A DNA stretch of 64,000 nucleotides from Vicinamibacteria bacterium (GTDB lineage: Bacteria > Acidobacteriota > Vicinamibacteria > Vicinamibacterales > JAENWD01): the NCBI GenBank assembly GCA_963828745.1, contig CAWHFZ010000019.1, positions 61,842-125,841 on the forward strand, in the 5' to 3' direction. The notes beneath the pieces were generated by a model, which saw only the letters and a program-made list of their open reading frames with translations, searched no databases and was not told where the DNA came from. The translations under genes and the position numbers were made by a program. Below, in pieces: positions 1-64,000 of the stretch (position 1 is its first letter; every line of letters starts with the position of its first letter).

Positions 1-120
1 AAAGGCGCGCAGTACTCATTGAAGGAGTTCCACGATTCCTTCCTCAAGCTGGGACCGATTCAGCTGCGTCTCGTCCGGAAAGCTCTCCTTGGGGATGAGG
101 GGGATACGCTCGGCGACTAG
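1..120 (+). CDS. C-terminal fragment of a DUF885-like protein (runs in from window edge)
   Basis: Frame 1 reads KGAQYSLKEFHDSFLKLGPIQLRLVRKALLGDEGDTLGD*; the LKEFHDxxLxxG motif resembles DUF885 C-termini. Confidence 0.55.
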   Translation, partial: KGAQYSLKEFHDSFLKLGPIQLRLVRKALLGDEGDTLGD

Positions 121-128
121 GCGCGAAG

Positions 129-276
129 GGTGCGACAGGTGCTTGGGTGCGTGGGGTGCGGGTACGGGTGCGTACGTGTCAGCACTTCATTCACTAGCCG
201 CACGCACCGACGCTCGGTACACGGCACGCACCGTGGCACCCGTCGCACCTGTCGCACCTGTCGCACCCCTCGCACC
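129..276. repeat. Inverted short-tandem-repeat cassette, GGTGC/GCACC core with ~9-bp unit (copy 1)
   Basis: Left arm ggtgcgaca-ggtgcttg-ggtgcgtgg...; right arm cgtcgcacc-tgtcgcacc-tgtcgcacc-cctcgcacc; lies between convergent stop codons. Confidence 0.9.
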
Positions 277-1433
277 TAATAAAGCAGATAGTCCTTCCTT
301 ACCTTCCTGAAGGCCGCCTCGCCAGTTTCCCAGCTTCCCAGGATCTCCTCGAGCGGGACCTGTTGTTCGATCTGCACCCTGAACGTCGCGTTGCCGGCGA
401 GGATGTCGATCGGTATCTTGTCGTGTTCGTATTCGTAGGGAGGCTGACGCCAGGCGAAACGATCGGGCCGCATGCTGCGGAACTCGCGGATCAGCGACGC
501 GCCCACGGCGACGGGACGGAGCGCCCGGCGATCGGTGACGTGCAGCTGGCAGCCGCCACAGGTGACCTTGCAGTGCTTCTGGAAGGTCGGCTCGAACACC
601 GCCGGCCGGAAATAGGCGCCGGCGAGACCGATGTCGTTCATCCGATCGGTAAACGGTTCGGCGTCGATCCAGGGCGCGCCCAGGAGCTCGAACGGGCGCG
701 TCGTTCCCCGGCCTTCCGAGAGCATCGTTCCCTCGAAGAGCACCGTGCCCGGATAGACGACCGCCGTGTCGTCGGTCGGCACATTGGGCGACGGCATCAC
801 CCACGGCAGACCGGTCTCATCCCAATACTGATCGCGCGACCATCCCTCCATCGTCACCACCTCGAGGTCGGCGCCGATCCCGAAGTGCTCGTTGAACAGA
901 CGCGCGAGCTCGGCGATGGTCATCCCGTGCCGCATCGGAATCGCGAACTGACCGACGAACGATTCGAAGCCGCGTTCCAGGGTCGGTCCTTCCACCTCGA
1001 TGCCGCCGATGGGATTGGGGCGATCGCAGACGATGACGGTGAGGCCGTGGCGCCTGGCAGCGCGCAGGCAGTTCGCCATCGTGTAAACGAAGGTGTAGAT
1101 ACGCGCGCCGATGTCCTGCAGGTCGATGACCAGCGCGTCGAGACCGGCCAGCATCTCGGCCGTCGGCTCGCGGGTCTCGCTATACAGCGAGTAGATGGGC
1201 ACTTGCCGGGCGCGATCCTCGGCGTGCGGCGTCTCGATCATGTTGTCCTGCAGGTCCGACCGGAAGCCGTGCTGCGGCCCGAAAATCGCGCCAAGACGGA
1301 CGCCATCGCGGGTCGCGATGCGATCGAGCACGTGGCGGAAGGCGCCGTCAATCGAGGCCGGGTTGGCGACAACCCCGACACACAGACCGTTCAGACGCGT
1401 GGAAGCGAGCAGCCGTTCGGAACCCAGGATCAT
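276..1433 (-). CDS. DUF1343 family exo-beta-N-acetylmuramidase (NamZ/YbbC-like)
   Basis: Motifs FGPQHG, DLQDIGARIYTF, DRPNP, RHGMTIAELA, SEGRGTTRPFE. Confidence 0.9.
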   Translation of the reverse strand: MILGSERLLASTRLNGLCVGVVANPASIDGAFRHVLDRIATRDGVRLGAIFGPQHGFRSDLQDNMIETPHAEDRARQVPIYSLYSETREPTAEMLAGLDALVIDLQDIGARIYTFVYTMANCLRAARRHGLTVIVCDRPNPIGGIEVEGPTLERGFESFVGQFAIPMRHGMTIAELARLFNEHFGIGADLEVVTMEGWSRDQYWDETGLPWVMPSPNVPTDDTAVVYPGTVLFEGTMLSEGRGTTRPFELLGAPWIDAEPFTDRMNDIGLAGAYFRPAVFEPTFQKHCKVTCGGCQLHVTDRRALRPVAVGASLIREFRSMRPDRFAWRQPPYEYEHDKIPIDILAGNATFRVQIEQQVPLEEILGSWETGEAAFRKVRKDYLLY

Positions 1434-1547
1434 CGCGGTATTCTAGTCAGAAGCCATGGCGAGCAAGATTGCTCCTTTCTTCGTATCGGCCCCTCGGCCG
1501 CCGGCGTTACGGCGCGACGGACGCGGCTCGCAGGCGCGTCACACGCC

Positions 1548-2165
1548 ATGAACGTGCTGCCTCGCCGCCTCATCGTCGGGATCACGGGTGCCAGCGGATC
1601 AATTTTCGGCATCCGTCTGCTCGAGCGGCTGCGCGAACTGGACGTCGAGACGCACCTCGTCCTGAGCCGATGGGGGGCGCGCACCCTGGTCCACGAGACC
1701 AACTATACGGTCGAGCAGGTGCAGCGCCTGGCCAGCGACGTCCACGCCTCGACCGATCAGGGCGCACCGATTTCCAGCGGTTCCTTCGTCACGATGGGGA
1801 TGATCGTCCTGCCCTGCAGCGTGAAGACGATGGCGGAGATCGCGCATGGCACCGGCGACACGCTGATCCCTCGCGCTGCGGACGTGGTGCTCAAGGAGCG
1901 GCGACGCCTCGTGCTCGGCGTCAGGGAAGCGCCGTACCACGAAATTCACCTCGAGAACATGCTGAAGTTGACCAGGATGGGCGTGATCATCGCGCCGCCG
2001 TTGCCCGCCTTCTACAATCGCCCGTCCTCGATTGCCGATCTCGTCGATCACATCGTGGCGCGAACGCTCGACTTATTCGGCCTGCACGACGATCGTGTGC
2101 CGCGGTGGGACGGCCTGATGGACGTGGGGCGGCGGGCCACCGTGCCCGACAGCCAAGATGCCTGA
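1548..2165 (+). CDS. ubiX: Flavin prenyltransferase UbiX/Pad1
   Basis: GITGASG, ISSGSF, PCSVKT, RAADVVLKERRRLVL, PAFY motifs; ATG at 1548 within ORF 363..2165. Confidence 0.93.
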   Translation: MNVLPRRLIVGITGASGSIFGIRLLERLRELDVETHLVLSRWGARTLVHETNYTVEQVQRLASDVHASTDQGAPISSGSFVTMGMIVLPCSVKTMAEIAHGTGDTLIPRAADVVLKERRRLVLGVREAPYHEIHLENMLKLTRMGVIIAPPLPAFYNRPSSIADLVDHIVARTLDLFGLHDDRVPRWDGLMDVGRRATVPDSQDA

Positions 2166-3555
2166 CACGGCGACGGCGACGACGCTCCGCGTCACCGACA
2201 AGTACTCGGGCGAAACGATCGGCGAGTTGCCCGTCGCCGATGCTGCGGCAGTGGATCGCGCCGTCAGCCTGGCCCGCGACGCGTTTGCGGCCTGGTCGTC
2301 CACGCCGGCTCACAAGCGCTCGGCGATCCTGCGCCGTGCCGCCGAACTGATCGAGACCCGTAAGCAGGAGATCGCCACCCTCATCGCCCGCGAAGCGGGG
2401 AAGGCCTGGAAGTACGCAATTGGCGAGGTCGCGCGCAGCGTCGAGACGTTCACGTTCTCGGCCGAGGAGGCGAAACGCATTCACGGCGAGACGGTGCCGA
2501 TGGACGCGTCGGTCTTCGGCGAGAAGCGCGTCGGCTTCTACACTCGAGTCCCCCTGGGCGTCGTCTCCGCAATCACCCCGTTCAATTTCCCGTTGAACCT
2601 GGTGGCGCACAAGGTAGGGCCGGCACTCGCGGCCGGCAACACCGTGGTGCTGAAGCCGGCGGAGGAGACGCCGCTCACCGCCGTTCGCATGGCGGAATGT
2701 TTCCGCGAGGCCGGTCTTCCGGACGGCGTGCTCGAGATCGTCCACGGCGATGGCCCGACGACGGGTGAAGCGCTGGTTCGCCATCCGGTACCGGCCAAGG
2801 TGTCGTTCACCGGCAGTCCGCCGGTCGGCGAGCGCATTCTCGCCATCGCCGGACTGAAGCGCGTCACGCTCGAACTAGGCAACAACTCCGGCGCCATCGT
2901 CGAGGCCGACGCCAACGTCGACGTTGCCCTCCCGCGCACGGTGATGTCGGCCTTCTCGAACTCCGGTCAGGTCTGCCTCAGTCTGCAGCGGCTCTACGTC
3001 CAGGAGGCGATCTTCGACGAGTTCCTGGGGCGCTTCGTCGCTGCGACCAACGCCCTGAAAGTCGGGAATCCGCTCGATCAGGACTGTGACGTCGGACCGA
3101 TGATTTCAGACGACGCGGCCGATCGCGCCGACGAGTGGATCAAGGACGCCATCAGCCAGGGCGCGACCGTCGTTGCGGGCGGCCGCCGCCAAGGACGCAC
3201 GCTCTGGCCGACGGTGATCACCAATACCACGCCGGACATGAACGTCATGTGCCGCGAGGCATTCGCGCCGCTCGTGTGCGTGATCCCGTATCGCGACTTC
3301 GACCAGGCGTTGCGGCTGCTCGGCGACACGCCGTACGGCCTCCAGGCCGGCGTCTACACCAACGACTTGCGCAAGGCGTTCCACGCCGTGTCCGCGCTCG
3401 ACATGGGCGGCATCATGGTGAACGACACCTCGATCTTCCGTGTCGATCACATGCCGTATGGCGGCAATCGCATGAGCGGCATCGGCAGGGAGGGCGTGCG
3501 ATATGCGGTCGAGGAAATGACGAACATCAAGTTCGTCTGCTTCAACCTCGAATGA
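2158..3555 (+). CDS. NAD(P)-dependent aldehyde dehydrogenase
   Basis: ITPFNFP, LKPAEETP, FTGS, ELG, catalytic SGQVC, EAFAP, PYGG motifs. Confidence 0.93.
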   Translation: MPDTATATTLRVTDKYSGETIGELPVADAAAVDRAVSLARDAFAAWSSTPAHKRSAILRRAAELIETRKQEIATLIAREAGKAWKYAIGEVARSVETFTFSAEEAKRIHGETVPMDASVFGEKRVGFYTRVPLGVVSAITPFNFPLNLVAHKVGPALAAGNTVVLKPAEETPLTAVRMAECFREAGLPDGVLEIVHGDGPTTGEALVRHPVPAKVSFTGSPPVGERILAIAGLKRVTLELGNNSGAIVEADANVDVALPRTVMSAFSNSGQVCLSLQRLYVQEAIFDEFLGRFVAATNALKVGNPLDQDCDVGPMISDDAADRADEWIKDAISQGATVVAGGRRQGRTLWPTVITNTTPDMNVMCREAFAPLVCVIPYRDFDQALRLLGDTPYGLQAGVYTNDLRKAFHAVSALDMGGIMVNDTSIFRVDHMPYGGNRMSGIGREGVRYAVEEMTNIKFVCFNLE

Positions 3556-3557
3556 CA

Positions 3558-3789
3558 GGTGCGACGGGTGCGACAGGTGCGACGGGTGCATCAGGTGCCG
3601 CGGGTGCCAGAGGTGCGACTCGTGCCTCGGGTGCGTTGAGTGCGTCGGGTCGCCACGCGCGCCGACATTGCGACACGCGCTTGGCACCGCCCCATCCCGC
3701 CGCACCCATCGCCCTCTGCACCCATCGCACCTGCACCTGTCGCCCCTGCCCCAGTCGCACCTTCCGCACCTTCACGCACCCCCCGCACC
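3558..3789. repeat. Inverted short-tandem-repeat cassette, GGTGC/GCACC core (copy 2)
   Basis: About ten 9-bp units (ggtgcgacg, ggtgcgaca...) start 2 nt after the ALDH stop, followed by degenerate gcacc units. Confidence 0.9.
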
Positions 3790-3792
3790 CTG

Positions 3793-3838
3793 ATGTGGTA
3801 GACACCCGACTACCTGTGTGGTAGGTTGTCTACCACAT
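3793..3838. promoter_or_regulatory. Candidate PadR autoregulatory operator
   Basis: Perfect 12-bp inverted repeat ATGTGGTAGACA (3793-3804)/TGTCTACCACAT (3827-3838) overlapping the padR ATG; inner palindrome GTGGTAG-N5-CTACCAC (3818-3836). Confidence 0.65.
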
Positions 3839-4187
3839 GACTCTCCGTGGTAAGTCACGGTCCGGACGGGTCGAGCTGCTGCAGGGCACGCTCGACATGC
3901 TCATTCTTCGCACCCTCCAGTGGGGCCCGCAGCACGGCCACGGGATCAGCGTCGCCATCCGGGCCGGATCGAATGAGGTGCTCCAGGTCGAACACGGTTC
4001 GCTCTATCCGGCTCTGCATCGTCTGGAAAAGCTGGGCCTCATCGACTCCGACTGGAAGACGACCGAGAAGAAGCAGCGCGCCCGCTACTACCGCCTCACC
4101 GCGGCCGGCAAGAAACAGCTGGCGACCGAGCGTTCGCACTGGCAGCAACTGGTCGGCGCGATCGCGAACATCCTCGACCCCGCTTGA
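3837..4187 (+). CDS. PadR family transcriptional regulator (acidobacterial type)
   Basis: [33 protein letters not shown] pattern. Confidence 0.93.
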
Positions 4188-4198
4188 GGAGGCACGAC

Positions 4199-6890
4199 AT
4201 GTCGTGGCTGCAACGCGTCTTCCGCGGCCGTTCCGGCGCCCGCGACGATCTCGACGGCGAGATTGCGTTTCACCTCGCTGAAGAAGCGCGCCTGCGCGCG
4301 GACCGCGGCGATCCGCCCGAACGCGCTCGCCTCGAGGCACGCCGCGCGTTCGGCAGCACCATGCGGGTGCGCGAAGAGGTCGACCGGCTGAACCCGACCC
4401 GAGCGATCGACGAAGTCTGGCGCGATCTGAAATACGGCGCCCGCGTGCTGCGCCGGAATCCCGGGTTTGCAGTCGTCGCCATTCTGTCGCTCGCGCTCGG
4501 CATTGGCGCCAACACCTCAATCTTCCAACTGCTGGACGCGGTTCGCCTGCGGACCTTGCCGGTGCGGGATCCCGGCGCGCTCGCCGAGGTGCGCATCGCG
4601 AACGACCGCGACGACAACCGTGAGGGCAATTTCAACGGCGGACGTCCAGACCTCACCAATCCGCTCTGGGAGCGGCTTCGCGAGGAGCAGCGCGCCTTCT
4701 CGCACATCGCCGCCTGGGGTGCCGCGAACTTCGAAATGGGCACCGGCGGCGAGTCGCAGCGCGGTCCGCGGTCTATGGGTCAGCGGCGACTTCTTTCGGA
4801 CGCTGGACGTCCAGCCAGTCATCGGCCGCGCGATCACGCGCGCCGACGACACGCCAGGCTGTGCGGACCCGGGCCTGGTGCTCGGATACGGATATTGGCA
4901 GCAGCGCTATGGCAGCGACCCTCAGGTCCTTGGCCGCACGATTCGCCTCGACGGCCATCTCTTTCCCATCCTCGGTGTGGCGCCACCGGGGTTCCATGGC
5001 GTCCACGTCGGCACGAGCTTCGACGTCGCGGTCCCAATTTGCGCGGAGCCGTTCACGAGAGCCTCCCGCTCGCGCCTGCAGGATCGACGCGCCTGGTGGT
5101 TGGCGGTGATCGGCCGGCTCGAACCGGGATGGACGATCGAGCGCGCCTCCGCGCAGCTGAACGCGATTTCGCCGGCGCTGTTCGCGTCGACCGTGCCCCC
5201 GACCTATCGTCCTGAGACCGTAAAGCAGTACCGCCAGTTCCGGCTGGGCGCACGACCTGCGTCCACGGGTGTCTCGACGCTCCGTGACGACTATGAAGCT
5301 CCGCTCTGGCTGCTGCTCTCGATCGCCGGTCTGGTGCTGCTGATCGCGTGCGCCAACCTTGCGAATCTGATGCTCGCGAGGGCGACCGTCCGCGAGCGCG
5401 AGATCGCCGTCCGTCTCGCCATCGGCGCGTCGCGCAGCCGCATCGTCCGCCAACTGCTGGCGGAGAGCCTGCTGCTGGCTGTGTGCGGCAGTGCACTTGG
5501 CGTGTTCCTGTCGGCGACACTCAGTGCGTTCCTGGTCTCGCTGTTCGGCGACGCGGTGGTCATCGAGCTTCGCGCGGATTCGCACGCGCTCGCATTCACC
5601 GCGGCGCTTGCCGTCGCTGCCTGCCTGTTCTTCGGGCTGGCGCCGGCGGTGCGCGCGACCCGCGCCGAGGCGGCGTCGGTCATCAAGTCCGGCGGCCGCG
5701 GTACGACCAGCGGCCGAGAGACCTTCGGCCTTCGCCGCACGCTCGTCGTCGTGCAGCTGGCGCTCTCGCTCGTTCTCGTCGTCGGCGCGCTCCTGTTCGT
5801 GCGGACGCTGCAGAACCTGATGCACGTCGACCCCGGCTTCCGCAACGACGGCGTGCTCGTAGCAGCGCTCGATTACAGGCGATCGGGCGCCGCCGACGCG
5901 CAGCTGGCGTCGCTCCGGCAGGATGCGCTCGATCGTGTCGGACGAACACCCGGGGTCCGTTCCGCTGCGGCAGTGTTCATCTCACCGCTCGAGGGGAGTG
6001 GCTGGAACAAGGGGATCATCGTCGACGGCACTCCGCAGCGCGCGTCCAATCTGAACTGGGTCAGCAGCGGTTTCTTCTCGACGATGGGAACGCCGGTATT
6101 GAGGGGACGCGATTTCAACGATCGCGACACGCTCGCGAGTCCGCGTGTCGCCATCGTCAACGAGTCGTTCGCGCAGGTGTTCTTCGGCGGGAGAGACCCG
6201 ATCGGCCGCACGTTTCAACTCACCGAGGGGCCCGGCGAGCCGCAGCCGGCCTACCAGGTCGTCGGCCTCGTGCGCGATACCAAGTACGTCGACCTTCGCG
6301 AGGCCTTCGGCCCCATCGCCTACTTTGCGACGCGCCAGGATCCGAAGCCGATCCCGTTCCAGTCGCTGGTCATTCGATCGGCTCAGCCCGAGGCGTCGTT
6401 GTCGGCCGCTGTCAAGCAGGCGATCGTCGAGGCAAACCCGAACATCCTGATCCGGTTCGACACGCTCTCGTCGCAAATCGGGAAGACGCTTCTGCGCGAA
6501 CGATTGATGGCGACGCTTTCGGGATTCTTCGGCGCTCTCGCCGGGATCATCGCCGTTGTCGGACTCTATGGCGTGATGTCCTACATGGTGGCGCGTCGCC
6601 GCAATGAGATCGGCGTCCGCATGGCACTCGGCGCCGATGGCGCTGCGGTCGTCCGTATGGTCCTGCGCGACGCGGCGCGGCTGCTGGCTGTCGGACTGGC
6701 GATTGGTCTCGCGCTGGCCATCCTCGCCGCCCGAGTGGCCCAATCGTTCCTCTATGGCTTGACGCCGGGCGACCCGTCGACTCTCGGTGCAGCAGTCGCC
6801 GGTCTGTTCGCCGTCGGCGCGCTCGCCAGCTACCTTCCCGCGCGTCGCGCGGCCCGCCTCGAACCGATCACGGTCTTGCGGGAGGAATAG
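4199..6890 (+). pseudogene. ADOP-type duplicated ABC permease (MacB/FtsX domains), frameshifted near 4755-4760
   Basis: N-part [27 protein letters not shown] in one frame, continues as [35 protein letters not shown] in another; RBS GAGGAGG before ATG 4199. Confidence 0.85.
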
Positions 6891-6897
6891 CCCTCAG

Positions 6898-7101
6898 GGT
6901 GCGGCAGGTGCGACAGGTGCGACAGGTGCGACAGGTGCGTGACAGGGTGCGACAGGTGCGGCGGGTGCTTTAGGTGCGTGGTGCGACAAGGCGTCGCAGC
7001 TGCCGCCTTCCGGTACCTTCGCACCTAAAGCACCCGCCGCACCTAAGCACCCCGCACCTGTCGCACCTGATGCACCAGCCGCACCTGACGCACCATTCAC
7101 C
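6898..7101. repeat. Inverted short-tandem-repeat cassette, GGTGC/GCACC core (copy 3)
   Basis: ggtgcgaca tandem units; perfect 25-bp inverted repeat 6954-6978/7020-7044; between convergent genes. Confidence 0.92.
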
Positions 7102-9668
7102 TATTTCCTGACAAAAATTTTGCGGTACCCGCCCGCGATGAGCGCCGAGACGTCGGCGAGTACTCGCGGCAACGCGAGTCCGCCTGGATAGGCGAGATAG
7201 CGCGGTTCCCACACGGGGTCGAACTTCTGCTTATAGGCGCGCACGCCCTGGAAGTTGTAGAACGACTCGCCGTGCCCGTAGACGAAACGGCCGACTTTCA
7301 CCCACAGCGGCGATACGGCGGACGCTTCGAGGCCCGACAGCGGAGCCATGCCCAGGTTGAACCACTGGAAGCCTTCCTGCTTCGCCCAATGCAGGAGCCA
7401 CGCGAGCAGACCATCCATCACGCCTTTCGGCGCCGTCGGGCGAAAGCGCATCAGGTCGAGCGACACTTCGCTTTTCTGCGCGCTGGGCCACAGCGTCGCG
7501 AACGCCTGGATGTGCCCCTCGGCTTCGACGACCGCCACGGGGAATCGCGCCAGGTACGACTCGTCGAAGAACCCGAGTGAGAAACCCTTTTCGGCCGCGG
7601 TCTTCCCGGCCAGCCAGGCGTTCGACACGGCCTCAAGCTCCTTCAGGAGTGACGTCACTGCAGGCGGATCGACGATGCGAATGACCCCCCGTTCCTTGGC
7701 GATGCGGTTCATCGTCGTGCGGAGCTTCTTGTGGCCGCTTCCCTCGATCGCGAAGTGCGGCAGGAAGACACGCGCCTCCTCGCCCAGCTTGGCGAACGTG
7801 AGGCCGAAATCGGCGTAGACGTGCAGCCACTGCTTCGAGGCCTCGTAGAACACGGGGACACCCTGGTAGTCGTCGCAGCGCTCGAGGAACGTCTTGACCA
7901 GCGGTTCAGCCGCTTCCTCGGGGCCGATGGGATCGCCCAGCGCCACCCACGTGCGCCCCTGGACCGCGTACATCATGAAGGCGGTCCGCGTCTCGTCCCA
8001 GAGCAGCGCCTTGTCGCGGAGGAAGACCAGGTTCGGCAGCGTGCGCCCCTGGCGCGCGATCACGCGAGTGGCGGCGTCGAGCTCGTCGGCGTCCGGCAGC
8101 GCGACGACCGGTCTGGGCGGCCGCAACAGTTGACGGACGCCGAAGAACAGCATGGCGACGAGTACGCCGACAGTGGCGCGCAGGAAGCGTGGCGCATCGG
8201 CGTCGGCAGCGAACTTCCACCACAGTTCGTGGGAGTACTCAACCCGCCGAAACGCAAAGAGGCCAAGTCCGATGGACGCGGCGACCACCGCAACGGTCCA
8301 CATGATCCATCCCGTCGAGAACGGAATCTCGAGCAGGGCGGACTTTCGATCGAACTCCTCACGGCTGGCGGCGAGCGCCATCAGCAGGGCCGCGAGCACG
8401 ATGGCCTCCTCGTAGTCCGCGCCCTTCAGGAGGGAGACGAGGATGCCGATGCTGAGGCCGACGGTGGCAAGGAAGTACGCGGCGGCCAGCCGCCTGGCCA
8501 ACCCCCAGCTGACAATCAACAGCGCAAAGCCGATCAGGCTGCCGACGAAGTGCGAGACCTCGATGACCGGCAGCGGTACGAAGTCGTTGAGCCAGGCGAC
8601 GCGCCCGGCGGCCGATGGCGTCGCCCCTGAGAACATCAGCACCGCACCGCCGAGCAGGGTGAACACCGCCAGCAGCTTGGGGGCAACGGACGTCGTCAGC
8701 GTTCCAAAGGCGTTGCCCCATTGCACCATCGCATGCCGGCGGTGGTAGAACTCGTCGATGATCAGGACGAGCAGTGCGACGGCGAGCGGCGCCAGGTAAT
8801 AGATCAGTCGGAACATCGCCAGCGCCGGCAGCACGACCACAGCCGGCAGCTGCAGCATCAGGATCATCAGCGACTCGAACACGCCGAGGCCGCCGGGAAC
8901 GTGGCTGACGAGGGCGACCAGCTGCGCCGCGAGGAAGATACCGACAAACAGCGTGAAGTCGGGCCGCGGCTCCGGGAGCAGCACAAAGAGGACCGCGGCG
9001 GCGAGACTCCAGTCCAGCGCGGACAGCACGAACTGTGCAAGCACCAGCCCAATCGACGGCAGGGTGATCTCGAGGCCGGCGATCGAGATCGGCCGCCGGC
9101 GGAAGGCAGCCAGAATCGGATAGGCGAATGCAGTCGCCAGCAGCACCCAGCCTGTCGCGTGCCCGATGCCAGGCGCGATGTAGGTGTCGAGGCGCGCCAT
9201 CGGACCGCCGACGAGCGCCCATCCGCCGAGGACCAGCAGGCCGAGCCAGAACGTTCCCGAGTAGAACAGGACGACCCGCGAAATCTCCTGCCCGTTCAGT
9301 CCCCAGCGTGAGTAAAAGCGGTAGCGCGCCGACGTGCCGGAGAGAAGCGCGAACCCGACGTTGTTGGCAATCGCGTAGCCGACGAACGACGCCATCGCGA
9401 TCTGCCATTTCGAAATACGTCGCCGGATATAGAGGAACGCGAGCTGATCGTAGCCCGTGAGAATCAGATAGTTGAGGAAGGTATAGAAGCCCGCCAGCGC
9501 CAGCGCCGAACCAGGGAACTGCTTCAGCGCGGCTGCCAGTTTGGATGGCGGCATCTGCCGCAGTTCGCGGCCGAGCACGGCCAGAGCGGCCACGAAGAGC
9601 AGCAGACCGATCAGCGGCGAGAGTCGATGCCACCATCGGCCGATGCTCGCAGCAGTCGAGCTCGACAT
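7101..9668 (-). CDS. mprF: Bifunctional aminoacyl-phosphatidylglycerol flippase/synthase MprF
   Basis: Multi-TM N-terminus with VPGGLGVFE; C-terminal EKGFSLG, LDLMR, FNLGMAPLSG, FYNFQGVRAYKQKFDPVWEPRYL. Confidence 0.95.
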   Translation of the reverse strand: MSSSTAASIGRWWHRLSPLIGLLLFVAALAVLGRELRQMPPSKLAAALKQFPGSALALAGFYTFLNYLILTGYDQLAFLYIRRRISKWQIAMASFVGYAIANNVGFALLSGTSARYRFYSRWGLNGQEISRVVLFYSGTFWLGLLVLGGWALVGGPMARLDTYIAPGIGHATGWVLLATAFAYPILAAFRRRPISIAGLEITLPSIGLVLAQFVLSALDWSLAAAVLFVLLPEPRPDFTLFVGIFLAAQLVALVSHVPGGLGVFESLMILMLQLPAVVVLPALAMFRLIYYLAPLAVALLVLIIDEFYHRRHAMVQWGNAFGTLTTSVAPKLLAVFTLLGGAVLMFSGATPSAAGRVAWLNDFVPLPVIEVSHFVGSLIGFALLIVSWGLARRLAAAYFLATVGLSIGILVSLLKGADYEEAIVLAALLMALAASREEFDRKSALLEIPFSTGWIMWTVAVVAASIGLGLFAFRRVEYSHELWWKFAADADAPRFLRATVGVLVAMLFFGVRQLLRPPRPVVALPDADELDAATRVIARQGRTLPNLVFLRDKALLWDETRTAFMMYAVQGRTWVALGDPIGPEEAAEPLVKTFLERCDDYQGVPVFYEASKQWLHVYADFGLTFAKLGEEARVFLPHFAIEGSGHKKLRTTMNRIAKERGVIRIVDPPAVTSLLKELEAVSNAWLAGKTAAEKGFSLGFFDESYLARFPVAVVEAEGHIQAFATLWPSAQKSEVSLDLMRFRPTAPKGVMDGLLAWLLHWAKQEGFQWFNLGMAPLSGLEASAVSPLWVKVGRFVYGHGESFYNFQGVRAYKQKFDPVWEPRYLAYPGGLALPRVLADVSALIAGGYRKIFVRK

Positions 9669-9740
9669 TCGGACGAATTATTATCTGTGAAGTACGGGAG
9701 CAGGAGGGCGCGACTTTACGTGCGCCTTCCTCGATTCCCC

Positions 9741-9765
9741 GGGCCCGACTGAAGTCGGGCCCTAC
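9741..9765 (-). repeat. GTAG-type REP-like palindrome
   Basis: GTAG-GGCCCGAC-TTCA-GTCGGGCCC; its TAG is the otsB stop codon. Confidence 0.65.
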
Positions 9766-10505
9766 TGCTGTTGAATCTCCACGAGCGTCTGCAGCAGTCG
9801 ATCGACTTCCGTCTGATCGCGGATGAAGAAGGCCGCGCGAGAGGTCCGGCGCGGCCCGACGCGCACGCTGAGCAGCCCCGGCAGGTCCAGTCCGAAGACA
9901 TCTTCGTCCGTGCGGTCGTCGCCCACGTAAAGCGCCGAGTCTCGCTCGAACCGCGCGAGATAGTGCTCGAGCGCCGTCCCCTTGTGGACCGGTCCGGCCG
10001 GCGCAATGTTGAAGTCGGCGTGCCGCCCACCGAGGAGACGCGCTCGCGGCAGTTGATGCGTGACGGCATGAATGGCGGACGCCGTCATCTCCAGATCCGG
10101 TGCGTGGCGATAGTCCACGGTAATCGACAGCCGCTTGTCCTCGATGATGATTCCCGGCAGCCGCGCCAGTTCCCGTTGCAGGACGTCCCGCCAGCCGGCC
10201 ACCAGTCGCTCGAGATCGGGATCCTCGCCCCAGGGCTCGAGGCCATGGTTGCCGGTCACGCCCGCAAGGGGAACGTTGGTGAACCGCTGCTCCACATCGG
10301 CACGCATCCGTCCGGAGATGATGACGACGGGGTGGGCGACTGCCAGCGTTGCCAGCATGCGGCGAGTCTCGGGCCCTGCTGCGGCGAGGCCCGGCTGCTC
10401 GACCAGCGGCGCGAGCGTACCGTCGAAGTCGAATGCCAGGATGGGGCGGGTCGCGAGGAAGGCCTTGAACCGGTCCTCGTAGCCGGGGCCGAAGAGATAG
10501 CGCAT
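9762..10505 (-). CDS. otsB: Trehalose-6-phosphate phosphatase
   Basis: HAD motifs FDFDGTL, ISGR, HKG, YVGDDRTDED; directly downstream of otsA. Confidence 0.92.
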   Translation of the reverse strand: MRYLFGPGYEDRFKAFLATRPILAFDFDGTLAPLVEQPGLAAAGPETRRMLATLAVAHPVVIISGRMRADVEQRFTNVPLAGVTGNHGLEPWGEDPDLERLVAGWRDVLQRELARLPGIIIEDKRLSITVDYRHAPDLEMTASAIHAVTHQLPRARLLGGRHADFNIAPAGPVHKGTALEHYLARFERDSALYVGDDRTDEDVFGLDLPGLLSVRVGPRRTSRAAFFIRDQTEVDRLLQTLVEIQQQ

Positions 10506-10518
10506 GCAGCCGCCCGCC

Positions 10519-12771
10519 TCAGGCCTCGAGCCCCGGCAGGTCGCCGGCGCGTCCCTCGAAACGTCCGGCGAGACGCTCGCGCCGGCGGAGCCGTTCGGCA
10601 TCGCGCAGCATTCGCCCGGCCCATCGATAGACGTTGAACTCCGCGACGAATGCTCTCATCGCGTGCATGCGCACGCGCTGCTCCGCCTCGGGCATCGCGA
10701 GAGCCGCCGCCAGCGCATCGCTCGCCTCGTCGAGATCGTAGGGATTGACGATCAGCGATTCCGCCAGCTCCCGGGAGGCCCCGGTAAACGAGCTCAGCAC
10801 CAGCACGCCCTGCTCGTCGTCACGCGCGGCGACGAACTCCTTCGCGACCAGGTTCATGCCGTCGTGCAGGCTGCTGACGTAGACGAAGTGCGCGGCTTTC
10901 AGATAGCGGAAGACGAGCGGCGGCTCGTGATGCGAGCGCCTGAGCACGATCGGTTGATATGAACCGCTGCCGAACTCGTCGTTCACGCGCGTGACGACGA
11001 CATCCAGGCGTTCCCGGAGCGCGCGATACTCCGGAATCGTGGAACGGCTGGGCGCGGCGAGCTGCACGAAGACCAGGCGTCCACGATATTGCGGAAAGCG
11101 CTGCAGTAACCGCTCGACCGCGAGCAGCCGTTCCTCGATGCCTTTCGTGTAGTCGAGGCGGTCGACGCCGACACCGAGCAACGCATCCGCAGGCAGACCG
11201 AGCTCGTCGAAGAGCTCGCGGCGACACTGATCGACGGAGGGCGTCGACAGCGCCCATCGGTTCGGCCAGTCGATCGAGATCGGATACGGCCGAATCAGCG
11301 TCCGGACGCCGCCGTAGATGACCGCGTCGAATTCGCGATCGATGCGTGCTTCGAGGAAGCGATCGACGGAGTCGAAGAAGTTGTTGCAGTGAAACTGCGT
11401 ATGAAATCCGAGGATGCTGCTGCCGAGAAGGCCGTGCAGGATCTGCTCGGTGAACGGACAGATGCCGAGCCGCTCGAAGTTCGGCCACGGGATGTGCCAG
11501 AACGTGATGATCGTCGCGCGCGGCTTGCGCTCGCGAATCAGGCGCGGCGCCAGCGCGAAGTGGTAGTCCTGCACCAGGACGATCGCATCGTCTGCATCCA
11601 TCTCCTGGCACGCCGCGTCCGCGAACCGCTCGTTCACGTCGCGATAGGTGTCCCAATCGCCGCTGCGGAACACCGGCCGCGTGTCGGCGATATGGCACAG
11701 CGGCCAGAGCCCCTCGTTGGCGAATCCGTAGTAGTAGCCTTGTTCCTCCTGAGGCGTCAGCCAGATGCGGCGCAGGACGTAATCGTCCTCGCCCGGTGGC
11801 ACGGCGATCCGATCCTGGGCGTCCACAAACTCGCGATCCGCCGACCCGCTGCCGTGCGCGACCCATACGCCCGAGCACGCGCGCATGACCGGCTCGAGCG
11901 CGGTGACGAGACCGCTCGCCGGGTGCTTCACCGCAACGCTGCCATCGGCCTGGCGCTCGTGGATGTATGGCTCGCGGTTCGCCAGGACGACGATCCGCTC
12001 GCCGAGCAGATACCGCCGCAGAGAGTCCTTGAGACGCTGTGGTGTCCATGCGCCGCCGGTCCCGTCGAGATCGCGCTCGACGCTGATGCGATCGATCAAC
12101 TCACGGACGTCGCCCATCAGGGGCTGGAACTCTGGCCGATGGACGTCGCCGCGCAGCATCCGGCGGATCTCGTTGGTCCATCCGTGCCAGGAGGCCCGCC
12201 GGATGACGATCGTGAGGAGCGAGGCGGCGCCAGCCAGGACCGCAAACGTGCCGACGAGCAGCTGCTGAATGCGTGCCTCACGATGCTCGGCAAATCCGAA
12301 GTCGTGCAGGAGCAGCACGAACCCGAGCGGCGTGCCGCGGTCGATCAGCGGCATCGCGCTCAGATGTGCCGGGCCGCCCTCCATCTGCACCCCGGAGCGC
12401 CACGTCGTCCACTCGCTCGCCGGCGCGCCAGCGGCCGGGCGTACGTGGCGCGCGATCGTGTTGCAGCTCACTTCGGCGGGCCACTCGGTCGTCGCCGCCA
12501 GGAGCGACCCGGTGCGCGAGCAGGCAGCGGCCGCGACCAGCCGCTCGTCGTGCGTCAGCGCCGTCAGCAGCGCGGTCATCCGCGTGGTGGAGGTGCCCGA
12601 CCAGTCTTCGACGAGCTTGTCCCGGGCGCCGGCGAGGGCGAGGTCAGCGCGGCCGGCCAGATCGCGCTCGAACCACTCGTTCAACGTCTGCGAGACGAAG
12701 TACGAGCTGGCGAGCACCAGCAGGCCGAGGGCCGTGAGCACGGCCAGCGTGACGCGGAGGACACGAGACAT
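10519..12771 (-). CDS. otsA: Trehalose-6-phosphate synthase with N-terminal two-TM extracytoplasmic domain
   Basis: [50 protein letters not shown]; extra ~250-aa N-terminus with two hydrophobic segments. Confidence 0.92.
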
Positions 12772-12975
12772 GACACGTTATTTCTGACATCCGGCGTGCA
12801 TGGTCACGGCCGGGTACGACCGTGACCTGGGGAGCGGCCAGTCTTTCACAGGCTCTGAAAGAGGGCAAGGCTGGCGGTCACGGATGCGGTGGATTCCGGC
12901 GCGCTGGCCTCCTCCGCACCAGCCGGCCGCGTCCCGGCCGCCCTCAGGGCTCGACTGGTGTGCGATCATGACGCC

Positions 12976-14589
12976 ATGCGCCGCCTCGTCGCCGCAGTGA
13001 TCGTGACCATCGGCGTCTCGTACGTCACGGTCATCGGCGACGCCGATCGCACCGAACGGTTTGGCCCCGTCGACCACATCGCCGCGCGCGAGCTGCGCCA
13101 CCATCTCGAATACATCGCCTCCGACGCACTGGAGGGCCGCGACGCGCTGTCGCCCGGCTTCCGCGAGGCGGCTGACTACGTAGGCGAACAGCTCCGCGAG
13201 GCGGGTGTCGAGCCGGCCGGCGACAACCGTACCTACTTTCAGGACGTGGGCGTTCGCCGGACCACCGTCGACGCCTCGAAGGCATCGGTCGCGCTCGGCG
13301 ATGCGCGCTTCTCGCACGGCGCTGACTACCTGGCGCCATCTCCGGGAAAGGCGTCGGGAGGTCTGGTCTACGTCGGTCACGGTTGGCGCGTCCCGTCGAA
13401 GAACCTCGATCCTTTCAAGGGACTCGACGTCAAGGGCAAGTGGATGGTCATTCTGCCGGGATCGCCGGAGGAGCTCACGCCTGCGGACCTTGCGAGGATG
13501 GTCGCTGACGTGGACTTCGTGCAGCCCGAGGCCAACGCGCGGACGTCCGGCGCCATCGGCATCGTGAAGTTGCCGTCGTCGTACGACTTGAATCACTGGG
13601 ATCGTGACAAGGCGCTTGAGATCACCCGGGGAGAGCTCGTCGTCGATCGCCTGACGCCACCGGCGGATCGGATCCCGCAGATCACCGCCGGCGCCAGGAT
13701 GATCGAGGCACTGTTCCGGGGCGAGGCGGAGGACGGCGACAAGATGACCGGGCGTGCTTCGCGCCGCGACCCCGGGGCGTCGTTTGCGCTCGATGCGGAC
13801 AAAGTGCTCGCAGTGGACGTGCCGACGACAGTGCGGGTGGAGCACACGATGAATGTCATCGGCATCGTCGAGGGAACCGATCCGGCGCTGAAGAACGAAT
13901 ACGTGGCCCTGGGAGCCCATCTCGATCACCTGGGACGCGCGACCGACGCGAAGCGCAAAGGCGGCGATGACATCAACAATGGCGCCGACGATGACGGTTC
14001 GGGTGTGGTCGCGCTGGTAACGATGGCGGAGGCGGTGGCCAAGGGCCCGCGGCCGAAACGCTCTCTGCTGTTCGTCTGGCACACCGGCGAGGAATACGGC
14101 AGCTGGGGTGCGCAATACTTCGTCGCCTATCCGCCGGTGCCACTCGATCACATCGTCGCCCAGCTGAACGTGGATATGATCGGCCGCTCGAAGTATCCGG
14201 GTATCTCAGAGCCCGGGGACGGGCAACTGACAGGTCCGACCGAGGTCTACCTGGTGGGATCGCGGCGTCTCAGCCGGGATCTTGGCGACACGTGCGTATC
14301 GGTGAACGATGCCTATCTGCATCTGAAGTTCAACTACAAGTACGACGCTGCCGACGATCCCGAGAAGATCTACACGCGCAGCGATCACTACGAATATGCG
14401 CAGAAGGGCATCCCTGTCGCCTTCTTCTTCAGCGGACTCCACGGGGACTACCATCGCCCGTCCGACGAAGTGAGCCGCATCGATTTCTCGAAGCTGCAGC
14501 GGGTGGCGCGCACCGTGCTGGCCACGGCCTGGACGCTCGCCAACGCTCCCGGCCGGCCGCGCCTCGACGGCCCTGCCCAAACACATTAG
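12976..14589 (+). CDS. Secreted M28 family metallopeptidase with PA insert
   Basis: LEGR, GAHLDHLG, NGADDDGSG, GEEYG, NVDMIGR, RSDH, YHRPSD; N-terminal signal. Confidence 0.9.
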   Translation: MRRLVAAVIVTIGVSYVTVIGDADRTERFGPVDHIAARELRHHLEYIASDALEGRDALSPGFREAADYVGEQLREAGVEPAGDNRTYFQDVGVRRTTVDASKASVALGDARFSHGADYLAPSPGKASGGLVYVGHGWRVPSKNLDPFKGLDVKGKWMVILPGSPEELTPADLARMVADVDFVQPEANARTSGAIGIVKLPSSYDLNHWDRDKALEITRGELVVDRLTPPADRIPQITAGARMIEALFRGEAEDGDKMTGRASRRDPGASFALDADKVLAVDVPTTVRVEHTMNVIGIVEGTDPALKNEYVALGAHLDHLGRATDAKRKGGDDINNGADDDGSGVVALVTMAEAVAKGPRPKRSLLFVWHTGEEYGSWGAQYFVAYPPVPLDHIVAQLNVDMIGRSKYPGISEPGDGQLTGPTEVYLVGSRRLSRDLGDTCVSVNDAYLHLKFNYKYDAADDPEKIYTRSDHYEYAQKGIPVAFFFSGLHGDYHRPSDEVSRIDFSKLQRVARTVLATAWTLANAPGRPRLDGPAQTH

Positions 14590-14674
14590 GGCCCGGCGAT
14601 TTTCGGGTAGGTGGCGGCTGCCGCCCGGATCTGACCTCCCAGCCAGACCATTCGCCCGCCCATCGACGTCATAT

Positions 14675-14690
14675 CTGGTACCAACATTGC
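14675..14690 (+). promoter_or_regulatory. Candidate sigma-54 (-24/-12) promoter for the HtrA gene
   Basis: CTGGTAC-CAACA-TTGC with GG-N10-GC spacing, 33 nt upstream of ATG 14723. Confidence 0.55.
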
Positions 14691-14722
14691 CTCTGGTACC
14701 GTCATTTTGCGAGGTGTGATTC

Positions 14723-16207
14723 ATGTCATTCGAGTTTTCCAACACGCGTCCCTTCCGGCGAGCCACGGCCTGGACGGGAGCGGCGCTCGTTGCCGCCACG
14801 CTCGGTGTGGCTGGATGGCAGGCCGGCGGCGCGCGGGCTGAAACGCCGGCGTCGCCGCAGGCCAAGCCCGACGTGGGCCCACGGCCCGGAATTCACGGCG
14901 CGATCACGTCGTACGCCGATGCCGTCGCCCGCGTCGCGCCAGCGGTGGTAACCGTCCGGGTCGATCGCAAGGCGCAGCCGGAGCCCACCGACTTCCAGGA
15001 CGATCCGCTGTTCCGCCGATTCTTCGGCGAGCGGATGCCGTCGCAAGGCCGCCAGCCGCGCGAGCGCGGTCTGGGCTCCGGGGTGATTGTGTCCGGTGAT
15101 GGCCACATTCTCACGAACGCCCATGTGGTGGAGGGCGCGGATCACGTCCGCGTCGAGCTGAACGACGGCCGCGAATTCACGGCAAAAGTGGTCGGCGTGG
15201 ATATGCCGAGCGATCTCGCGGTGCTCGACGTGAATGCGGCCAACCTTCCGGCGCTGCCGCTGGGCGATTCGAACAGCCCGCGCGTCGGCGACGTCGTCCT
15301 CGCCGTCGGCAACCCGCTGGGTGTCGGACAGACCGTGACCATGGGCATCCTGAGCGCGAAGGGCCGCCAGACCGAGGGCGGCGACACGAGCTACCAGGAC
15401 TTCCTGCAGACCGATGCGCCGATCAACCGCGGCAACTCCGGCGGCGCGCTGGTGACGGCCAACGGCGAGTTGATCGGCATCACGTCGCAGATTCTGTCGC
15501 AGAGCGGGGGCAACATCGGCATCGGCTTCGCCATCCCGGCGACGATGGCGAAGCACGTCATGACCGAGCTGGTCTCGACGGGCCACGTGCGCCGCTCGAT
15601 GATTGGCGTCACCGTGCAGCCGGTGACAGCGGATCTCGCGTCGAGCATGCATCTGAGCGAGGTCCGTGGCGCCCTCGTGAACAGTGTGGCTCCGGAGAGC
15701 CCGGCCGCGGAAGCAGGCATTCAGACCGGTGACGTGATCACGAAGTTCAACGAGACGACGATCGATAGCGGCAACGAGCTTCGGAACATCGTGTCGTCGA
15801 CGGCTCCGGGATCGACCGCGGAGCTGACCGTCATCCGCGACCAGACGCCACGACAGGTGCATGTGACGCTCGCCGAACGAAAGGCCGAGCAGAGCGCGTC
15901 GAGCGAGGGCGGCGCCCACGGCGAGGACGGCCTCGGTATGACCGTCCAGCCCCTGACGCCGAGCCTCGCACAGCAGCTCGAGGTGCCGCGCGCAACCGAG
16001 GGTCTCGCCGTGACCGGCGTCGATCCGGACGGTGCGGCTGCGGCGGCGGGCATCCAGGAAGGCGACGTCATTCGACAGGTGAACGGCAAGAGCGTTCGCA
16101 GCGCGGGCGAGCTGCGCCAGGCGGTCGCTGGCAGGGAAGGCCGGCCCGACCTGTTGCTCGTGCAGCGCGGCGAGCAGAGCTTCTTCGCGACGATCGATCG
16201 CGGCTAG
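14723..16207 (+). CDS. HtrA/DegQ family serine protease with two PDZ domains
   Basis: GSGVIV, LTNAHVV, DLAV, QTDAPINRGNSGG; two PDZ-like repeats. Confidence 0.95.
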   Translation: MSFEFSNTRPFRRATAWTGAALVAATLGVAGWQAGGARAETPASPQAKPDVGPRPGIHGAITSYADAVARVAPAVVTVRVDRKAQPEPTDFQDDPLFRRFFGERMPSQGRQPRERGLGSGVIVSGDGHILTNAHVVEGADHVRVELNDGREFTAKVVGVDMPSDLAVLDVNAANLPALPLGDSNSPRVGDVVLAVGNPLGVGQTVTMGILSAKGRQTEGGDTSYQDFLQTDAPINRGNSGGALVTANGELIGITSQILSQSGGNIGIGFAIPATMAKHVMTELVSTGHVRRSMIGVTVQPVTADLASSMHLSEVRGALVNSVAPESPAAEAGIQTGDVITKFNETTIDSGNELRNIVSSTAPGSTAELTVIRDQTPRQVHVTLAERKAEQSASSEGGAHGEDGLGMTVQPLTPSLAQQLEVPRATEGLAVTGVDPDGAAAAAGIQEGDVIRQVNGKSVRSAGELRQAVAGREGRPDLLLVQRGEQSFFATIDRG

Positions 16208-16245
16208 TCCCCACGTCTCACCGGCACGTGCGATGATCGTCGCGC

Positions 16246-17040
16246 GTGCCGGCCTCTTCCCCCATCGGATTTCTCCTCGCGCTCGCGGCCGGAACTGCCG
16301 CGGGCGCGATCAACGCGATTGCCGGCGGCGGGACGCTGGTGTCGTTTCCAGCCATCGTCGCGCTCGGCGTGCCTCCGCTCGTCGCCAATGCGACCAACAC
16401 GGTGGCCTTGTGGCCCGGCGCCTTTGCGAGTCTCTGGGCCTATCGCGCCGAAGTTGCCGGCGCGAGAGCGTGGGCGGTGCGCTTTGCGCTGCCGAGCGTG
16501 CTTGGCGGCGCCACCGGCGCGGTTCTGTTGCTGTTCACGCCCTCGGATCGCTTCGAGCGGGTGGTGCCGTTTCTCGTCCTCGGCGCGACCGTGCTGTTCA
16601 TGGCGCAGGGTCCGATTTCGCGGCGGCTGACGCACCGGCGCGCTCACGACGATGTCGATGTGCCGGGAACAGCGCTGCCACCGCCGCCGGCGGCGTACTT
16701 GCTCTATCAATTCGGCGTGGGCGTCTATGGCGGCTACTTCGGCGCCGGAATTGGCATCCTGATGCTGGCGGTTCTTGGCGCGATGGGGCTGACGAACATC
16801 CATCGCATGAACGGCCTCAAGAACTGGGGTGCGCTCTGCATCAACGCCGTGGCGGCGGTGATCTTCTCGCTGAGCGGCGTCGTGCACTGGCCGTTTGCAA
16901 TCGCGACCGCGGCAGGTGGATTGGTCGGCGGCTACGGCGGCGCGTGGCTCGCGCAGCGCGTTGCCCAGGTGTGGGTGCGCCGCACAATTACGGCGATCGG
17001 GTTGTCGGCCTTCGTCTGGCTGCTGGCGAAGTCACATTAA
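16246..17040 (+). CDS. TauE/SafE (TSUP) family membrane transporter
   Basis: AGGGTL..P..ANATN, YGGYFGAGIG; about 8 TM segments. Confidence 0.88.
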   Translation: MPASSPIGFLLALAAGTAAGAINAIAGGGTLVSFPAIVALGVPPLVANATNTVALWPGAFASLWAYRAEVAGARAWAVRFALPSVLGGATGAVLLLFTPSDRFERVVPFLVLGATVLFMAQGPISRRLTHRRAHDDVDVPGTALPPPPAAYLLYQFGVGVYGGYFGAGIGILMLAVLGAMGLTNIHRMNGLKNWGALCINAVAAVIFSLSGVVHWPFAIATAAGGLVGGYGGAWLAQRVAQVWVRRTITAIGLSAFVWLLAKSH

Positions 17041-17143
17041 GAGTCCTTCGAGCCCCACGATCGTAAGCTCTTCCACCGCGCCGGACTGGTACACTGGCGG
17101 GAGTGTGATACAACGCTGAGAATCGGAGCTGAAGGGGGTCCCC

Positions 17144-18016
17144 ATGAAGCGTCGCGAGTTCCTACGGTATGGCGCAGCCGCAGCCGGTGCGTTCGTCAGT
17201 CTCGACACGTTCCCCTATCACCTCTACGCCGCCAGCACGCCGAAGAACCCACACGACGTCGTGACGCTCGGAAAGACCGGCATCAAGGTCTCACGGCTGG
17301 CGCAGGGAACGGGCACCAACGGCGTCAACCACAGTTCCAATCAGATTCGGAAGATGGGCGATCAGGGGCTGGCCGACCTGCTGGTCCAGGGCGTGGACAA
17401 CGGCCTGCAGTTCTGGGACCTCGCCGATCAATACGGCAGCCACCCGCACGCGAAGCTCGCGCTGAAAACGGTGAAACGCGATCGCGTCGTGATTCTCACC
17501 AAGACCCACGCCAACACCGAGAAGGAGATGTGGGCCGATCTCGATCGCTTCCGCCAGGAGACCGGCACCGATCATCTCGACATCGTGCTGCTGCACTGCA
17601 TGCTCAACGCCAACTGGCCGCAGGAGAAGGCCGGGGCAATGCACGTGCTGTCAGAGGCCAAGCAGAAGGGCATCATCCGTGCTCATGGCGTCTCCTGCCA
17701 CGATCTGGGCGCCTTGAAGGTCGCTGCCGATACCGACTGGGTCGACGTCGATCTCGCGCGGCTGAATCCTGCTGGCGTCGCAATGGACGCGGACCCGGCG
17801 ACGGTCATCTCCGTGCTGCGCACGATGAAGCAGCGCGGCAAGGGCATTATCGGGATGAAGATCCTGGGGGCCGGTCAGCTGCGCGGCAAGCGGGACGAGG
17901 CGCTGCAATATGCCCTCGCGCAGGAGGTCCTCGATTGCTTCACGATCGGCTGCGAGAGCCCCGCGGAGCTCACGGATCTGATGACCAGAATTCCCGCGGC
18001 GAGCACGCGCGCCTGA
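17144..18016 (+). CDS. Aldo/keto reductase with twin-arginine-like leader
   Basis: KRREFL leader; LGKTGIKVSRL, DLADQYG, LLH, GVSCH, GMK motifs. Confidence 0.88.
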   Translation: MKRREFLRYGAAAAGAFVSLDTFPYHLYAASTPKNPHDVVTLGKTGIKVSRLAQGTGTNGVNHSSNQIRKMGDQGLADLLVQGVDNGLQFWDLADQYGSHPHAKLALKTVKRDRVVILTKTHANTEKEMWADLDRFRQETGTDHLDIVLLHCMLNANWPQEKAGAMHVLSEAKQKGIIRAHGVSCHDLGALKVAADTDWVDVDLARLNPAGVAMDADPATVISVLRTMKQRGKGIIGMKILGAGQLRGKRDEALQYALAQEVLDCFTIGCESPAELTDLMTRIPAASTRA

Positions 18017-18017
18017 G

Positions 18018-19064
18018 TTACGGATCCACCCGGACGATCCGGTGGTTCTCGCTGTCGGAGACATAAATGGCGCGCGAGTGCGGCAGCACTTGCGCGCCGT
18101 GCGGCCGGTTCAACTCGCACCGGTCAGCCGGTCCTCCGAGCCCGCCAGCCCCCAGCTTTCCCGTTCCCACTACCCGCAGGATCGTGGCGTTACCGGGCAC
18201 GTAGCGCCGCACGACGTGATTTTCGGTATCGGCGATCAGCACGCTCTGGTCGTTGTCGTCGATCGAGATGTGCTTCGGGCCGTTGAGCATTGCCAACCTG
18301 GCTGGACCGCCGTCGCCTGAAAAGCCACTGACGCCAGTCCCGGCTACCGTCCGAATCCGGCCGTTCGGCTGCACCACGCGGAGCGCATGCCCTTCTCGCT
18401 CGAGGATGTAAAGGTTGCCGACTGCATCGACCGCGATCGCGCGCGGGTCGACGAGCGGTTGCGTGAGCGCAGGCTCGCCATCGACAGGCACGCCCTTTTC
18501 GCCGTTGCCTGCGACGGTCGTGACGACACCGCTCTCGAGTGCGACGGCGCGAATGCGGCGGTTGCCGAGGTCGCAGATGTAAAGCCGCGACCCGTGGAAT
18601 GCGATCGCGAAGATGCCGCCGAACTGCGCATCGACGGCCTGGCCGCCGTCGCCGGCGAAGCCTTTGACGCCCGTCCCCGCGAACCGTGTGATCACCCCGG
18701 TCGTCAGCTCGATCCGTCGCACCGCAAAGTTCTGCGTGTCGGCGACGTACAGCGCGCCGTCCGGACCAAACGCCAGATGATGCGGGCTGTTGAACTGCGC
18801 CCGGATCGCCGGTCCGCCATCGCCTGAAAATCCTGCTTCGCCGGTGCCCGCGAACACCCGCAGCGTGCCGGCGCGATCCAGCACGCTCACACGATGTCCG
18901 CCCATCTCGACGATAAAGGTGTCATCGTTTGCGGCCACGGCGACGCCGAAGGGCTCGTTCAAGTTGCCCTGCACGACGAGAGAAGCGCGCCCCTGTGTCG
19001 CCGGTTGCGCAACAGCGAGCGCCGCGATCAGCAATGCGAAGAAGGATCTCGTGACCACCGTCAT
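18018..19064 (-). CDS. Secreted NHL-repeat beta-propeller protein
   Basis: Repeated AGTGxxGFSGDGGPA..LYVADxxNxxVRRI units; signal peptide. Confidence 0.88.
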   Translation of the reverse strand: MTVVTRSFFALLIAALAVAQPATQGRASLVVQGNLNEPFGVAVAANDDTFIVEMGGHRVSVLDRAGTLRVFAGTGEAGFSGDGGPAIRAQFNSPHHLAFGPDGALYVADTQNFAVRRIELTTGVITRFAGTGVKGFAGDGGQAVDAQFGGIFAIAFHGSRLYICDLGNRRIRAVALESGVVTTVAGNGEKGVPVDGEPALTQPLVDPRAIAVDAVGNLYILEREGHALRVVQPNGRIRTVAGTGVSGFSGDGGPARLAMLNGPKHISIDDNDQSVLIADTENHVVRRYVPGNATILRVVGTGKLGAGGLGGPADRCELNRPHGAQVLPHSRAIYVSDSENHRIVRVDP

Positions 19065-19070
19065 ATCAGC

Positions 19071-20111
19071 TCATCGGCGAGGGGCTTGTACTTTTCGTTT
19101 GATGCGCGCGCGGGCGCCCGCCTGCGACAGCATGAACCGGTGCCAGTCGTCCCGGTGTGACGTCACCTGCAGCGGCTTCAGCGCGAGCAGGCCCGTTCGC
19201 CCGATCGAGCGCTGAAGGTATTTGAGCTCCGACAGGGACTCATGCAGATCGTCGTCAACCGGTATCTCGAGGCCGGCGCCGCGCGCGATCAGGCGTGCCT
19301 TGGCCTGGACCGAGAGCTCCAGCTCGAGCCTGAGGAGGCAGAACATGTCAGCGACGATGGGACCGTCGAAGTGTGCGCGCAGCTCCCGCAGGTAGGTGCC
19401 AAAACGCGTGACCTGAAAATGCTCCGACACGACCAGGTTCAGGAGCTCGATGTCCAGATCGAGCCCGGCACCGACCCACTCGCGTGTCGCGCGGTCGCTG
19501 CGTTCGAAGACCGCGATCACGAGGAGCGGCAGCACGATCAGCAGCAACGCCGTCGCGATGAGCGGCGACACCAGCAGACGGTTGTAGATCGCATGGATGA
19601 CAATCGCTGCCACCCAGCCGGGAAGGAGGGCCAGCATCGCCCTTTCCGGTTTCCGATCGGCCATCGTCTTCGCGATCATGGCCAGGACCGCTGTGGTCGC
19701 TCCGTGCAGCACGGCGGTGCCGAGCCCGCGGACGACCCACAACATCAGCGGTGCCGATCCGACTTCACGCAGGTAGGTGAAGTTCTCGAACACCGCGAAG
19801 CCCGTGCCGACGGCGAATCCCTGCACGGCCGCGTCAACGACGAATCCGACGCGCCTTCGCAGAATCAGGAAGGCGACGAACAGCGCCTTTGCGGCCTCCT
19901 CGGTGACCGGCGCGATGTAGTGGGTCAGGACGCCGACATCGACCGATGCCGCGAGCAGCCGCAGGTGCAGCGCCTCGCATGCAATGCCCGCGACCACGCC
20001 ATAGACCAGCGCCAGACCGACCGAGGCCGGTCTGACCAGCTTGAAGCTGTCCATCAGCAGCAGCACGCCGAGGAACACGAACGCCGGGAGCACCGCGACG
20101 ACAATCGGCAT
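19071..20111 (-). CDS. PrsW family glutamic intramembrane protease with C-terminal soluble extension
   Basis: EExxK (PVTEEAAK), GTGFAVFEN, HGATT and HAIYN motifs; multiple TMs. Confidence 0.85.
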   Translation of the reverse strand: MPIVVAVLPAFVFLGVLLLMDSFKLVRPASVGLALVYGVVAGIACEALHLRLLAASVDVGVLTHYIAPVTEEAAKALFVAFLILRRRVGFVVDAAVQGFAVGTGFAVFENFTYLREVGSAPLMLWVVRGLGTAVLHGATTAVLAMIAKTMADRKPERAMLALLPGWVAAIVIHAIYNRLLVSPLIATALLLIVLPLLVIAVFERSDRATREWVGAGLDLDIELLNLVVSEHFQVTRFGTYLRELRAHFDGPIVADMFCLLRLELELSVQAKARLIARGAGLEIPVDDDLHESLSELKYLQRSIGRTGLLALKPLQVTSHRDDWHRFMLSQAGARARIKRKVQAPRR

Positions 20112-20113
20112 GG

Positions 20114-23062
20114 CTAGCGGAGGATTTTCAGGGAGATCATCGCCTCGCGGCGCGGCTGGTGCCCGTCCTCGAAGGCCATCGCGCCGCCGACCGAGAGGGT
20201 CATGTCGAGCACCGAGAGCATCGTGAACCGGAAGTCGAGCTGGGCGCCGGTGTCGATCGCCGTGCGCCGCACGGATTCGTCGTCGAGGTTCGCCGCCAGG
20301 CCCGTCACGAAGAGCGCCGGTCGCATCCAGGTGGCGTAGAAGCCGGGTTTGCCCGCGCGCTGGAAACGCCACGGCGGCAGGTTCAGCTCCACCGTCGACT
20401 TCAGATAGTTCCGGCCGCCGATCTCGTTGAGATCTGCGCCCGGGAACGCGTAGTACTCCCGGTACCGCTTCTCATCGGCGTGGTCGACGTAGTTGTTCCC
20501 GAACCCGCCGAAGAAGAAATTCGCAAAAGGCTGCGAACGATCCCTCGGCGAAAACCCGGCCGACTGGCGAAGCCAGACCGAGGAGTGACCGAGTGGCAGC
20601 GCGAACCCGCGATGGTAGTCGGCGCGGAACCGTGGGACGAACGTCCCGTCCACCTGATAGCCCTGCGCGTTCACGTTCCACTTCACGCCGGTCTCGTCGT
20701 CCACGTACCCGAGGGAATTGCGAACGTCGCTGAATCTCAGCGTCGCCTCCAGCGTCGTCAATCGGTCCACGTCGACCGGAACGTTCTGGTACTCCGGCAA
20801 ACGATCCAGGTTTCCAGAGAAGCTGCCGTCGAGATCGAGCTCCAGCCGTCTCGGCTCGTCGTAGATCAGTGTGCTCGTGTGGCCGAGCCCCAGCACGTAT
20901 CCCTTCCGGCCAACCTTGGTCGGCCCGACCAGATCGTAGAAGTCGGCGTTGTTCCACTCCGCGTAGCCACGCCAGTCATACCGTTGATACTCGGCCTTGA
21001 GGTGGACGCGTTCGCTGGAGGGGAGCTCCTGACCTGGTGTGACCGACGCGATGACGCTGGCGCGATTCAGCCGCACGGCGTCGGAAAAGTTGACACGTGC
21101 GCCGATGGCGGCGGTGTCTTTGTAGCCCTGCACGATCGGGTAAATTGATTCCAGTCGCAGATTCCCCAGCAGGCGGTATGGCTTGGTCGCCTTCTTCAAC
21201 GAGTCGTACGGAATCGCCAGCGGCGAGCCCACGTTCCAGTCGCGCACGATCGGATGCTCGTCGGAGAGCCGCTCGCCGAGGAACGTGATCGGGCTGACGT
21301 CGTCAATCGGTTTGGCGTCTATCCTGGCGGGGACGAAGCCGCGTCCCGTGAACCGGAAGACGAGCAGCTGGTCGCCGCCGAGCGGCACGGGGCGCACGAA
21401 GCCCGTCTCGGTATTGGTGACTGCGTCGAGCTTCTTGGTTTCGAGGTCATAGCGGAAGATGTTCGAGACACCCGTGTAGTAGGAGCTGCCGAAAAGGAAC
21501 CGTCCGTCCGGCGAAAACGTGAAGTTGTTCGGCACCGACGGACCGAAATCGAACGCTGCCACGGGTGTCGTGTCGCCCTTGGCGAGTGAGGCGAGGTCGA
21601 GGACACGGACGTTCTGCTTTCCCTCGACGTTGCCAAACGACGCGACGAGGCGCGTCCCGTCGCGCGTCACGTCGAGATCGTAGACGACCGTCCCGTACGG
21701 CCACGAGTACACCTGCTCCCATTGCGTATACGGCGCGCGGATCCGGACCAGCGTGCAGATGCCGTTCAAGTGACGGATGCCGAGCAGCGCCTTGTCGGCA
21801 CGGTTGTAGACGATGTCGCCGATGCGTGCGTCTTTCAGCAGCAGTTGCGTCTTGCCAGTCGCCGGATCGAGCCGTATCAGATCGCGCCAGGTATTGTTGT
21901 CGGTCGTGTAGAAGAGCATCCGCCCTTCCGGATCCCAGGCGAGCGAGGACACGATGTGCATCGCCGGGCCCTTGATCGCGACGAGACGCTCGATTGCCCC
22001 GCTGGTGGTGTCAATGGCGCCCACGTGGCTGACGACGCCGGGATAGTTGAAGGCGGCGTAGATCTTTCCGGTCTTGTCGTCGAAGAAGGCACGCGATACC
22101 GATCCAAGCGGCCGCGTCGTGACGTCGCGGTAGGGCGTGATCGGGTACTTCCGGATCGCCTCCAGGTTCGCCCGCTGGAACGCATGCTCGTCTTTTGTCC
22201 AGTCTGCCCAGGCTTCGGACAGCCCGATGCCGAATTGCTGGCGGAACGCCGAGGAATAGTAGGCGCGGCTGCCATCGCCGCGCGCCGTCCAGGCGATCAC
22301 CTTCTCCGGCGAATAGTGGCGTGCCAGCCAGGTCATGAAGCGGGTGCCGTAGAGATACGAGTTCGTCTCGAGCTGGAAGTCGATCTTCGTGCCCTCGGAG
22401 ACGAGACCGAGCGGGTCGTAGAACGGCGCGCCGTCCTTCACCATCGAGCGGAAGACCATCTCGTCGTATCCGCTCTGCGCACGCCCGAGTCCACCAGCCA
22501 TCCACGTGTCCACGAAAACAGCGATGCCCTCGTGGAACCATCGCGGCGCAGCGACGCGCGGGGCGGTCAGATAGAAGTAGAGAACGGACTCCGGCTGTTC
22601 AGCCACCGGCAGTACTTTGCCGCGAAACAGGCGCCTGAAGCCTCGGTCGCGTGCCGCCGACTGGTCCATCGTCGAGATGTGCACCAGCTCGTGATTCATG
22701 AGCGTGTTCAACCGCTCGTTGGTCGCAATCGTCTCGAAGATGTAGGCGATAGGCGCGATCTGAACCGTGACCAGATCGTTCGGCACCGTGGAGGCGCTGG
22801 CGTTGCCCTTGTCGGACAGGTCGACGAGGAGGATCGTCACGTCCTTCTTCGGATCGAATCCAAACAGCTTCTTCTGGAAGGCGAGCGAGTTCAGCGCCGT
22901 CCGCGTCGCGTGCGGGACCAGAAACGTTTCACTGCCGTCGATGAACAGCAGCCGCAGGCCCGGGGTTCGTTGTTCGGTGAGCTGCGCGATCGCAGCCGAC
23001 GGGACGAGCGCGCCAAACAGAGCGGTGATGAGAACGAAACCGACCAGCCGAAACGCACGCAT
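20114..23062 (-). CDS. Large envelope protein: HEXXH metallopeptidase-like domain, TolB-like beta-propeller and probable C-terminal beta-barrel
   Basis: Signal peptide; NHELVH and PRWFHEGIA; WDPEG and FSPDG propeller turns; alternating beta-strands at the C-terminus. Confidence 0.7.
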   Translation of the reverse strand: MRAFRLVGFVLITALFGALVPSAAIAQLTEQRTPGLRLLFIDGSETFLVPHATRTALNSLAFQKKLFGFDPKKDVTILLVDLSDKGNASASTVPNDLVTVQIAPIAYIFETIATNERLNTLMNHELVHISTMDQSAARDRGFRRLFRGKVLPVAEQPESVLYFYLTAPRVAAPRWFHEGIAVFVDTWMAGGLGRAQSGYDEMVFRSMVKDGAPFYDPLGLVSEGTKIDFQLETNSYLYGTRFMTWLARHYSPEKVIAWTARGDGSRAYYSSAFRQQFGIGLSEAWADWTKDEHAFQRANLEAIRKYPITPYRDVTTRPLGSVSRAFFDDKTGKIYAAFNYPGVVSHVGAIDTTSGAIERLVAIKGPAMHIVSSLAWDPEGRMLFYTTDNNTWRDLIRLDPATGKTQLLLKDARIGDIVYNRADKALLGIRHLNGICTLVRIRAPYTQWEQVYSWPYGTVVYDLDVTRDGTRLVASFGNVEGKQNVRVLDLASLAKGDTTPVAAFDFGPSVPNNFTFSPDGRFLFGSSYYTGVSNIFRYDLETKKLDAVTNTETGFVRPVPLGGDQLLVFRFTGRGFVPARIDAKPIDDVSPITFLGERLSDEHPIVRDWNVGSPLAIPYDSLKKATKPYRLLGNLRLESIYPIVQGYKDTAAIGARVNFSDAVRLNRASVIASVTPGQELPSSERVHLKAEYQRYDWRGYAEWNNADFYDLVGPTKVGRKGYVLGLGHTSTLIYDEPRRLELDLDGSFSGNLDRLPEYQNVPVDVDRLTTLEATLRFSDVRNSLGYVDDETGVKWNVNAQGYQVDGTFVPRFRADYHRGFALPLGHSSVWLRQSAGFSPRDRSQPFANFFFGGFGNNYVDHADEKRYREYYAFPGADLNEIGGRNYLKSTVELNLPPWRFQRAGKPGFYATWMRPALFVTGLAANLDDESVRRTAIDTGAQLDFRFTMLSVLDMTLSVGGAMAFEDGHQPRREAMISLKILR

Positions 23063-23121
23063 CAATAGCCGAGGTGGGCATGCTATCACTGTCAGGAAGG
23101 GCGTCGGGCATCCGTACAGGC

Positions 23122-23160
23122 AAAGTCCGGACGCCCTCGCTTGCTGGAGGACGTCCGGAC
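23122..23160 (-). terminator. Hairpin (possible terminator or attenuator) downstream of the repeat anti-sigma gene
   Basis: Minus strand GTCCGGACGTCCTC-8 nt-GAGGGCGTCCGGAC followed by TTT. Confidence 0.5.
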
Positions 23161-23230
23161 CCGCCGGCCTGACAACCGGCAATGACGGGGAGCGTTGGCG
23201 CCAGCGCGGCGCCGCACGGTGGTCAGGCGA

Positions 23231-24577
23231 CTACTGTTCGCCCTTCTGCAGCCCGGCGTCCCCGAACTTCGACTGGGCGAGCGCCGACGCGAAGCCCGGG
23301 CTGGCGAGTGCGGCCGCAACGCCCGGGTTGTTGGCGAGTGCGGCTGCGAGCGACGGGTTCGCGAGCGCCGCCGCGACACCGGGGCTCGCGAGCGCTGAAG
23401 CGAATGAGGAGTTCGCGAGTGCTGCGGCCATTCCTGGACTCGCGAGCGCTTTGGCGAAGGCCTCGTTCTGGAGCGCGGTCGCGAATCCCTGATTCGCGAG
23501 GGCGGCAGCCACCCCGGGTTGAGCGAGGGCTGCCGCGACCCCAGGGCTGGCGAGCATGTTGCGGAAATCGGCGTTCATGAACGCCTTGGCGAATGCCGGA
23601 TTGTTCAGTGCCTGCGCGAGACCCGTATCGCCGATCGCCTTGAACGCCTGGCTCTGCATCACCGCTCCCGGCGATGCCTTGGCGAGGGCGTTGGTGAGGC
23701 CCTGGCTGCCGAGCGCGGCCGCGACGCCGGGGCTGGCCAAAGCTGCGGCGAGCTGCGGCGAGCCGAGCGCCTGCGCGAACCCGGGACTCGAGAGCGCGAC
23801 GCGGAGGCTCGGGCTGGCCGCCAGGGCACCGGCAAGGCCCGGCGCATTCAGTGCCGCAGCCAGCTGCGGCTGGGCGAGCGCGGCCGCGACGCCGGGGCTG
23901 GCGAGGGCGGCCGCGACACCAGGACTGGCGAGCGCGGCTGCCACACCGGGACTCGCGAGCGCGGCTGCGACACCAGGGCTCGCCAGCGCCTGACGCACGT
24001 CCTTGTTCGCCAGCGCCTGGCGCACCTTCTCGTCGCGCATCATCTGCTCGAACACCGGGGTCTGGATGAACTCCTGAGCGCTGGTGTCGCCGAGCGCGAC
24101 GTCGGTGTCGCGAATCTGGCTCGCCGAGTAGCGCTTGGCGGCGCCGACCGTGCCCTCGGTGCCCTCCTTCGGCGGAAGGATGCCGGTGTAATTGAGCACG
24201 GCGAGCGCAATTACGGCGGCAGCAGCGAGCCCCCACATCATTTTCTTGCCCATCACGATTCCTCCATCCGCCCGCGCCCCCGAATGAGCTGCGCGACTTG
24301 TGTTCGATTCGAACGTTGCGATGCGTGCGTTGTGTGCCGCCGGCGCGCTCACGGTATGCGTGGCGATGGCGGAGAGGATCTGGTCGGTCATGCCCGCCGG
24401 CGGATCGACGTCGCCCAGGGCGTCGATCATCTCGGCGAGCGCATCGATTTCGGCGGCCCTCAGCCGGACGTCACGGTCGGTGGCCAGCAGGCGTTTCAGC
24501 TCGGCGCCTTCGGCGTCGGTCAACGTGCCGTCGACCCGCGCCTGCAGCAGCGATTCGATCTCGGGACGGACACTCAT
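23231..24577 (-). CDS. Putative anti-sigma factor: N-terminal helical domain, one TM, extracytoplasmic nonapeptide-repeat domain
   Basis: ATGA overlap with ECF sigma stop; LLQARVDGTL..L..LL N-terminus; TM WGLAAAAVIALAVL; ~28 ALASPGVAA-like repeats. Confidence 0.75.
   Translation of the reverse strand: MSVRPEIESLLQARVDGTLTDAEGAELKRLLATDRDVRLRAAEIDALAEMIDALGDVDPPAGMTDQILSAIATHTVSAPAAHNARIATFESNTSRAAHSGARADGGIVMGKKMMWGLAAAAVIALAVLNYTGILPPKEGTEGTVGAAKRYSASQIRDTDVALGDTSAQEFIQTPVFEQMMRDEKVRQALANKDVRQALASPGVAAALASPGVAAALASPGVAAALASPGVAAALAQPQLAAALNAPGLAGALAASPSLRVALSSPGFAQALGSPQLAAALASPGVAAALGSQGLTNALAKASPGAVMQSQAFKAIGDTGLAQALNNPAFAKAFMNADFRNMLASPGVAAALAQPGVAAALANQGFATALQNEAFAKALASPGMAAALANSSFASALASPGVAAALANPSLAAALANNPGVAAALASPGFASALAQSKFGDAGLQKGEQ
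23255..24020 (-). repeat. Coding 27-bp tandem repeat (ALASPGVAA consensus)
   Basis: About 28 units; identical peptide copies use different synonymous codons. Confidence 0.9.
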
Positions 24578-25119
24578 TGCGTCCTCCAGCCAAGCAGCCG
24601 TTCGCCTAGACGCTGACGCGCCGTATGCAGCCGTGACTTGACCGTCTTCGAGGGGACCCCGAGCGCTGCGGCCATCTCGTCGTACGACAGGCCGGCAAAA
24701 TGGCGTAGCACGACGACGGCGCGATAGTCGGGAGAGAGTTGAAGGAGCGCCGCCTGGACCTGCACCTGCCGCTCGCGCACGACGGCGGTATCGAACGGGC
24801 CGCCGGCGGCAGCCAGCGACGGCGTCAGGGCTTCCTCGGGATGGCGATCCCGAATCAGGTTCAGGCACTCGTTCATCACGATCCGGTACATCCAGCTGAA
24901 AAACCTGCGCTCGGGATTGAAGGTCGCCAACCGCTCGAACGCCCTGAGGAATGAGGTCTGCACGGCGTCCCTGGCGTCATCCTGATTGCCGAGCATTCTG
25001 TAAGCCACTGTGTAGAGGACCCGCTGATAGCGTTCGACCAGGACTGCGAAGCCGGCGGCGTCGCCCTGCACTGATCGGGCGACCAACGTCGCGTCTTCAG
25101 CGTCCTGGGTGAAATACAC
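24574..25119 (-). CDS. ECF RNA polymerase sigma factor
   Basis: DATLVARS..GD..F..LVERY, DARDAVQTSF, FFSWMYRI, LSYDEMA..TVKSRLHTAR; start uncertain (GTG 25119). Confidence 0.93.
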   Translation of the reverse strand: MYFTQDAEDATLVARSVQGDAAGFAVLVERYQRVLYTVAYRMLGNQDDARDAVQTSFLRAFERLATFNPERRFFSWMYRIVMNECLNLIRDRHPEEALTPSLAAAGGPFDTAVVRERQVQVQAALLQLSPDYRAVVVLRHFAGLSYDEMAAALGVPSKTVKSRLHTARQRLGERLLGWRTQ

Positions 25120-25244
25120 GTGGGCCGTCAAAAAGTTGGTGGGGAATCTTTCGTAGGGCACTCTAGCACAGCAAAACGGGGGTGCTATAGTGCCCGTCCG
25201 GTGGCCGGGCGGCTGGTCGGACCGCCTTGTATCAATCGGGACTC

Positions 25245-25601
25245 ATGGCGAGGACAGAGGGACGAAACAGCGTCCAGGCGTGGCGGTTCGCCGCGACGTC
25301 CACCGTCGAGGATGGTGAGACCGTCCTGAAGGTGGAAGGTCGGATCGGCCACCACGGGGCGACCCTGCTGCGGAAGGCAGGAGAGCGGATCCTCGAGCGT
25401 GGCGTCAAAAGTTTGGCGCTCGATCTGAGCGGCGTGGACTACATGAGCAGTGCCGGCCTGCGGGCAATCGACGACCTCGCGGCGAGTCTCGAAGAGCAAT
25501 CAGGCAGCCTGCGCGTGATCGATCCGACCGATCCGGTCAGGTTAGTGCTGGACCTCTCCGGACTCGCCGAACGCCTGAAGAACACGCGACAGCGACAGTA
25601 G
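25245..25601 (+). CDS. STAS-domain anti-sigma factor antagonist
   Basis: VLKVEGRI, LDLSGVDYMSSAGLR, VRLVLDLSGL. Confidence 0.85.
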   Translation: MARTEGRNSVQAWRFAATSTVEDGETVLKVEGRIGHHGATLLRKAGERILERGVKSLALDLSGVDYMSSAGLRAIDDLAASLEEQSGSLRVIDPTDPVRLVLDLSGLAERLKNTRQRQ

Positions 25602-25621
25602 GGCCGGCCTTAGTCCGGCCC
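25598..25621 (+). repeat. GTAG-type REP-like palindrome
   Basis: GTAG-GGCCGG-CCTTAGT-CCGGCCC; its TAG is the STAS stop codon. Confidence 0.55.
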
Positions 25622-25629
25622 TCCTGCAT

Positions 25630-26706
25630 TCACGCCCAAACCCGGCGCAAGAACCCGATGAAGTTGCCGTGGGCGATGTTCTGGATATCGCCGGGCGCGT
25701 AACCGCGCTCGGCGAGCAGCGTGGGGATCCGCGCCAAATCCGCGATCGTCGTCAGATCCACGGCTGTCTGCTCGCGGCCGTATGCGCCGTCGAGATCGCT
25801 GCCGATGCCGACGTGGCTCGCGTTGCCCGCCACCTGGCAGATGTGGTCGATGTGGTCGATCACATGGCGCAGCGTGACGCCCATGCGCTCGGGCGTGCTC
25901 TCGCCGCGGCGCCAGTCGGGCACGAGCATCCAGGCATCCAGCGCAACGCCGATGACGGCGCCGCGGGCGACGAGCGCGCGAATCTGATCGTCGCTGAACT
26001 GCCGGTTGTGCGGCACGAGGACGCGGCTGTTGGAGTGGCTTGCCCAGACTGGACCGCGAAAAGCGTCGAGCGCCTCCCAGAAGCTGTCATCGCAAAGGTG
26101 CGTGGCATCAAGGATCAGGCCGAGACGGTCCATCTCCGCCAGGAGCGCTCGTCCCTTTGCGCCGATGCCGCCCGAGGCGTCGGTGCCCTGCGCGTAGGTG
26201 CCCGGTCCGTAGTGCGCCGGACCGACCGCGCGCAGTCCGTCGCCGTACGCCCGCTCGAGGTGTGTCAGCGTCACGATCGAGTCCGCGCCTTCGAGGCTCA
26301 GGACGTAGCCGATCGGCAGTGTGTCCCGTTCAGTGTCGGTGGCGTCTGTCCACCGTGCCAGGTGCCGGTCGAGCTCGTCACGCGACGTGATCGCGGCCAT
26401 CTCGCCGCGACGCTCCATCTCGCGGTACCAGAGGCGCTGCGCCTGCGTCATCGACCACGCCTGCTCCGGCGAGTGCCATCCCGGCAGGGCGTTGGTCTGC
26501 TTCACGTAACGCGCGATCTGTGTGGCGACGCAGACGCCGATGCCTCCGCGCCGCATCTCGGCGAAGCTGACCGTCCCCAGGCGCCGGTCGGGACGATCGT
26601 GCATGTGCGCCTCGCGCGCGCGGATCTCATCGACCGGACGAGACAGATCGCGGTTCCACTCGATGGCGTTCATGGCGAGGTCGAGATGCGCGTCGAACAG
26701 AAGCAT
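25630..26706 (-). CDS. Membrane dipeptidase family (M19) amidohydrolase
   Basis: DAHLD, LEGAD, DATH, ASHSN, GIGSDLDG, GNFIGFL. Confidence 0.9.
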   Translation of the reverse strand: MLLFDAHLDLAMNAIEWNRDLSRPVDEIRAREAHMHDRPDRRLGTVSFAEMRRGGIGVCVATQIARYVKQTNALPGWHSPEQAWSMTQAQRLWYREMERRGEMAAITSRDELDRHLARWTDATDTERDTLPIGYVLSLEGADSIVTLTHLERAYGDGLRAVGPAHYGPGTYAQGTDASGGIGAKGRALLAEMDRLGLILDATHLCDDSFWEALDAFRGPVWASHSNSRVLVPHNRQFSDDQIRALVARGAVIGVALDAWMLVPDWRRGESTPERMGVTLRHVIDHIDHICQVAGNASHVGIGSDLDGAYGREQTAVDLTTIADLARIPTLLAERGYAPGDIQNIAHGNFIGFLRRVWA

Positions 26707-26712
26707 GTGGGT

Positions 26713-26828
26713 GGTCTCAGGGTCTCAGGGTCGCAGGGTCGCAGGGTCGCAGGGTCGCAGGGTCGAAAGGTCGAAAGGTCGAAAGGTCGAAAGGTCGAAA
26801 GGTCGAAAGGTCGAAAGGTCGAAAGGTC
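26713..26828. repeat. Graded 8-bp tandem repeat
   Basis: GGTCTCAG x2, GGTCGCAG x4, GGTCGAAA x8, then GGTC; fills the GntP-dipeptidase spacer. Confidence 0.97.
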
Positions 26829-28164
26829 ATAAGGCGTTCAGCAGCAGGGCCGCGCAGAGGCCCGTGACGGAGATGATTGTCTCGATCACCGTCCACGATC
26901 GCAACGTCTGGGCGACGTCGAGGCCGAGAAATTCCTTGACGAGCCAGAAGCCGCCGTCGTTGACATGAGACGCGACGATCGATCCGGCACCGATCGCGAC
27001 GACGAGCAGGTCACGGCTCGTCGCCGGGTCCGCAGCGGCGATTGGCGCCATCAGGCTCGCCGCGGTCGTGGCGGCCACGGTGGCCGAGCCCACGGCCACG
27101 CGCAGCAACCCGGCAAGGATCCACGCGGCAACGAGCGTCGGGACGTGTAATCCGGACGCCGCGACAGCGATCGCCTGGCCAACACCAGCCTGTTCGAGGA
27201 CGCGTCCAAACCCGCCGCCGGCGCCGACGATGAGCAGCACGCTCGCAATCGGCATCAATGACTCCTCGACGAAGCGAAGAATCGTCGTCAGCGGAAAGCC
27301 GCAGTTCGTGCCGAAAACGCGGAGTGCGACGAGCGTCGCGATCAGCATCGCCACCGACGGGCTGCCGAGGAAATCGATCCATCGCCTGGCCGTCGACTCC
27401 GCGCCCAGGCCGGCATCAGCGACCGTCGCAGAGAGCATCAGCAACACCGGCAGCAGGATCGTCACGGCGCTGGTCACGAACCGCGGCCGTCGAGTCGCCT
27501 CACTCTTGCGCTCGGCCATCGGTGCCGCTGGCGCGGCCGGAGATCCTGGACGAAGCAGTCGCACCGCTATCGGGCCGCCAAGAATCGTCGCTGGAATGGC
27601 GCAAAGGATGGCGAACACGATGGTGCGGCCGGTGTCGGCGCCAAGGCGCTCGATCGCGGCGAGCGGGCCGGGATGTGGTGGCACCAGGCCGTGCGACGCC
27701 GAGAGGCCCGCGACGAGCGGGAACGCCAGTGTCAGGAGCGGCCGGCCGGACGTTGCGGCGAGACCGGTGACGATCGGAAAGAGCAGCACCAGACCGACGC
27801 TGAAGAAGACGGGGAGCCCGATCACCAGGCCCAGTGCTGCGACCACCCACGGCAACGCACGAATGCCGACGGCGTTGACCACGGTCGTCGCGACGACCTG
27901 CGCCGCGCCCGATTCCGCGAGGAGCTTTCCGAAGATGCTTCCGAGGCCGATGACGACGGCAATGAAGCCCAGCGTGGCGCCGACGCCGTCCTGGAATGCG
28001 CGCACGGCAGTTGCCGGCGCCATCCCGGCCATGAGGCCGAGGGCAAGAGAGACGACCGTGATCGAAAGGAAGGCGTGCAGCCGAACGCGGGCGATCAACA
28101 CGACGATCGCCACCACGGCGAGGAACGCCAGGAGTGGGAGGCGCACCGCGTCCGGGGCAGGCAT
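26827..28164 (-). CDS. GntP family gluconate/H+ symporter-like permease
   Basis: HGLVPPHPGP, GAGGGF, GSATVA, SHVNDGGFW motifs. Confidence 0.92.
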   Translation of the reverse strand: MPAPDAVRLPLLAFLAVVAIVVLIARVRLHAFLSITVVSLALGLMAGMAPATAVRAFQDGVGATLGFIAVVIGLGSIFGKLLAESGAAQVVATTVVNAVGIRALPWVVAALGLVIGLPVFFSVGLVLLFPIVTGLAATSGRPLLTLAFPLVAGLSASHGLVPPHPGPLAAIERLGADTGRTIVFAILCAIPATILGGPIAVRLLRPGSPAAPAAPMAERKSEATRRPRFVTSAVTILLPVLLMLSATVADAGLGAESTARRWIDFLGSPSVAMLIATLVALRVFGTNCGFPLTTILRFVEESLMPIASVLLIVGAGGGFGRVLEQAGVGQAIAVAASGLHVPTLVAAWILAGLLRVAVGSATVAATTAASLMAPIAAADPATSRDLLVVAIGAGSIVASHVNDGGFWLVKEFLGLDVAQTLRSWTVIETIISVTGLCAALLLNAL

Positions 28165-28173
28165 GACGGGGGG

Positions 28174-29331
28174 TTAGATCGTCAGGCGGCGCTCTCGCGC
28201 GGTGATCCGCCAGCGATCCGCCGCGTGGCCATCACGAACGACGACGGCTTCGCTATGCAGCGCCACCGTCGGGCATACGTGCCACGGGATGCCGTAGAGC
28301 ACGTCGCCAACCGCCAGCGACGCCGCGTCGGGCGATTCGAAGACGAGATGCTCCTCGCTGTGGCCGACGAACGTCGTCTCGAGGATGGGCGCGCCGAGGA
28401 CATTGGCGTTCGACGCACGATCGATCGTCGAAGGGCGGATCAACAGCACGCGCGGATGCGGCCCTTCCGAGGCGATGGCCTTGTGCCCGAGGTCCACGCA
28501 GACACGATGATCGCCAGGTTTGCTGACGACGCGCGTGAGGACGAGCGCCGCCCCCAGGAAATCCAGATCCGGCAATTGCGTCGCGTAACCGGCGTCCCAC
28601 AGCACCGACGTTCCCGGGCTGAGATCGACGCCCGCCCGGCGCGCGTGCACCGGGAACGTCGGGGTGCCGCCGGCCACGACCGCCGGCACCGGCAGCCCTT
28701 CGTCGAGCAGTGCGCGGTGCAGCGCAGCCACCGGTGCGAATGCTTCATCGACATGCGACGTCCGGACGGCAAGATCGCGATCGCGCAGGTGGCCGTCGTA
28801 GGCGTGCAAGCCGCGTGGGACGATGCCGCGGAGCGTTGCCACGCGCCGATACAGCTGCAGGGCCTCGGCGCCGGGGGGTACGCCTGTCCGGTGCATGCCG
28901 ATGTCGAGATCGACCCAGAGTCCCAGCGCAAGGCCGGCCTGCTCCGCTGCCTCCGACACTCGGACCGCCGCCATCTCATCGTCCACGATCGCCGAAACAC
29001 TGACATTCGGAAACGTGCGGGCGAGTTCGACGAGACGGCGGACATTCGGCCCGACCGGCTGGTACGCGAGAAGGACGTCCGTGGCGCCGGCCCGCGCCAC
29101 CATCTCGGCTTCCGCGATCGTGGCGCATTTGAATCGGCGGATGCCGCGCGCGACATGGGCGTCCACGAGCGGCGCCAGCTTGTGCGTCTTCATGTGCGGT
29201 CGCAGCCGCTCGACGTCGCCGGCGATCGCGATCATGCGGCGCACGTTCTCGTCCGCCCGATCGGGATAGATCACGAGGGCGGGCGAGGCGACGTCGGCGA
29301 CCTCTGCAATCGCCCACCAGTTGTCAGGCAC
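28174..29331 (-). CDS. PLP-dependent alanine-racemase-fold enzyme (D-threonine aldolase/DSD1 family)
   Basis: RPHMKTHK, GMHRTG, YDGH, GGTPT, DLGHK, SEEH, HVCPT. Confidence 0.9.
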   Translation of the reverse strand: MPDNWWAIAEVADVASPALVIYPDRADENVRRMIAIAGDVERLRPHMKTHKLAPLVDAHVARGIRRFKCATIAEAEMVARAGATDVLLAYQPVGPNVRRLVELARTFPNVSVSAIVDDEMAAVRVSEAAEQAGLALGLWVDLDIGMHRTGVPPGAEALQLYRRVATLRGIVPRGLHAYDGHLRDRDLAVRTSHVDEAFAPVAALHRALLDEGLPVPAVVAGGTPTFPVHARRAGVDLSPGTSVLWDAGYATQLPDLDFLGAALVLTRVVSKPGDHRVCVDLGHKAIASEGPHPRVLLIRPSTIDRASNANVLGAPILETTFVGHSEEHLVFESPDAASLAVGDVLYGIPWHVCPTVALHSEAVVVRDGHAADRWRITARERRLTI

Positions 29332-29332
29332 G

Positions 29333-29809
29333 TCAGTCAATCTCGAAGATGCCTTCGATTTCGACGGCGATCGCGTGCGGCAGCGAAATGAATCCGACCG
29401 CGCTCCTGGCGCCGACGCCGCGATCCGGTCCCCAGATCTCCGCAAAGAGCTCCGAACAGCCGTTGATGACGGCCGGGTGTTCGCCGAACTCGGGCGTCGC
29501 CTGCACCATGCCAAGCAGCTTGACGACGCGAGAGACACGATCGAGGCTGCCCAGTACGGCCTTCAGAGACGAGAGGATCGCCAGACCGGTTTGCCGGGCG
29601 GCAGCACGTCCGGCGGCGACATCGAGATCGGCGCCGACGCGTCCCGAGATATAGCTGCCGTCCGAGCGGAGCGGCCCATGTCCCGAGACATACGCGAGAC
29701 GCCCGCTCAAAATGACGGGTTGGTAGACGCCCCCCGGTCCACGGGGCGTCGGCAGCTCCAGACCCAGTTCGACGATACGTTGTTCGGCGGTGCGGAGTGG
29801 GGACGACAT
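29333..29809 (-). CDS. RidA/YjgF family protein
   Basis: YVSGHGP, RVVKLLGMV, NGCSEL, GARSAVG..LP..VEIE. Confidence 0.92.
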   Translation of the reverse strand: MSSPLRTAEQRIVELGLELPTPRGPGGVYQPVILSGRLAYVSGHGPLRSDGSYISGRVGADLDVAAGRAAARQTGLAILSSLKAVLGSLDRVSRVVKLLGMVQATPEFGEHPAVINGCSELFAEIWGPDRGVGARSAVGFISLPHAIAVEIEGIFEID

Positions 29810-30035
29810 CCGGCGAATGATAGTGCACAAGTGGTCGGACAAGGAGTCCGGATCTTCGTGCAAGTGGGCGCTGCTCGCCTGCGGCCCGGCGCTATACTCG
29901 GCACGCCCCCCGATTTCCGAAACACTCTCGATACATCGCACGACTAGACTGACTGGGCCCTGGCGCGACGCGAATCCGATCGCGGCGACCGCCGCCTGAG
30001 TCGCGCCCCCCCGTCAGCGTTTCTGGAGGAGTAAC

Positions 30036-33000
30036 GTGAGAAGGCTGCTCTCAATTGCCGCCGCACTGTTCGTCTGTGCGGGGGCGGCGATTCCCGCTCA
30101 CGCGCAATCGCAAGCGACGACCGCACAGGTGAACGGCGTAGTCAGCGACAGTCAAGGCGCCGTGGTGCCTGGCGCCACCATCACCGTCACGAGCCAAGAG
30201 ACCGGCTATTCCCGCACGGCCGTGACCAACGCTGGCGGCTTCTATACGCTTTCACTCGTCCCGCCAGGGACGTACGAGCTCGGTATCGAGCTCTCGGGAT
30301 TCACCGCCGAGAAACGCACCATCATCCTCACCGTCGGCGCGACGCTGACTGCGAACGCGACGCTGCAGATCGGCGCCGTGGCCGAGACGGTGACGGTGAG
30401 GCAGGAGTCGCCGCTCGTCGAAACCAGTGCGACGGTGCGCACCACGACCGTCGACGATCAGGCGATCAAGAACCTGCCGATCAACGGCCGCCGGTTCCAG
30501 GACTTCATCGGCTCGACGCCGACCGTGCAGGTCGATCCCTCGCGCGGTCAGTTGTCCTTCGCAGGCCAGCGCGGCATCAACGCCAACGTCAGCGTGGATG
30601 GCGCCGACTACAACGAACCCTTCTTCGGCGGCATCCGCGGCGGCGAGCGGTCGAACAACGCGTTCACGGTCCCGCTCGAGTCGATTCAGGAATTCCAGGT
30701 CGTGGCGGCCGGCTATTCCGCCGAGTTCGGACGCTCCACCGGCGGGCTGGTCAACGCCGTCACGAAGTCGGGCACCAACCGGCTGCACGGCTCTGCGTTT
30801 TACGTCAATCGCAACCGTGACTGGGCCGAGAACAATGCATTCGGCCAGGCCGCGGCACCGACGCAGCAGCAGTTCGGTGGATCCGTCGGCGGACCGATCA
30901 GCAAGGACCGCGTGTTCTTCTTCGGAGCCTACGAGCAGCAGCTCTTCGAGAACACGCGGCAGGTCTTGTTCGACCGTCTCGCCGGGTTCACGCCGGTGCC
31001 GACGAGCCAGGAGGCGTTTGATTTCTTCAAGGGCCTGGAGGAGCCGTTCGACACGACGAACGACGCGCAGACGCTGCTCGGCCGCCTGGATTTCCAGCTC
31101 GCAGGGGCGAACCGTCTCAGCGTTCGCTACAGCTACAGCAACAACAAGGCACTCAACGCCAACGCGACAGGTAACGCGCTCGACCCGAACACGGTCAGCG
31201 CGCTGACCAACAACGGCACCGAGAAGGACAACACCAACACGCTGGTCGGGCAGTACACGAACGCGCTCGGTACGAGCCTGCTGTTCGAAGTCCGCGGCCA
31301 ATACGCGCGCGAGGATCGTCCGCGCGAAGCCAACGATCCCCTGCTGCCGACGGTGGAATCGGTGATCGGGCGGTGGGGGGCGGTGTCGTTTCTGCCCAAC
31401 AAGCAGTTCGACTGGCGCACGCAGGCGGCCGCGAACCTGACCTGGATTGCAGGAGCGCATTCGGTCAAAACCGGACTCGAGTACAACCACGTCTTCGTGG
31501 ACCAGACGTTCGGGTTCAACCAGTTCGGCCGGTTTCTGATCTCCGGTACTGACACAGCGACGCAACTCGACATCCTCAGCGGCGGCGGCATCATCGCCAA
31601 TCGCTTCGACTCGAGGGATGTCACCTATCTCCGGCAGCTGGGCAACCTGCGCCTCGACTTCGGAACCGACGAGATCGCGTTTTTTGCCCAGGATGCCTGG
31701 AAGCTTCTGCCGAACCTCACCATCAACTACGGCCTGCGCTGGGAAGGCGCGTCGAACCCGACACCGGAGGCGAACAACGACTTCATGCTCGATGCGCTCA
31801 GCGGCGTCACGTTTCCGCTGGGACGCACCGTCGATCCAACGCAGATTCCCGATCAGTACTCCCAGTTCGGTCCTCGGGTCGGCTTCGCGTGGGATCTGGG
31901 CAACGACGGCCGTAACGTCCTTCGCGGATATACGGGCATCTATTACGCACGAACCCCGGCGCTCCTTTGGGCCGCGCCGATGAACAACTTCCGCGTCCCC
32001 GCGGGCGACTTGTCGCTGCAGCTGCCGCTCACGGTGCCGGCTACCAATCCCAACAACACCGTCTACGATCAGCTGCAGCTGATTGGCATCGATCTCAATG
32101 ACTATGGCCTCGGCAATCTGCCCCAGATCACGCCCGAGCAGCTGACCGACGTCGCCGCGGCGCTCGGCCTCTCGGTGAATCCTTACTTCGGCGCGCAGCC
32201 GCTCGTCGTCGATCAGGACTACAAGAACCCGCGTGCAACGCAGGTCGGCGTCGGCTTCGAGCGGGAATTCGCGTCGGGAACTACCGGCGGCGCCGAGTAC
32301 ATCTACGTCAAGACCGATCACCTGCAGCGCAATCGTGAGCTCAATCTGCCGGCACCCACGATCCGTCCGGGCGATCTCGCCGAGCGCCCGTTTTTCGGCA
32401 TCGCGTCGGGTGTCCCGCGGCCGGTGACAACGCTGGGATCGGTGCAGGTGCGCGAGTCGACGGCCAAGTCCGAGTACAACGCGCTTGCGCTCACCGCCCG
32501 CGCCCGCAAGTCGTGGGGTCAGGTCTCGGTGAACTACGTGCTCAGCAAGTCGATGTCGGACGATGACAACGAGCGCGATTCGGGCGGACAGCTCGCGGCG
32601 AACTCGTTCGACATGGGCCCGGAGTGGGGACCGGCCCGCATGGACCGCCGCCATCAGTTCAACGGCTACGTGCTGTTCTTCCTGCCGCGCCACGTCGACG
32701 TGACGACCAGTTTCCGCGCGTTCTCAGGGCGGCCAATCGATGCGACGCTGGGCACCGATACCGGAGTCGGCAACGGCGATCGCATCAATACGGATCGGCC
32801 CTACAGCGCTCCGGGCGTGTCCTTCGAGCGCAACGCCTTCCGCAACGAGGCAATCAAGGAAGTCAACCTGCGGGCGCAGTGGGGCTTGAACTTCCTCGCT
32901 GACAAACGCGTCCTCTTCACCTTCGAGGCGTTCAATCTGTTCAACTGGGACAACATCGAGCTGTCGGGGACGCAGGTCACGAACTATTGCGCAGCGCCGA

Positions 33001-33155
33001 TCGCCTCCGACTGCGGATTCGGCGCACCGACGAATCCGAACTTCCTGCAGCTCACCGATCAGGTGCCGACGTCGGCCCGCGTCGGGAAGCTGCTGCTGAA
33101 CAATCTGCCGGGCAATCCGCGGCAGATTCAGCTGGGGATCAGGCTGCAATTCTGA
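30036..33155 (+). CDS. Oar-like TonB-dependent receptor with N-terminal carboxypeptidase-regulatory-like domain
   Basis: G.V.D..GAVVPGATIT, LPINGRRF, YSAEFGRSTGG..VTKSGTN, C-terminal RQIQLGIRLQF. Confidence 0.93.
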   Translation: MRRLLSIAAALFVCAGAAIPAHAQSQATTAQVNGVVSDSQGAVVPGATITVTSQETGYSRTAVTNAGGFYTLSLVPPGTYELGIELSGFTAEKRTIILTVGATLTANATLQIGAVAETVTVRQESPLVETSATVRTTTVDDQAIKNLPINGRRFQDFIGSTPTVQVDPSRGQLSFAGQRGINANVSVDGADYNEPFFGGIRGGERSNNAFTVPLESIQEFQVVAAGYSAEFGRSTGGLVNAVTKSGTNRLHGSAFYVNRNRDWAENNAFGQAAAPTQQQFGGSVGGPISKDRVFFFGAYEQQLFENTRQVLFDRLAGFTPVPTSQEAFDFFKGLEEPFDTTNDAQTLLGRLDFQLAGANRLSVRYSYSNNKALNANATGNALDPNTVSALTNNGTEKDNTNTLVGQYTNALGTSLLFEVRGQYAREDRPREANDPLLPTVESVIGRWGAVSFLPNKQFDWRTQAAANLTWIAGAHSVKTGLEYNHVFVDQTFGFNQFGRFLISGTDTATQLDILSGGGIIANRFDSRDVTYLRQLGNLRLDFGTDEIAFFAQDAWKLLPNLTINYGLRWEGASNPTPEANNDFMLDALSGVTFPLGRTVDPTQIPDQYSQFGPRVGFAWDLGNDGRNVLRGYTGIYYARTPALLWAAPMNNFRVPAGDLSLQLPLTVPATNPNNTVYDQLQLIGIDLNDYGLGNLPQITPEQLTDVAAALGLSVNPYFGAQPLVVDQDYKNPRATQVGVGFEREFASGTTGGAEYIYVKTDHLQRNRELNLPAPTIRPGDLAERPFFGIASGVPRPVTTLGSVQVRESTAKSEYNALALTARARKSWGQVSVNYVLSKSMSDDDNERDSGGQLAANSFDMGPEWGPARMDRRHQFNGYVLFFLPRHVDVTTSFRAFSGRPIDATLGTDTGVGNGDRINTDRPYSAPGVSFERNAFRNEAIKEVNLRAQWGLNFLADKRVLFTFEAFNLFNWDNIELSGTQVTNYCAAPIASDCGFGAPTNPNFLQLTDQVPTSARVGKLLLNNLPGNPRQIQLGIRLQF

Positions 33156-33166
33156 TTGCGCAGCTC

Positions 33167-33300
33167 GCCAACCCGGGCAACCTTGCCAACCCGGGAAACC
33201 GGGGCAACTCGGGCAACCTGAGTAACCGCTGGTTGCCCGGTTACCCAGGTTACCCAGGTTCCCGGGGCATCGTTACGCCGGTTGCTCGAGTTGCGATGGT
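33167..33300. repeat. Inverted short-tandem-repeat cassette, CAACC/GGTTR core with 9-bp unit
   Basis: About 7 units gccaacccg/ggcaacctt..., then about 6 inverted units ggttgccc/ggttaccca...; between convergent stops. Confidence 0.88.
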
Positions 33301-33932
33301 TAGTGGTTGGCTTGCGCGAGATTCTTTGCGAGAAGCAAATCGCCCTTCGCACCTTCCTGCGCGGTCTTCAAGTGGTTCGCGTGCGCGTTCCCCCCGGTCA
33401 TGAGCGAGGCGGCGAATGCGACCGCGGGGTCGCCGCCTCGCAACGCAAGGCTCCGCTCGACCATCGCCCTGCCATCGATGGCTGATGCCAGCGAGCCGAC
33501 GCCTGGACTGATCGCGTCCGCCTGCTTGTAGCTTTCCGCGAGATAGCCGGCATCGAACAGCGAAAGCGCATCGGCGTGGCCGTCAGCCGCCGCCTTCCTG
33601 GCGCGCGCGAGCAGAGCGTTCAGCAGTGCGTCTGCGGCCGGCCGGTCGGTCATCGCGTAGATCGCCGCGCGACGCAGGGTCTCCATTCGCACCAGCACCG
33701 GCGTCGTGTCGGTCAGCAGCGCCAGGGTGTCCGACGTCAGCTGCGAGCGATCGTAGGTATCGACGTCGCCCCTCCAGTTCGGTCCCACGTTCCACGGCAG
33801 CGACGAGGCCGTGCCGATGTCGAACCGCGAACAGATCAGCGGTGGTCCAGCAAGTGCGGGCACGACCGCCGCAGCGACGAGAACCGCGGGCAGCGTGCGG
33901 CGGAACATCTTCAGGATCGTGCGATGCTTCAT
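33300..33932 (-). CDS. Secreted hypothetical helical protein
   Basis: RBS GGAGG before ATG; signal peptide ending ALA-G; downstream of ECF/FecR pair. Confidence 0.75.
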   Translation of the reverse strand: MKHRTILKMFRRTLPAVLVAAAVVPALAGPPLICSRFDIGTASSLPWNVGPNWRGDVDTYDRSQLTSDTLALLTDTTPVLVRMETLRRAAIYAMTDRPAADALLNALLARARKAAADGHADALSLFDAGYLAESYKQADAISPGVGSLASAIDGRAMVERSLALRGGDPAVAFAASLMTGGNAHANHLKTAQEGAKGDLLLAKNLAQANH

Positions 33933-33971
33933 GGCAGCCTCCACGCAACGAAGCGATCGTTGCTAAGAGGG

Positions 33972-33999
33972 AGACGGCGCCGCGGCGGATGATGTTAAC
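33972..33999 (-). promoter_or_regulatory. Candidate ECF promoter GTTAACATC-N14-CGTCT (copy 2)
   Basis: Same boxes and spacing as the motif upstream of the sigma gene. Confidence 0.7.
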
Positions 34000-35011
34000 G
34001 CCACTCCCTCTTCCAGGTTCGCCACCAGCTCGTCGTCCCCAGCCCGAGCTCGTCCCACCACGCATCGAGCATCCGCCGGTCGCCGGCTACGATGCCGGCA
34101 CGCGTTACGGAGGCCGGCGGCGCGGCGAATGCCGCAAGCCTGTCGAACACTCGGCTACGATCGCCGGGATCCACGCGCCGCAACAGGTGCCAGAGCGTGA
34201 TCGCGTCGCGGTTCGTCGCCTGTGCAAGCACATCGTCGAGTGCCAGCTTCCGTCGAGCGGGCTCGCCGAAGTCCACGAGCAAGAGATTCGCTGCGAAGCC
34301 CGCCGGTGCTCCGGTGAAGTAGGGCGTGCCTGGCCCCGCGCCGACGCGCGTGCGGCAGCGTGCGCCGGCGGGGATGAACGACTCGCGGCCGCGGTGCTCG
34401 AACGCGACCCAGCCGGCGGTGACGTCGATGATTCCGTTGCCATCCCGATCCACCTGCAGGGTGTAGGCGCATCCGAGATCAATCGCCGTGGAAGAAGGCG
34501 TTTCGACGAAGAATTCGCCGGGCGGCGCCCAGATCAGCGCATGCACGGTGCCCCGGTCGAGTGACAGGCGATGGTTGCCGGCGCTCGTGTCGAGCAGCCG
34601 TACGCGAGTGCGCGGTTCCACCTCCACCAGCCCGATCTCGCCGACCCGCACGGTCGCGCGCGCAGTCCGATCCGTCTCGAGCCATTGGCCTACGGCGAGC
34701 CGGCCTTCTTCTCTCACCGGTGCCGCGTCGATCACCGGGAGCCCCGCGACACGCTGGATCGCCCAGCCCGGCCGATCGACGCGCTGCATCTGCCACAGCG
34801 CGCCGGCGCACGCACACAACAACGACGCCGCCACCGCGAGATAAACCGTTGAAAGTCGAAATGATCCGCGCGGGTGACGAGCGGCCGGCTCCCACTGGAG
34901 CGCATCCACTGAAGACGACGCCGTGGAGCGAAATCGTCCGAGCAACAGCTCCAGACGCTCGATCTCTGGATCGGGTCGTGCGCGCGGATCCCACAGGTAG
35001 TCATCAGCCAC
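33995..35011 (-). CDS. FecR-domain anti-sigma factor with C-terminal helical extension
   Basis: DDYLWD N-terminus, one TM, beta-rich LSLDRGTVHA..FFVETPS..AIDLGCAY; overlaps the sigma stop. Confidence 0.8.
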   Translation of the reverse strand: MADDYLWDPRARPDPEIERLELLLGRFRSTASSSVDALQWEPAARHPRGSFRLSTVYLAVAASLLCACAGALWQMQRVDRPGWAIQRVAGLPVIDAAPVREEGRLAVGQWLETDRTARATVRVGEIGLVEVEPRTRVRLLDTSAGNHRLSLDRGTVHALIWAPPGEFFVETPSSTAIDLGCAYTLQVDRDGNGIIDVTAGWVAFEHRGRESFIPAGARCRTRVGAGPGTPYFTGAPAGFAANLLLVDFGEPARRKLALDDVLAQATNRDAITLWHLLRRVDPGDRSRVFDRLAAFAAPPASVTRAGIVAGDRRMLDAWWDELGLGTTSWWRTWKREWR

Positions 35012-35600
35012 GAGGCGCCACTCCTTCGAGGCGTGCGCGCAACAGCTTCATCCCTCGATGCAGGTTCACTCGGACCGATGCGGGGGTGAGGCCGGTACGA
35101 TCGGCAATTTCCTGGCCGCTCATGCCTTCCACCAGCCGCAGGACGAGCGGTTCGCGATAAGCGTGCGGCAGCGAACGGATGACGTCGAGGATGGCCCGCG
35201 CCTCGCCGTCGTCCAATGCCGCCGCAGGAACATCGTCGGCGAGCGGCAGATGATCCGGCGCGTGGCGGCGGTAATAATCGGCCGCCCGGTGACGGGCGAT
35301 GACGGCCAGCCAACCCGGGAAGGCGGCCGCTTCCCGCAGCGAGTCCAGCCTGCGCATGGCGACCAGAAAGACATCCTGGACGAGATCGTCCACGTCCGTC
35401 CGTGGCACCGATGCCAGCAGCAGGCCGTGGACCAGGCGCGCGTAGCGGACGTACAGCTCGGCAAACGCCGAGCGGTCTCCGCGCCTCGCGGCTTCGACGA
35501 CGGCGCAGTCCCCAGTCTGGTCCGGCAGCGTTTCGTCCGTCCGCGCGCCGGCTTCGAACCCGGTGGGCGCCACTACCGCCAGCTCCACGGCATTCGCCAC
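35004..35600 (-). CDS. ECF RNA polymerase sigma factor
   Basis: GDRSAFAELY, DDLVQDVF, FPGWL..IARH, LP..YRE..GMSGQEIA..SVRVNLHRG; start uncertain. Confidence 0.92.
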   Translation of the reverse strand: MANAVELAVVAPTGFEAGARTDETLPDQTGDCAVVEAARRGDRSAFAELYVRYARLVHGLLLASVPRTDVDDLVQDVFLVAMRRLDSLREAAAFPGWLAVIARHRAADYYRRHAPDHLPLADDVPAAALDDGEARAILDVIRSLPHAYREPLVLRLVEGMSGQEIADRTGLTPASVRVNLHRGMKLLRARLEGVAPRG

Positions 35601-35624
35601 GGTCCCGCTCGCAATTGTTTCTCT

Positions 35625-35652
35625 AGACGCAGCCAGGGGAGCCGATGTTAAC
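35625..35652 (-). promoter_or_regulatory. Candidate ECF promoter GTTAACATC-N14-CGTCT (copy 1)
   Basis: AAC-N17-CGT geometry typical of ECF promoters, ~25 nt upstream of the sigma start. Confidence 0.7.
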
Positions 35653-35662
35653 AGCCGATGGC

Positions 35663-36244
35663 TCAGAAGGAGTACGCGATCAGGGCCGCGTCGTGCAGCG
35701 ACCCCTGGCACGTCCGGGAAGCGGTGCCACCGACTTCGGCGGCAACGCGGAGACCCGTTTCGACGCCGCGCCGCGTCTCGAACTTGGTGCCGAGGCGCCG
35801 CACGTCGCTGCCGCGCGCCACGGAGAGCAAGAGGAGATTGGTTCCCTCGAGCTGTTCGCGAACGTGTTCCATCTCGTGCGCGATGAGCTCGATCACATCA
35901 GCAGTGGTGTACAGACGGACTGCCGCGACGCGCTGGCCCCCCGCGAACGAACGCACCTCGGTCACTGCCCGGACCCGCTTAGTTCGGTCCGGTACGAGCT
36001 CGATGCTGACCCGGACGTCGTGGCGGCCGGCGATCGTCGAGTACGTCTGACGAAAGGTGGGCGAACGCGAGAGCATGGTCGCGACGCATGGCTGGAGCGG
36101 AAAGCCGACGCGGATATTGCTGGCAACGTTTCTGGCGACGAACCGGTCGGGTTGAGAGTGCGGCGTCGTCGTGCGCGCGGCCGCGCATGCGGTCACAAGC
36201 GTCGCCGCGCCGATCGCCAGGCACAACATCCCGGGGTTGGCCAC
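35663..36244 (-). CDS. Hypothetical exported protein with HEXXH motif
   Basis: Hydrophobic leader with possible lipobox (LVTAC); IAHEMEHVREQLEG. Confidence 0.6.
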   Translation of the reverse strand: MANPGMLCLAIGAATLVTACAAARTTTPHSQPDRFVARNVASNIRVGFPLQPCVATMLSRSPTFRQTYSTIAGRHDVRVSIELVPDRTKRVRAVTEVRSFAGGQRVAAVRLYTTADVIELIAHEMEHVREQLEGTNLLLLSVARGSDVRRLGTKFETRRGVETGLRVAAEVGGTASRTCQGSLHDAALIAYSF

Positions 36245-36389
36245 ACACGCCTCCCGCCACGACCATCGCGACGAGCGTCGGACCGGATGACGATCGGCCG
36301 TTCGTGCACGAGGGTTGTTGCCTGAAAGAGACGAAAGATCTGCGCCCGGTGTTTGGGGATCGACTGAAATCCCGGGGATGAAGTGACCG

Positions 36390-38018
36390 TTACGCGTCGG
36401 CCATGAACGGGTAGCGGTAATCGAGGGACGGGCTGAACGTCTCCTTGACCGTCCGCGCGTTCACCCAGCGAACGAGGTTGAGCTTCGACCCGGCCTTGTC
36501 ATTGGTGCCTGACGCGCGCGCGCCGCCGAACGGTTGTTGTCCGACGACCGCGCCGGTGGGCTTGTCGTTGATGTAGTAGTTGCCGGCCGCGTAGCGGAGC
36601 GCGGCGCCGGCCTCGCGGAGGGCCGCCCGATCGCGCGCGAACACGGCGCCGGTCAGTGCATACGGCGACGTACTATCGACGAGCGAGAGCGTCTCGAGCC
36701 AGCGGCTGTCGTCGAACGTGTGGGCGGTGACGACCGGGCCGAAGATCTCTTCACGCAGCAATCGATAGCCGGGATCGTCGGTCTCGACAAGCGTGGGCGC
36801 GATGAAATAGCCGACGCGATCGTCCGTCGTGCCGCCCGCCAGGACCTTCGCATGCTGCCGCGCGTCCTCGACGTAGCCACGGATCTTGTCGAAGGCCTTC
36901 CGATCGATCACGGCGCCCATGAAGTTGCGGAAGTCGCGCGGGTCGCCCATCTGCAGCTCGCCGATCATCGCGATGACACGATCGCGCACGTCGGACCAGA
37001 TCGATTTCGCGACGTAGATCCGGCTCGCGGCGGAGCATTTCTGGCCTTGATACTCGAAGGCGCCGCGGACGATGGCCACAGCCAGCGCCTGCGGATCGGC
37101 GCTCGGGTGCGCGATGATGAAATCCTTGCCGCCCGTCTCGCCGACGATGCGCGGATAGCCACGATAGGAGGAGAGGCCTCCCGCGATCGTCTGCCACATC
37201 GAGTTGAAGACGCCTGTACTGCCGGTGAAGTGCACGCCGGCGAGATCGCGATGCGCGAGTAGTGCATTCGAGATCATCACCGCGTCGCCGGGCACGAAGT
37301 TGATGACGCCCGGAGGCAGCCCCGCCTCCTCGAGGAGACGATAGATGTAATAGGCGCTCAGGACCGCAGCAGACGCCGGCTTCCAGACGACGGTGCAGCC
37401 CATGAGCGCCGGTGCCGTCGGGAGATTGCCACCGATGGCGGTGAAGTTGAACGGAGTAATCGCGTAGACGAACCCCTCCAGGCCGCGATACTCGAGTTGA
37501 TTCCACATCGAGTGGTCGGACACCGGCTGCTCGCTGTACAGCTCCTGCGCGTAGGCGGCGTTGTAGCGCCAGAAGTCGATCAGCTCGCACGCCGCATCGA
37601 TCTCCGCTTGAAACACCGTCTTCGACTGGCCCAGCATCGTCGCTGCATTCAACGTCGGTCGCCAGGTGGTCGTCAGGAGCTCGGCAGCCTTCAGGAAGAC
37701 CGCGGCGCGATCCTCCCACGGCCATGCGGCCCAGTCGTGCCGCGCGGCGAGGGCCGCGTCGATCGCCTGCTGCACTTCGGACTCCGTCGCCTGGTGGGCA
37801 TCGGCGAGGACGTGATGGTGATCGTGCGGCATCACCGCCTGGATCGTTCGCCCGGTGCGGATCTCGCGGCCGCCAATGATGATCGGGATGTCGATGCGCT
37901 CGTCGGACATCGTGGCCAGCCGCGCTTTGATCTCGTCGCGCTCGCGCGACCCGACGGCATACGCTCTGGGCGGTTCGTTGACGGGTGTGGGGACGTTGCG
38001 GCGGCCGTTGAAGGACAT
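36390..38018 (-). CDS. pruA: L-glutamate gamma-semialdehyde (P5C) dehydrogenase
   Basis: EIDAACELIDF, PFNFTAIGGNL, GETGGKDF, FEYQGQKCSA, YINDKPTGAVVGQQPFGG. Confidence 0.95.
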   Translation of the reverse strand: MSFNGRRNVPTPVNEPPRAYAVGSRERDEIKARLATMSDERIDIPIIIGGREIRTGRTIQAVMPHDHHHVLADAHQATESEVQQAIDAALAARHDWAAWPWEDRAAVFLKAAELLTTTWRPTLNAATMLGQSKTVFQAEIDAACELIDFWRYNAAYAQELYSEQPVSDHSMWNQLEYRGLEGFVYAITPFNFTAIGGNLPTAPALMGCTVVWKPASAAVLSAYYIYRLLEEAGLPPGVINFVPGDAVMISNALLAHRDLAGVHFTGSTGVFNSMWQTIAGGLSSYRGYPRIVGETGGKDFIIAHPSADPQALAVAIVRGAFEYQGQKCSAASRIYVAKSIWSDVRDRVIAMIGELQMGDPRDFRNFMGAVIDRKAFDKIRGYVEDARQHAKVLAGGTTDDRVGYFIAPTLVETDDPGYRLLREEIFGPVVTAHTFDDSRWLETLSLVDSTSPYALTGAVFARDRAALREAGAALRYAAGNYYINDKPTGAVVGQQPFGGARASGTNDKAGSKLNLVRWVNARTVKETFSPSLDYRYPFMADA

Positions 38019-38035
38019 GCGATGATCTTAACAAG

Positions 38036-38569
38036 ATGTCGACGCCACTTCCTGAAGCCTGGCTGCGCGGTCCGGTTCCCGGGATTCCCGCGCTCCTGAA
38101 CCCCGCCGCGCACGCGCTGCAACACGCCGCCGCCGACGCGGCGCAGGCGCTCGCCGGCCTGCCCCACGCTCTCCTCTGGCGGAGATTGGGCGACGCCGCA
38201 TCGGTCGGCTATCACCTCCGCCACCTGATTGGCGCACTCGATCGCCTGCTGACGTATGCGAGGGGGGAATCATTGACGCCCGCTCAGCTCCAGGCGATGG
38301 CGGCGGAGGCGGAGCCTGGCGATCCGGCACCCTCCGCCGAACATCTGCTCTCAGATGTGAACGCGGCTGTCGATCGCGCGCTCGAACAACTCCGTGCGAC
38401 ACAGGAATCCACCTTGCTCGACGCGCGGGGTGTCGGCCGGCGGCACGTGCCGTCCACCGTCATCGGTCTGATCTTTCATGCCGCCGAACATTCGGCGCGC
38501 CACGCGGGCCAGGCGATTTCGACGGGGAAACTTCTGAGGATTGCGGATCGCGGATTGCGGATTGATTGA
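38036..38569 (+). CDS. DinB family protein
   Basis: EAWLRGP, SVGYHLRHL, FHAAEHSARHAGQ histidine pattern. Confidence 0.85.
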   Translation: MSTPLPEAWLRGPVPGIPALLNPAAHALQHAAADAAQALAGLPHALLWRRLGDAASVGYHLRHLIGALDRLLTYARGESLTPAQLQAMAAEAEPGDPAPSAEHLLSDVNAAVDRALEQLRATQESTLLDARGVGRRHVPSTVIGLIFHAAEHSARHAGQAISTGKLLRIADRGLRID

Positions 38570-38620
38570 AGATTGCGGATTGATTGTCGCTTGCGGAGGA
38601 ATCAATTGCGATTGCGGATC
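38539..38620. repeat. Degenerate 7-bp tandem repeat (GATTGCG)
   Basis: gattgcg-gatcgcg-gattgcg-gattgat...; overlaps the last codons of the DinB gene. Confidence 0.75.
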
Positions 38621-38674
38621 GGGTTCGAGAGAGAGCGCGGTCGGGGGCGCGCTGCGAACGCGAGGTGCATTGCA

Positions 38675-38767
38675 GCCCGGACGGGAAGCGAGGGTGAATG
38701 GTTGAAGTCGCGTGCTCAGGACCGTAGGGTTCGAGCGCGGCGCAATTCCCGAGCTTCCCGTCCAGGC
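38675..38767. other. Extended hairpin, candidate structured RNA or element
   Basis: 15-bp inverted repeat with 1 mismatch (38675-38689/38753-38767) enclosing an inner stem-loop. Confidence 0.4.
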
Positions 38768-38874
38768 CATTGATGGCCCGGTGGATCAACGCTCACGAAG
38801 ACCTCCTTCGGAGGTGTCTACGCGCACTATCGATCCGCTCCAGAGGGATGTCAAGCGAAAGAAAACTGGTTGGA

Positions 38875-39786
38875 CTATTGCGCTGATAATTCGTCGAATG
38901 CCGCGCCCAGGACGTTCGCGAGCGTTCCGCGTGGCGGAACGGACTGAAAATCCTCGAACCCCGGCAACGCCGCGATCGCGGTCAGGTCGTCTCGCGATTT
39001 TCCTGCGGCGATCGACTTCTGCACCAAATCGAGCACGGCCGTCAGATAGTCACGCATCGATCGAAGATCGGCGACGGTTCCGCTCGTGCCGGCGCCCTCC
39101 CTCGCGTGTCCGAACACGTAAATCGTGTCGTTATCGTGCGCGCGCTCGATCATCTCGAGCACGTCAACCCAGTGTTTGATCGTGCCGCCGGCTGGACGGT
39201 CGACGACGGGATGGCGCTGACGGAACGCCAGGTCGCCGACATGCGCGACGTTCGCGTTGACAAACGTCACGATGGTGTCGCCGCTCGTGTGGGCCGGACC
39301 GCAGTAGCGCAACTTCACGGTTTCGCGCCCGAGGGCCTGCGACCATTCGTTGTCGAAGAGCGTGTCGGCGTAGGCCTGCGAGTCGACGGCGTTCTGCTGC
39401 TCGGCGCTCCGCTTTTGAAGTGGCGGAACGTTGCGATGCGCGACGATGTGCTTCACCGCGGGCTGGAAGACGGGATTGCCGGAGGTGTGATCCGGATGAT
39501 GATGCGTGTTGATCAGGAAATCGATGGCGCGAGTGGCGCGCGATTTGACGCCATCGAGGCACGGCTTCGCGGTGTCGGGGAACTGGCTGTCGACCACAAC
39601 CACCGCGTCGGGCGTGATCAGCCAGCCGATCGTACCGCCACGTCCCGTGAAGATACCGACGTCGCGTCTGAGTGCGGTGAAGCTGACGCTGGGAGCCGCG
39701 GCGGATTGCGCAGCGGCCGTGCGCCGGAAAGGCACGACAGCCGCCACGCCGATCGCTTCGAGCAGCGCCCGCCGCGACAGCTTCAC
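38875..39786 (-). CDS. MBL-fold metallo-hydrolase with Tat-like leader
   Basis: SRRALL leader; NTHHHPDHTSGN, AHTSGD, HVGD, FGH. Confidence 0.9.
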   Translation of the reverse strand: MKLSRRALLEAIGVAAVVPFRRTAAAQSAAAPSVSFTALRRDVGIFTGRGGTIGWLITPDAVVVVDSQFPDTAKPCLDGVKSRATRAIDFLINTHHHPDHTSGNPVFQPAVKHIVAHRNVPPLQKRSAEQQNAVDSQAYADTLFDNEWSQALGRETVKLRYCGPAHTSGDTIVTFVNANVAHVGDLAFRQRHPVVDRPAGGTIKHWVDVLEMIERAHDNDTIYVFGHAREGAGTSGTVADLRSMRDYLTAVLDLVQKSIAAGKSRDDLTAIAALPGFEDFQSVPPRGTLANVLGAAFDELSAQ

Positions 39787-40685
39787 GCCGCCTCGGCGAG
39801 GATGCGGTTCATCCGACCTATCGCTTCGTCGAGCTCGGCAACCGACTTGAACCCCATGACCACGGCATCGACGCAGCCGCAGGTCATCGCGAACTTGAGT
39901 GCCTTCTCGCGATCGTCGGCGTTCGTGAAGTCACCGTTGCCGACCAGCTTCATGCCGATGATGCCACGCCCTTTGGCGTGCATCGCTCCGATCTCCTTCA
40001 TCGCGGCGTCACGATTGCCTGGCTCGCTCCATTGGCCGGCCGCGCCGTCCATGTGATGCCCCTGCGCGTTCACGCGCGCCAGGTGGACGTCGCACCAGTC
40101 CACGTCGGTTGCGGCCGTCAGCGCCGGCAGTCCATGGCACGAGACGCCCTTGAGCCGAATCGCCCCCTTCGCCTTCGCCTGGTCGAACGCATCCATCATC
40201 GGCCGCAGATCGGCGGGCCACGAGTGCTTCGTCGCGCAGTGCAGCAGCAAGCTGTCGATGTATTCGGTGCCGAGCTCGCGGCGGTAGCGGTCGAGCGTCT
40301 CCTGCGGCTTCGTCGGACCGTCGCCGTGGTCCCACGGCATCTTCGACTGGATGAAGAGCTTTTCGCGTGGCAGACCTTTGATCGCCTCGCGCACCATCTC
40401 GTGCGTCTTGTAGTTGTCGGCCGTGTCGATATACGTGATGCCGCGATCGAAGGCTTCGTGGATCAGCCGCCGGAAGCCATCCATTCCGAGATCGCGTTGC
40501 ACCTGACCGTTGTTGCTGCCGGTCCCGAGGCCGAGTCGCGCGATGGTCACGGCGCTTCTGCCCAGTGTGACCTGATCGCTGGCCAGCCGCCGCACTCGCG
40601 CCTGAGCCGGCACGCCGAACGCCAGCGAGGCACCGACCGCCGTTATGGACGTCCGCAGGAACTGCCGCCGATCGATCGTCGTCAT
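39783..40685 (-). CDS. Aldo/keto reductase with twin-arginine-like leader
   Basis: DRRQFL leader; DTADNY, LLH, GVSCH, GMK; paralogue of 17144..18016. Confidence 0.88.
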   Translation of the reverse strand: MTTIDRRQFLRTSITAVGASLAFGVPAQARVRRLASDQVTLGRSAVTIARLGLGTGSNNGQVQRDLGMDGFRRLIHEAFDRGITYIDTADNYKTHEMVREAIKGLPREKLFIQSKMPWDHGDGPTKPQETLDRYRRELGTEYIDSLLLHCATKHSWPADLRPMMDAFDQAKAKGAIRLKGVSCHGLPALTAATDVDWCDVHLARVNAQGHHMDGAAGQWSEPGNRDAAMKEIGAMHAKGRGIIGMKLVGNGDFTNADDREKALKFAMTCGCVDAVVMGFKSVAELDEAIGRMNRILAEAA

Positions 40686-40737
40686 TCGCGCCTCCGTGGG
40701 GCTTCATCCTCGCGCCGCGGCCGCCCGCAGGTCAAGT

Positions 40738-41769
40738 TCAACTGCCCTGACGGCGTGTGATGGCCGGGAGGTAGCGCCTCAGGCGGTGGAGGCGCGTGAT
40801 TGATGTAGGCCCGGCAGGGTCGCGCGTCAGCCGTTCGGCCAGGGCACGTCCGCGCTCGAGGCTCTCCCGGGAGTATTTCGCCACCAGGTCCGATGTCACC
40901 TGCCGGCCGTCGACGATCCACAGGACCATCGCCCGGCCGATCGCCTGCGTGCCCGCGTAGGCGACCGCGACCTTGGGGACGACGCCGACGATCGGTATCA
41001 GCCCGACGAGGCTCCGCGCCGCCTGCCGAAAGAGGAGACCGCCGCCAAGGACGCCGATGATTTCCGTCATCAGGGCGCGAGGCTCGCCGTCGCGGCCGGC
41101 CGCCAACGCGATCCGGTAGCACATCATCAGCTGATTCTTGGTGAGCACGACCATGTCGCCGAGATTCAGCGGGACGCTGAGCACGGGAATGGTTTCGGCG
41201 AGACCGGTCGTCAGGGCGAAGCTGGCGTTGGCACGCGCCGTCTCGTCGATGATCCGGTTGAAAACGGCATGACGCACCATCGGTAATTGCGCCGCCACCG
41301 CAATCCGTCGATCGTCGCCGACGCTCTCGGCCAGTGCCGCTCCCAGCCGCTCCGCAGCCTCGTCGTCCAGCGACACGCTCGTCAACCGGCTTCGCTCGCC
41401 GGCGCGAATCACCGCAGCATGCGACGACCTGTCGCCAACGACGAGTGTCAGAAGCGGCGCACCGGCTTCGGTGATGCGGTGCGCGGCCTGATGAAGTGCG
41501 GGAGACAGGTCCGGCTCGCGCGAGACGATGACGCCGGCGAACACCTGCTTGAACGGCAGCGATTCCGCGTCCTGTGCGGCGGCACACGCAATCCAGGGAT
41601 GCGGCGCGGGGAGCCCTCTCGACAGCAGCGCGCGCAGACGGATGGCGTCAGTACCGCTTTCCGAGACGATGACCAGCGAAAAGCGTGTCCGTGCGGCGGC
41701 CCGGACCGACGTCAGGTCGACATCGCGCAGGATGCGCCAGAGATTGGCCAGCTTGAGCGGATTCGCCAT
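40738..41769 (-). CDS. Hypothetical protein with DUF697-like C-terminal region
   Basis: IPVL..GDMVVLTKNQLMM..IALA.G and LIPIVG..K.AVAYAGT.AIG pattern. Confidence 0.65.
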   Translation of the reverse strand: MANPLKLANLWRILRDVDLTSVRAAARTRFSLVIVSESGTDAIRLRALLSRGLPAPHPWIACAAAQDAESLPFKQVFAGVIVSREPDLSPALHQAAHRITEAGAPLLTLVVGDRSSHAAVIRAGERSRLTSVSLDDEAAERLGAALAESVGDDRRIAVAAQLPMVRHAVFNRIIDETARANASFALTTGLAETIPVLSVPLNLGDMVVLTKNQLMMCYRIALAAGRDGEPRALMTEIIGVLGGGLLFRQAARSLVGLIPIVGVVPKVAVAYAGTQAIGRAMVLWIVDGRQVTSDLVAKYSRESLERGRALAERLTRDPAGPTSITRLHRLRRYLPAITRRQGS

Positions 41770-41778
41770 CGACCACGC

Positions 41779-42828
41779 TCACGGGCGCGCCGCGAGCTCC
41801 TCGTCGATGAAGCGCACGAACGTCTCGAAAGGAACGGCGCCCGAAAGCGGCCGCCCGTTGATGAAGAAGCCAGGCGTGCCGTTGACGCCGTGGCGGGCGC
41901 CTTCATCAGCCTGGGCCTGAACAACCGTCGCCGCCTTGCCCGACGCGACGCATGATTCGAACCGTGAGACGTCCAGCCCGGACTTCCCCGCGAAATCGGT
42001 GAGCGGCGTCGCGGTCGGACTCGAGGATGCGTAGACGGCGTCATGGAATTGCCAGAAGCGATCCTGCTCGGCCGCGCACCAGCTCGCTTCGGCGAACTTT
42101 CGCGCCTGCGGGTGAAGGTTGTCGAGCGGCAGGTGTTTGTAGACCAGCCGCACCTGCGTCGGGTACTTCGCGAGCAGCTGGAGGAGCGTCGGCTGGACGC
42201 GCCGGCAGTAAGGGCAGTGAAAATCCGAATACTCGACGATGGTGACCGGCGCGACTTTCGGGCCACGGATTGGGGCGCCATCCACCTCGATGGAGGCGCG
42301 GAAGACCGGCGGCGCCTTCAACAGCACATCGACCTTCGCCTTCCGCCGCAGATCGTCGACGAACGCCGTGCGCCGCTCCGTCGTCCGCTGCTCCTCAATG
42401 TAGTTCCGGATCTGGCCGCGGATCGCCGCAGGATCCGCCGGAAGGCGTTCGCGATTCGCGACGATGAACGCGTCGATCTCCGGGTCGCTGACGCTTCCCG
42501 CTTTCTTCGTGATCTCCTCGTCGACGAGCGATTCGACCGACGTGCCCCGGCGCTTCGCCTCCGCTGCCAGCAGCCGGCTCGTGATCAACTCGTCGAGCTG
42601 GTCCCTGCGGATACCGTACGCCTGCTCGTCGAGTTTTGCGATCTGCGCCGCGACGGAGGCTTCAAGTTCCTGGCGCGAAACTGGCACGCCATCGACGACG
42701 GCAACGGCGTCGTCCTGGGCCGCCTGAGTGGGGGGCGAGGATTGCGCGGCGTTGCCGCATCCCGTCGTCGAACCCCAGGCGGTCACCGTCGCCAGCACAA
42801 TCGCGGCCGACACGTTTCGGGAGGGCAT
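41779..42828 (-). CDS. DsbA-family thioredoxin with N-terminal SurA-like helical domain (probable lipoprotein)
   Basis: YSDFHCPYC, GVNGTPGFFING; VAVVDG..VS..EL N-domain. Confidence 0.9.
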   Translation of the reverse strand: MPSRNVSAAIVLATVTAWGSTTGCGNAAQSSPPTQAAQDDAVAVVDGVPVSRQELEASVAAQIAKLDEQAYGIRRDQLDELITSRLLAAEAKRRGTSVESLVDEEITKKAGSVSDPEIDAFIVANRERLPADPAAIRGQIRNYIEEQRTTERRTAFVDDLRRKAKVDVLLKAPPVFRASIEVDGAPIRGPKVAPVTIVEYSDFHCPYCRRVQPTLLQLLAKYPTQVRLVYKHLPLDNLHPQARKFAEASWCAAEQDRFWQFHDAVYASSSPTATPLTDFAGKSGLDVSRFESCVASGKAATVVQAQADEGARHGVNGTPGFFINGRPLSGAVPFETFVRFIDEELAARP

Positions 42829-42880
42829 GTTGTCAGTCTAGCAGCAGCCCGCGGCACGCTTCCTGCGCCTGGCCCCCCGA

Positions 42881-46396
<3,516 letters not shown>

Positions 46397-46405
46397 CAGA
46401 TCGTC

Positions 46406-46429
46406 GTAGGGCCCGGAGTTCATCGGGCC
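46406..46429 (+). repeat. GTAG-type REP-like palindrome
   Basis: GTAG-GGCCCG-GAGTTCAT-CGGGCC just after the kinase stop. Confidence 0.5.
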
Positions 46430-46495
46430 AGCGAGCAGGGACGGCACGGCGGGCCTGGTGCTCTGGCCGTGCGGCCCTGCTGCTCTGGAGCGCGC

Positions 46496-47834
46496 CTACG
46501 GCAGGAGCGGCTTGATGAGGACGTTGCGATACGCGACGGGATCGTCGTGGCCCGCGAAGCCGAAGTGGCCCGAGCGCCGATCCTTGCCTGGATGCTCGCG
46601 CCCGTCCATGAACTCCGTCACATGCGCGACGTCGGCATCCACGATCCGCGTACCGTTGAGCTCCACGGCGATGGTGGATCCCTTCACCGTGACTTCCTGA
46701 AAATTCCACTCGCCGGCGGCGCGGAGGTAGCCGCGCTGCGCGGCCACCATCCCGTAGATCGACCCGTGGTACTGCCGCGGATCGAGTGACGCGTATTTCG
46801 GCGAATCGTTATCGAGCACTTGCAGCTCGCACATCCCCACATATGCGGTATCGCCTTCGCCGGGATAGCGAATGGCGAGTCCGTTATTGCCGCCTGACGG
46901 CAGTTTGAACTCCAGCCGGGCGCTGAAGTCGGCGTACTCGCGAGCGGTGTAAATGGTGCCACCCTTCTCAGGTTTGCAGACGAGCGTCCCGTCGACGATC
47001 GCGTACTGATCGGTGGGTCCCTTCCAGCCAGTCCAGTCGCGCCCATTGAAGATCCGCTCGTATCCCGACGCGTCGCGCGCCGCCAGGATCGCCGTCGCCT
47101 CCTTTGCCGGGATCTCACGAATGCGCAGGTTCCGCCAGCGGATTTCGCCGCCGTGCGTCTGAAGCTGTATCGGTCCGCGCGGCCAGAGTGGCAGCTTCCG
47201 ATCCCAGAAGTTCTCCATGCGGGCGCCGTCAACGACGACCTGCCCGTTCAACCAGACCCACGTCCGCTCTCCGACCTGCATGATGCGGAGACGGTTCCAC
47301 TGGCCGAACGGCTTGTCCGCCTTCACCAGCGGATCACGTCCGGGCGCGCCCGGAGCGTTGTTGAAGAGGCCACCGGATCCGAACTGCGCGCCGCGGTCCC
47401 ACTTGCCGCCGGCTTCGGTCGTGTCCCAGATCTGGACCTGCGGGTTGCCGCGGAGGTAGATGCCGCTATCCGCCTTCGCGACGGTTCGGGTACTCGAGGC
47501 GGAGTTCGATGTCACCGAACTCTTCGTCGGTCGTGGCGTACGAGCCCTCGCCGTCGTTGACGAGTTCGCCTCGTTCCACCCGCCAGTGTTGCTGGAATTC
47601 GGGCTGGCTCTGCTCTCGGGCCCGCGCGCGGCCGGCGGGATCCATCGCCCAGATGCTCCGCGGATCGACGTGGCCGCGGCCGTGCCAGTTGCGGAGATCC
47701 CGTCCATCGAACAACGCGCGGAACGACGACTCGGGCGCCATCGAGGGCAAGGCCGACTGTCGCGCCGCCGCAAGTGAAACGGCACAGAGCGCGATCGACG
47801 TCGTGCAGGTCAGAACCGTACGCACAGGGATCAC
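46496..47834 (-). pseudogene. Tandem DUF1080 (3-keto-disaccharide hydrolase-like) secreted protein, frameshifted at ~47488-47490
   Basis: LFDGRDL..W, FGDIELRLEY | DSGIYLRG, GPIQLQTHG, second domain IFNGRD..GGNNG..GHFGFAGH; removing one base of a GGG run joins the frames. Confidence 0.85.
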
Positions 47835-47835
47835 G

Positions 47836-48873
47836 TTATCGGTTCGCCAGCCGGTCGGCAAGCGTCGCCACGCTCAGCGCATAGGTATGCGCGCAGTTGT
47901 AGCCGAGGAGCGCTTCGTAGTTGCTGGTCACGAGCCACGCCCTGTTGTCGATGCGAAGCAGTGAGGCTGGGCGAACCGACGACGGAAGCGAAGCGCCTCC
48001 ACGCGCCGGGACGACGCCCAGGGCTTTCCATTCCTTCAACGCACGCGGCTCGCTCAAGTCGCGGACGGCGCGGCAGCCGCTGGCACGAAGCGGCACGTCC
48101 GAGATGCGTCCGGTCGCACGCGCCGGAACGGTCACGGCGTAGCCCCACTTCGCGCCCTTCACCCACCCGTGGCCCCTCAGGTAGTTGGCGATGGATGCGA
48201 AGATGTCCGGCTCGGAGGACCAGATGTTGCGGCGGCCGTCCTTGTCGAAATCGACCGCCCACGCCAGGTAACTCGAGGGGAGGAACTGGGTCTGGCCCAT
48301 CGCGCCGGCCCAGGATCCCTTCAGGTCGTCGTGCTGCATGTCGCCGGCATCGAGGATCGTCAGCGCGTCGAGGAGCTCGCCGCGAAACAGTCCGCGGCGG
48401 CGATCGTCATATGCCAGGGTCGCCAGCGACGGAATCACCGGACGCACGCCGCTGAACCGCCCGAAGTTGGACTCGAGGCCCCACACCGCGACCTGCACCC
48501 GCGGCTCGACGCCATACGCCGCTGCGACACGCTGCGTGAGGCTCGCGTGCTCTTTCAGGCGGCGGCGGGCCGTGCGCACGGTCTCCGCGGTCAGACGCCG
48601 CCGGAGATAAGCGGACAGGTCGAGCGTGAATTCGGCTTGCTGCCGATCGCGGTCGAGCACCGTCGGCACGGGCTCCAGGCCGGTCAGCGCGATATCGAGC
48701 GTCGCCGGCTTGATCCCGCGGGCGAGGGCGTCGGCCCGAACCGATTGCAGCCATTCGCCAAATGTCGGAATCGGAGGCACACTCGCCGCTTGCCGGCCGC
48801 GAGTGGCGCCAGACGATGCCGACCAGAGGATCAGAAAAAGGAGTGTGACGTACCACCCGCGAGCCCATCGCAT
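47836..48873 (-). CDS. Lytic murein transglycosylase (MltB/SLT_2 family)
   Basis: AVWGLESNFG, GSWAGAMGQTQFLPS, AVDFDKDG, ASIANYL, YN..YA. Confidence 0.93.
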   Translation of the reverse strand: MRWARGWYVTLLFLILWSASSGATRGRQAASVPPIPTFGEWLQSVRADALARGIKPATLDIALTGLEPVPTVLDRDRQQAEFTLDLSAYLRRRLTAETVRTARRRLKEHASLTQRVAAAYGVEPRVQVAVWGLESNFGRFSGVRPVIPSLATLAYDDRRRGLFRGELLDALTILDAGDMQHDDLKGSWAGAMGQTQFLPSSYLAWAVDFDKDGRRNIWSSEPDIFASIANYLRGHGWVKGAKWGYAVTVPARATGRISDVPLRASGCRAVRDLSEPRALKEWKALGVVPARGGASLPSSVRPASLLRIDNRAWLVTSNYEALLGYNCAHTYALSVATLADRLANR

Positions 48874-48950
48874 GCCAGTGTGGACGATTCTACCGCTCGA
48901 TGCGGCCAGCATGCTTGCCGCGTGCGGGATCTTCTGACTACGCTAGGCGC

Positions 48951-50408
48951 GTGCCGACACCGCGTCGAATCCTGATGGTGGCTGCCGAAGCCGCACCGTT
49001 CGCGAAAACCGGCGGGCTCGCCGATGTCGTGGGCTCGCTGCCGAAGGCGCTCGCCGCACGCGGTCACGACGTGCGCGTCGTGATGCCCGCCTACGCCGAT
49101 ATCGAGCGTGCTGCGCAGTCCGGCCGGTGGGGGTTGAAGCGGGGCGCGGGCGTCCTTCGCGTTCCTGTGGGCGGCGGATTCGTTGACGCCGGTGTCTTCG
49201 AGACGACGCTGCCGGGATCTTCGGTGCCGATCTCCTTCATTGCCGAACGGCATCTGTTCGATCGCCCGCAGATTTACGGCTACGGCGACGATCCGTATCG
49301 CTTTGCGTTCTTCAGCCGTGCTGCGCTCGATCTCGTGGTCGCGGCGGAGGGCTGGCGTCCGGATGTGGTGCACGCGCACGACTGGCACGCCGCGCCCGCG
49401 ATTGCGTGGCTGGCGACGGCGGGGCGCCTCGACCCCCGCTATCGCGGCCTGCCGACGGTTTTCACCATCCACAATCTGCTGCACCAGGGCAAGGGCCCGC
49501 GGGAGGTGCTGGGCTATCTCGGGATCGACGCGTCACCGCTTGTCGAGGAAGGGCCGTCGAGCACGAATTTCATGGCGCGGGCGATCTACCACGCCACGAT
49601 GATCAACACGGTCAGTCCGACCTACGCCCGCGAGATTCTGACTCCGGAGTACGGCGAAGGCCTCGACGCGCTCCTGCGCTACCGCCACTTCGACGTGCAC
49701 GGGATCCTGAACGGTCTGGACTACGAGGTGTGGAATCCCGCCACCGACTCGCACCTCGCGGCGGCCTACGATGCGAGCTCGATCGACAACCGTGCGGCGA
49801 ACAAGCGCGCGCTCCAGGAACAGCTCGGCCTGGAGCCGACCGACGTGCCGCTGGTGGCGATGGTCACCCGTCTCGACGCGCAGAAGGGCGTCGACATCGC
49901 CGGACACGCCGTTCATCTGCTGCTCAACGCGATTGCGGGAGAAGCGCAGTTCGCGGTGCTCGGCTCGGGCGCTCCGGAGTTCGAGACGATGTTCCGCCAC
50001 CTGGCGGCCTATCACACGCGCAAGATGGCCGCTGTCCTTCGTTACGATGCCGCACTGGCGCCGCTGATCTACGCCGGCAGCGACCTCTTCCTGATGCCGT
50101 CGCGCTTCGAGCCGTGCGGGCTGGGGCAGCTGATCGCGATGCGCTATGGATCGGTCCCCGTGGTGCGGCAGACGGGCGGGCTTGCCGACACGGTCCACGA
50201 GGGCGAGACCGGTTTCAGCTTCGTCGATTACACACCCGACGCCCTCTGGCAGGCATTGGCTCGAGCTGTCAGCACGTGGTGGCACGATCGCCCCCGCATC
50301 GACCAGATGGGGCAGCAGGGGATGGCGCAGGACTTCTCGTGGGCCGCGTCAGCCGGCGGTTACGAGCAGCTGTTCGAATGGGCGATCGCGCGGGAGCGCG
50401 GCTGGTAG
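48951..50408 (+). CDS. glgA: Glycogen synthase
   Basis: KTGGLADV, HAHDWH, FTIHN, TVSPTYA, GILNG, PSRFEPCGL. Confidence 0.95.
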   Translation: MPTPRRILMVAAEAAPFAKTGGLADVVGSLPKALAARGHDVRVVMPAYADIERAAQSGRWGLKRGAGVLRVPVGGGFVDAGVFETTLPGSSVPISFIAERHLFDRPQIYGYGDDPYRFAFFSRAALDLVVAAEGWRPDVVHAHDWHAAPAIAWLATAGRLDPRYRGLPTVFTIHNLLHQGKGPREVLGYLGIDASPLVEEGPSSTNFMARAIYHATMINTVSPTYAREILTPEYGEGLDALLRYRHFDVHGILNGLDYEVWNPATDSHLAAAYDASSIDNRAANKRALQEQLGLEPTDVPLVAMVTRLDAQKGVDIAGHAVHLLLNAIAGEAQFAVLGSGAPEFETMFRHLAAYHTRKMAAVLRYDAALAPLIYAGSDLFLMPSRFEPCGLGQLIAMRYGSVPVVRQTGGLADTVHEGETGFSFVDYTPDALWQALARAVSTWWHDRPRIDQMGQQGMAQDFSWAASAGGYEQLFEWAIARERGW

Positions 50409-50424
50409 AACGACGGCGCCCGTC

Positions 50425-51002
50425 TTAGAACACTCGCCTCATTGCGCGCCCGGCGCTGCGGAACCCACCTGCCACAGCACTGCCGGCGGTCGCGAACACC
50501 GCGGTCACCGGGTCGCGCCGCGCGCCGCGCGCGGGAGGCGGTTCGAGATGGCGATCCGCATCAGCGACGGCCGCAGGTAGCGGCGTCTCGACGAACGTCG
50601 CGCTCATCGCGAGGCGCGTCGGTACGAACTGGACGGTATCTTCGGGATATTCGATCGTCGCCACGCGCGGCATGACCACCCGCGCGGGTTCGACGTCACG
50701 GTCCGCCAACCGCCGTTCCAGCGTCTCGCGCGATGACATGCGCACGCGACGTGGCACCACGCGTCGAGACAAAGACGCCGTGCGCGTCTGCGGTTCGACC
50801 GCGTGCTCGCTGAGTTCAGGCGTCCGGTCAACGACTGACGAACCCGCGTCAGTGAGCTCCAACGCGTGCGTCATCGTCGCCACCGGCCGGACGCTGTCGT
50901 CGTGTTTCGACGGCGCGAGGAAGTGAATCCCAGCGGCAATGAACAGGACCAGCGTGACTCCGGAGACAGCGATGCCCGCGCGGCGCCACTCCGACGCCGT
51001 CA
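50425..51002 (-). CDS. Hypothetical single-TM protein (start unclear)
   Basis: Open frame with TM GIAVSGVTLVLFIAAGIHFL and amphipathic C-terminal helix; fused to the upstream gene in the ORF track only through frameshifts. Confidence 0.4.
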
Positions 51003-51660
51003 GTCCTGAGTCGGCGTCAGTCGGCTCCGTGCGTGATCCACCTCGCGCTGAAACACCAGCAGCGGATCCGCGTTCGATGCCAGGGTCGTGAAATTCCACG
51101 TCCGCCCCCCGCGCTGCTTGACCTGCAGCGTCTTGCTCTAATAGTCGAGCGCAAACTTCTCGAGGTCGCCGAACGTCAGCGTCCAGGCGTCGTCCTGGTT
51201 CGCTGTCTGGTAGCGGAGACTCGATCGACTGCGATGATCCATCATACCCCTCGGCTGAGACCTCGAGATGATGGGATCCGGGTTCAACATCGCTCGTGTC
51301 GAGCGGGGTCTTGCCGAGGTATTTGCGGTCCAGGAATACGAAAGCGCGACGTCGCGGTGACCCGAAGCGACGGATGCGCTGCCGTGACCGGCGCGGTTCG
51401 CTCTTCACGTCGGGCCGGGATTCCCGGCGGCGAGGGCGTTCCGCGGGCGCAGCGGGCGGCGTCGATGAACGCGGAGGCGGCGGTGCCGGCGTCGTCTCGA
51501 CAGGCGCGAGAACGGTTGGGGCGGGCGCGACCGGCTCGGGCGGCGGCTTCAGCCACCAGGCGATCAGGGCACCAAGACCAACGACGACCACGAGCGCGAC
51601 GATGATGCTGAGCCGGGACCGCGCGTGTCCCGGATCGCTGGCCTCCGACCGATCCGTCAC
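51000..51660 (-). pseudogene. PEGA-domain membrane protein with frameshifts, an apparent deletion and an in-frame stop
   Basis: TM, Pro-rich linker, AFVFLDRKYLGKTPL..VEPGSH..VSAEGY (PEGA); a coherent C-terminus LRYQTANQDDAWTL..DY*SKTLQVK..DPLLVFQREVD lies in another frame. Confidence 0.65.
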
Positions 51661-51956
51661 GCAGGGCGCTCCCGGATTTTGGCGATCTTCCGCTCGCGAT
51701 CCTCGGTGACGCGCTCGACGTCGCGGCGATATTCGGCTTCGAGCGCGTCACGCGCGCCCGGATCGAACGCACCGGCCAGCGCTGACTGGTGGAGAATCTT
51801 CAGCTCCGCGAGCCGCGCCTCCGCCACGCGCCGTACCTCCGCAATCTCAGTTTTCTGCGCCTCGCTGACCGGCCCGGTCACCACACCTTCTTCGGCGTCT
51901 TTCTTCCGAAGCCGTTCCATTGCCAGTTCGTACGCGCTCTTCGGTCCGTCTCCCAT
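51657..51956 (-). CDS. Small helical hypothetical protein
   Basis: KSAYELAMERL N-terminus; charged coiled-coil; overlaps the next start. Confidence 0.75.
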   Translation of the reverse strand: MGDGPKSAYELAMERLRKKDAEEGVVTGPVSEAQKTEIAEVRRVAEARLAELKILHQSALAGAFDPGARDALEAEYRRDVERVTEDRERKIAKIRERPA

Positions 51957-51990
51957 GGCCGCGCGCGACAGCATATATCACGGCGGCTCC

Positions 51991-52386
51991 GGGTCACAGA
52001 CGGGCACAGACTGAGGCGGTCACGGACGGACGTGGACGCCAGAGGGTCACGGACGGCACGGACATGCGCGGACGCACATTTACGCGGTGGCGGATTCCGG
52101 CAGCAGGGACGCAGGGTCGCGCATCCAGCCGCGCTACGCGCGGCGCGACCCGTGAGCCTTCATCTCAGCCGGTTGAATTCGTTGAGGCCCGTGCGATTTG
52201 CCCGGGTTCGCGGGCGGGATCACGGCAAGGGCGACCGCGCGGCGCGGGTCGAAACCGCGACGCCGAGATCAGGACCCTCGGTTTCAATCTACGTTCTGTC
52301 CAATCTGAGTCCGTGAGCCTCCGTGAAGTCCGTGACCGACCTGATCCGCGAAGTCCGTGACTGATCCGATCCGCGAAGTCCGTGAC
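51991..52386. repeat. Inverted short-tandem-repeat cassette, GTCACGGAC/GTCCGTGAC core, with ~230-bp interior
   Basis: Left arm gtcacagac/gtcacggac/gcacggac; right arm gtccgtgag/gtccgtgac with ATCCGCGAAGTCCGTGAC twice; abuts the kinase stop. Confidence 0.82.
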
Positions 52387-55236
52387 CTATGCCCCCGCGA
52401 GCACGTCTTTCACCCGACTGGAGATCTGGTCCGGCGTGAACGGTTTCGCGACGTACGCGACGCCCGGGTCGAGGACGCCATCGTGCGCGATCACCGACTC
52501 GGGATGACCGGACATGAAGAGGATCTTGGCCCCTGGGCAGACGTGGCGGAACCGCTCGGCCAATTCGCGGCCGCCGAGGACCGGCATCGTCACGTCGGTG
52601 AGCAGCAGATCGATTTCGTCGGCGTGCGCTTCGGCGATGCGCAGCGCCTCGCCGCCGTCTTGCGCCTCGAGGACGCGAAAACCGCGTCCCTTGAGTACTC
52701 GCGCGGCGAGTGTGCGCACGGGAGTCTCGTCCTCCGCTAGCAGGACGACCTGACCGCCGCGGTGAGCCGACGCGGCGACGGGTGCTCTCTCGGCCGCCGC
52801 CGCCGCTCGCCGCGCCTTCGGCAGATAAACGTGAAACGCGGTTCCGCGCCCCGGCTCGCTCATGACACGAATCTGTCCCCCGTTCTGCGTCACGATCCCG
52901 TGACACATCGCGAGGCCGAGCCCAGTGCCCTTGCCCTGCTCCTTCGTCGTGAAGAACGGCTCGAAGATGTGCGCAAGGACGTCCGGCGGCATGCCTTCGC
53001 CGGTATCGGAGACGGTGAGACGCACGTAGTCGCCGAACAGCGCGTCGACGCGGTGACGGGTCTCCTCGAGCCTTTCGTTGGCGGTCTCGATGATGAGGCG
53101 GCCGCCGTTCGGCATCGCATCGCGGGCGTTCACCGCCATGTTGACGATGACCTGCTGCAGCTGGTTCGGGTCGGCATCGACCCGCCAGAGATTCGAGGCC
53201 AGCTGCAGCTCTGTCTGAATGCTGCAGCCAAGCAGCCGGTGCAGCATGCGTCCGGCGTCATCGACGATCTCGTTCAGATCGAAGACGCGCCGGGTGACCA
53301 CCTGGCGACGCGCGAATGCGAGCAGTTGCGCCGTGAGCGTCGCCGCGCGCGAACCGGCGTGCTGGATCTCCTCGACGAAGCCGCGGGCCTGCGGATTGCC
53401 GCGCACTTCGTCTTCGAGCACCTCGGCATAGCCGAGAATCGCGGTCAGCAGGTTGTTGAAGTCGTGCGCGACGCCCCCCGCCAGGCGGCCGATGCTTTCC
53501 ATTTTCTGTGCCTGGAACAGCTGATCCTGGAGCGCGCGGCGCTCGCTGATGTCCTGCACGAGGACCAGCGCGAACGAGGCCTCGTCGTTCTCGTCACGGA
53601 CGATTGTCACGGTCACTTCGCCCCACGTGATCAGGCCGTCCTTGTGAACGTAACGTTTCTCGACGCGGGCGCCGTGTGCGGGCGTTGTCGATCCGGACTC
53701 GATCGCGAGCTCGCGCTGGCGATCTTCCGGCGCCGTCAGATCGTTGAACGTCATGGTCGTCAGCTCGGCGGCCGAGTAGCCAAGCATCTGTTCGACCGCC
53801 GGATTCGCGCGAAGAATCCGCCCGTCGAGCGTTCCCATCAGGATCCCGATTGGTGATCTCTGGAAGACCGTCCGGAACAGGGACTCGCTCCGGCGCAGCG
53901 CGGATTCGACCTCCCGACGCGCGGACAGGTCCCGCACGACGGCCACCAGGTGCGTATCGTCGTCGAGCGTCAGGCGCCTGACGCTCATCTCGACCGGCGC
54001 GGCGGTACCGTCGCCGCGCCGATGGTTGGTCTCGACGACGACCTCTCCGGTGGCCGCGGCGACCGAAAGACCCTCGCGCAATGTAGTGCGGTCTTCGGGA
54101 CCGACGAGATCGTCGATCAGGCTGCGTCCGATGAGCCCCTCGGCGCCGTAGAACTCGTTCGCCCGCTGATTGGCGTGCGCGACCCGGCCGTCTGGAGAAA
54201 GGAAGAGGATCGGGTCGCTGGCATGATCGAGAATCGTGCTGACGCGACGCTGTTCCTGGGCGGACGCGGCGTCGTGGCGACGCCGCCGCCAGAGCAGGGC
54301 AGTCGCGGCGGCCAGTGCCGCCGACATGGCGACTGCGCTCCACGCCAGGATCGTCATTCGGACGATTCGCCGCGGCGCGGCCAGCGCGTCGGATTCGTCA
54401 ACTTTCAACGTCGCCAGCCACGGCGTGCCGGCGACCCGGCTTCCCGCGACGAACGTCTCGACGCCGCGATAGTCCGGTACGGTGGCAGCGCTTGATGGGC
54501 GACGGCCCTGCAGCAGACGCGCCATCGGCGACCCGGCTTCGATGGTCTGCGTCCCGCCCCGTTGCCCAGAGGATTTCAGCGGCGTCAGATAGATGAATCC
54601 GGTGCCGTGCGGTTCGACGAGATTCGACTCGGTCGACGCGTAGGGCAGCGGCGATCGCGACAGCGCGGCAAACAGGTAGTCGCTCGCCGGCTGTTCGAGC
54701 AGCACCGCCGCATCGCGGCGGCCGGACAGTGCGATGCGCGCCGCGAAGGTCGCCCAGATGCGCCCATCCTCGTGCGTGTGCAAACCGACGGCGGTCTGAC
54801 CACCAGTGCCAGGAACGACAAGGCATTCGGGCGAGGTCGAGCGATTGGCCGCTCGGGCCACGACCTGCCCGTCGCGGACGATGAGCACCTGGCCGTATCC
54901 CTTGATGCCGACAAATGGGCGGAGCGTTTTGACGAGATGCGATTCGCCCGCGGCGGATGGCTGGGGCGTGCGCAGCAGCTCGATCGCGGAGGGATAGTTG
55001 GCGACCAGTTGCGCATCCCTGAGCCCGACATCGGCCCAGCGGCTGATCGCCGCGGCACGAATTTCGGCGCGGCGATTGAGCGTTTCGACGAGCTCAGCGC
55101 GCGCGCGCGCTTCGGCACGAGGTCGATAGATCAGCAGGCCGGCAACCGGTACAGCAAGCGCGGCTATCGCCGCGCCGATCGCCAGTAGCCGCCAGCCAGG
55201 CGCAGGGCGATGGACAGACTCCGGACTGTGGGGCAT
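52387..55236 (-). CDS. Hybrid sensor kinase (periplasmic domain-PAS-PAS-HisKA-HATPase-REC)
   Basis: [53 protein letters not shown]. Confidence 0.94.
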
Positions 55237-55253
55237 CGAAGCATAACGTCATC

Positions 55254-55269
55254 AGCAAGCGTCTTGCCA
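55254..55269 (-). promoter_or_regulatory. Candidate sigma-54 promoter
   Basis: TGGCAA-GACGC-TTGCT upstream of the kinase start. Confidence 0.5.
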
Positions 55270-55503
55270 CGGCGGAGCTGGTCCCCGAGGCGCGGCGCCG
55301 CACGCGCAACGCCTCAGAGAAATCGCGAAATCATGTGCAGTCTTGCTCTTGATGTCAGATGATCGACAGACTACGGGGCAGGGGTGCATGAGGCCAAGCA
55401 TCTGACCACCGTGGTCACCAGCTGGCAAATTTCGAAGCGGCCTCTCGAGGGAGCCTCTGAAACGATCCGGCCCCCCGAGGTGTCAAAGACGCGGAGGTTC
55501 TCG

Positions 55504-56154
55504 ATGTTCAGTTCATCGAAGTTGCGGATGCCGGCGCCTGGGGAAGCGCTGCCGGGCCGCGACACGCCGATGGAGGTTCCCGCCGCCCACGCCGTGAACG
55601 GAGCGCCGCTCCGCGGGCCGTTTGCGGCCGGCTTGGAAGTCGCGGTATTCGGGCTCGGCTGTTTCTGGGGCGCGGAACGGAAGTTCTGGCAATTACCCGG
55701 GGTCCATACGACGGCGGTTGGATACGCCGGCGGCTCGACTCCGAATCCAACGTATGAGGAAGTGTGCTCGGGGCGCACGGGACACACGGAAGCGGTGCTC
55801 GTGGTGTTCGACCCCTCCGTAATCTCGTACGACGATCTGCTGAAGGTGTTCTGGGAAAATCACGACCCGACGCAGGGCATGCGGCAGGGCAACGATGTCG
55901 GCACGCAATATCGCTCGGCGATCTACACCTACTCCGAGGCGCAGCGCGAAGCGGCCTTGCGATCGAAGACCGCGTTCGAGGACGCATTGTCCCGGTCCGG
56001 TTACGGCCCGATCACGACCGAGATTCGTGAAGCTCCGGAGTTCTATTACGCCGAGTCGTACCACCAGCAGTATCTGGCGAAGAACCCGAACGGCTACTGC
56101 GGTCTGGGCGGCACGGGGGTGACCTGCCCGATCGGCCTGGAGCTCCAGGCCTGA
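55504..56154 (+). CDS. msrA: Peptide-methionine (S)-S-oxide reductase
   Basis: [40 protein letters not shown]. Confidence 0.96.
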
Positions 56155-56169
56155 GACGCGATGCCGAGG

Positions 56170-56202
56170 GCTCGCGCGCGACAACGCACGTCGCGCGCGA
56201 GC
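56170..56202. terminator. GC-rich hairpin between convergent genes
   Basis: GCTCGCGCGCGAC-7 nt-GTCGCGCGCGAGC, perfect 13-bp stem; no U-tract. Confidence 0.5.
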
Positions 56203-56208
56203 ACGTCG

Positions 56209-56433
56209 CTACCGCTTCCGTGCTCCTGACTTCCGGGAGCTCTTCTTTGCGGCGCGTTTGCGCGGCACCTTCGCGCCCTTCTCTCGCGCTTCGTTCAGGC
56301 CAATCGCAATCGCCTGCTTGCGGCTCTTGACCTTTCGGCCCGAGCCGGACTTCAACGTCCCGTGCTTCCGCCGGCGCATTGCGCTCTCGACTGTGGTCGA
56401 CGCTTTCTTCGAGTAACGCCTCTTCTTTGCCAT
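56209..56433 (-). CDS. Small basic DUF6496-like protein
   Basis: GTLKSGSGRKVKSRKQAIAIGLNEAR..G motif; RBS GAGGA. Confidence 0.85.
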   Translation of the reverse strand: MAKKRRYSKKASTTVESAMRRRKHGTLKSGSGRKVKSRKQAIAIGLNEAREKGAKVPRKRAAKKSSRKSGARKR

Positions 56434-56475
56434 CTCGTCCTCATCAGGGGAGCGGAACCGATGAGGATCGAGAAA

Positions 56476-56491
56476 TGCAGGTCGCGTTCCA
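56476..56491 (-). promoter_or_regulatory. Candidate sigma-54 promoter
   Basis: TGGAAC-GCGAC-CTGCA, GG-N10-GC, 43 nt upstream of the small basic gene. Confidence 0.45.
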
Positions 56492-57256
56492 TTGATGGCT
56501 CGAGCGCGACAAGGTGCGGTACGGGTCGGTTGTTCGGGATGGCACTACGCTGGCTGGGCGGGGGTCTTCTACGATCCTTCGCTGCCGAAATCAAAATGGC
56601 TCGAGGCGTACGCGCAGGAATTCGATACCGTCGAGCTCAATAACAGCTTCTATCGACTGCCGTCAGCCGGGCAGTTCGCGCGCTGGCGCGAGTCGGTGCC
56701 GAACGGGTTTCTCTTCTCGGTCAAGGCCAGCCGTTATCTGACGCACCTGAAGCGCCTGCGCGATCCGGACGCGCCGCTCGAGTTGTTGATCACGCGCGCG
56801 AGCGAACTCGGATCGACGCTCGGTCCCATCCTTTATCAGCTTCCGCCTCGATGGCGTCCCGATCGCGAACGTCTGCTCGCCTTTGTCGAGGCGCTCCCTC
56901 GCCGCGCCCGTCACCGGCGGACGCCCCTCACACTGCGGCACGCGATCGAATTCCGCGATGCAGAGGCGTACGAGGCGCACACCATCGATCTTCTTCGCAG
57001 CCACGACGTCGCGCTTTGTGTGCACGACATGCACGGGTCCGAATCGCCGCGAACCGTGACGAGCCGGCTGGCCTACATTCGCTTTCATGGTTACGGTGCG
57101 AAGTACGGCGGCAGCTATCCGACGGAACGGTTGACGAGCTGGGCCGAGTGGATCGGCCTCCTCCGCCGCGAGGGCATCGACGTGTTCGCGTACTTCAACA
57201 ACGACATCGATGGCCACGCCGTTCGTGACGCCAGGCGCCTCAAAGCGCTGTTGTGA
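56492..57256 (+). CDS. DUF72 family protein
   Basis: VGCSGW, VELNNSFY, KASRYLTH, LYQLPP, IEFR, YIRFHG, YFNND. Confidence 0.93.
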   Translation: MMARARQGAVRVGCSGWHYAGWAGVFYDPSLPKSKWLEAYAQEFDTVELNNSFYRLPSAGQFARWRESVPNGFLFSVKASRYLTHLKRLRDPDAPLELLITRASELGSTLGPILYQLPPRWRPDRERLLAFVEALPRRARHRRTPLTLRHAIEFRDAEAYEAHTIDLLRSHDVALCVHDMHGSESPRTVTSRLAYIRFHGYGAKYGGSYPTERLTSWAEWIGLLRREGIDVFAYFNNDIDGHAVRDARRLKALL

Positions 57257-57304
57257 CCTGGCAATTCTTCCTGCCTGTATGCACATGAGACAATGAGGCC
57301 GCGT

Positions 57305-57949
57305 ATGGCGGCTCTCATCGACCTGTTTCTCCACCTCGATAAGCATCTCGTCGAGCTCGTCACCAATTACGGGCGCTGGATATACGGAATCCTGTTCGCC
57401 ATCGTCTTTGCGGAGACCGGCCTCGTCGTGACGCCGTTTCTCCCGGGCGACTCGTTGCTGTTCGCCTGCGGCGCGCTTGCAGCGAACGGGACGCTGGACG
57501 TCTGGATCGTGTGGGCGTTGTTGACGACGGCGGCGATTCTGGGTGATGCCGTGAACTACGCCGCCGGCCGCTACGCCGGCCCCAGGGTATTCCGCGCGGA
57601 GGATCGCTCCGGGCTGCTGCACAAGCTGCTCAACCGCGAGCACCTGGCAGAAGCGCACGCGTTCTTCGAGCGTCACGGCGGCAAGGCCATCGTGCTGGCG
57701 CGGTTCGTGCCGATCGTCCGCACCTTCGTGCCGTTCGTCGCCGGTGCCGGCACCATGACCTACAGCGCGTTCGCTTTCTACAACGTCGCTGGAGCGATCC
57801 TCTGGGTCAGTGTCTGCGTCGGTGCGGGCTATGCCTTCGGCAACGTGCCGATCGTCAAGAACAACTTCTCGCTCGTCGCGCTCGGGATCGTCATCGTCTC
57901 CGTCCTGCCGATGGCGATCGATCTGCTGCGGCGGCGGAGGAAATCTTGA
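57305..57949 (+). CDS. DedA family membrane protein
   Basis: FAETGL..PFLPGDSLL, GDAVNY, ARFVPIVRTF.PFVAG. Confidence 0.94.
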   Translation: MAALIDLFLHLDKHLVELVTNYGRWIYGILFAIVFAETGLVVTPFLPGDSLLFACGALAANGTLDVWIVWALLTTAAILGDAVNYAAGRYAGPRVFRAEDRSGLLHKLLNREHLAEAHAFFERHGGKAIVLARFVPIVRTFVPFVAGAGTMTYSAFAFYNVAGAILWVSVCVGAGYAFGNVPIVKNNFSLVALGIVIVSVLPMAIDLLRRRRKS

Positions 57950-57952
57950 GAG

Positions 57953-58157
57953 ACTCACTGGCAGTGCCAAGTGCAAGTGCAAAGTGCCAAGTGGAGTTGG
58001 AAGTGAGAAGGTCAAGAGTGGTGGCTGAAAAAGCTACTTCACCGCTGGGCACCGCCGCGTACGAGCGACGATCTGACCGATTCAGCAATCACTCTTCACT
58101 GTTCACTACCCACTCCACTTTGCACTTGGCACTGAGCACTTGGCACTGCCAGTGAGT
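57953..58157. repeat. MITE-like palindromic element with 22-bp terminal inverted repeats built from AAGTGC-type units
   Basis: ACTCACTGGCAGTGCCAAGTGC (57953-57974) and its exact reverse complement (58136-58157); further inner complementarity. Confidence 0.85.
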
Positions 58158-58639
58158 AGTTTCTGCAGGAACACCAGGTCGAGCCACCGGTCGAACTTGA
58201 AACCGACCTCGCGGAAATGCGCCACGCGTTCGAATCCGAGCCGCTCGTGGAACGCGATTGAGGCGCGATTGTCCGCGTCCACGCCGGCGATCATCACGTG
58301 CTTGCCAAGTGAGTCCGCCCGTTCGATGAGCGGGTGCATCAGCGCCGTGCCGACGCCGCGGCCACGATGGTCGCGGTGCACGTGGACGCTGTGCTCGACA
58401 GTGAACCGGTAGCCGGGCCACGGCCTGAAGTCGCCGAACGTCGCGAATCCGAGCACCGTGCCGCCCTCGTCGGCCACCAGCGTGGGATAGCCAGCCTCCC
58501 GCTTGGCGCGCCACCACGCCAGGCGATCGTCCAGCGTCGCGGGCGCGTCACGATATATCGCGGTCGAGGTGGCGATCACCTCGTTGTAGATTTCCAGGAT
58601 CCGGGCGAGGTCGCCCTCCTGCGCATCGCGTACGGTCAT
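58106..58639 (-). CDS. GNAT N-acetyltransferase (phosphinothricin/MnaT-like)
   Basis: IYN..I, TVEHSVHV, RGRGVG, NRASIAFHERLGF, EVGFKFDRWLD. Confidence 0.93.
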   Translation of the reverse strand: MTVRDAQEGDLARILEIYNEVIATSTAIYRDAPATLDDRLAWWRAKREAGYPTLVADEGGTVLGFATFGDFRPWPGYRFTVEHSVHVHRDHRGRGVGTALMHPLIERADSLGKHVMIAGVDADNRASIAFHERLGFERVAHFREVGFKFDRWLDLVFLQKLLTGSAKCSVPSAKWSG

Positions 58640-58705
58640 TCGTCTATTGCTCCTTCACCTGGTCTCGACACGCTACCACTCGTCGATTCGCGATACCGAA
58701 GTGGC

Positions 58706-58743
58706 TTGACATCATTGTCACAATGAACTAGTACAATAGTTCA
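58706..58743 (+). promoter_or_regulatory. Promoter/operator region of the GntR gene
   Basis: AT-rich island with TTGACA (58706), TACAAT (58732) and palindrome TGAACTA-N6-TAGTTCA (58724-58743) directly before the GTG start. Confidence 0.65.
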
Positions 58744-58744
58744 A

Positions 58745-59149
58745 GTGGCCATTATCTCCGTCGATACCCGCGACGCGACGCCGATCTACGCGCAGCTCGA
58801 ACGCGGACTGCGGGCGGCCATGGCCACGGGCCGCCTGCGGCCGGGCGACCAGCTGCCGACCGTACGCCAGCTGGCCGTCGACCTTCGCGTGAACGCGAAC
58901 ACCGTCGCCAGGGTCTACGCGGAGCTCGAACGGGTCGGCGTCATCGAGACCCGGCGGGGCGTCGGGTCGTTCATCAAGGCCACGCCCGCGGAAGCGCACC
59001 CGCCGCGCGAGCGCGACCGGCGCCTGCGCGCGTTCGTGACCCGGATGCTCGCCGACGCCGATGCCGCAGGATTCACCGCTGACGATGTGATCGCGGCGGT
59101 GAAGACGCAGCGGCCGTCACGAAGCAGCGATCGGCCGGCGAATGGCTGA
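58745..59149 (+). CDS. GntR family regulator (YtrA-like, short C-domain)
   Basis: PIYAQL, GDQLPTVRQLA..L.VN.NTV.R.Y..LE, RRGVGSF. Confidence 0.92.
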   Translation: MAIISVDTRDATPIYAQLERGLRAAMATGRLRPGDQLPTVRQLAVDLRVNANTVARVYAELERVGVIETRRGVGSFIKATPAEAHPPRERDRRLRAFVTRMLADADAAGFTADDVIAAVKTQRPSRSSDRPANG

Positions 59150-59173
59150 TCTGCCTTAAGGAGGACTCCTGAC

Positions 59174-60106
59174 ATGGTCTCCGTCGATTTGAATCGTCGC
59201 GAAGTCGTCAGCATCGCCGGGCCGCGCACCAACGTCGTCGCCATTCTGCTCCTGCTGGCGTCGATGGCGATCGGCCTTGCCGGCAGCGTCGTGACGCGCA
59301 ATCCGCTCCCGGTGGGGCTGATGCTGATCGTCGGCGCGGTCCTGATGCAGTCGCCGCGAATCGCGCAACAGTGGGAGCGTGCGATCGTGCTGCGCCTCGG
59401 CCGCTTCACTGGCCTCCGGGGACCGGGCCTCTTCTGGATCCTCCCATTCCTGGATCGCGTGTCGTCCTGGATCGACCAGAGGACCATCACGACCAGCTTC
59501 GCGGCCGAGCAGACCCTGACCTCCGATACGGTCCCTGTGAACGTCGACGCGGTGCTGTTCTGGATGGTGCACGACGCGCAGAAGGCGGCGCTCGAGGTGC
59601 AGGACTATTCGCAGGCGGTGAGCTGGGCGGCGCAGACGGCGCTGCGCGACATCATCGGTCGTACGACCCTCACCGATCTGCTGCGCGGCCGGGAGCGGAT
59701 CGAGGCGGAGCTGCAAGCGCTGATCGACCATCGCTCCAATCCCTGGGGCGTGACCGTGCAGTCGGTCGAGATGCGCGACGTGGTGATCCCTGGCGCGCTG
59801 CAGGATGCGATGTCCCGCGAAGCACAGGCGGCGCGCGAGAAGCAGGCGCGCATCATCCTCGGCCAGGCGGAGATGGAGATTGCCAACTCCTTCCAGGAGG
59901 CGGCCAAGTCCTATCAGTCCAATCCGACAGCGCTGCATTTGCGTGCCATGAACATGCTGTACGAGGGGCTCAAGGAGAAGGGCGCGCTGATGGTGATTCC
60001 GAGCAGCGCCGTCGATTCGATGGGCCTCGGCGGCATGCTCGGCGCGGCGGCGCTGCGGCAGGAGCAGCTGGCGTCGCCCGGAGACGGTGGCAAGAAGAGC
60101 GAATAG
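59174..60106 (+). CDS. SPFH/stomatin (slipin) family protein
   Basis: WERAIVLRLG, GPGL, LTSDTVPVNVDAV, AQTALRDIIG, WGVTV. Confidence 0.92.
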   Translation: MVSVDLNRREVVSIAGPRTNVVAILLLLASMAIGLAGSVVTRNPLPVGLMLIVGAVLMQSPRIAQQWERAIVLRLGRFTGLRGPGLFWILPFLDRVSSWIDQRTITTSFAAEQTLTSDTVPVNVDAVLFWMVHDAQKAALEVQDYSQAVSWAAQTALRDIIGRTTLTDLLRGRERIEAELQALIDHRSNPWGVTVQSVEMRDVVIPGALQDAMSREAQAAREKQARIILGQAEMEIANSFQEAAKSYQSNPTALHLRAMNMLYEGLKEKGALMVIPSSAVDSMGLGGMLGAAALRQEQLASPGDGGKKSE

Positions 60107-60145
60107 GCGCGCGGAATCTCCCGCTCGCAGATCGCCGGAGGACCG

Positions 60146-60752
60146 ATGCGCCGCACCCTGCTCGCCGTCCTCATGTGCGTCGCGTTCCAACACGCGACGC
60201 CAGATGCACGACAGACCGCCGATGGCGCCCGTTTCGATTCGGCGTCGATCACTGTCAACGCCTCGAACGGCGCGTCCGGCGGCTGTTGCCGCATCCTACC
60301 GGACGGGCGGGTAACTGCCAGCAACGTTACGGTCAGGCAACTGATTCAATCCGCCTATCAACGCTACATCTTCGATGAGCGCCCGATGTCGGATCTGCCG
60401 GCGTGGGCCGATTCGATCCGCTTCGACATCGCGGCGGCGGCGCCCGCAGCGCCGGCGTTCGATGCGGATGGGGCTGCCCCACAGCTCGCGTCGATGCTCC
60501 GGAATCTGCTCGCCGACCGGTTCAAACTGAGAATTCGCATAGAAGCGAGCGAGCGGCCGACTCGCGGCCGCCGAGATTCAAGCCGTCGAGATTCGACCTC
60601 CAGGCCCCTTCGGTCCCAGCTACAGACCCTCCGATACGAAGGAGTCAATCTTCTCGTCGCTGCCGGAGCAGCTCGGGCTCGAGTTGAGGCCGGACAGCGG
60701 ACCCGTTGAGGTCCTGATCGTCGAGCACGTCGAGAAGCCTACCGAAGGCTAA
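60146..60752 (+). pseudogene. TIGR03435-type protein with internal deletion and frameshift
   Basis: FDSASI..N, W..S.RFDI.A, MLRNLLADRFKL; canonical-looking C-terminus SIFSSLPEQLGLEL..GPVEVLIVEHVEKPT in a different frame ending TAA 60750-60752. Confidence 0.75.
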
Positions 60753-60764
60753 GGAGCAGCCATC

Positions 60765-60869
60765 ATGCAATCCAACGCGCCGGACTATCTGAACCTTCAC
60801 TGGTGGTTCCTGCTGGTCGTGCTCGGGATGATCCTCGCGGCGGTCGGCTGGATGCGATTTCTGAACTGA
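60765..60869 (+). CDS. 34-aa single-TM small protein
   Basis: AAGGAG 8 nt upstream; MQSNAPDYLNLHWWFLLVVLGMILAAVGWMRFLN*. Confidence 0.6.
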   Translation: MQSNAPDYLNLHWWFLLVVLGMILAAVGWMRFLN

Positions 60870-60972
60870 CGCATCGGTCGCCTCGCTGCGCTCGGCGCGG
60901 GGCGTTCACTGCGTTCGCGCTTGGTCGCTCGCTTCGCTCGCGATTGGGGGCCGGCTGCGCCGGCCTCTGCAA

Positions 60973-61079
60973 TTCGTGATCATAGAGATCCGTGAGGTCC
61001 GTGACCGGTCTGTCCGTAAAGTCCGATAACCAAGTGAATCCGCGAAGTCCGTGACGGCTTAGTCCGTGCAGTCTGTGAC
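60973..61079. repeat. GTCCGTGAC-type tandem repeat arm
   Basis: Shares the exact 18-mer ATCCGCGAAGTCCGTGAC (61038-61055) with 52344-52361 and 52369-52386; abuts the stop of the minus-strand gene. Confidence 0.8.
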
Positions 61080-62525
61080 TCAGATCACCCGGAAGGCCAC
61101 GACCGTGACGAGCGTTGGCAGCAGCGCCCCGACGACGAGCCAGAGGGGCTCGACGCCGTCGCCGAAGAACTTCGAAAGAATTGCCTGCCCGGCCGGATTC
61201 GGGGCGTTGGCGATCACCGTCAGCCCGCCGCCGGTCACGGCCCCCTCCACGATCGCCGCTTTCGTCGATTCGCTGAGCGTCGGTACCAGCGTCGCCAGGT
61301 AGGTAATAAGCGCGTTGTCGTTGAACGCGGTGAGGAGCGTCGATCCGAAATAGAGCGGCGTCTCGGAGAGGCTGGCCAGGACCGGCGCGATCCACCATCC
61401 CTGCAGGCCGCCATGGACGACGAGGCCCGCGAGAAAGAACCCGACGAGCAAAGGCGCTTTGAGCTCGATGCGGCTCTGGTAGGCGGCGGTCGCGCGAGCG
61501 AAACCGATGAAGAACAGGAAGCCGCCGATGAACAGGGCCGGGTAATGCGAGTTCACGACGGTCCACGCCATGAAGACGACGTGCGCGACGGTGAGCCACA
61601 CCGGCACGGGAGGAAGCGGCGTTGCGGCACTGACGTTCTCCGCTTCCGGTCGCTCGACATCGGGAACCGCGGCGCGGTCGGCCAATTGGCGCATCTCGCG
61701 TCGAAACACTGCGTAATAGGCGAGCGTCGACACGACGACGGCGGCAGTCGCGCGCCAGCCAAAGTGCGAGAGCATGTACGGCGTGTCCCATCCCCACGGC
61801 CGCGCCACCATCAGCACGGGGGGCGCCGCAAAATGCGTCAGCGTCCCGCCCACCGAGACGTTGACGAACAGCAAACCAAGCGTCGCGTACTTCAATCGGC
61901 GGCTCGGGTTCAAATCGAAGAACTGCCGCGACAGGAGTAGCGCGCAGATGGTCATCGCCGCCGGCTCGGTGATGAGCGATCCGAGCAGGGGACCGACGAT
62001 GAGAATCGCCAGCCACCAGGCTCCTGCCGTCGCGCCGCCGAGATTCGCGATCAGCCGCATGCCGCCTTCGGCGAGCGTGATGATCGGCCGTGTGGACGCC
62101 AGCGCCATGATGACGACGACGAAGAGCGGTTCGGTGTAGTTGACCGTGTCGTTGAGGTAGTGCGTCGTCGTGTCCCAGCCGACCGATGCCGCCATTGCGG
62201 CCGCCACGACGACTGCCCACAGGCCAAAGACCACCTCAACTTCGCCGAAGAAATGCAAGATCTCGGCGCGAACGCTGGGGCGCAGTGGAAGCCGGGCCGC
62301 GCGCGCCCGCGCGTCCTGATGGTCTTGCAACTGATGCGCGAGCCGGGAGAACTTCGACGCCGCAAAGGTGTGAAGGATCGCGACGGCGAAGATGATCGTC
62401 GCCACCGTATTGAAAGGTGCGATCGCGACCCGCTCGGCAAGCGTCGCCAGCAGACCCTCGCTCGAGGGCGGCGGATACGAAGAGAGGGGCGGGGGGAACG
62501 CGATCCCGTGCGCAATCGATAACAT
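61080..62525 (-). CDS. Putative Na+/H+ antiporter (DUF1504-like)
   Basis: HFFGEVEVVFGLW, YTEPLFV, GSLITEPAAMT, NVSVGGTLT, DNA, GGGLTVIANAPNPAG. Confidence 0.8.
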   Translation of the reverse strand: MLSIAHGIAFPPPLSSYPPPSSEGLLATLAERVAIAPFNTVATIIFAVAILHTFAASKFSRLAHQLQDHQDARARAARLPLRPSVRAEILHFFGEVEVVFGLWAVVVAAAMAASVGWDTTTHYLNDTVNYTEPLFVVVIMALASTRPIITLAEGGMRLIANLGGATAGAWWLAILIVGPLLGSLITEPAAMTICALLLSRQFFDLNPSRRLKYATLGLLFVNVSVGGTLTHFAAPPVLMVARPWGWDTPYMLSHFGWRATAAVVVSTLAYYAVFRREMRQLADRAAVPDVERPEAENVSAATPLPPVPVWLTVAHVVFMAWTVVNSHYPALFIGGFLFFIGFARATAAYQSRIELKAPLLVGFFLAGLVVHGGLQGWWIAPVLASLSETPLYFGSTLLTAFNDNALITYLATLVPTLSESTKAAIVEGAVTGGGLTVIANAPNPAGQAILSKFFGDGVEPLWLVVGALLPTLVTVVAFRVI

Positions 62526-62608
62526 TTGCGGAAGATACTGGTTCCTCGCCGTGCGCGGCAACCGCCGTGGACGATTTACACCGTGAAACCGTCGAACATC
62601 ACAGCACC

Positions 62609-63268
62609 ATGAGCCTCACGTCTGCGGCGACAGATGCCAGCCTCGTGTCCATCCGCGTCGGCCGGCCGCGAACCATCGACGATCCGCACCCGTGGCGGAC
62701 GGCGTTCTTGAAGGATGCCGTCACCGGTCCGGTGTGGCTCCGCGCTACGAACCTCGATGGAGACCGGCAGGCGGACCTGCGTGTACACGGCGGCGTCGAC
62801 AAAGCCGTGTGCGTTTACAGCGGCGATCACTATCCGGCATGGCGAATCGAGCTTGAGAGGCCCGACATGACCTCGGGCGGGTTCGGCGAGAACTTCACCG
62901 TGAACGGTCAGACCGAACAGCAGGTGTGCCTCGGCGATCGCTTTCGGATCGGCGCGGCCGTCGTGGAGGTCTCTCAGCCGCGAGGTCCGTGCGTCAAGCT
63001 CGCCCGGCGCTGGGATCGTCCAGATTTACCCAAGCTCGTCGTCGCGTCCGGACGCTCCGGCTGGTATCTGCGCGTGATCGATGAAGGACAGGTGGAAGCT
63101 GGCGACCCTCTGCGGCTGCTGGATCGCCCGTTTCCGCACTGGACGATTGCCCGGGTGAACGATGTCACCTACGGGCTCGGCGCGACGACCGACGAGGATC
63201 GTGACGCACTGGCGTCGTGTCCGGCCCTGGCGCGCAGCTGGCAGCGAGCGGTAGGCCGGAAAGTCTGA
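62609..63268 (+). CDS. MOSC domain protein (YiiM-like)
   Basis: GDRQAD..HGG.DKAV, FGENF, VSQPRGPC, GWYLRV..G. Confidence 0.92.
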   Translation: MSLTSAATDASLVSIRVGRPRTIDDPHPWRTAFLKDAVTGPVWLRATNLDGDRQADLRVHGGVDKAVCVYSGDHYPAWRIELERPDMTSGGFGENFTVNGQTEQQVCLGDRFRIGAAVVEVSQPRGPCVKLARRWDRPDLPKLVVASGRSGWYLRVIDEGQVEAGDPLRLLDRPFPHWTIARVNDVTYGLGATTDEDRDALASCPALARSWQRAVGRKV

Positions 63269-63307
63269 CGCACGCGTCCGCACGCGAAAGCGAGTCATAA
63301 TCCTGCG

Positions 63308-64000
63308 GTGAGCAGGCACTCGGGTCTTGCGCTGCGCGTCTCGCCGGCCGGCGTTCGGGGCATTGTCGGCACAGGGCTGACCGCCACGATTGCCCTGGAG
63401 TTCTGCGCCGCCTTCGCGGCCTTTCTCGAGCCCGCGGGCCCGGTCGTTCTCGGCAGGGATCCGCGCGCGAGCAGCCGCATGCTCCGGGAGGCCGCGCTCG
63501 CCGCCTTGATGGCATCGGGACGCGACGTCGTCGATCTGGGCATCACCTCGACGCCTATCGTCCAGCAGACCATTCGCCGCCTCAGCGCCGCCGGCGGGCT
63601 GTCGATTGGCGCCAGCCACAACCCTTCGGAATGGAACGCGCTGAAGTTCTTCGGACCGCACGGCCGCTACCTGTCGAGCACTGAAGCCGGCGAATTGCTC
63701 GACTTTTATCACCTTCGCCGCACCGCTTACGTGCCGTGGCAGTCGCTGGGCAAACGGTTGGAGGTGCCAGCAGCACTCGACGCGTATCTCGACGAGCTCG
63801 CCGACGCCTACGACTTCGATGCGTTGCGCCGCTTCAAGGTCGTCGTCGATTGCAGCAGCGGCACGTCGTCCATCGTGCTGCGGCGGCTCAACGAACGGCA
63901 CGGATTTGCTTTCATCCTGATCAATCATCAGCTCGAGGCGGTCGCGTTCGCGCACGAACCGGCAACGACGGCGCGTATGGTGGGATTGCAGCTGGCACCA
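63308..64000 (+). CDS. Phosphohexomutase family protein (PMM/GlmM-like), truncated by window edge
   Basis: GVRGIVG, VLGRDPR.SS, TPIV, ASHNPSEWNALKF, VVVDC..G. Confidence 0.85.
   Translation, partial: MSRHSGLALRVSPAGVRGIVGTGLTATIALEFCAAFAAFLEPAGPVVLGRDPRASSRMLREAALAALMASGRDVVDLGITSTPIVQQTIRRLSAAGGLSIGASHNPSEWNALKFFGPHGRYLSSTEAGELLDFYHLRRTAYVPWQSLGKRLEVPAALDAYLDELADAYDFDALRRFKVVVDCSSGTSSIVLRRLNERHGFAFILINHQLEAVAFAHEPATTARMVGLQLAP

Follow-up and report, generated by a model that had tools for sequence, protein, structure and literature searches.

Does a compact run of genes that begins with an ECF sigma factor and includes an intramembrane protease form one signalling system, and does that system release the sigma factor by proteolysis? 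The window is the whole stretch of DNA that was analysed, 64,000 nt from a Vicinamibacteria bacterium (Vicinamibacterales, JAENWD01; GCA_963828745.1, contig CAWHFZ010000019.1, forward-strand positions 61,842-125,841), and this soil acidobacterium is the host of the cassette. Genes were called from an ORF listing with translations, and families were assigned with Pfam and NCBIfam. All six genes of the first-pass annotation were found, as were its ATGA overlap and the gaps of 2 nt and 6 nt. The minus strand carries, in order, the genes for the ECF sigma factor, an anti-sigma/repeat protein, a large HExxH-propeller-barrel protein (BIG), PrsW and an NHL-repeat protein, while a STAS gene lies on the plus strand. 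A literature search found no description of a cassette made of ECF, anti-sigma, BIG and PrsW.

Conservation of the gene cluster

In the co-occurrence test that the first-pass annotation had proposed, BIG was found to co-occur strongly with ECF, anti-sigma/repeat, PrsW and STAS genes across several phyla. The order ECF, anti-sigma/repeat, BIG, PrsW is kept in Acidobacteriota, Gamma- and Betaproteobacteria, Eisenbacteria, Ignavibacteriales and others. We collected 80 species loci from at least six named lineages and counted each gene only over loci with enough flank. PrsW was adjacent to BIG in 68 of 74 loci, the anchor motif of the repeat protein was present in 58 of 61 and an ECF gene was found upstream in 45 of 53. 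STAS was detected in 47 of 48 loci and an RsbW-like kinase in 32 of 48. All 14 relatives' loci with both flanks contain ECF, anti-sigma/repeat, BIG and PrsW. Among 201 Acidobacteriota genomes, 21 had both BIG and PrsW, two had PrsW only, none had BIG only and 178 had neither. Such recurrence in other genomes puts the arrangement far beyond what chance would give.

The exported NHL-repeat propeller (18018..19064, minus strand; PF01436, E 4e-19) is co-oriented and starts 6 nt after the PrsW stop, and it had been counted as a member of the system. It follows PrsW only in L013-L015, three of the 17 loci from relatives (flank past PrsW was available in 16 of these), and in none of the 80 species loci. 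By these counts we rejected it as part of the cassette and regard it as a lineage-specific local passenger.

Regulatory genes and the anti-sigma/repeat protein

The ECF-type sigma-70 factor (24574..25161, minus strand) matched Sigma70_r2 (E 7e-18) and r4_2 (E 9e-18) in Pfam and TIGR02937 in NCBIfam (108 bits, cut-off 42.9). No NCBIfam equivalog model (SigW, SigM, RpoE, others) reached its cut-off. Orthologues 50-83% identical occupy the same position in the relatives' loci. An alignment of six relatives revealed a conserved inverted repeat of 13 nt (25157..25194, minus strand; GGCACTATAGCAC, 12 nt, GTGCTAGAGTGCC), just upstream of the ECF frame and overlapping its first GTG. Since this palindrome is conserved, the true start is probably some codons downstream. 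The repeat contains TGnTAGAGT, an extended -10-like string, and is a candidate for a possible operator or 5' hairpin.

The divergent STAS gene (25227..25601, plus strand) encodes an RsbV/SpoIIAA-like protein (PF01740, E 1.8e-13; TIGR00377, 55.6 bits, cut-off 53.45), for which the ATG at 25245 may be an alternative start. It has the DYxSSAGL serine pair; among 65 STAS proteins from cassettes, Ser occupies these columns in 63 and 57 sequences, and the pair includes a predicted phosphorylation site. In most other lineages STAS is usually accompanied by an RsbW-like kinase (HATPase_c_2) and a SpoIIE-type PP2C phosphatase, sometimes as a fused GAF-PP2C-kinase. Here neither a kinase nor a phosphatase gene was found near STAS, and the closest match to a cassette kinase in this genome is 34% identical and lies on another contig. 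A homologue of the M50 site-2 protease is also on another contig, with no such protease in the cluster. With the kinase and phosphatase likewise not adjacent, the system is not self-contained as had been proposed.

The anti-sigma/repeat protein (448 aa; 23231..24577, minus strand) was recognised from the ATGA by which its ATG overlaps the ECF stop, a single membrane span, the repeats and weak anti-sigma matches. Its cytoplasmic N-domain (residues 1 to about 90) resembles anti-sigma domains by NCBIfam matches that stayed under cut-off (E 3e-6), and no zf-HC2 motif was found with Pfam or NCBIfam. The hydrophobic span (residues 113-136; 24170-24241) is followed by the juxtamembrane motif PPxxGxxGT[IV]GAAKRYxAxQIxxxDV (residues about 137-192; 24002-24169). 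Nowhere else is the periplasmic part strongly conserved (in alignment A6, G38 and T39 do not vary). The HMM of the motif matched 77 of 97 loci and, lying directly after the membrane span, the motif could be reached by a membrane-embedded protease. About 25 nonapeptide repeats rich in Ala, Pro and Gly follow (23273-24022). The strict ASPGVAAAL-like pattern accounts for 16 units (residues 199-434), and TRF detected 27-nt arrays in the DNA.

In Gammaproteobacteria, Eisenbacteria and others, an anti-sigma protein (~260 aa) and a TM-anchored repeat protein are encoded by separate neighbouring genes. The two are fused in Vicinamibacterales, in Betaproteobacteria and at one Ignavibacteriales locus. 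Residues 6-73 of the window's protein match the first of the separate genes and residues 105 onward the second, a Rosetta-stone fusion by sequence comparison that counts for one linked system. This genus has the fused form and keeps neither kinase nor phosphatase beside the cassette.

The envelope proteins BIG and PrsW

BIG (982 aa; 20114..23062, minus strand) was divided using an AF2 model (pLDDT 91.2, pTM 0.89) together with profile and fold comparisons. An N-terminal hydrophobic signal peptide (residues 1-26) precedes a Peptidase_MA_2-like HExxH...E domain (residues 28-303; 22154-22981), a six-bladed TolB-like propeller (residues 320-582; 21317-22105) and a 16-strand barrel of Omp85 fold (residues 625-982; 20117-21190). 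All three parts named in the first-pass annotation were thus recovered. The peptidase domain aligned with the genome's own Peptidase_MA_2 proteins in hhalign (92.6%, E 4.5e-7), with HExxH and WxxEG in register; HELVH occupies residues 124-128, and across 32 family members the conservation of H124, E125, H128 and E178 is 90% or more. The modelled propeller matched those of TolB and NHL proteins at Z 22.

Of the best 50 Foldseek PDB matches listed for the barrel, 49 belong to the Omp85 superfamily (E 5e-7 to 2e-4), among them TamA, FhaC, BamA, CdiB, Sam50 and Toc75, with Wzi at rank 40. By sequence profile, hhalign gave 0.2% against classical Omp85 proteins, and PF01103 did not match BIG in a genome-wide search. 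Pfam found no POTRA domain in BIG; peptidase and propeller stand where other Omp85 proteins have POTRA domains. The N-terminal domains of characterised Omp85 proteins are periplasmic. BIG would accordingly be placed, by its fold alone, in the outer membrane with the zinc peptidase facing the periplasm.

In the gap that separates the anti-sigma and BIG genes, RNAalifold identified a conserved RNA hairpin (23125..23163, minus strand) followed by TTT. Across six relatives it has 21 pairs, seven of them with compensatory changes, and a -10-like TAGCAT/TAGGAT comes after it. The hairpin was absent from the listing of a consensus terminator scan; judged by its sequence, it could be a terminator, an attenuator or a stabiliser. 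Hairpin and -10-like element fit an expression of BIG and PrsW that is at least partly independent of the sigma factor, as expected of sensors.

PrsW (346 aa; 19071..20111, minus strand) starts 2 nt after the BIG stop and matched PF13367 with 80 bits (cut-off 23.5); it is the sole match to this family in the genome. The protease part (residues 1-203) has an intact EExxK and further motifs: all 25 orthologues share E71, E72, K75, F105, E109, N110, H173 and N177, and the conservation of H136 is 90% or more. Hydropathy and charge suggest seven membrane spans, N-out/C-in. The mostly helical C-terminal domain (residues 204-346; 19074-19502), probably cytoplasmic, matches no recognisable family. In the same 25 orthologues, from several phyla, W212, D218, D255, C258, E265, G304, P313 and W323 are invariant.

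A complex of PrsW with residues 105-200 of the anti-sigma protein was predicted with a score of 0.41, compared with 0.14 for the best of three controls. At least 96% of contacts agreed between runs, and the partner pLDDT was at least 63. Of 80 solved complexes 58 attain the mark for such predictions, as do 2 of 110 mismatched pairs; just seven of the 80 complexes, and both of the passing mismatches, do so with a score of 0.60 or less. As a direct test of the proposed release, the model weakly suggests a contact of PrsW with the membrane segment of the anti-sigma protein, which includes a membrane helix of the kind that models tend to pack against other helices.

Readings of the cassette and related systems

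We consider it about an even chance that this widespread diderm cassette couples outer-membrane or periplasmic events to the ECF sigma factor by regulated proteolysis. The anti-sigma factor would hold the sigma factor at the inner membrane, and the repeat tract would extend toward the outer membrane. There, the periplasm-facing peptidase and propeller of BIG would bind or trim the tract, which would expose the juxtamembrane motif to PrsW. With its catalytic residues placed at the periplasmic helix ends, PrsW would make the site-1 cut, and the unlinked M50 site-2 protease and cytoplasmic proteases would complete the cleavage and free the sigma factor. STAS could add a cytoplasmic input, as an antagonist of the anti-sigma domain or by acting on the PrsW C-domain. 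For the proteolytic release itself there is a precedent in Bacillus subtilis, where PrsW makes the site-1 cut in RsiW, according to the available text of PMC3482391. Against proteolytic release, the chemistry of the repeats changes wholly from one lineage to another (rich in Ala, Pro and Gly in the window; elsewhere SEALREALN, which is acidic, DNGGGRGV, which is rich in Gly, and KLPDADGGRQI), which is odd for a specific protease substrate.

The same divergence of fast-evolving repeats, typical of surface proteins, would suit a secretion system. BIG would then be an Omp85 transporter of the TpsB/PlpD type that takes the repeat tract to the cell surface as its cargo, and PrsW would release this cargo by cutting its membrane anchor in the juxtamembrane motif. 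In lineages with a fused anti-sigma domain, such export would also set the sigma factor free and couple secretion to transcription. In two-partner secretion the cargo gene lies directly upstream of the Omp85 gene, as the repeat gene does here. The transporters FhaC and CdiB are among the best fold matches, and PrsW domains were predicted to be releasing peptidases of secreted proteins (Zhang et al. 2012, in the available text of PMC3482391). However, the insertases TamA and BamA match the barrel equally well, known Omp85 transporters receive their cargo through the POTRA domain that Pfam did not find in BIG, and Pfam found no TPS domain in the repeat protein. Nor are such transporters known to contain a peptidase or a TolB-like propeller, and we regard export as quite improbable. 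It is unlikely, too, that the ECF/anti-sigma pair senses by its own means, with BIG and PrsW as its targets for envelope quality control and the repeat protein as a further envelope component. Targets of an ECF factor are commonly found in its own operon. BIG paralogues of ~1000 aa with the same MA_2-propeller architecture have no PrsW or ECF beside them, and three of four examined adjoin mutS, so this architecture has a function outside signalling, which suggests a housekeeping peptidase. Periplasmic quality control has also been proposed for Omp85-linked hydrolases in the parts available of Heinz and Lithgow 2014 (PMC4104836). What speaks against such an output role is the fusion of the anti-sigma domain to the repeat protein in three lineages, which ties the latter to sensing, together with the separate expression suggested by the hairpin and -10-like element, and a PrsW that is the only one of its family in the genome and strictly tied to BIG.

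Loci without an ECF gene also argue against that role. No ECF gene was found upstream in 8 of the 53 loci with flank, or anywhere in the locus in 6 of 53. A Pfam scan of ORFs in L049, L056, L060 and L105 detected STAS, BIG and PrsW and no sigma domain; L049, L060 and L105, three of the four scanned, also have the RsbW-like kinase and the repeat protein, and three of the ECF-less loci have GAF-PP2C with these two. It follows that ECF release cannot be the only output and that the envelope module can work without an ECF sigma factor. The invariant unit could instead be the repeat protein, BIG and PrsW with STAS, RsbW and PP2C, the PrsW C-domain passing the envelope signal to the switch or taking control from it, and ECF/anti-sigma being a frequent add-on. 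STAS is indeed more constant than ECF across loci, the kinase is present in two-thirds of those counted, and both the serine pair and many residues of the PrsW C-domain are conserved. Yet the C-domain belongs to no recognisable family, and this genome has only the distant kinase match on another contig; we think this arrangement decidedly unlikely.

Regulated proteolysis, the preferred reading, has its closest parallel in the sigmaW/RsiW/PrsW/RasP pathway of B. subtilis. Shared features are an ECF factor, a single-pass anti-sigma protein, a PrsW with EExxK, FxxxE(N) and HxxxN, and, here, an M50 site-2 protease elsewhere in the host genome. Unlike that system, the cassette has a diderm host, with prsW in the cluster beside an outer-membrane peptidase. 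Its PrsW has an extra conserved C-domain of ~140 aa and scores 25.8 bits against an equivalog cut-off of 225, and its sigma factor stays below the SigW models (122.9 versus 209 bits, NF007223; 116.3 versus 243.1 bits, TIGR02948). The anti-sigma protein lacks the zinc motif and has a repeat tract, and a partner-switch module is attached.

In the E. coli sigmaE/RseA/RseB/DegS/RseP pathway, an outer-membrane or periplasmic event likewise causes proteases to cut a single-pass anti-sigma factor step by step, with RseB as a second periplasmic protein that guards the cleavage site; the separate repeat protein of the cassette might guard similarly. There, the site-1 protease is DegS, a soluble-domain serine protease, rather than PrsW, and that pathway is not known to have an outer-membrane protease partner, a repeat tract or a STAS module. 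FecA/FecR/FecI is another case where an outer-membrane barrel signals to an anti-sigma factor of the inner membrane through its periplasmic region, followed by stepwise cleavage. The barrel there is a TonB-dependent transporter that carries a signalling domain, whereas the cassette has an Omp85-fold barrel with a peptidase, and no PrsW is known to take part in Fec signalling. Among RsbV/RsbW/RsbU-type switches, some lie beside an ECF factor, such as BtrU/V/W with BtrS in Bordetella, and others target an anti-sigma factor, as in the HsbR/HsbA/FlgM case of Pseudomonas. The cassettes resemble these in the STAS serine and, mostly, in kinase and PP2C, but they couple the switch to a module of envelope proteases, and STAS stands alone at this locus. 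For BIG, the closest described counterpart is the WD40-Omp85 subfamily, in which a TolB-like propeller N-terminal of an Omp85-type barrel replaces POTRA; as that subfamily is described in the available text (Heinz and Lithgow 2014, PMC4104836), BIG differs in its MA-type peptidase and its PrsW and ECF context, and the 'Metallo' subfamily of Omp85/TpsB covered there carries PF00149, a different domain.

The cassette, apparently undescribed so far and common to many diderm bacteria, joins a stress sigma factor and an anti-sigma factor in the membrane with two proteases, PrsW of the inner membrane and a zinc peptidase of the outer membrane, and so probably signals envelope events by protein cutting.

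Layout and conservation of the gene cassette

The assembly around the window comprises 5.4 Mb in 19 contigs, with the window lying within contig C19. Every detail of the gene arrangement described in the first-pass annotation was borne out by our Pfam and NCBIfam searches. On the reverse strand, an ECF sigma factor gene with sigma regions 2 and 4 (24574–25161) shares its stop codon, as ATGA, with the ATG of a gene for a 448-aa anti-sigma/repeat protein (23231–24577). The gene of a 982-aa exported protein, here called BIG (20114–23062), begins 168 nt past the latter and is followed after two bases by a PrsW gene (19071–20111) and, six bases further on, by an NHL-repeat gene (18018–19064). A STAS gene (25227–25601) lies on the forward strand, divergent from the sigma gene. 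The cassette is flanked by metabolic or unrelated genes (M19 dipeptidase, GntP permease, D-serine-dehydratase-like protein, aldo-keto reductase and HtrA), and PADLOC assigned none of the six proteins to a defence family. The HtrA/DegP-type serine protease, which carries two PDZ domains, is encoded at 14723–16207 on the forward strand, roughly 2 kb past the NHL gene. Synteny of its gene was seen in five loci of the same genus; elsewhere, within the fetched flanks, the gene was found only in L052 (a locus from another genome), and it is probably unrelated to the cassette.

The association of these genes, read in the first-pass annotation as a signalling system, was found to persist far beyond the genus. 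We compared 17 loci from relatives of the same order; in all 14 with both flanks available, the ECF, anti-sigma/repeat, BIG and PrsW genes were present in the same order and on the same strand, the remaining three being interrupted by contig ends. A scan of one genome per species gave at least 597 pattern matches, at least 585 of them confirmed, and the best 80 loci were analysed. Counting only loci with enough flank, PrsW was directly downstream of BIG on the same strand in 68 of 74, the anchor motif of the repeat protein (described below) was upstream in 58 of 61, an ECF gene was upstream on the same strand in 45 of 53 (anywhere in the locus in 47 of 53) and STAS was present in 47 of 48. Several loci departed from this layout. 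In three Steroidobacteraceae loci (L089, L103, L108) the ECF and anti-sigma genes were downstream of BIG, not upstream; no PrsW was called in L089, L108, L043 or L094, and in L102 PrsW was inverted. Locus L103 encodes, on the opposite strand after BIG (9916–11625, reverse strand), a 569-aa protein with a C-terminal PrsW domain. The NHL propeller, which had been counted as a member of the system, was dropped: it was found in three of the 17 relatives' loci (16 of which had flank beyond PrsW) and in none of the 80 species loci. The NHL gene is a local passenger, found after PrsW only in the three closest genomes.

By record title, the 80 loci came from Acidobacteriota lineages (33), Gammaproteobacteria including Woeseiaceae and Steroidobacteraceae (14), Eisenbacteria (8), Betaproteobacteria (6), Ignavibacteriales (4) and Zixiibacteriota, KSB1, Fibrobacteraceae and Cytophagia (1 each), with no lineage in the title of six. 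Five records carried doubtful labels: Bifidobacteriaceae, Bifidobacterium breve, Acidimicrobiia, Dormiibacterota and Levyibacteriota. These are metagenome-assembled genomes (loci L040, L052, L059, L078 and L084), of which L040 and L059 showed 64% and 56% identity to the Vicinamibacterales protein. Such labels on a diderm cassette probably reflect mistakes in binning or labelling, not the true hosts.

We also searched an even sample of 201 Acidobacteriota genomes for PrsW of the cassette type (E ≤1e-20) and BIG (E ≤1e-60). PrsW was found in 23 genomes and BIG in 21; both were present in 21, PrsW only in two, BIG only in none and neither in 178. The two genes were adjacent in all 21 but one, in which a gap of about 3 kb separates them (genome G165, contig C84, 1263–8293). 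This gap may be an insertion. The cassette is common, and the lineages that hold it, such as Vicinamibacteria, Woeseiaceae, Eisenbacteria and Ignavibacteriales, are abundant in soil and sediment.

BIG and PrsW

BIG matched no Pfam or NCBIfam model over cut-off, and its relatives are annotated as hypothetical in their source records. The family comprises 2673 representatives of 50%-identity clusters at E ≤1e-3 and 629 at E ≤1e-30, with full-length relatives down to 27% identity. A structural model predicted from an alignment of 32 full-length members (pLDDT 91.2, pTM 0.89) consists, in order, of a signal peptide, an alpha/beta domain (residues 28–303), a propeller (320–582), a short helical linker and a long C-terminal beta-meander. 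Fold searches with the whole model (Foldseek, VIA-align wide) returned propellers only and nothing on the peptidase or barrel, and sequence and profile searches against PDB sequences gave TolB-type propeller matches only. The propeller matched TolB and NHL/lactonase six-bladed propellers with Z of about 20–22 (VIA-align).

The N-terminal domain was assigned to Peptidase_MA_2 (PF13485, gluzincin type) by its HELVH motif and the Glu of a downstream WxxEG; H124, E125, H128 and E178 are at least 90% conserved. Aligned by hhalign with the genome's own Peptidase_MA_2 proteins, BIG scored 92.6% (E 4.5e-7) with HExxH and WxxEG in register, and ESM Atlas features of the domain scored 0.95, with 16 of 30 hits consistent with this family. 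A direct Pfam match to Peptidase_MA_2 was seen in only two of the 32 family members. On these grounds the domain is a predicted zinc peptidase of the Peptidase_MA_2 type.

The C-terminal region folded alone with pLDDT 83.5 and was recognised as a 16-stranded Omp85-type barrel: 49 of the 50 listed Foldseek PDB matches were Omp85-superfamily barrels, including TamA, FhaC, BamA, CdiB, Sam50 and Toc75 (E from 5e-7, TMq 0.31–0.51), and the lone other entry, at rank 40, was Wzi. ESM Atlas features of the barrel fell in Omp85-labelled clusters in 23 of 30 hits (score 0.98). Sequence profiles fail to connect BIG with the classical Omp85 proteins. PF01103 did not match BIG in a genome-wide search, hhalign scored BIG at 0.2% against four of the genome's own classical Omp85 barrels, and PF19143 (Omp85_2) stayed below threshold on BIG (18.7 vs 23.1 bits) and matched six of the 32 members, with a best E of 2.4e-4. 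Omp85 proteins normally carry POTRA domains at the position of the peptidase and propeller of BIG. Pfam scans of BIG and the 32 family members detected no POTRA family, and the predicted model places the peptidase and propeller there. From the model and the fold and profile matches together, we infer that BIG is an outer-membrane protein of Omp85 fold, with a zinc peptidase and a TolB-like propeller in the place of POTRA. Heinz and Lithgow described in 2014 a "WD40-Omp85" subfamily with a TolB-like propeller (PMC4104836), but the portion of that paper available to us makes no mention of an MA peptidase or of a link to PrsW or ECF.

BIG paralogues with Peptidase_MA_2 and propeller matches were also found outside the cassette, and in three relatives they adjoin mutS. 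Because these paralogues stand alone, the PrsW-linked BIG appears to be a specialised branch of a wider family. The present genome holds a paralogue of 1047 aa at locus L123 on contig C10 (5169–8309, reverse strand), with Peptidase_MA_2 and PD40 matches and no PrsW adjacent. Divergent from it is a zf-HC2 anti-sigma-like gene (8982–9908, forward strand), and a large OMP_b-brl_4 protein is encoded downstream.

PrsW belongs to PF13367 (80 bits vs a cut-off of 23.5) and is the only match to this family in the genome. It did not reach the PrsW equivalog model NF033739 (25.8 vs 225 bits), and its profile found no match among PDB sequences. In an alignment of 25 orthologues from several phyla, E71-E72-x-x-K75, F105-x-x-x-E109-N110 and H173-x-x-x-N177 are invariant and H136 is at least 90% conserved. 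Hydropathy and the distribution of positive charge point to seven helices with the N-terminus outside and the C-terminal domain in the cytoplasm, a topology that would put the catalytic residues where helices 3, 4 and 6 end on the periplasmic side. The C-terminal domain of about 140 residues is mostly helical, with many invariant positions in the same alignment. We looked for it among short proteins and obtained 181 matches, the best 120 of which were 50–90% identical, mostly on contigs of about 1–2 kb, and, where named, called hypothetical protein or protease PrsW; these resemble fragments of the same gene and give no evidence for a stand-alone domain. According to the accessible part of Zhang et al. 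(2012), PrsW domains are predicted to release secreted proteins (PMC3482391). We considered a defence reading, in which PrsW would release a toxin, and rejected it: the C-terminal domain is 40–85% conserved, in fixed synteny across phyla, and not polymorphic.

A complex of PrsW with residues 105–200 of the anti-sigma/repeat protein was predicted using a 25-row alignment per chain. It scored 0.41 against 0.14 for the best of three controls, which the tool rates as weak support; the runs agreed in at least 96% of contacts, with a partner pLDDT of at least 63. In calibration, 58 of 80 solved complexes and 2 of 110 mismatched pairs passed the tool's mark; with scores of 0.60 or lower, only seven of the 80 solved complexes passed, as did both of those mismatches. 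By this measure a pass of this kind is wrong in most cases, except where the pairing was already probable. Given this calibration and the involvement of a membrane helix, we take the predicted complex as a small nudge only.

Sigma factor, repeat protein and STAS

The sigma factor was assigned to the ECF group (group 4) by PF04542 and PF08281, both over their cut-offs, and TIGR02937 (108.3 bits vs a cut-off of 42.9). The SigW equivalog cut-offs were not reached (NF007223, 122.9 vs 209 bits; TIGR02948, 116.3 vs 243.1). Its presumed partner, the 448-aa protein, has one hydrophobic span at residues 113–136. The tentative class I anti-sigma domain (ASD) assignment of its N-domain draws on the gene overlap with the ECF gene and on NF052375 (E 3e-6, only 27.3 bits vs a cut-off of 100), the weak sub-threshold anti-sigma matches lying in residues 1 to about 90. 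Stand-alone anti-sigma proteins at other loci match the N-terminal part of the fused proteins. Neither a PF13490 match nor a Cys in residues 1–112 was found, and the domain is not of the zinc-binding type (ZAS, zf-HC2, RsiW-like). The remainder of the protein is rich in Ala, Pro and Gly and contains nonapeptides of the ASPGVAAAL type, 16 of which satisfy a strict pattern between residues 199 and 434; in the DNA the repeats appear as 27-nt arrays.

At most loci outside Vicinamibacterales, two genes lie between the ECF gene and BIG. The first encodes an anti-sigma protein of about 260 aa with no Pfam family, whose N-domain is followed by a single membrane span and a periplasmic, beta-rich domain of some 130 aa; the second encodes a separate membrane-anchored repeat protein of 280–480 aa. 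Residues 6–73 of the 448-aa protein match the first product and residue 105 onward the second. Vicinamibacterales, Betaproteobacteria and one Ignavibacteriales locus have fused forms; by a rough criterion that depends on ORF starts, the two genes appear fused in about 23 of the 51 loci that could be classified. This fusion in several lineages argues that the anti-sigma factor and repeat protein act together. The repeat protein is conserved only in the membrane span and roughly 55 residues after it, which carry the anchor motif PPxxGxxGT[IV]GAAKRYxAxQIxxxDVxL...QxFxQSDxF, with G and T invariant. The repeats themselves are wholly different in each lineage (ASPGVAAAL in this genome, and SEALREALN, NPDFAKLLA, KLPDADGGRQI and DNGGGRGV in others).

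The STAS protein has the fold and serine of an RsbV/SpoIIAA-type antagonist (PF01740, 50.6 vs 22.6 bits; TIGR00377, 55.6 vs 53.45). Its DYxSSAGL motif contains a pair of serines, one of them the predicted phosphorylation site; the two positions, both Ser in the window protein, hold Ser in 63 and 57 of 65 STAS proteins from cassettes. Elsewhere STAS usually has an RsbW-like kinase and a GAF-SpoIIE (PP2C) phosphatase as neighbours, in some cases as one GAF-PP2C-kinase fusion, the partner-switch genes sitting upstream on the same strand or divergent. An RsbW-like HATPase_c_2 gene was present in 32 of the 48 species loci with enough flank, and Pfam confirmed kinase and phosphatase beside STAS in eight loci (L049, L060, L065, L069, L072, L085, L105, L107). 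In the present family of genomes only STAS is left at the locus. The gene flanking it is the M19 dipeptidase rather than an RsbW-type kinase or PP2C phosphatase, the listed HATPase_c_2 places of the genome include none on C19, and the best genome match to a cassette kinase (34% identical) lies on a different contig. A homologue of the M50 site-2 protease was found on contig C3. With that protease unlinked and no kinase or phosphatase at this locus, the system is not self-contained, contrary to the proposal in the first-pass annotation.

Some cassettes lack both the ECF gene and the anti-sigma domain and retain STAS, BIG and PrsW. In three of them (L049, L060 and L105) Pfam scans of the ORFs revealed a repeat-protein ORF together with RsbW-like kinase and PP2C domains, the latter two in a single fused protein in L105; the scans gave STAS in L060 and L105, and only STAS in L056. 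The presence of STAS, BIG and PrsW in the ECF-less loci, the motif match of the repeat protein and the STAS of L049 come from the locus comparison and not from these scans.

Two non-coding elements were identified on the reverse strand. The one at 25157–25194 is a 13-nt inverted repeat (GGCACTATAGCAC, 12 nt, GTGCTAGAGTGCC) whose sequence is nearly unchanged in six relatives; it holds an extended -10-like TGcTAGAGT and could be an operator or a 5' hairpin. Because this conserved palindrome overlaps the first GTG of the ECF frame, the true start is suggested to lie some codons downstream, at a TTG or GTG. The other is a conserved stem-loop (23125–23163) between the anti-sigma stop and the BIG start; seven of its 21 pairs show compensatory changes across six relatives. 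A short T-run comes after it, and a conserved TAGCAT/TAGGAT lies about 25 nt before the BIG ATG. Together they suggest that transcription is partly terminated here and that BIG and PrsW have a promoter of their own. A sigma-70 promoter and terminator consensus scan of 17900–25800 found no promoter-like sites and three terminator-like sites (4.6 expected), none at an intergenic place of interest. Metatranscriptome contigs from four runs in three studies, all short and some with no differences, covered parts of the ECF, anti-sigma, PrsW and NHL genes and BIG only sparsely; none bridged a gene junction with 31 letters on both sides. As these contigs lack strand and level, and DNA carry-over is possible, they can do no more than hint at expression of the locus in soil.

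A candidate route from the envelope to the sigma factor

The outline of the first-pass interpretation, proteolytic signalling across the envelope, stood once the NHL propeller and self-containment had been removed from it. The components and their folds were observed, as were intact catalytic motifs, conserved linkage and the fusion; from these we infer a mechanism of regulated proteolysis that releases the ECF sigma factor in response to envelope sensing; we judge this reading as a whole to be evenly poised between right and wrong. The N-domain of the 448-aa protein would keep the sigma factor at the inner membrane, while the repeat tract would extend in the direction of the outer membrane, there to be bound or trimmed by the propeller and peptidase of BIG, which would face the periplasm. 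The juxtamembrane motif would then become accessible to PrsW, with its active site placed at the periplasmic face of the membrane, and PrsW would make the site-1 cut. The unlinked M50 protease and cytoplasmic proteases would complete the release of the sigma factor. STAS, with the kinase and phosphatase where these are present, would contribute a cytoplasmic input.

Other arrangements of the same parts were considered. BIG and PrsW might be targets of the sigma factor, which would accord with the stand-alone BIG paralogues; we hold this to be unlikely, and the fusion of anti-sigma factor and repeat protein, the ECF-less cassettes and the hairpin with a promoter-like element before BIG all speak against it. 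The similarity of the barrel to FhaC and CdiB, the fast-evolving repeats and the prediction in the accessible text of Zhang et al. (PMC3482391) would instead suit a repeat protein that is cargo, exported via BIG and released by PrsW, but Pfam detected neither POTRA nor TPS domains and we see little chance of this.

Besides the ECF-less cassettes, the greater constancy of STAS relative to the ECF gene and the conservation of the PrsW C-terminal domain also favour a scheme in which the trio of repeat protein, BIG and PrsW signals to STAS, RsbW and PP2C through that domain, the ECF arm being an add-on. We consider the scheme rather improbable. We give a similarly small chance to a broader form of it, in which repeat protein, BIG and PrsW would make up an envelope sensor, the length or integrity of the repeats would report the state or distance of the outer membrane, the main output would run from the PrsW C-terminal domain to STAS, RsbW and PP2C, and the ECF arm would be second and later. 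If true, this would wire outer-membrane events to partner-switching regulation in diderms by a previously unknown route.

PrsW-dependent release of ECF sigma factors has been studied in Firmicutes. Our full-text literature searches for PrsW with an ECF context, Omp85, Gram-negative site-1 or partner-switching, with most subscription journals outside their reach, returned Firmicute work, reviews and unrelated papers; we found no paper that places PrsW in a diderm signalling pathway and none that gives a function to propeller-bearing Omp85 proteins. PrsW and STAS are not mentioned in the accessible main text of the ECF reclassification paper (PMC7826278). The cassette is real and conserved, and apparently undescribed; it would represent a variant of ECF signalling through regulated proteolysis that is fitted to the envelope of diderm bacteria. 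Its fused, split and ECF-less forms offer ready-made natural experiments. If release of the sigma factor by regulated proteolysis is the right reading, the cassette would serve as a new and genetically compact model for signalling across the envelope, give an Omp85 barrel with an enzyme in place of POTRA domains its first function, and offer a natural case of proteolytic and partner-switch control meeting on one sigma factor.
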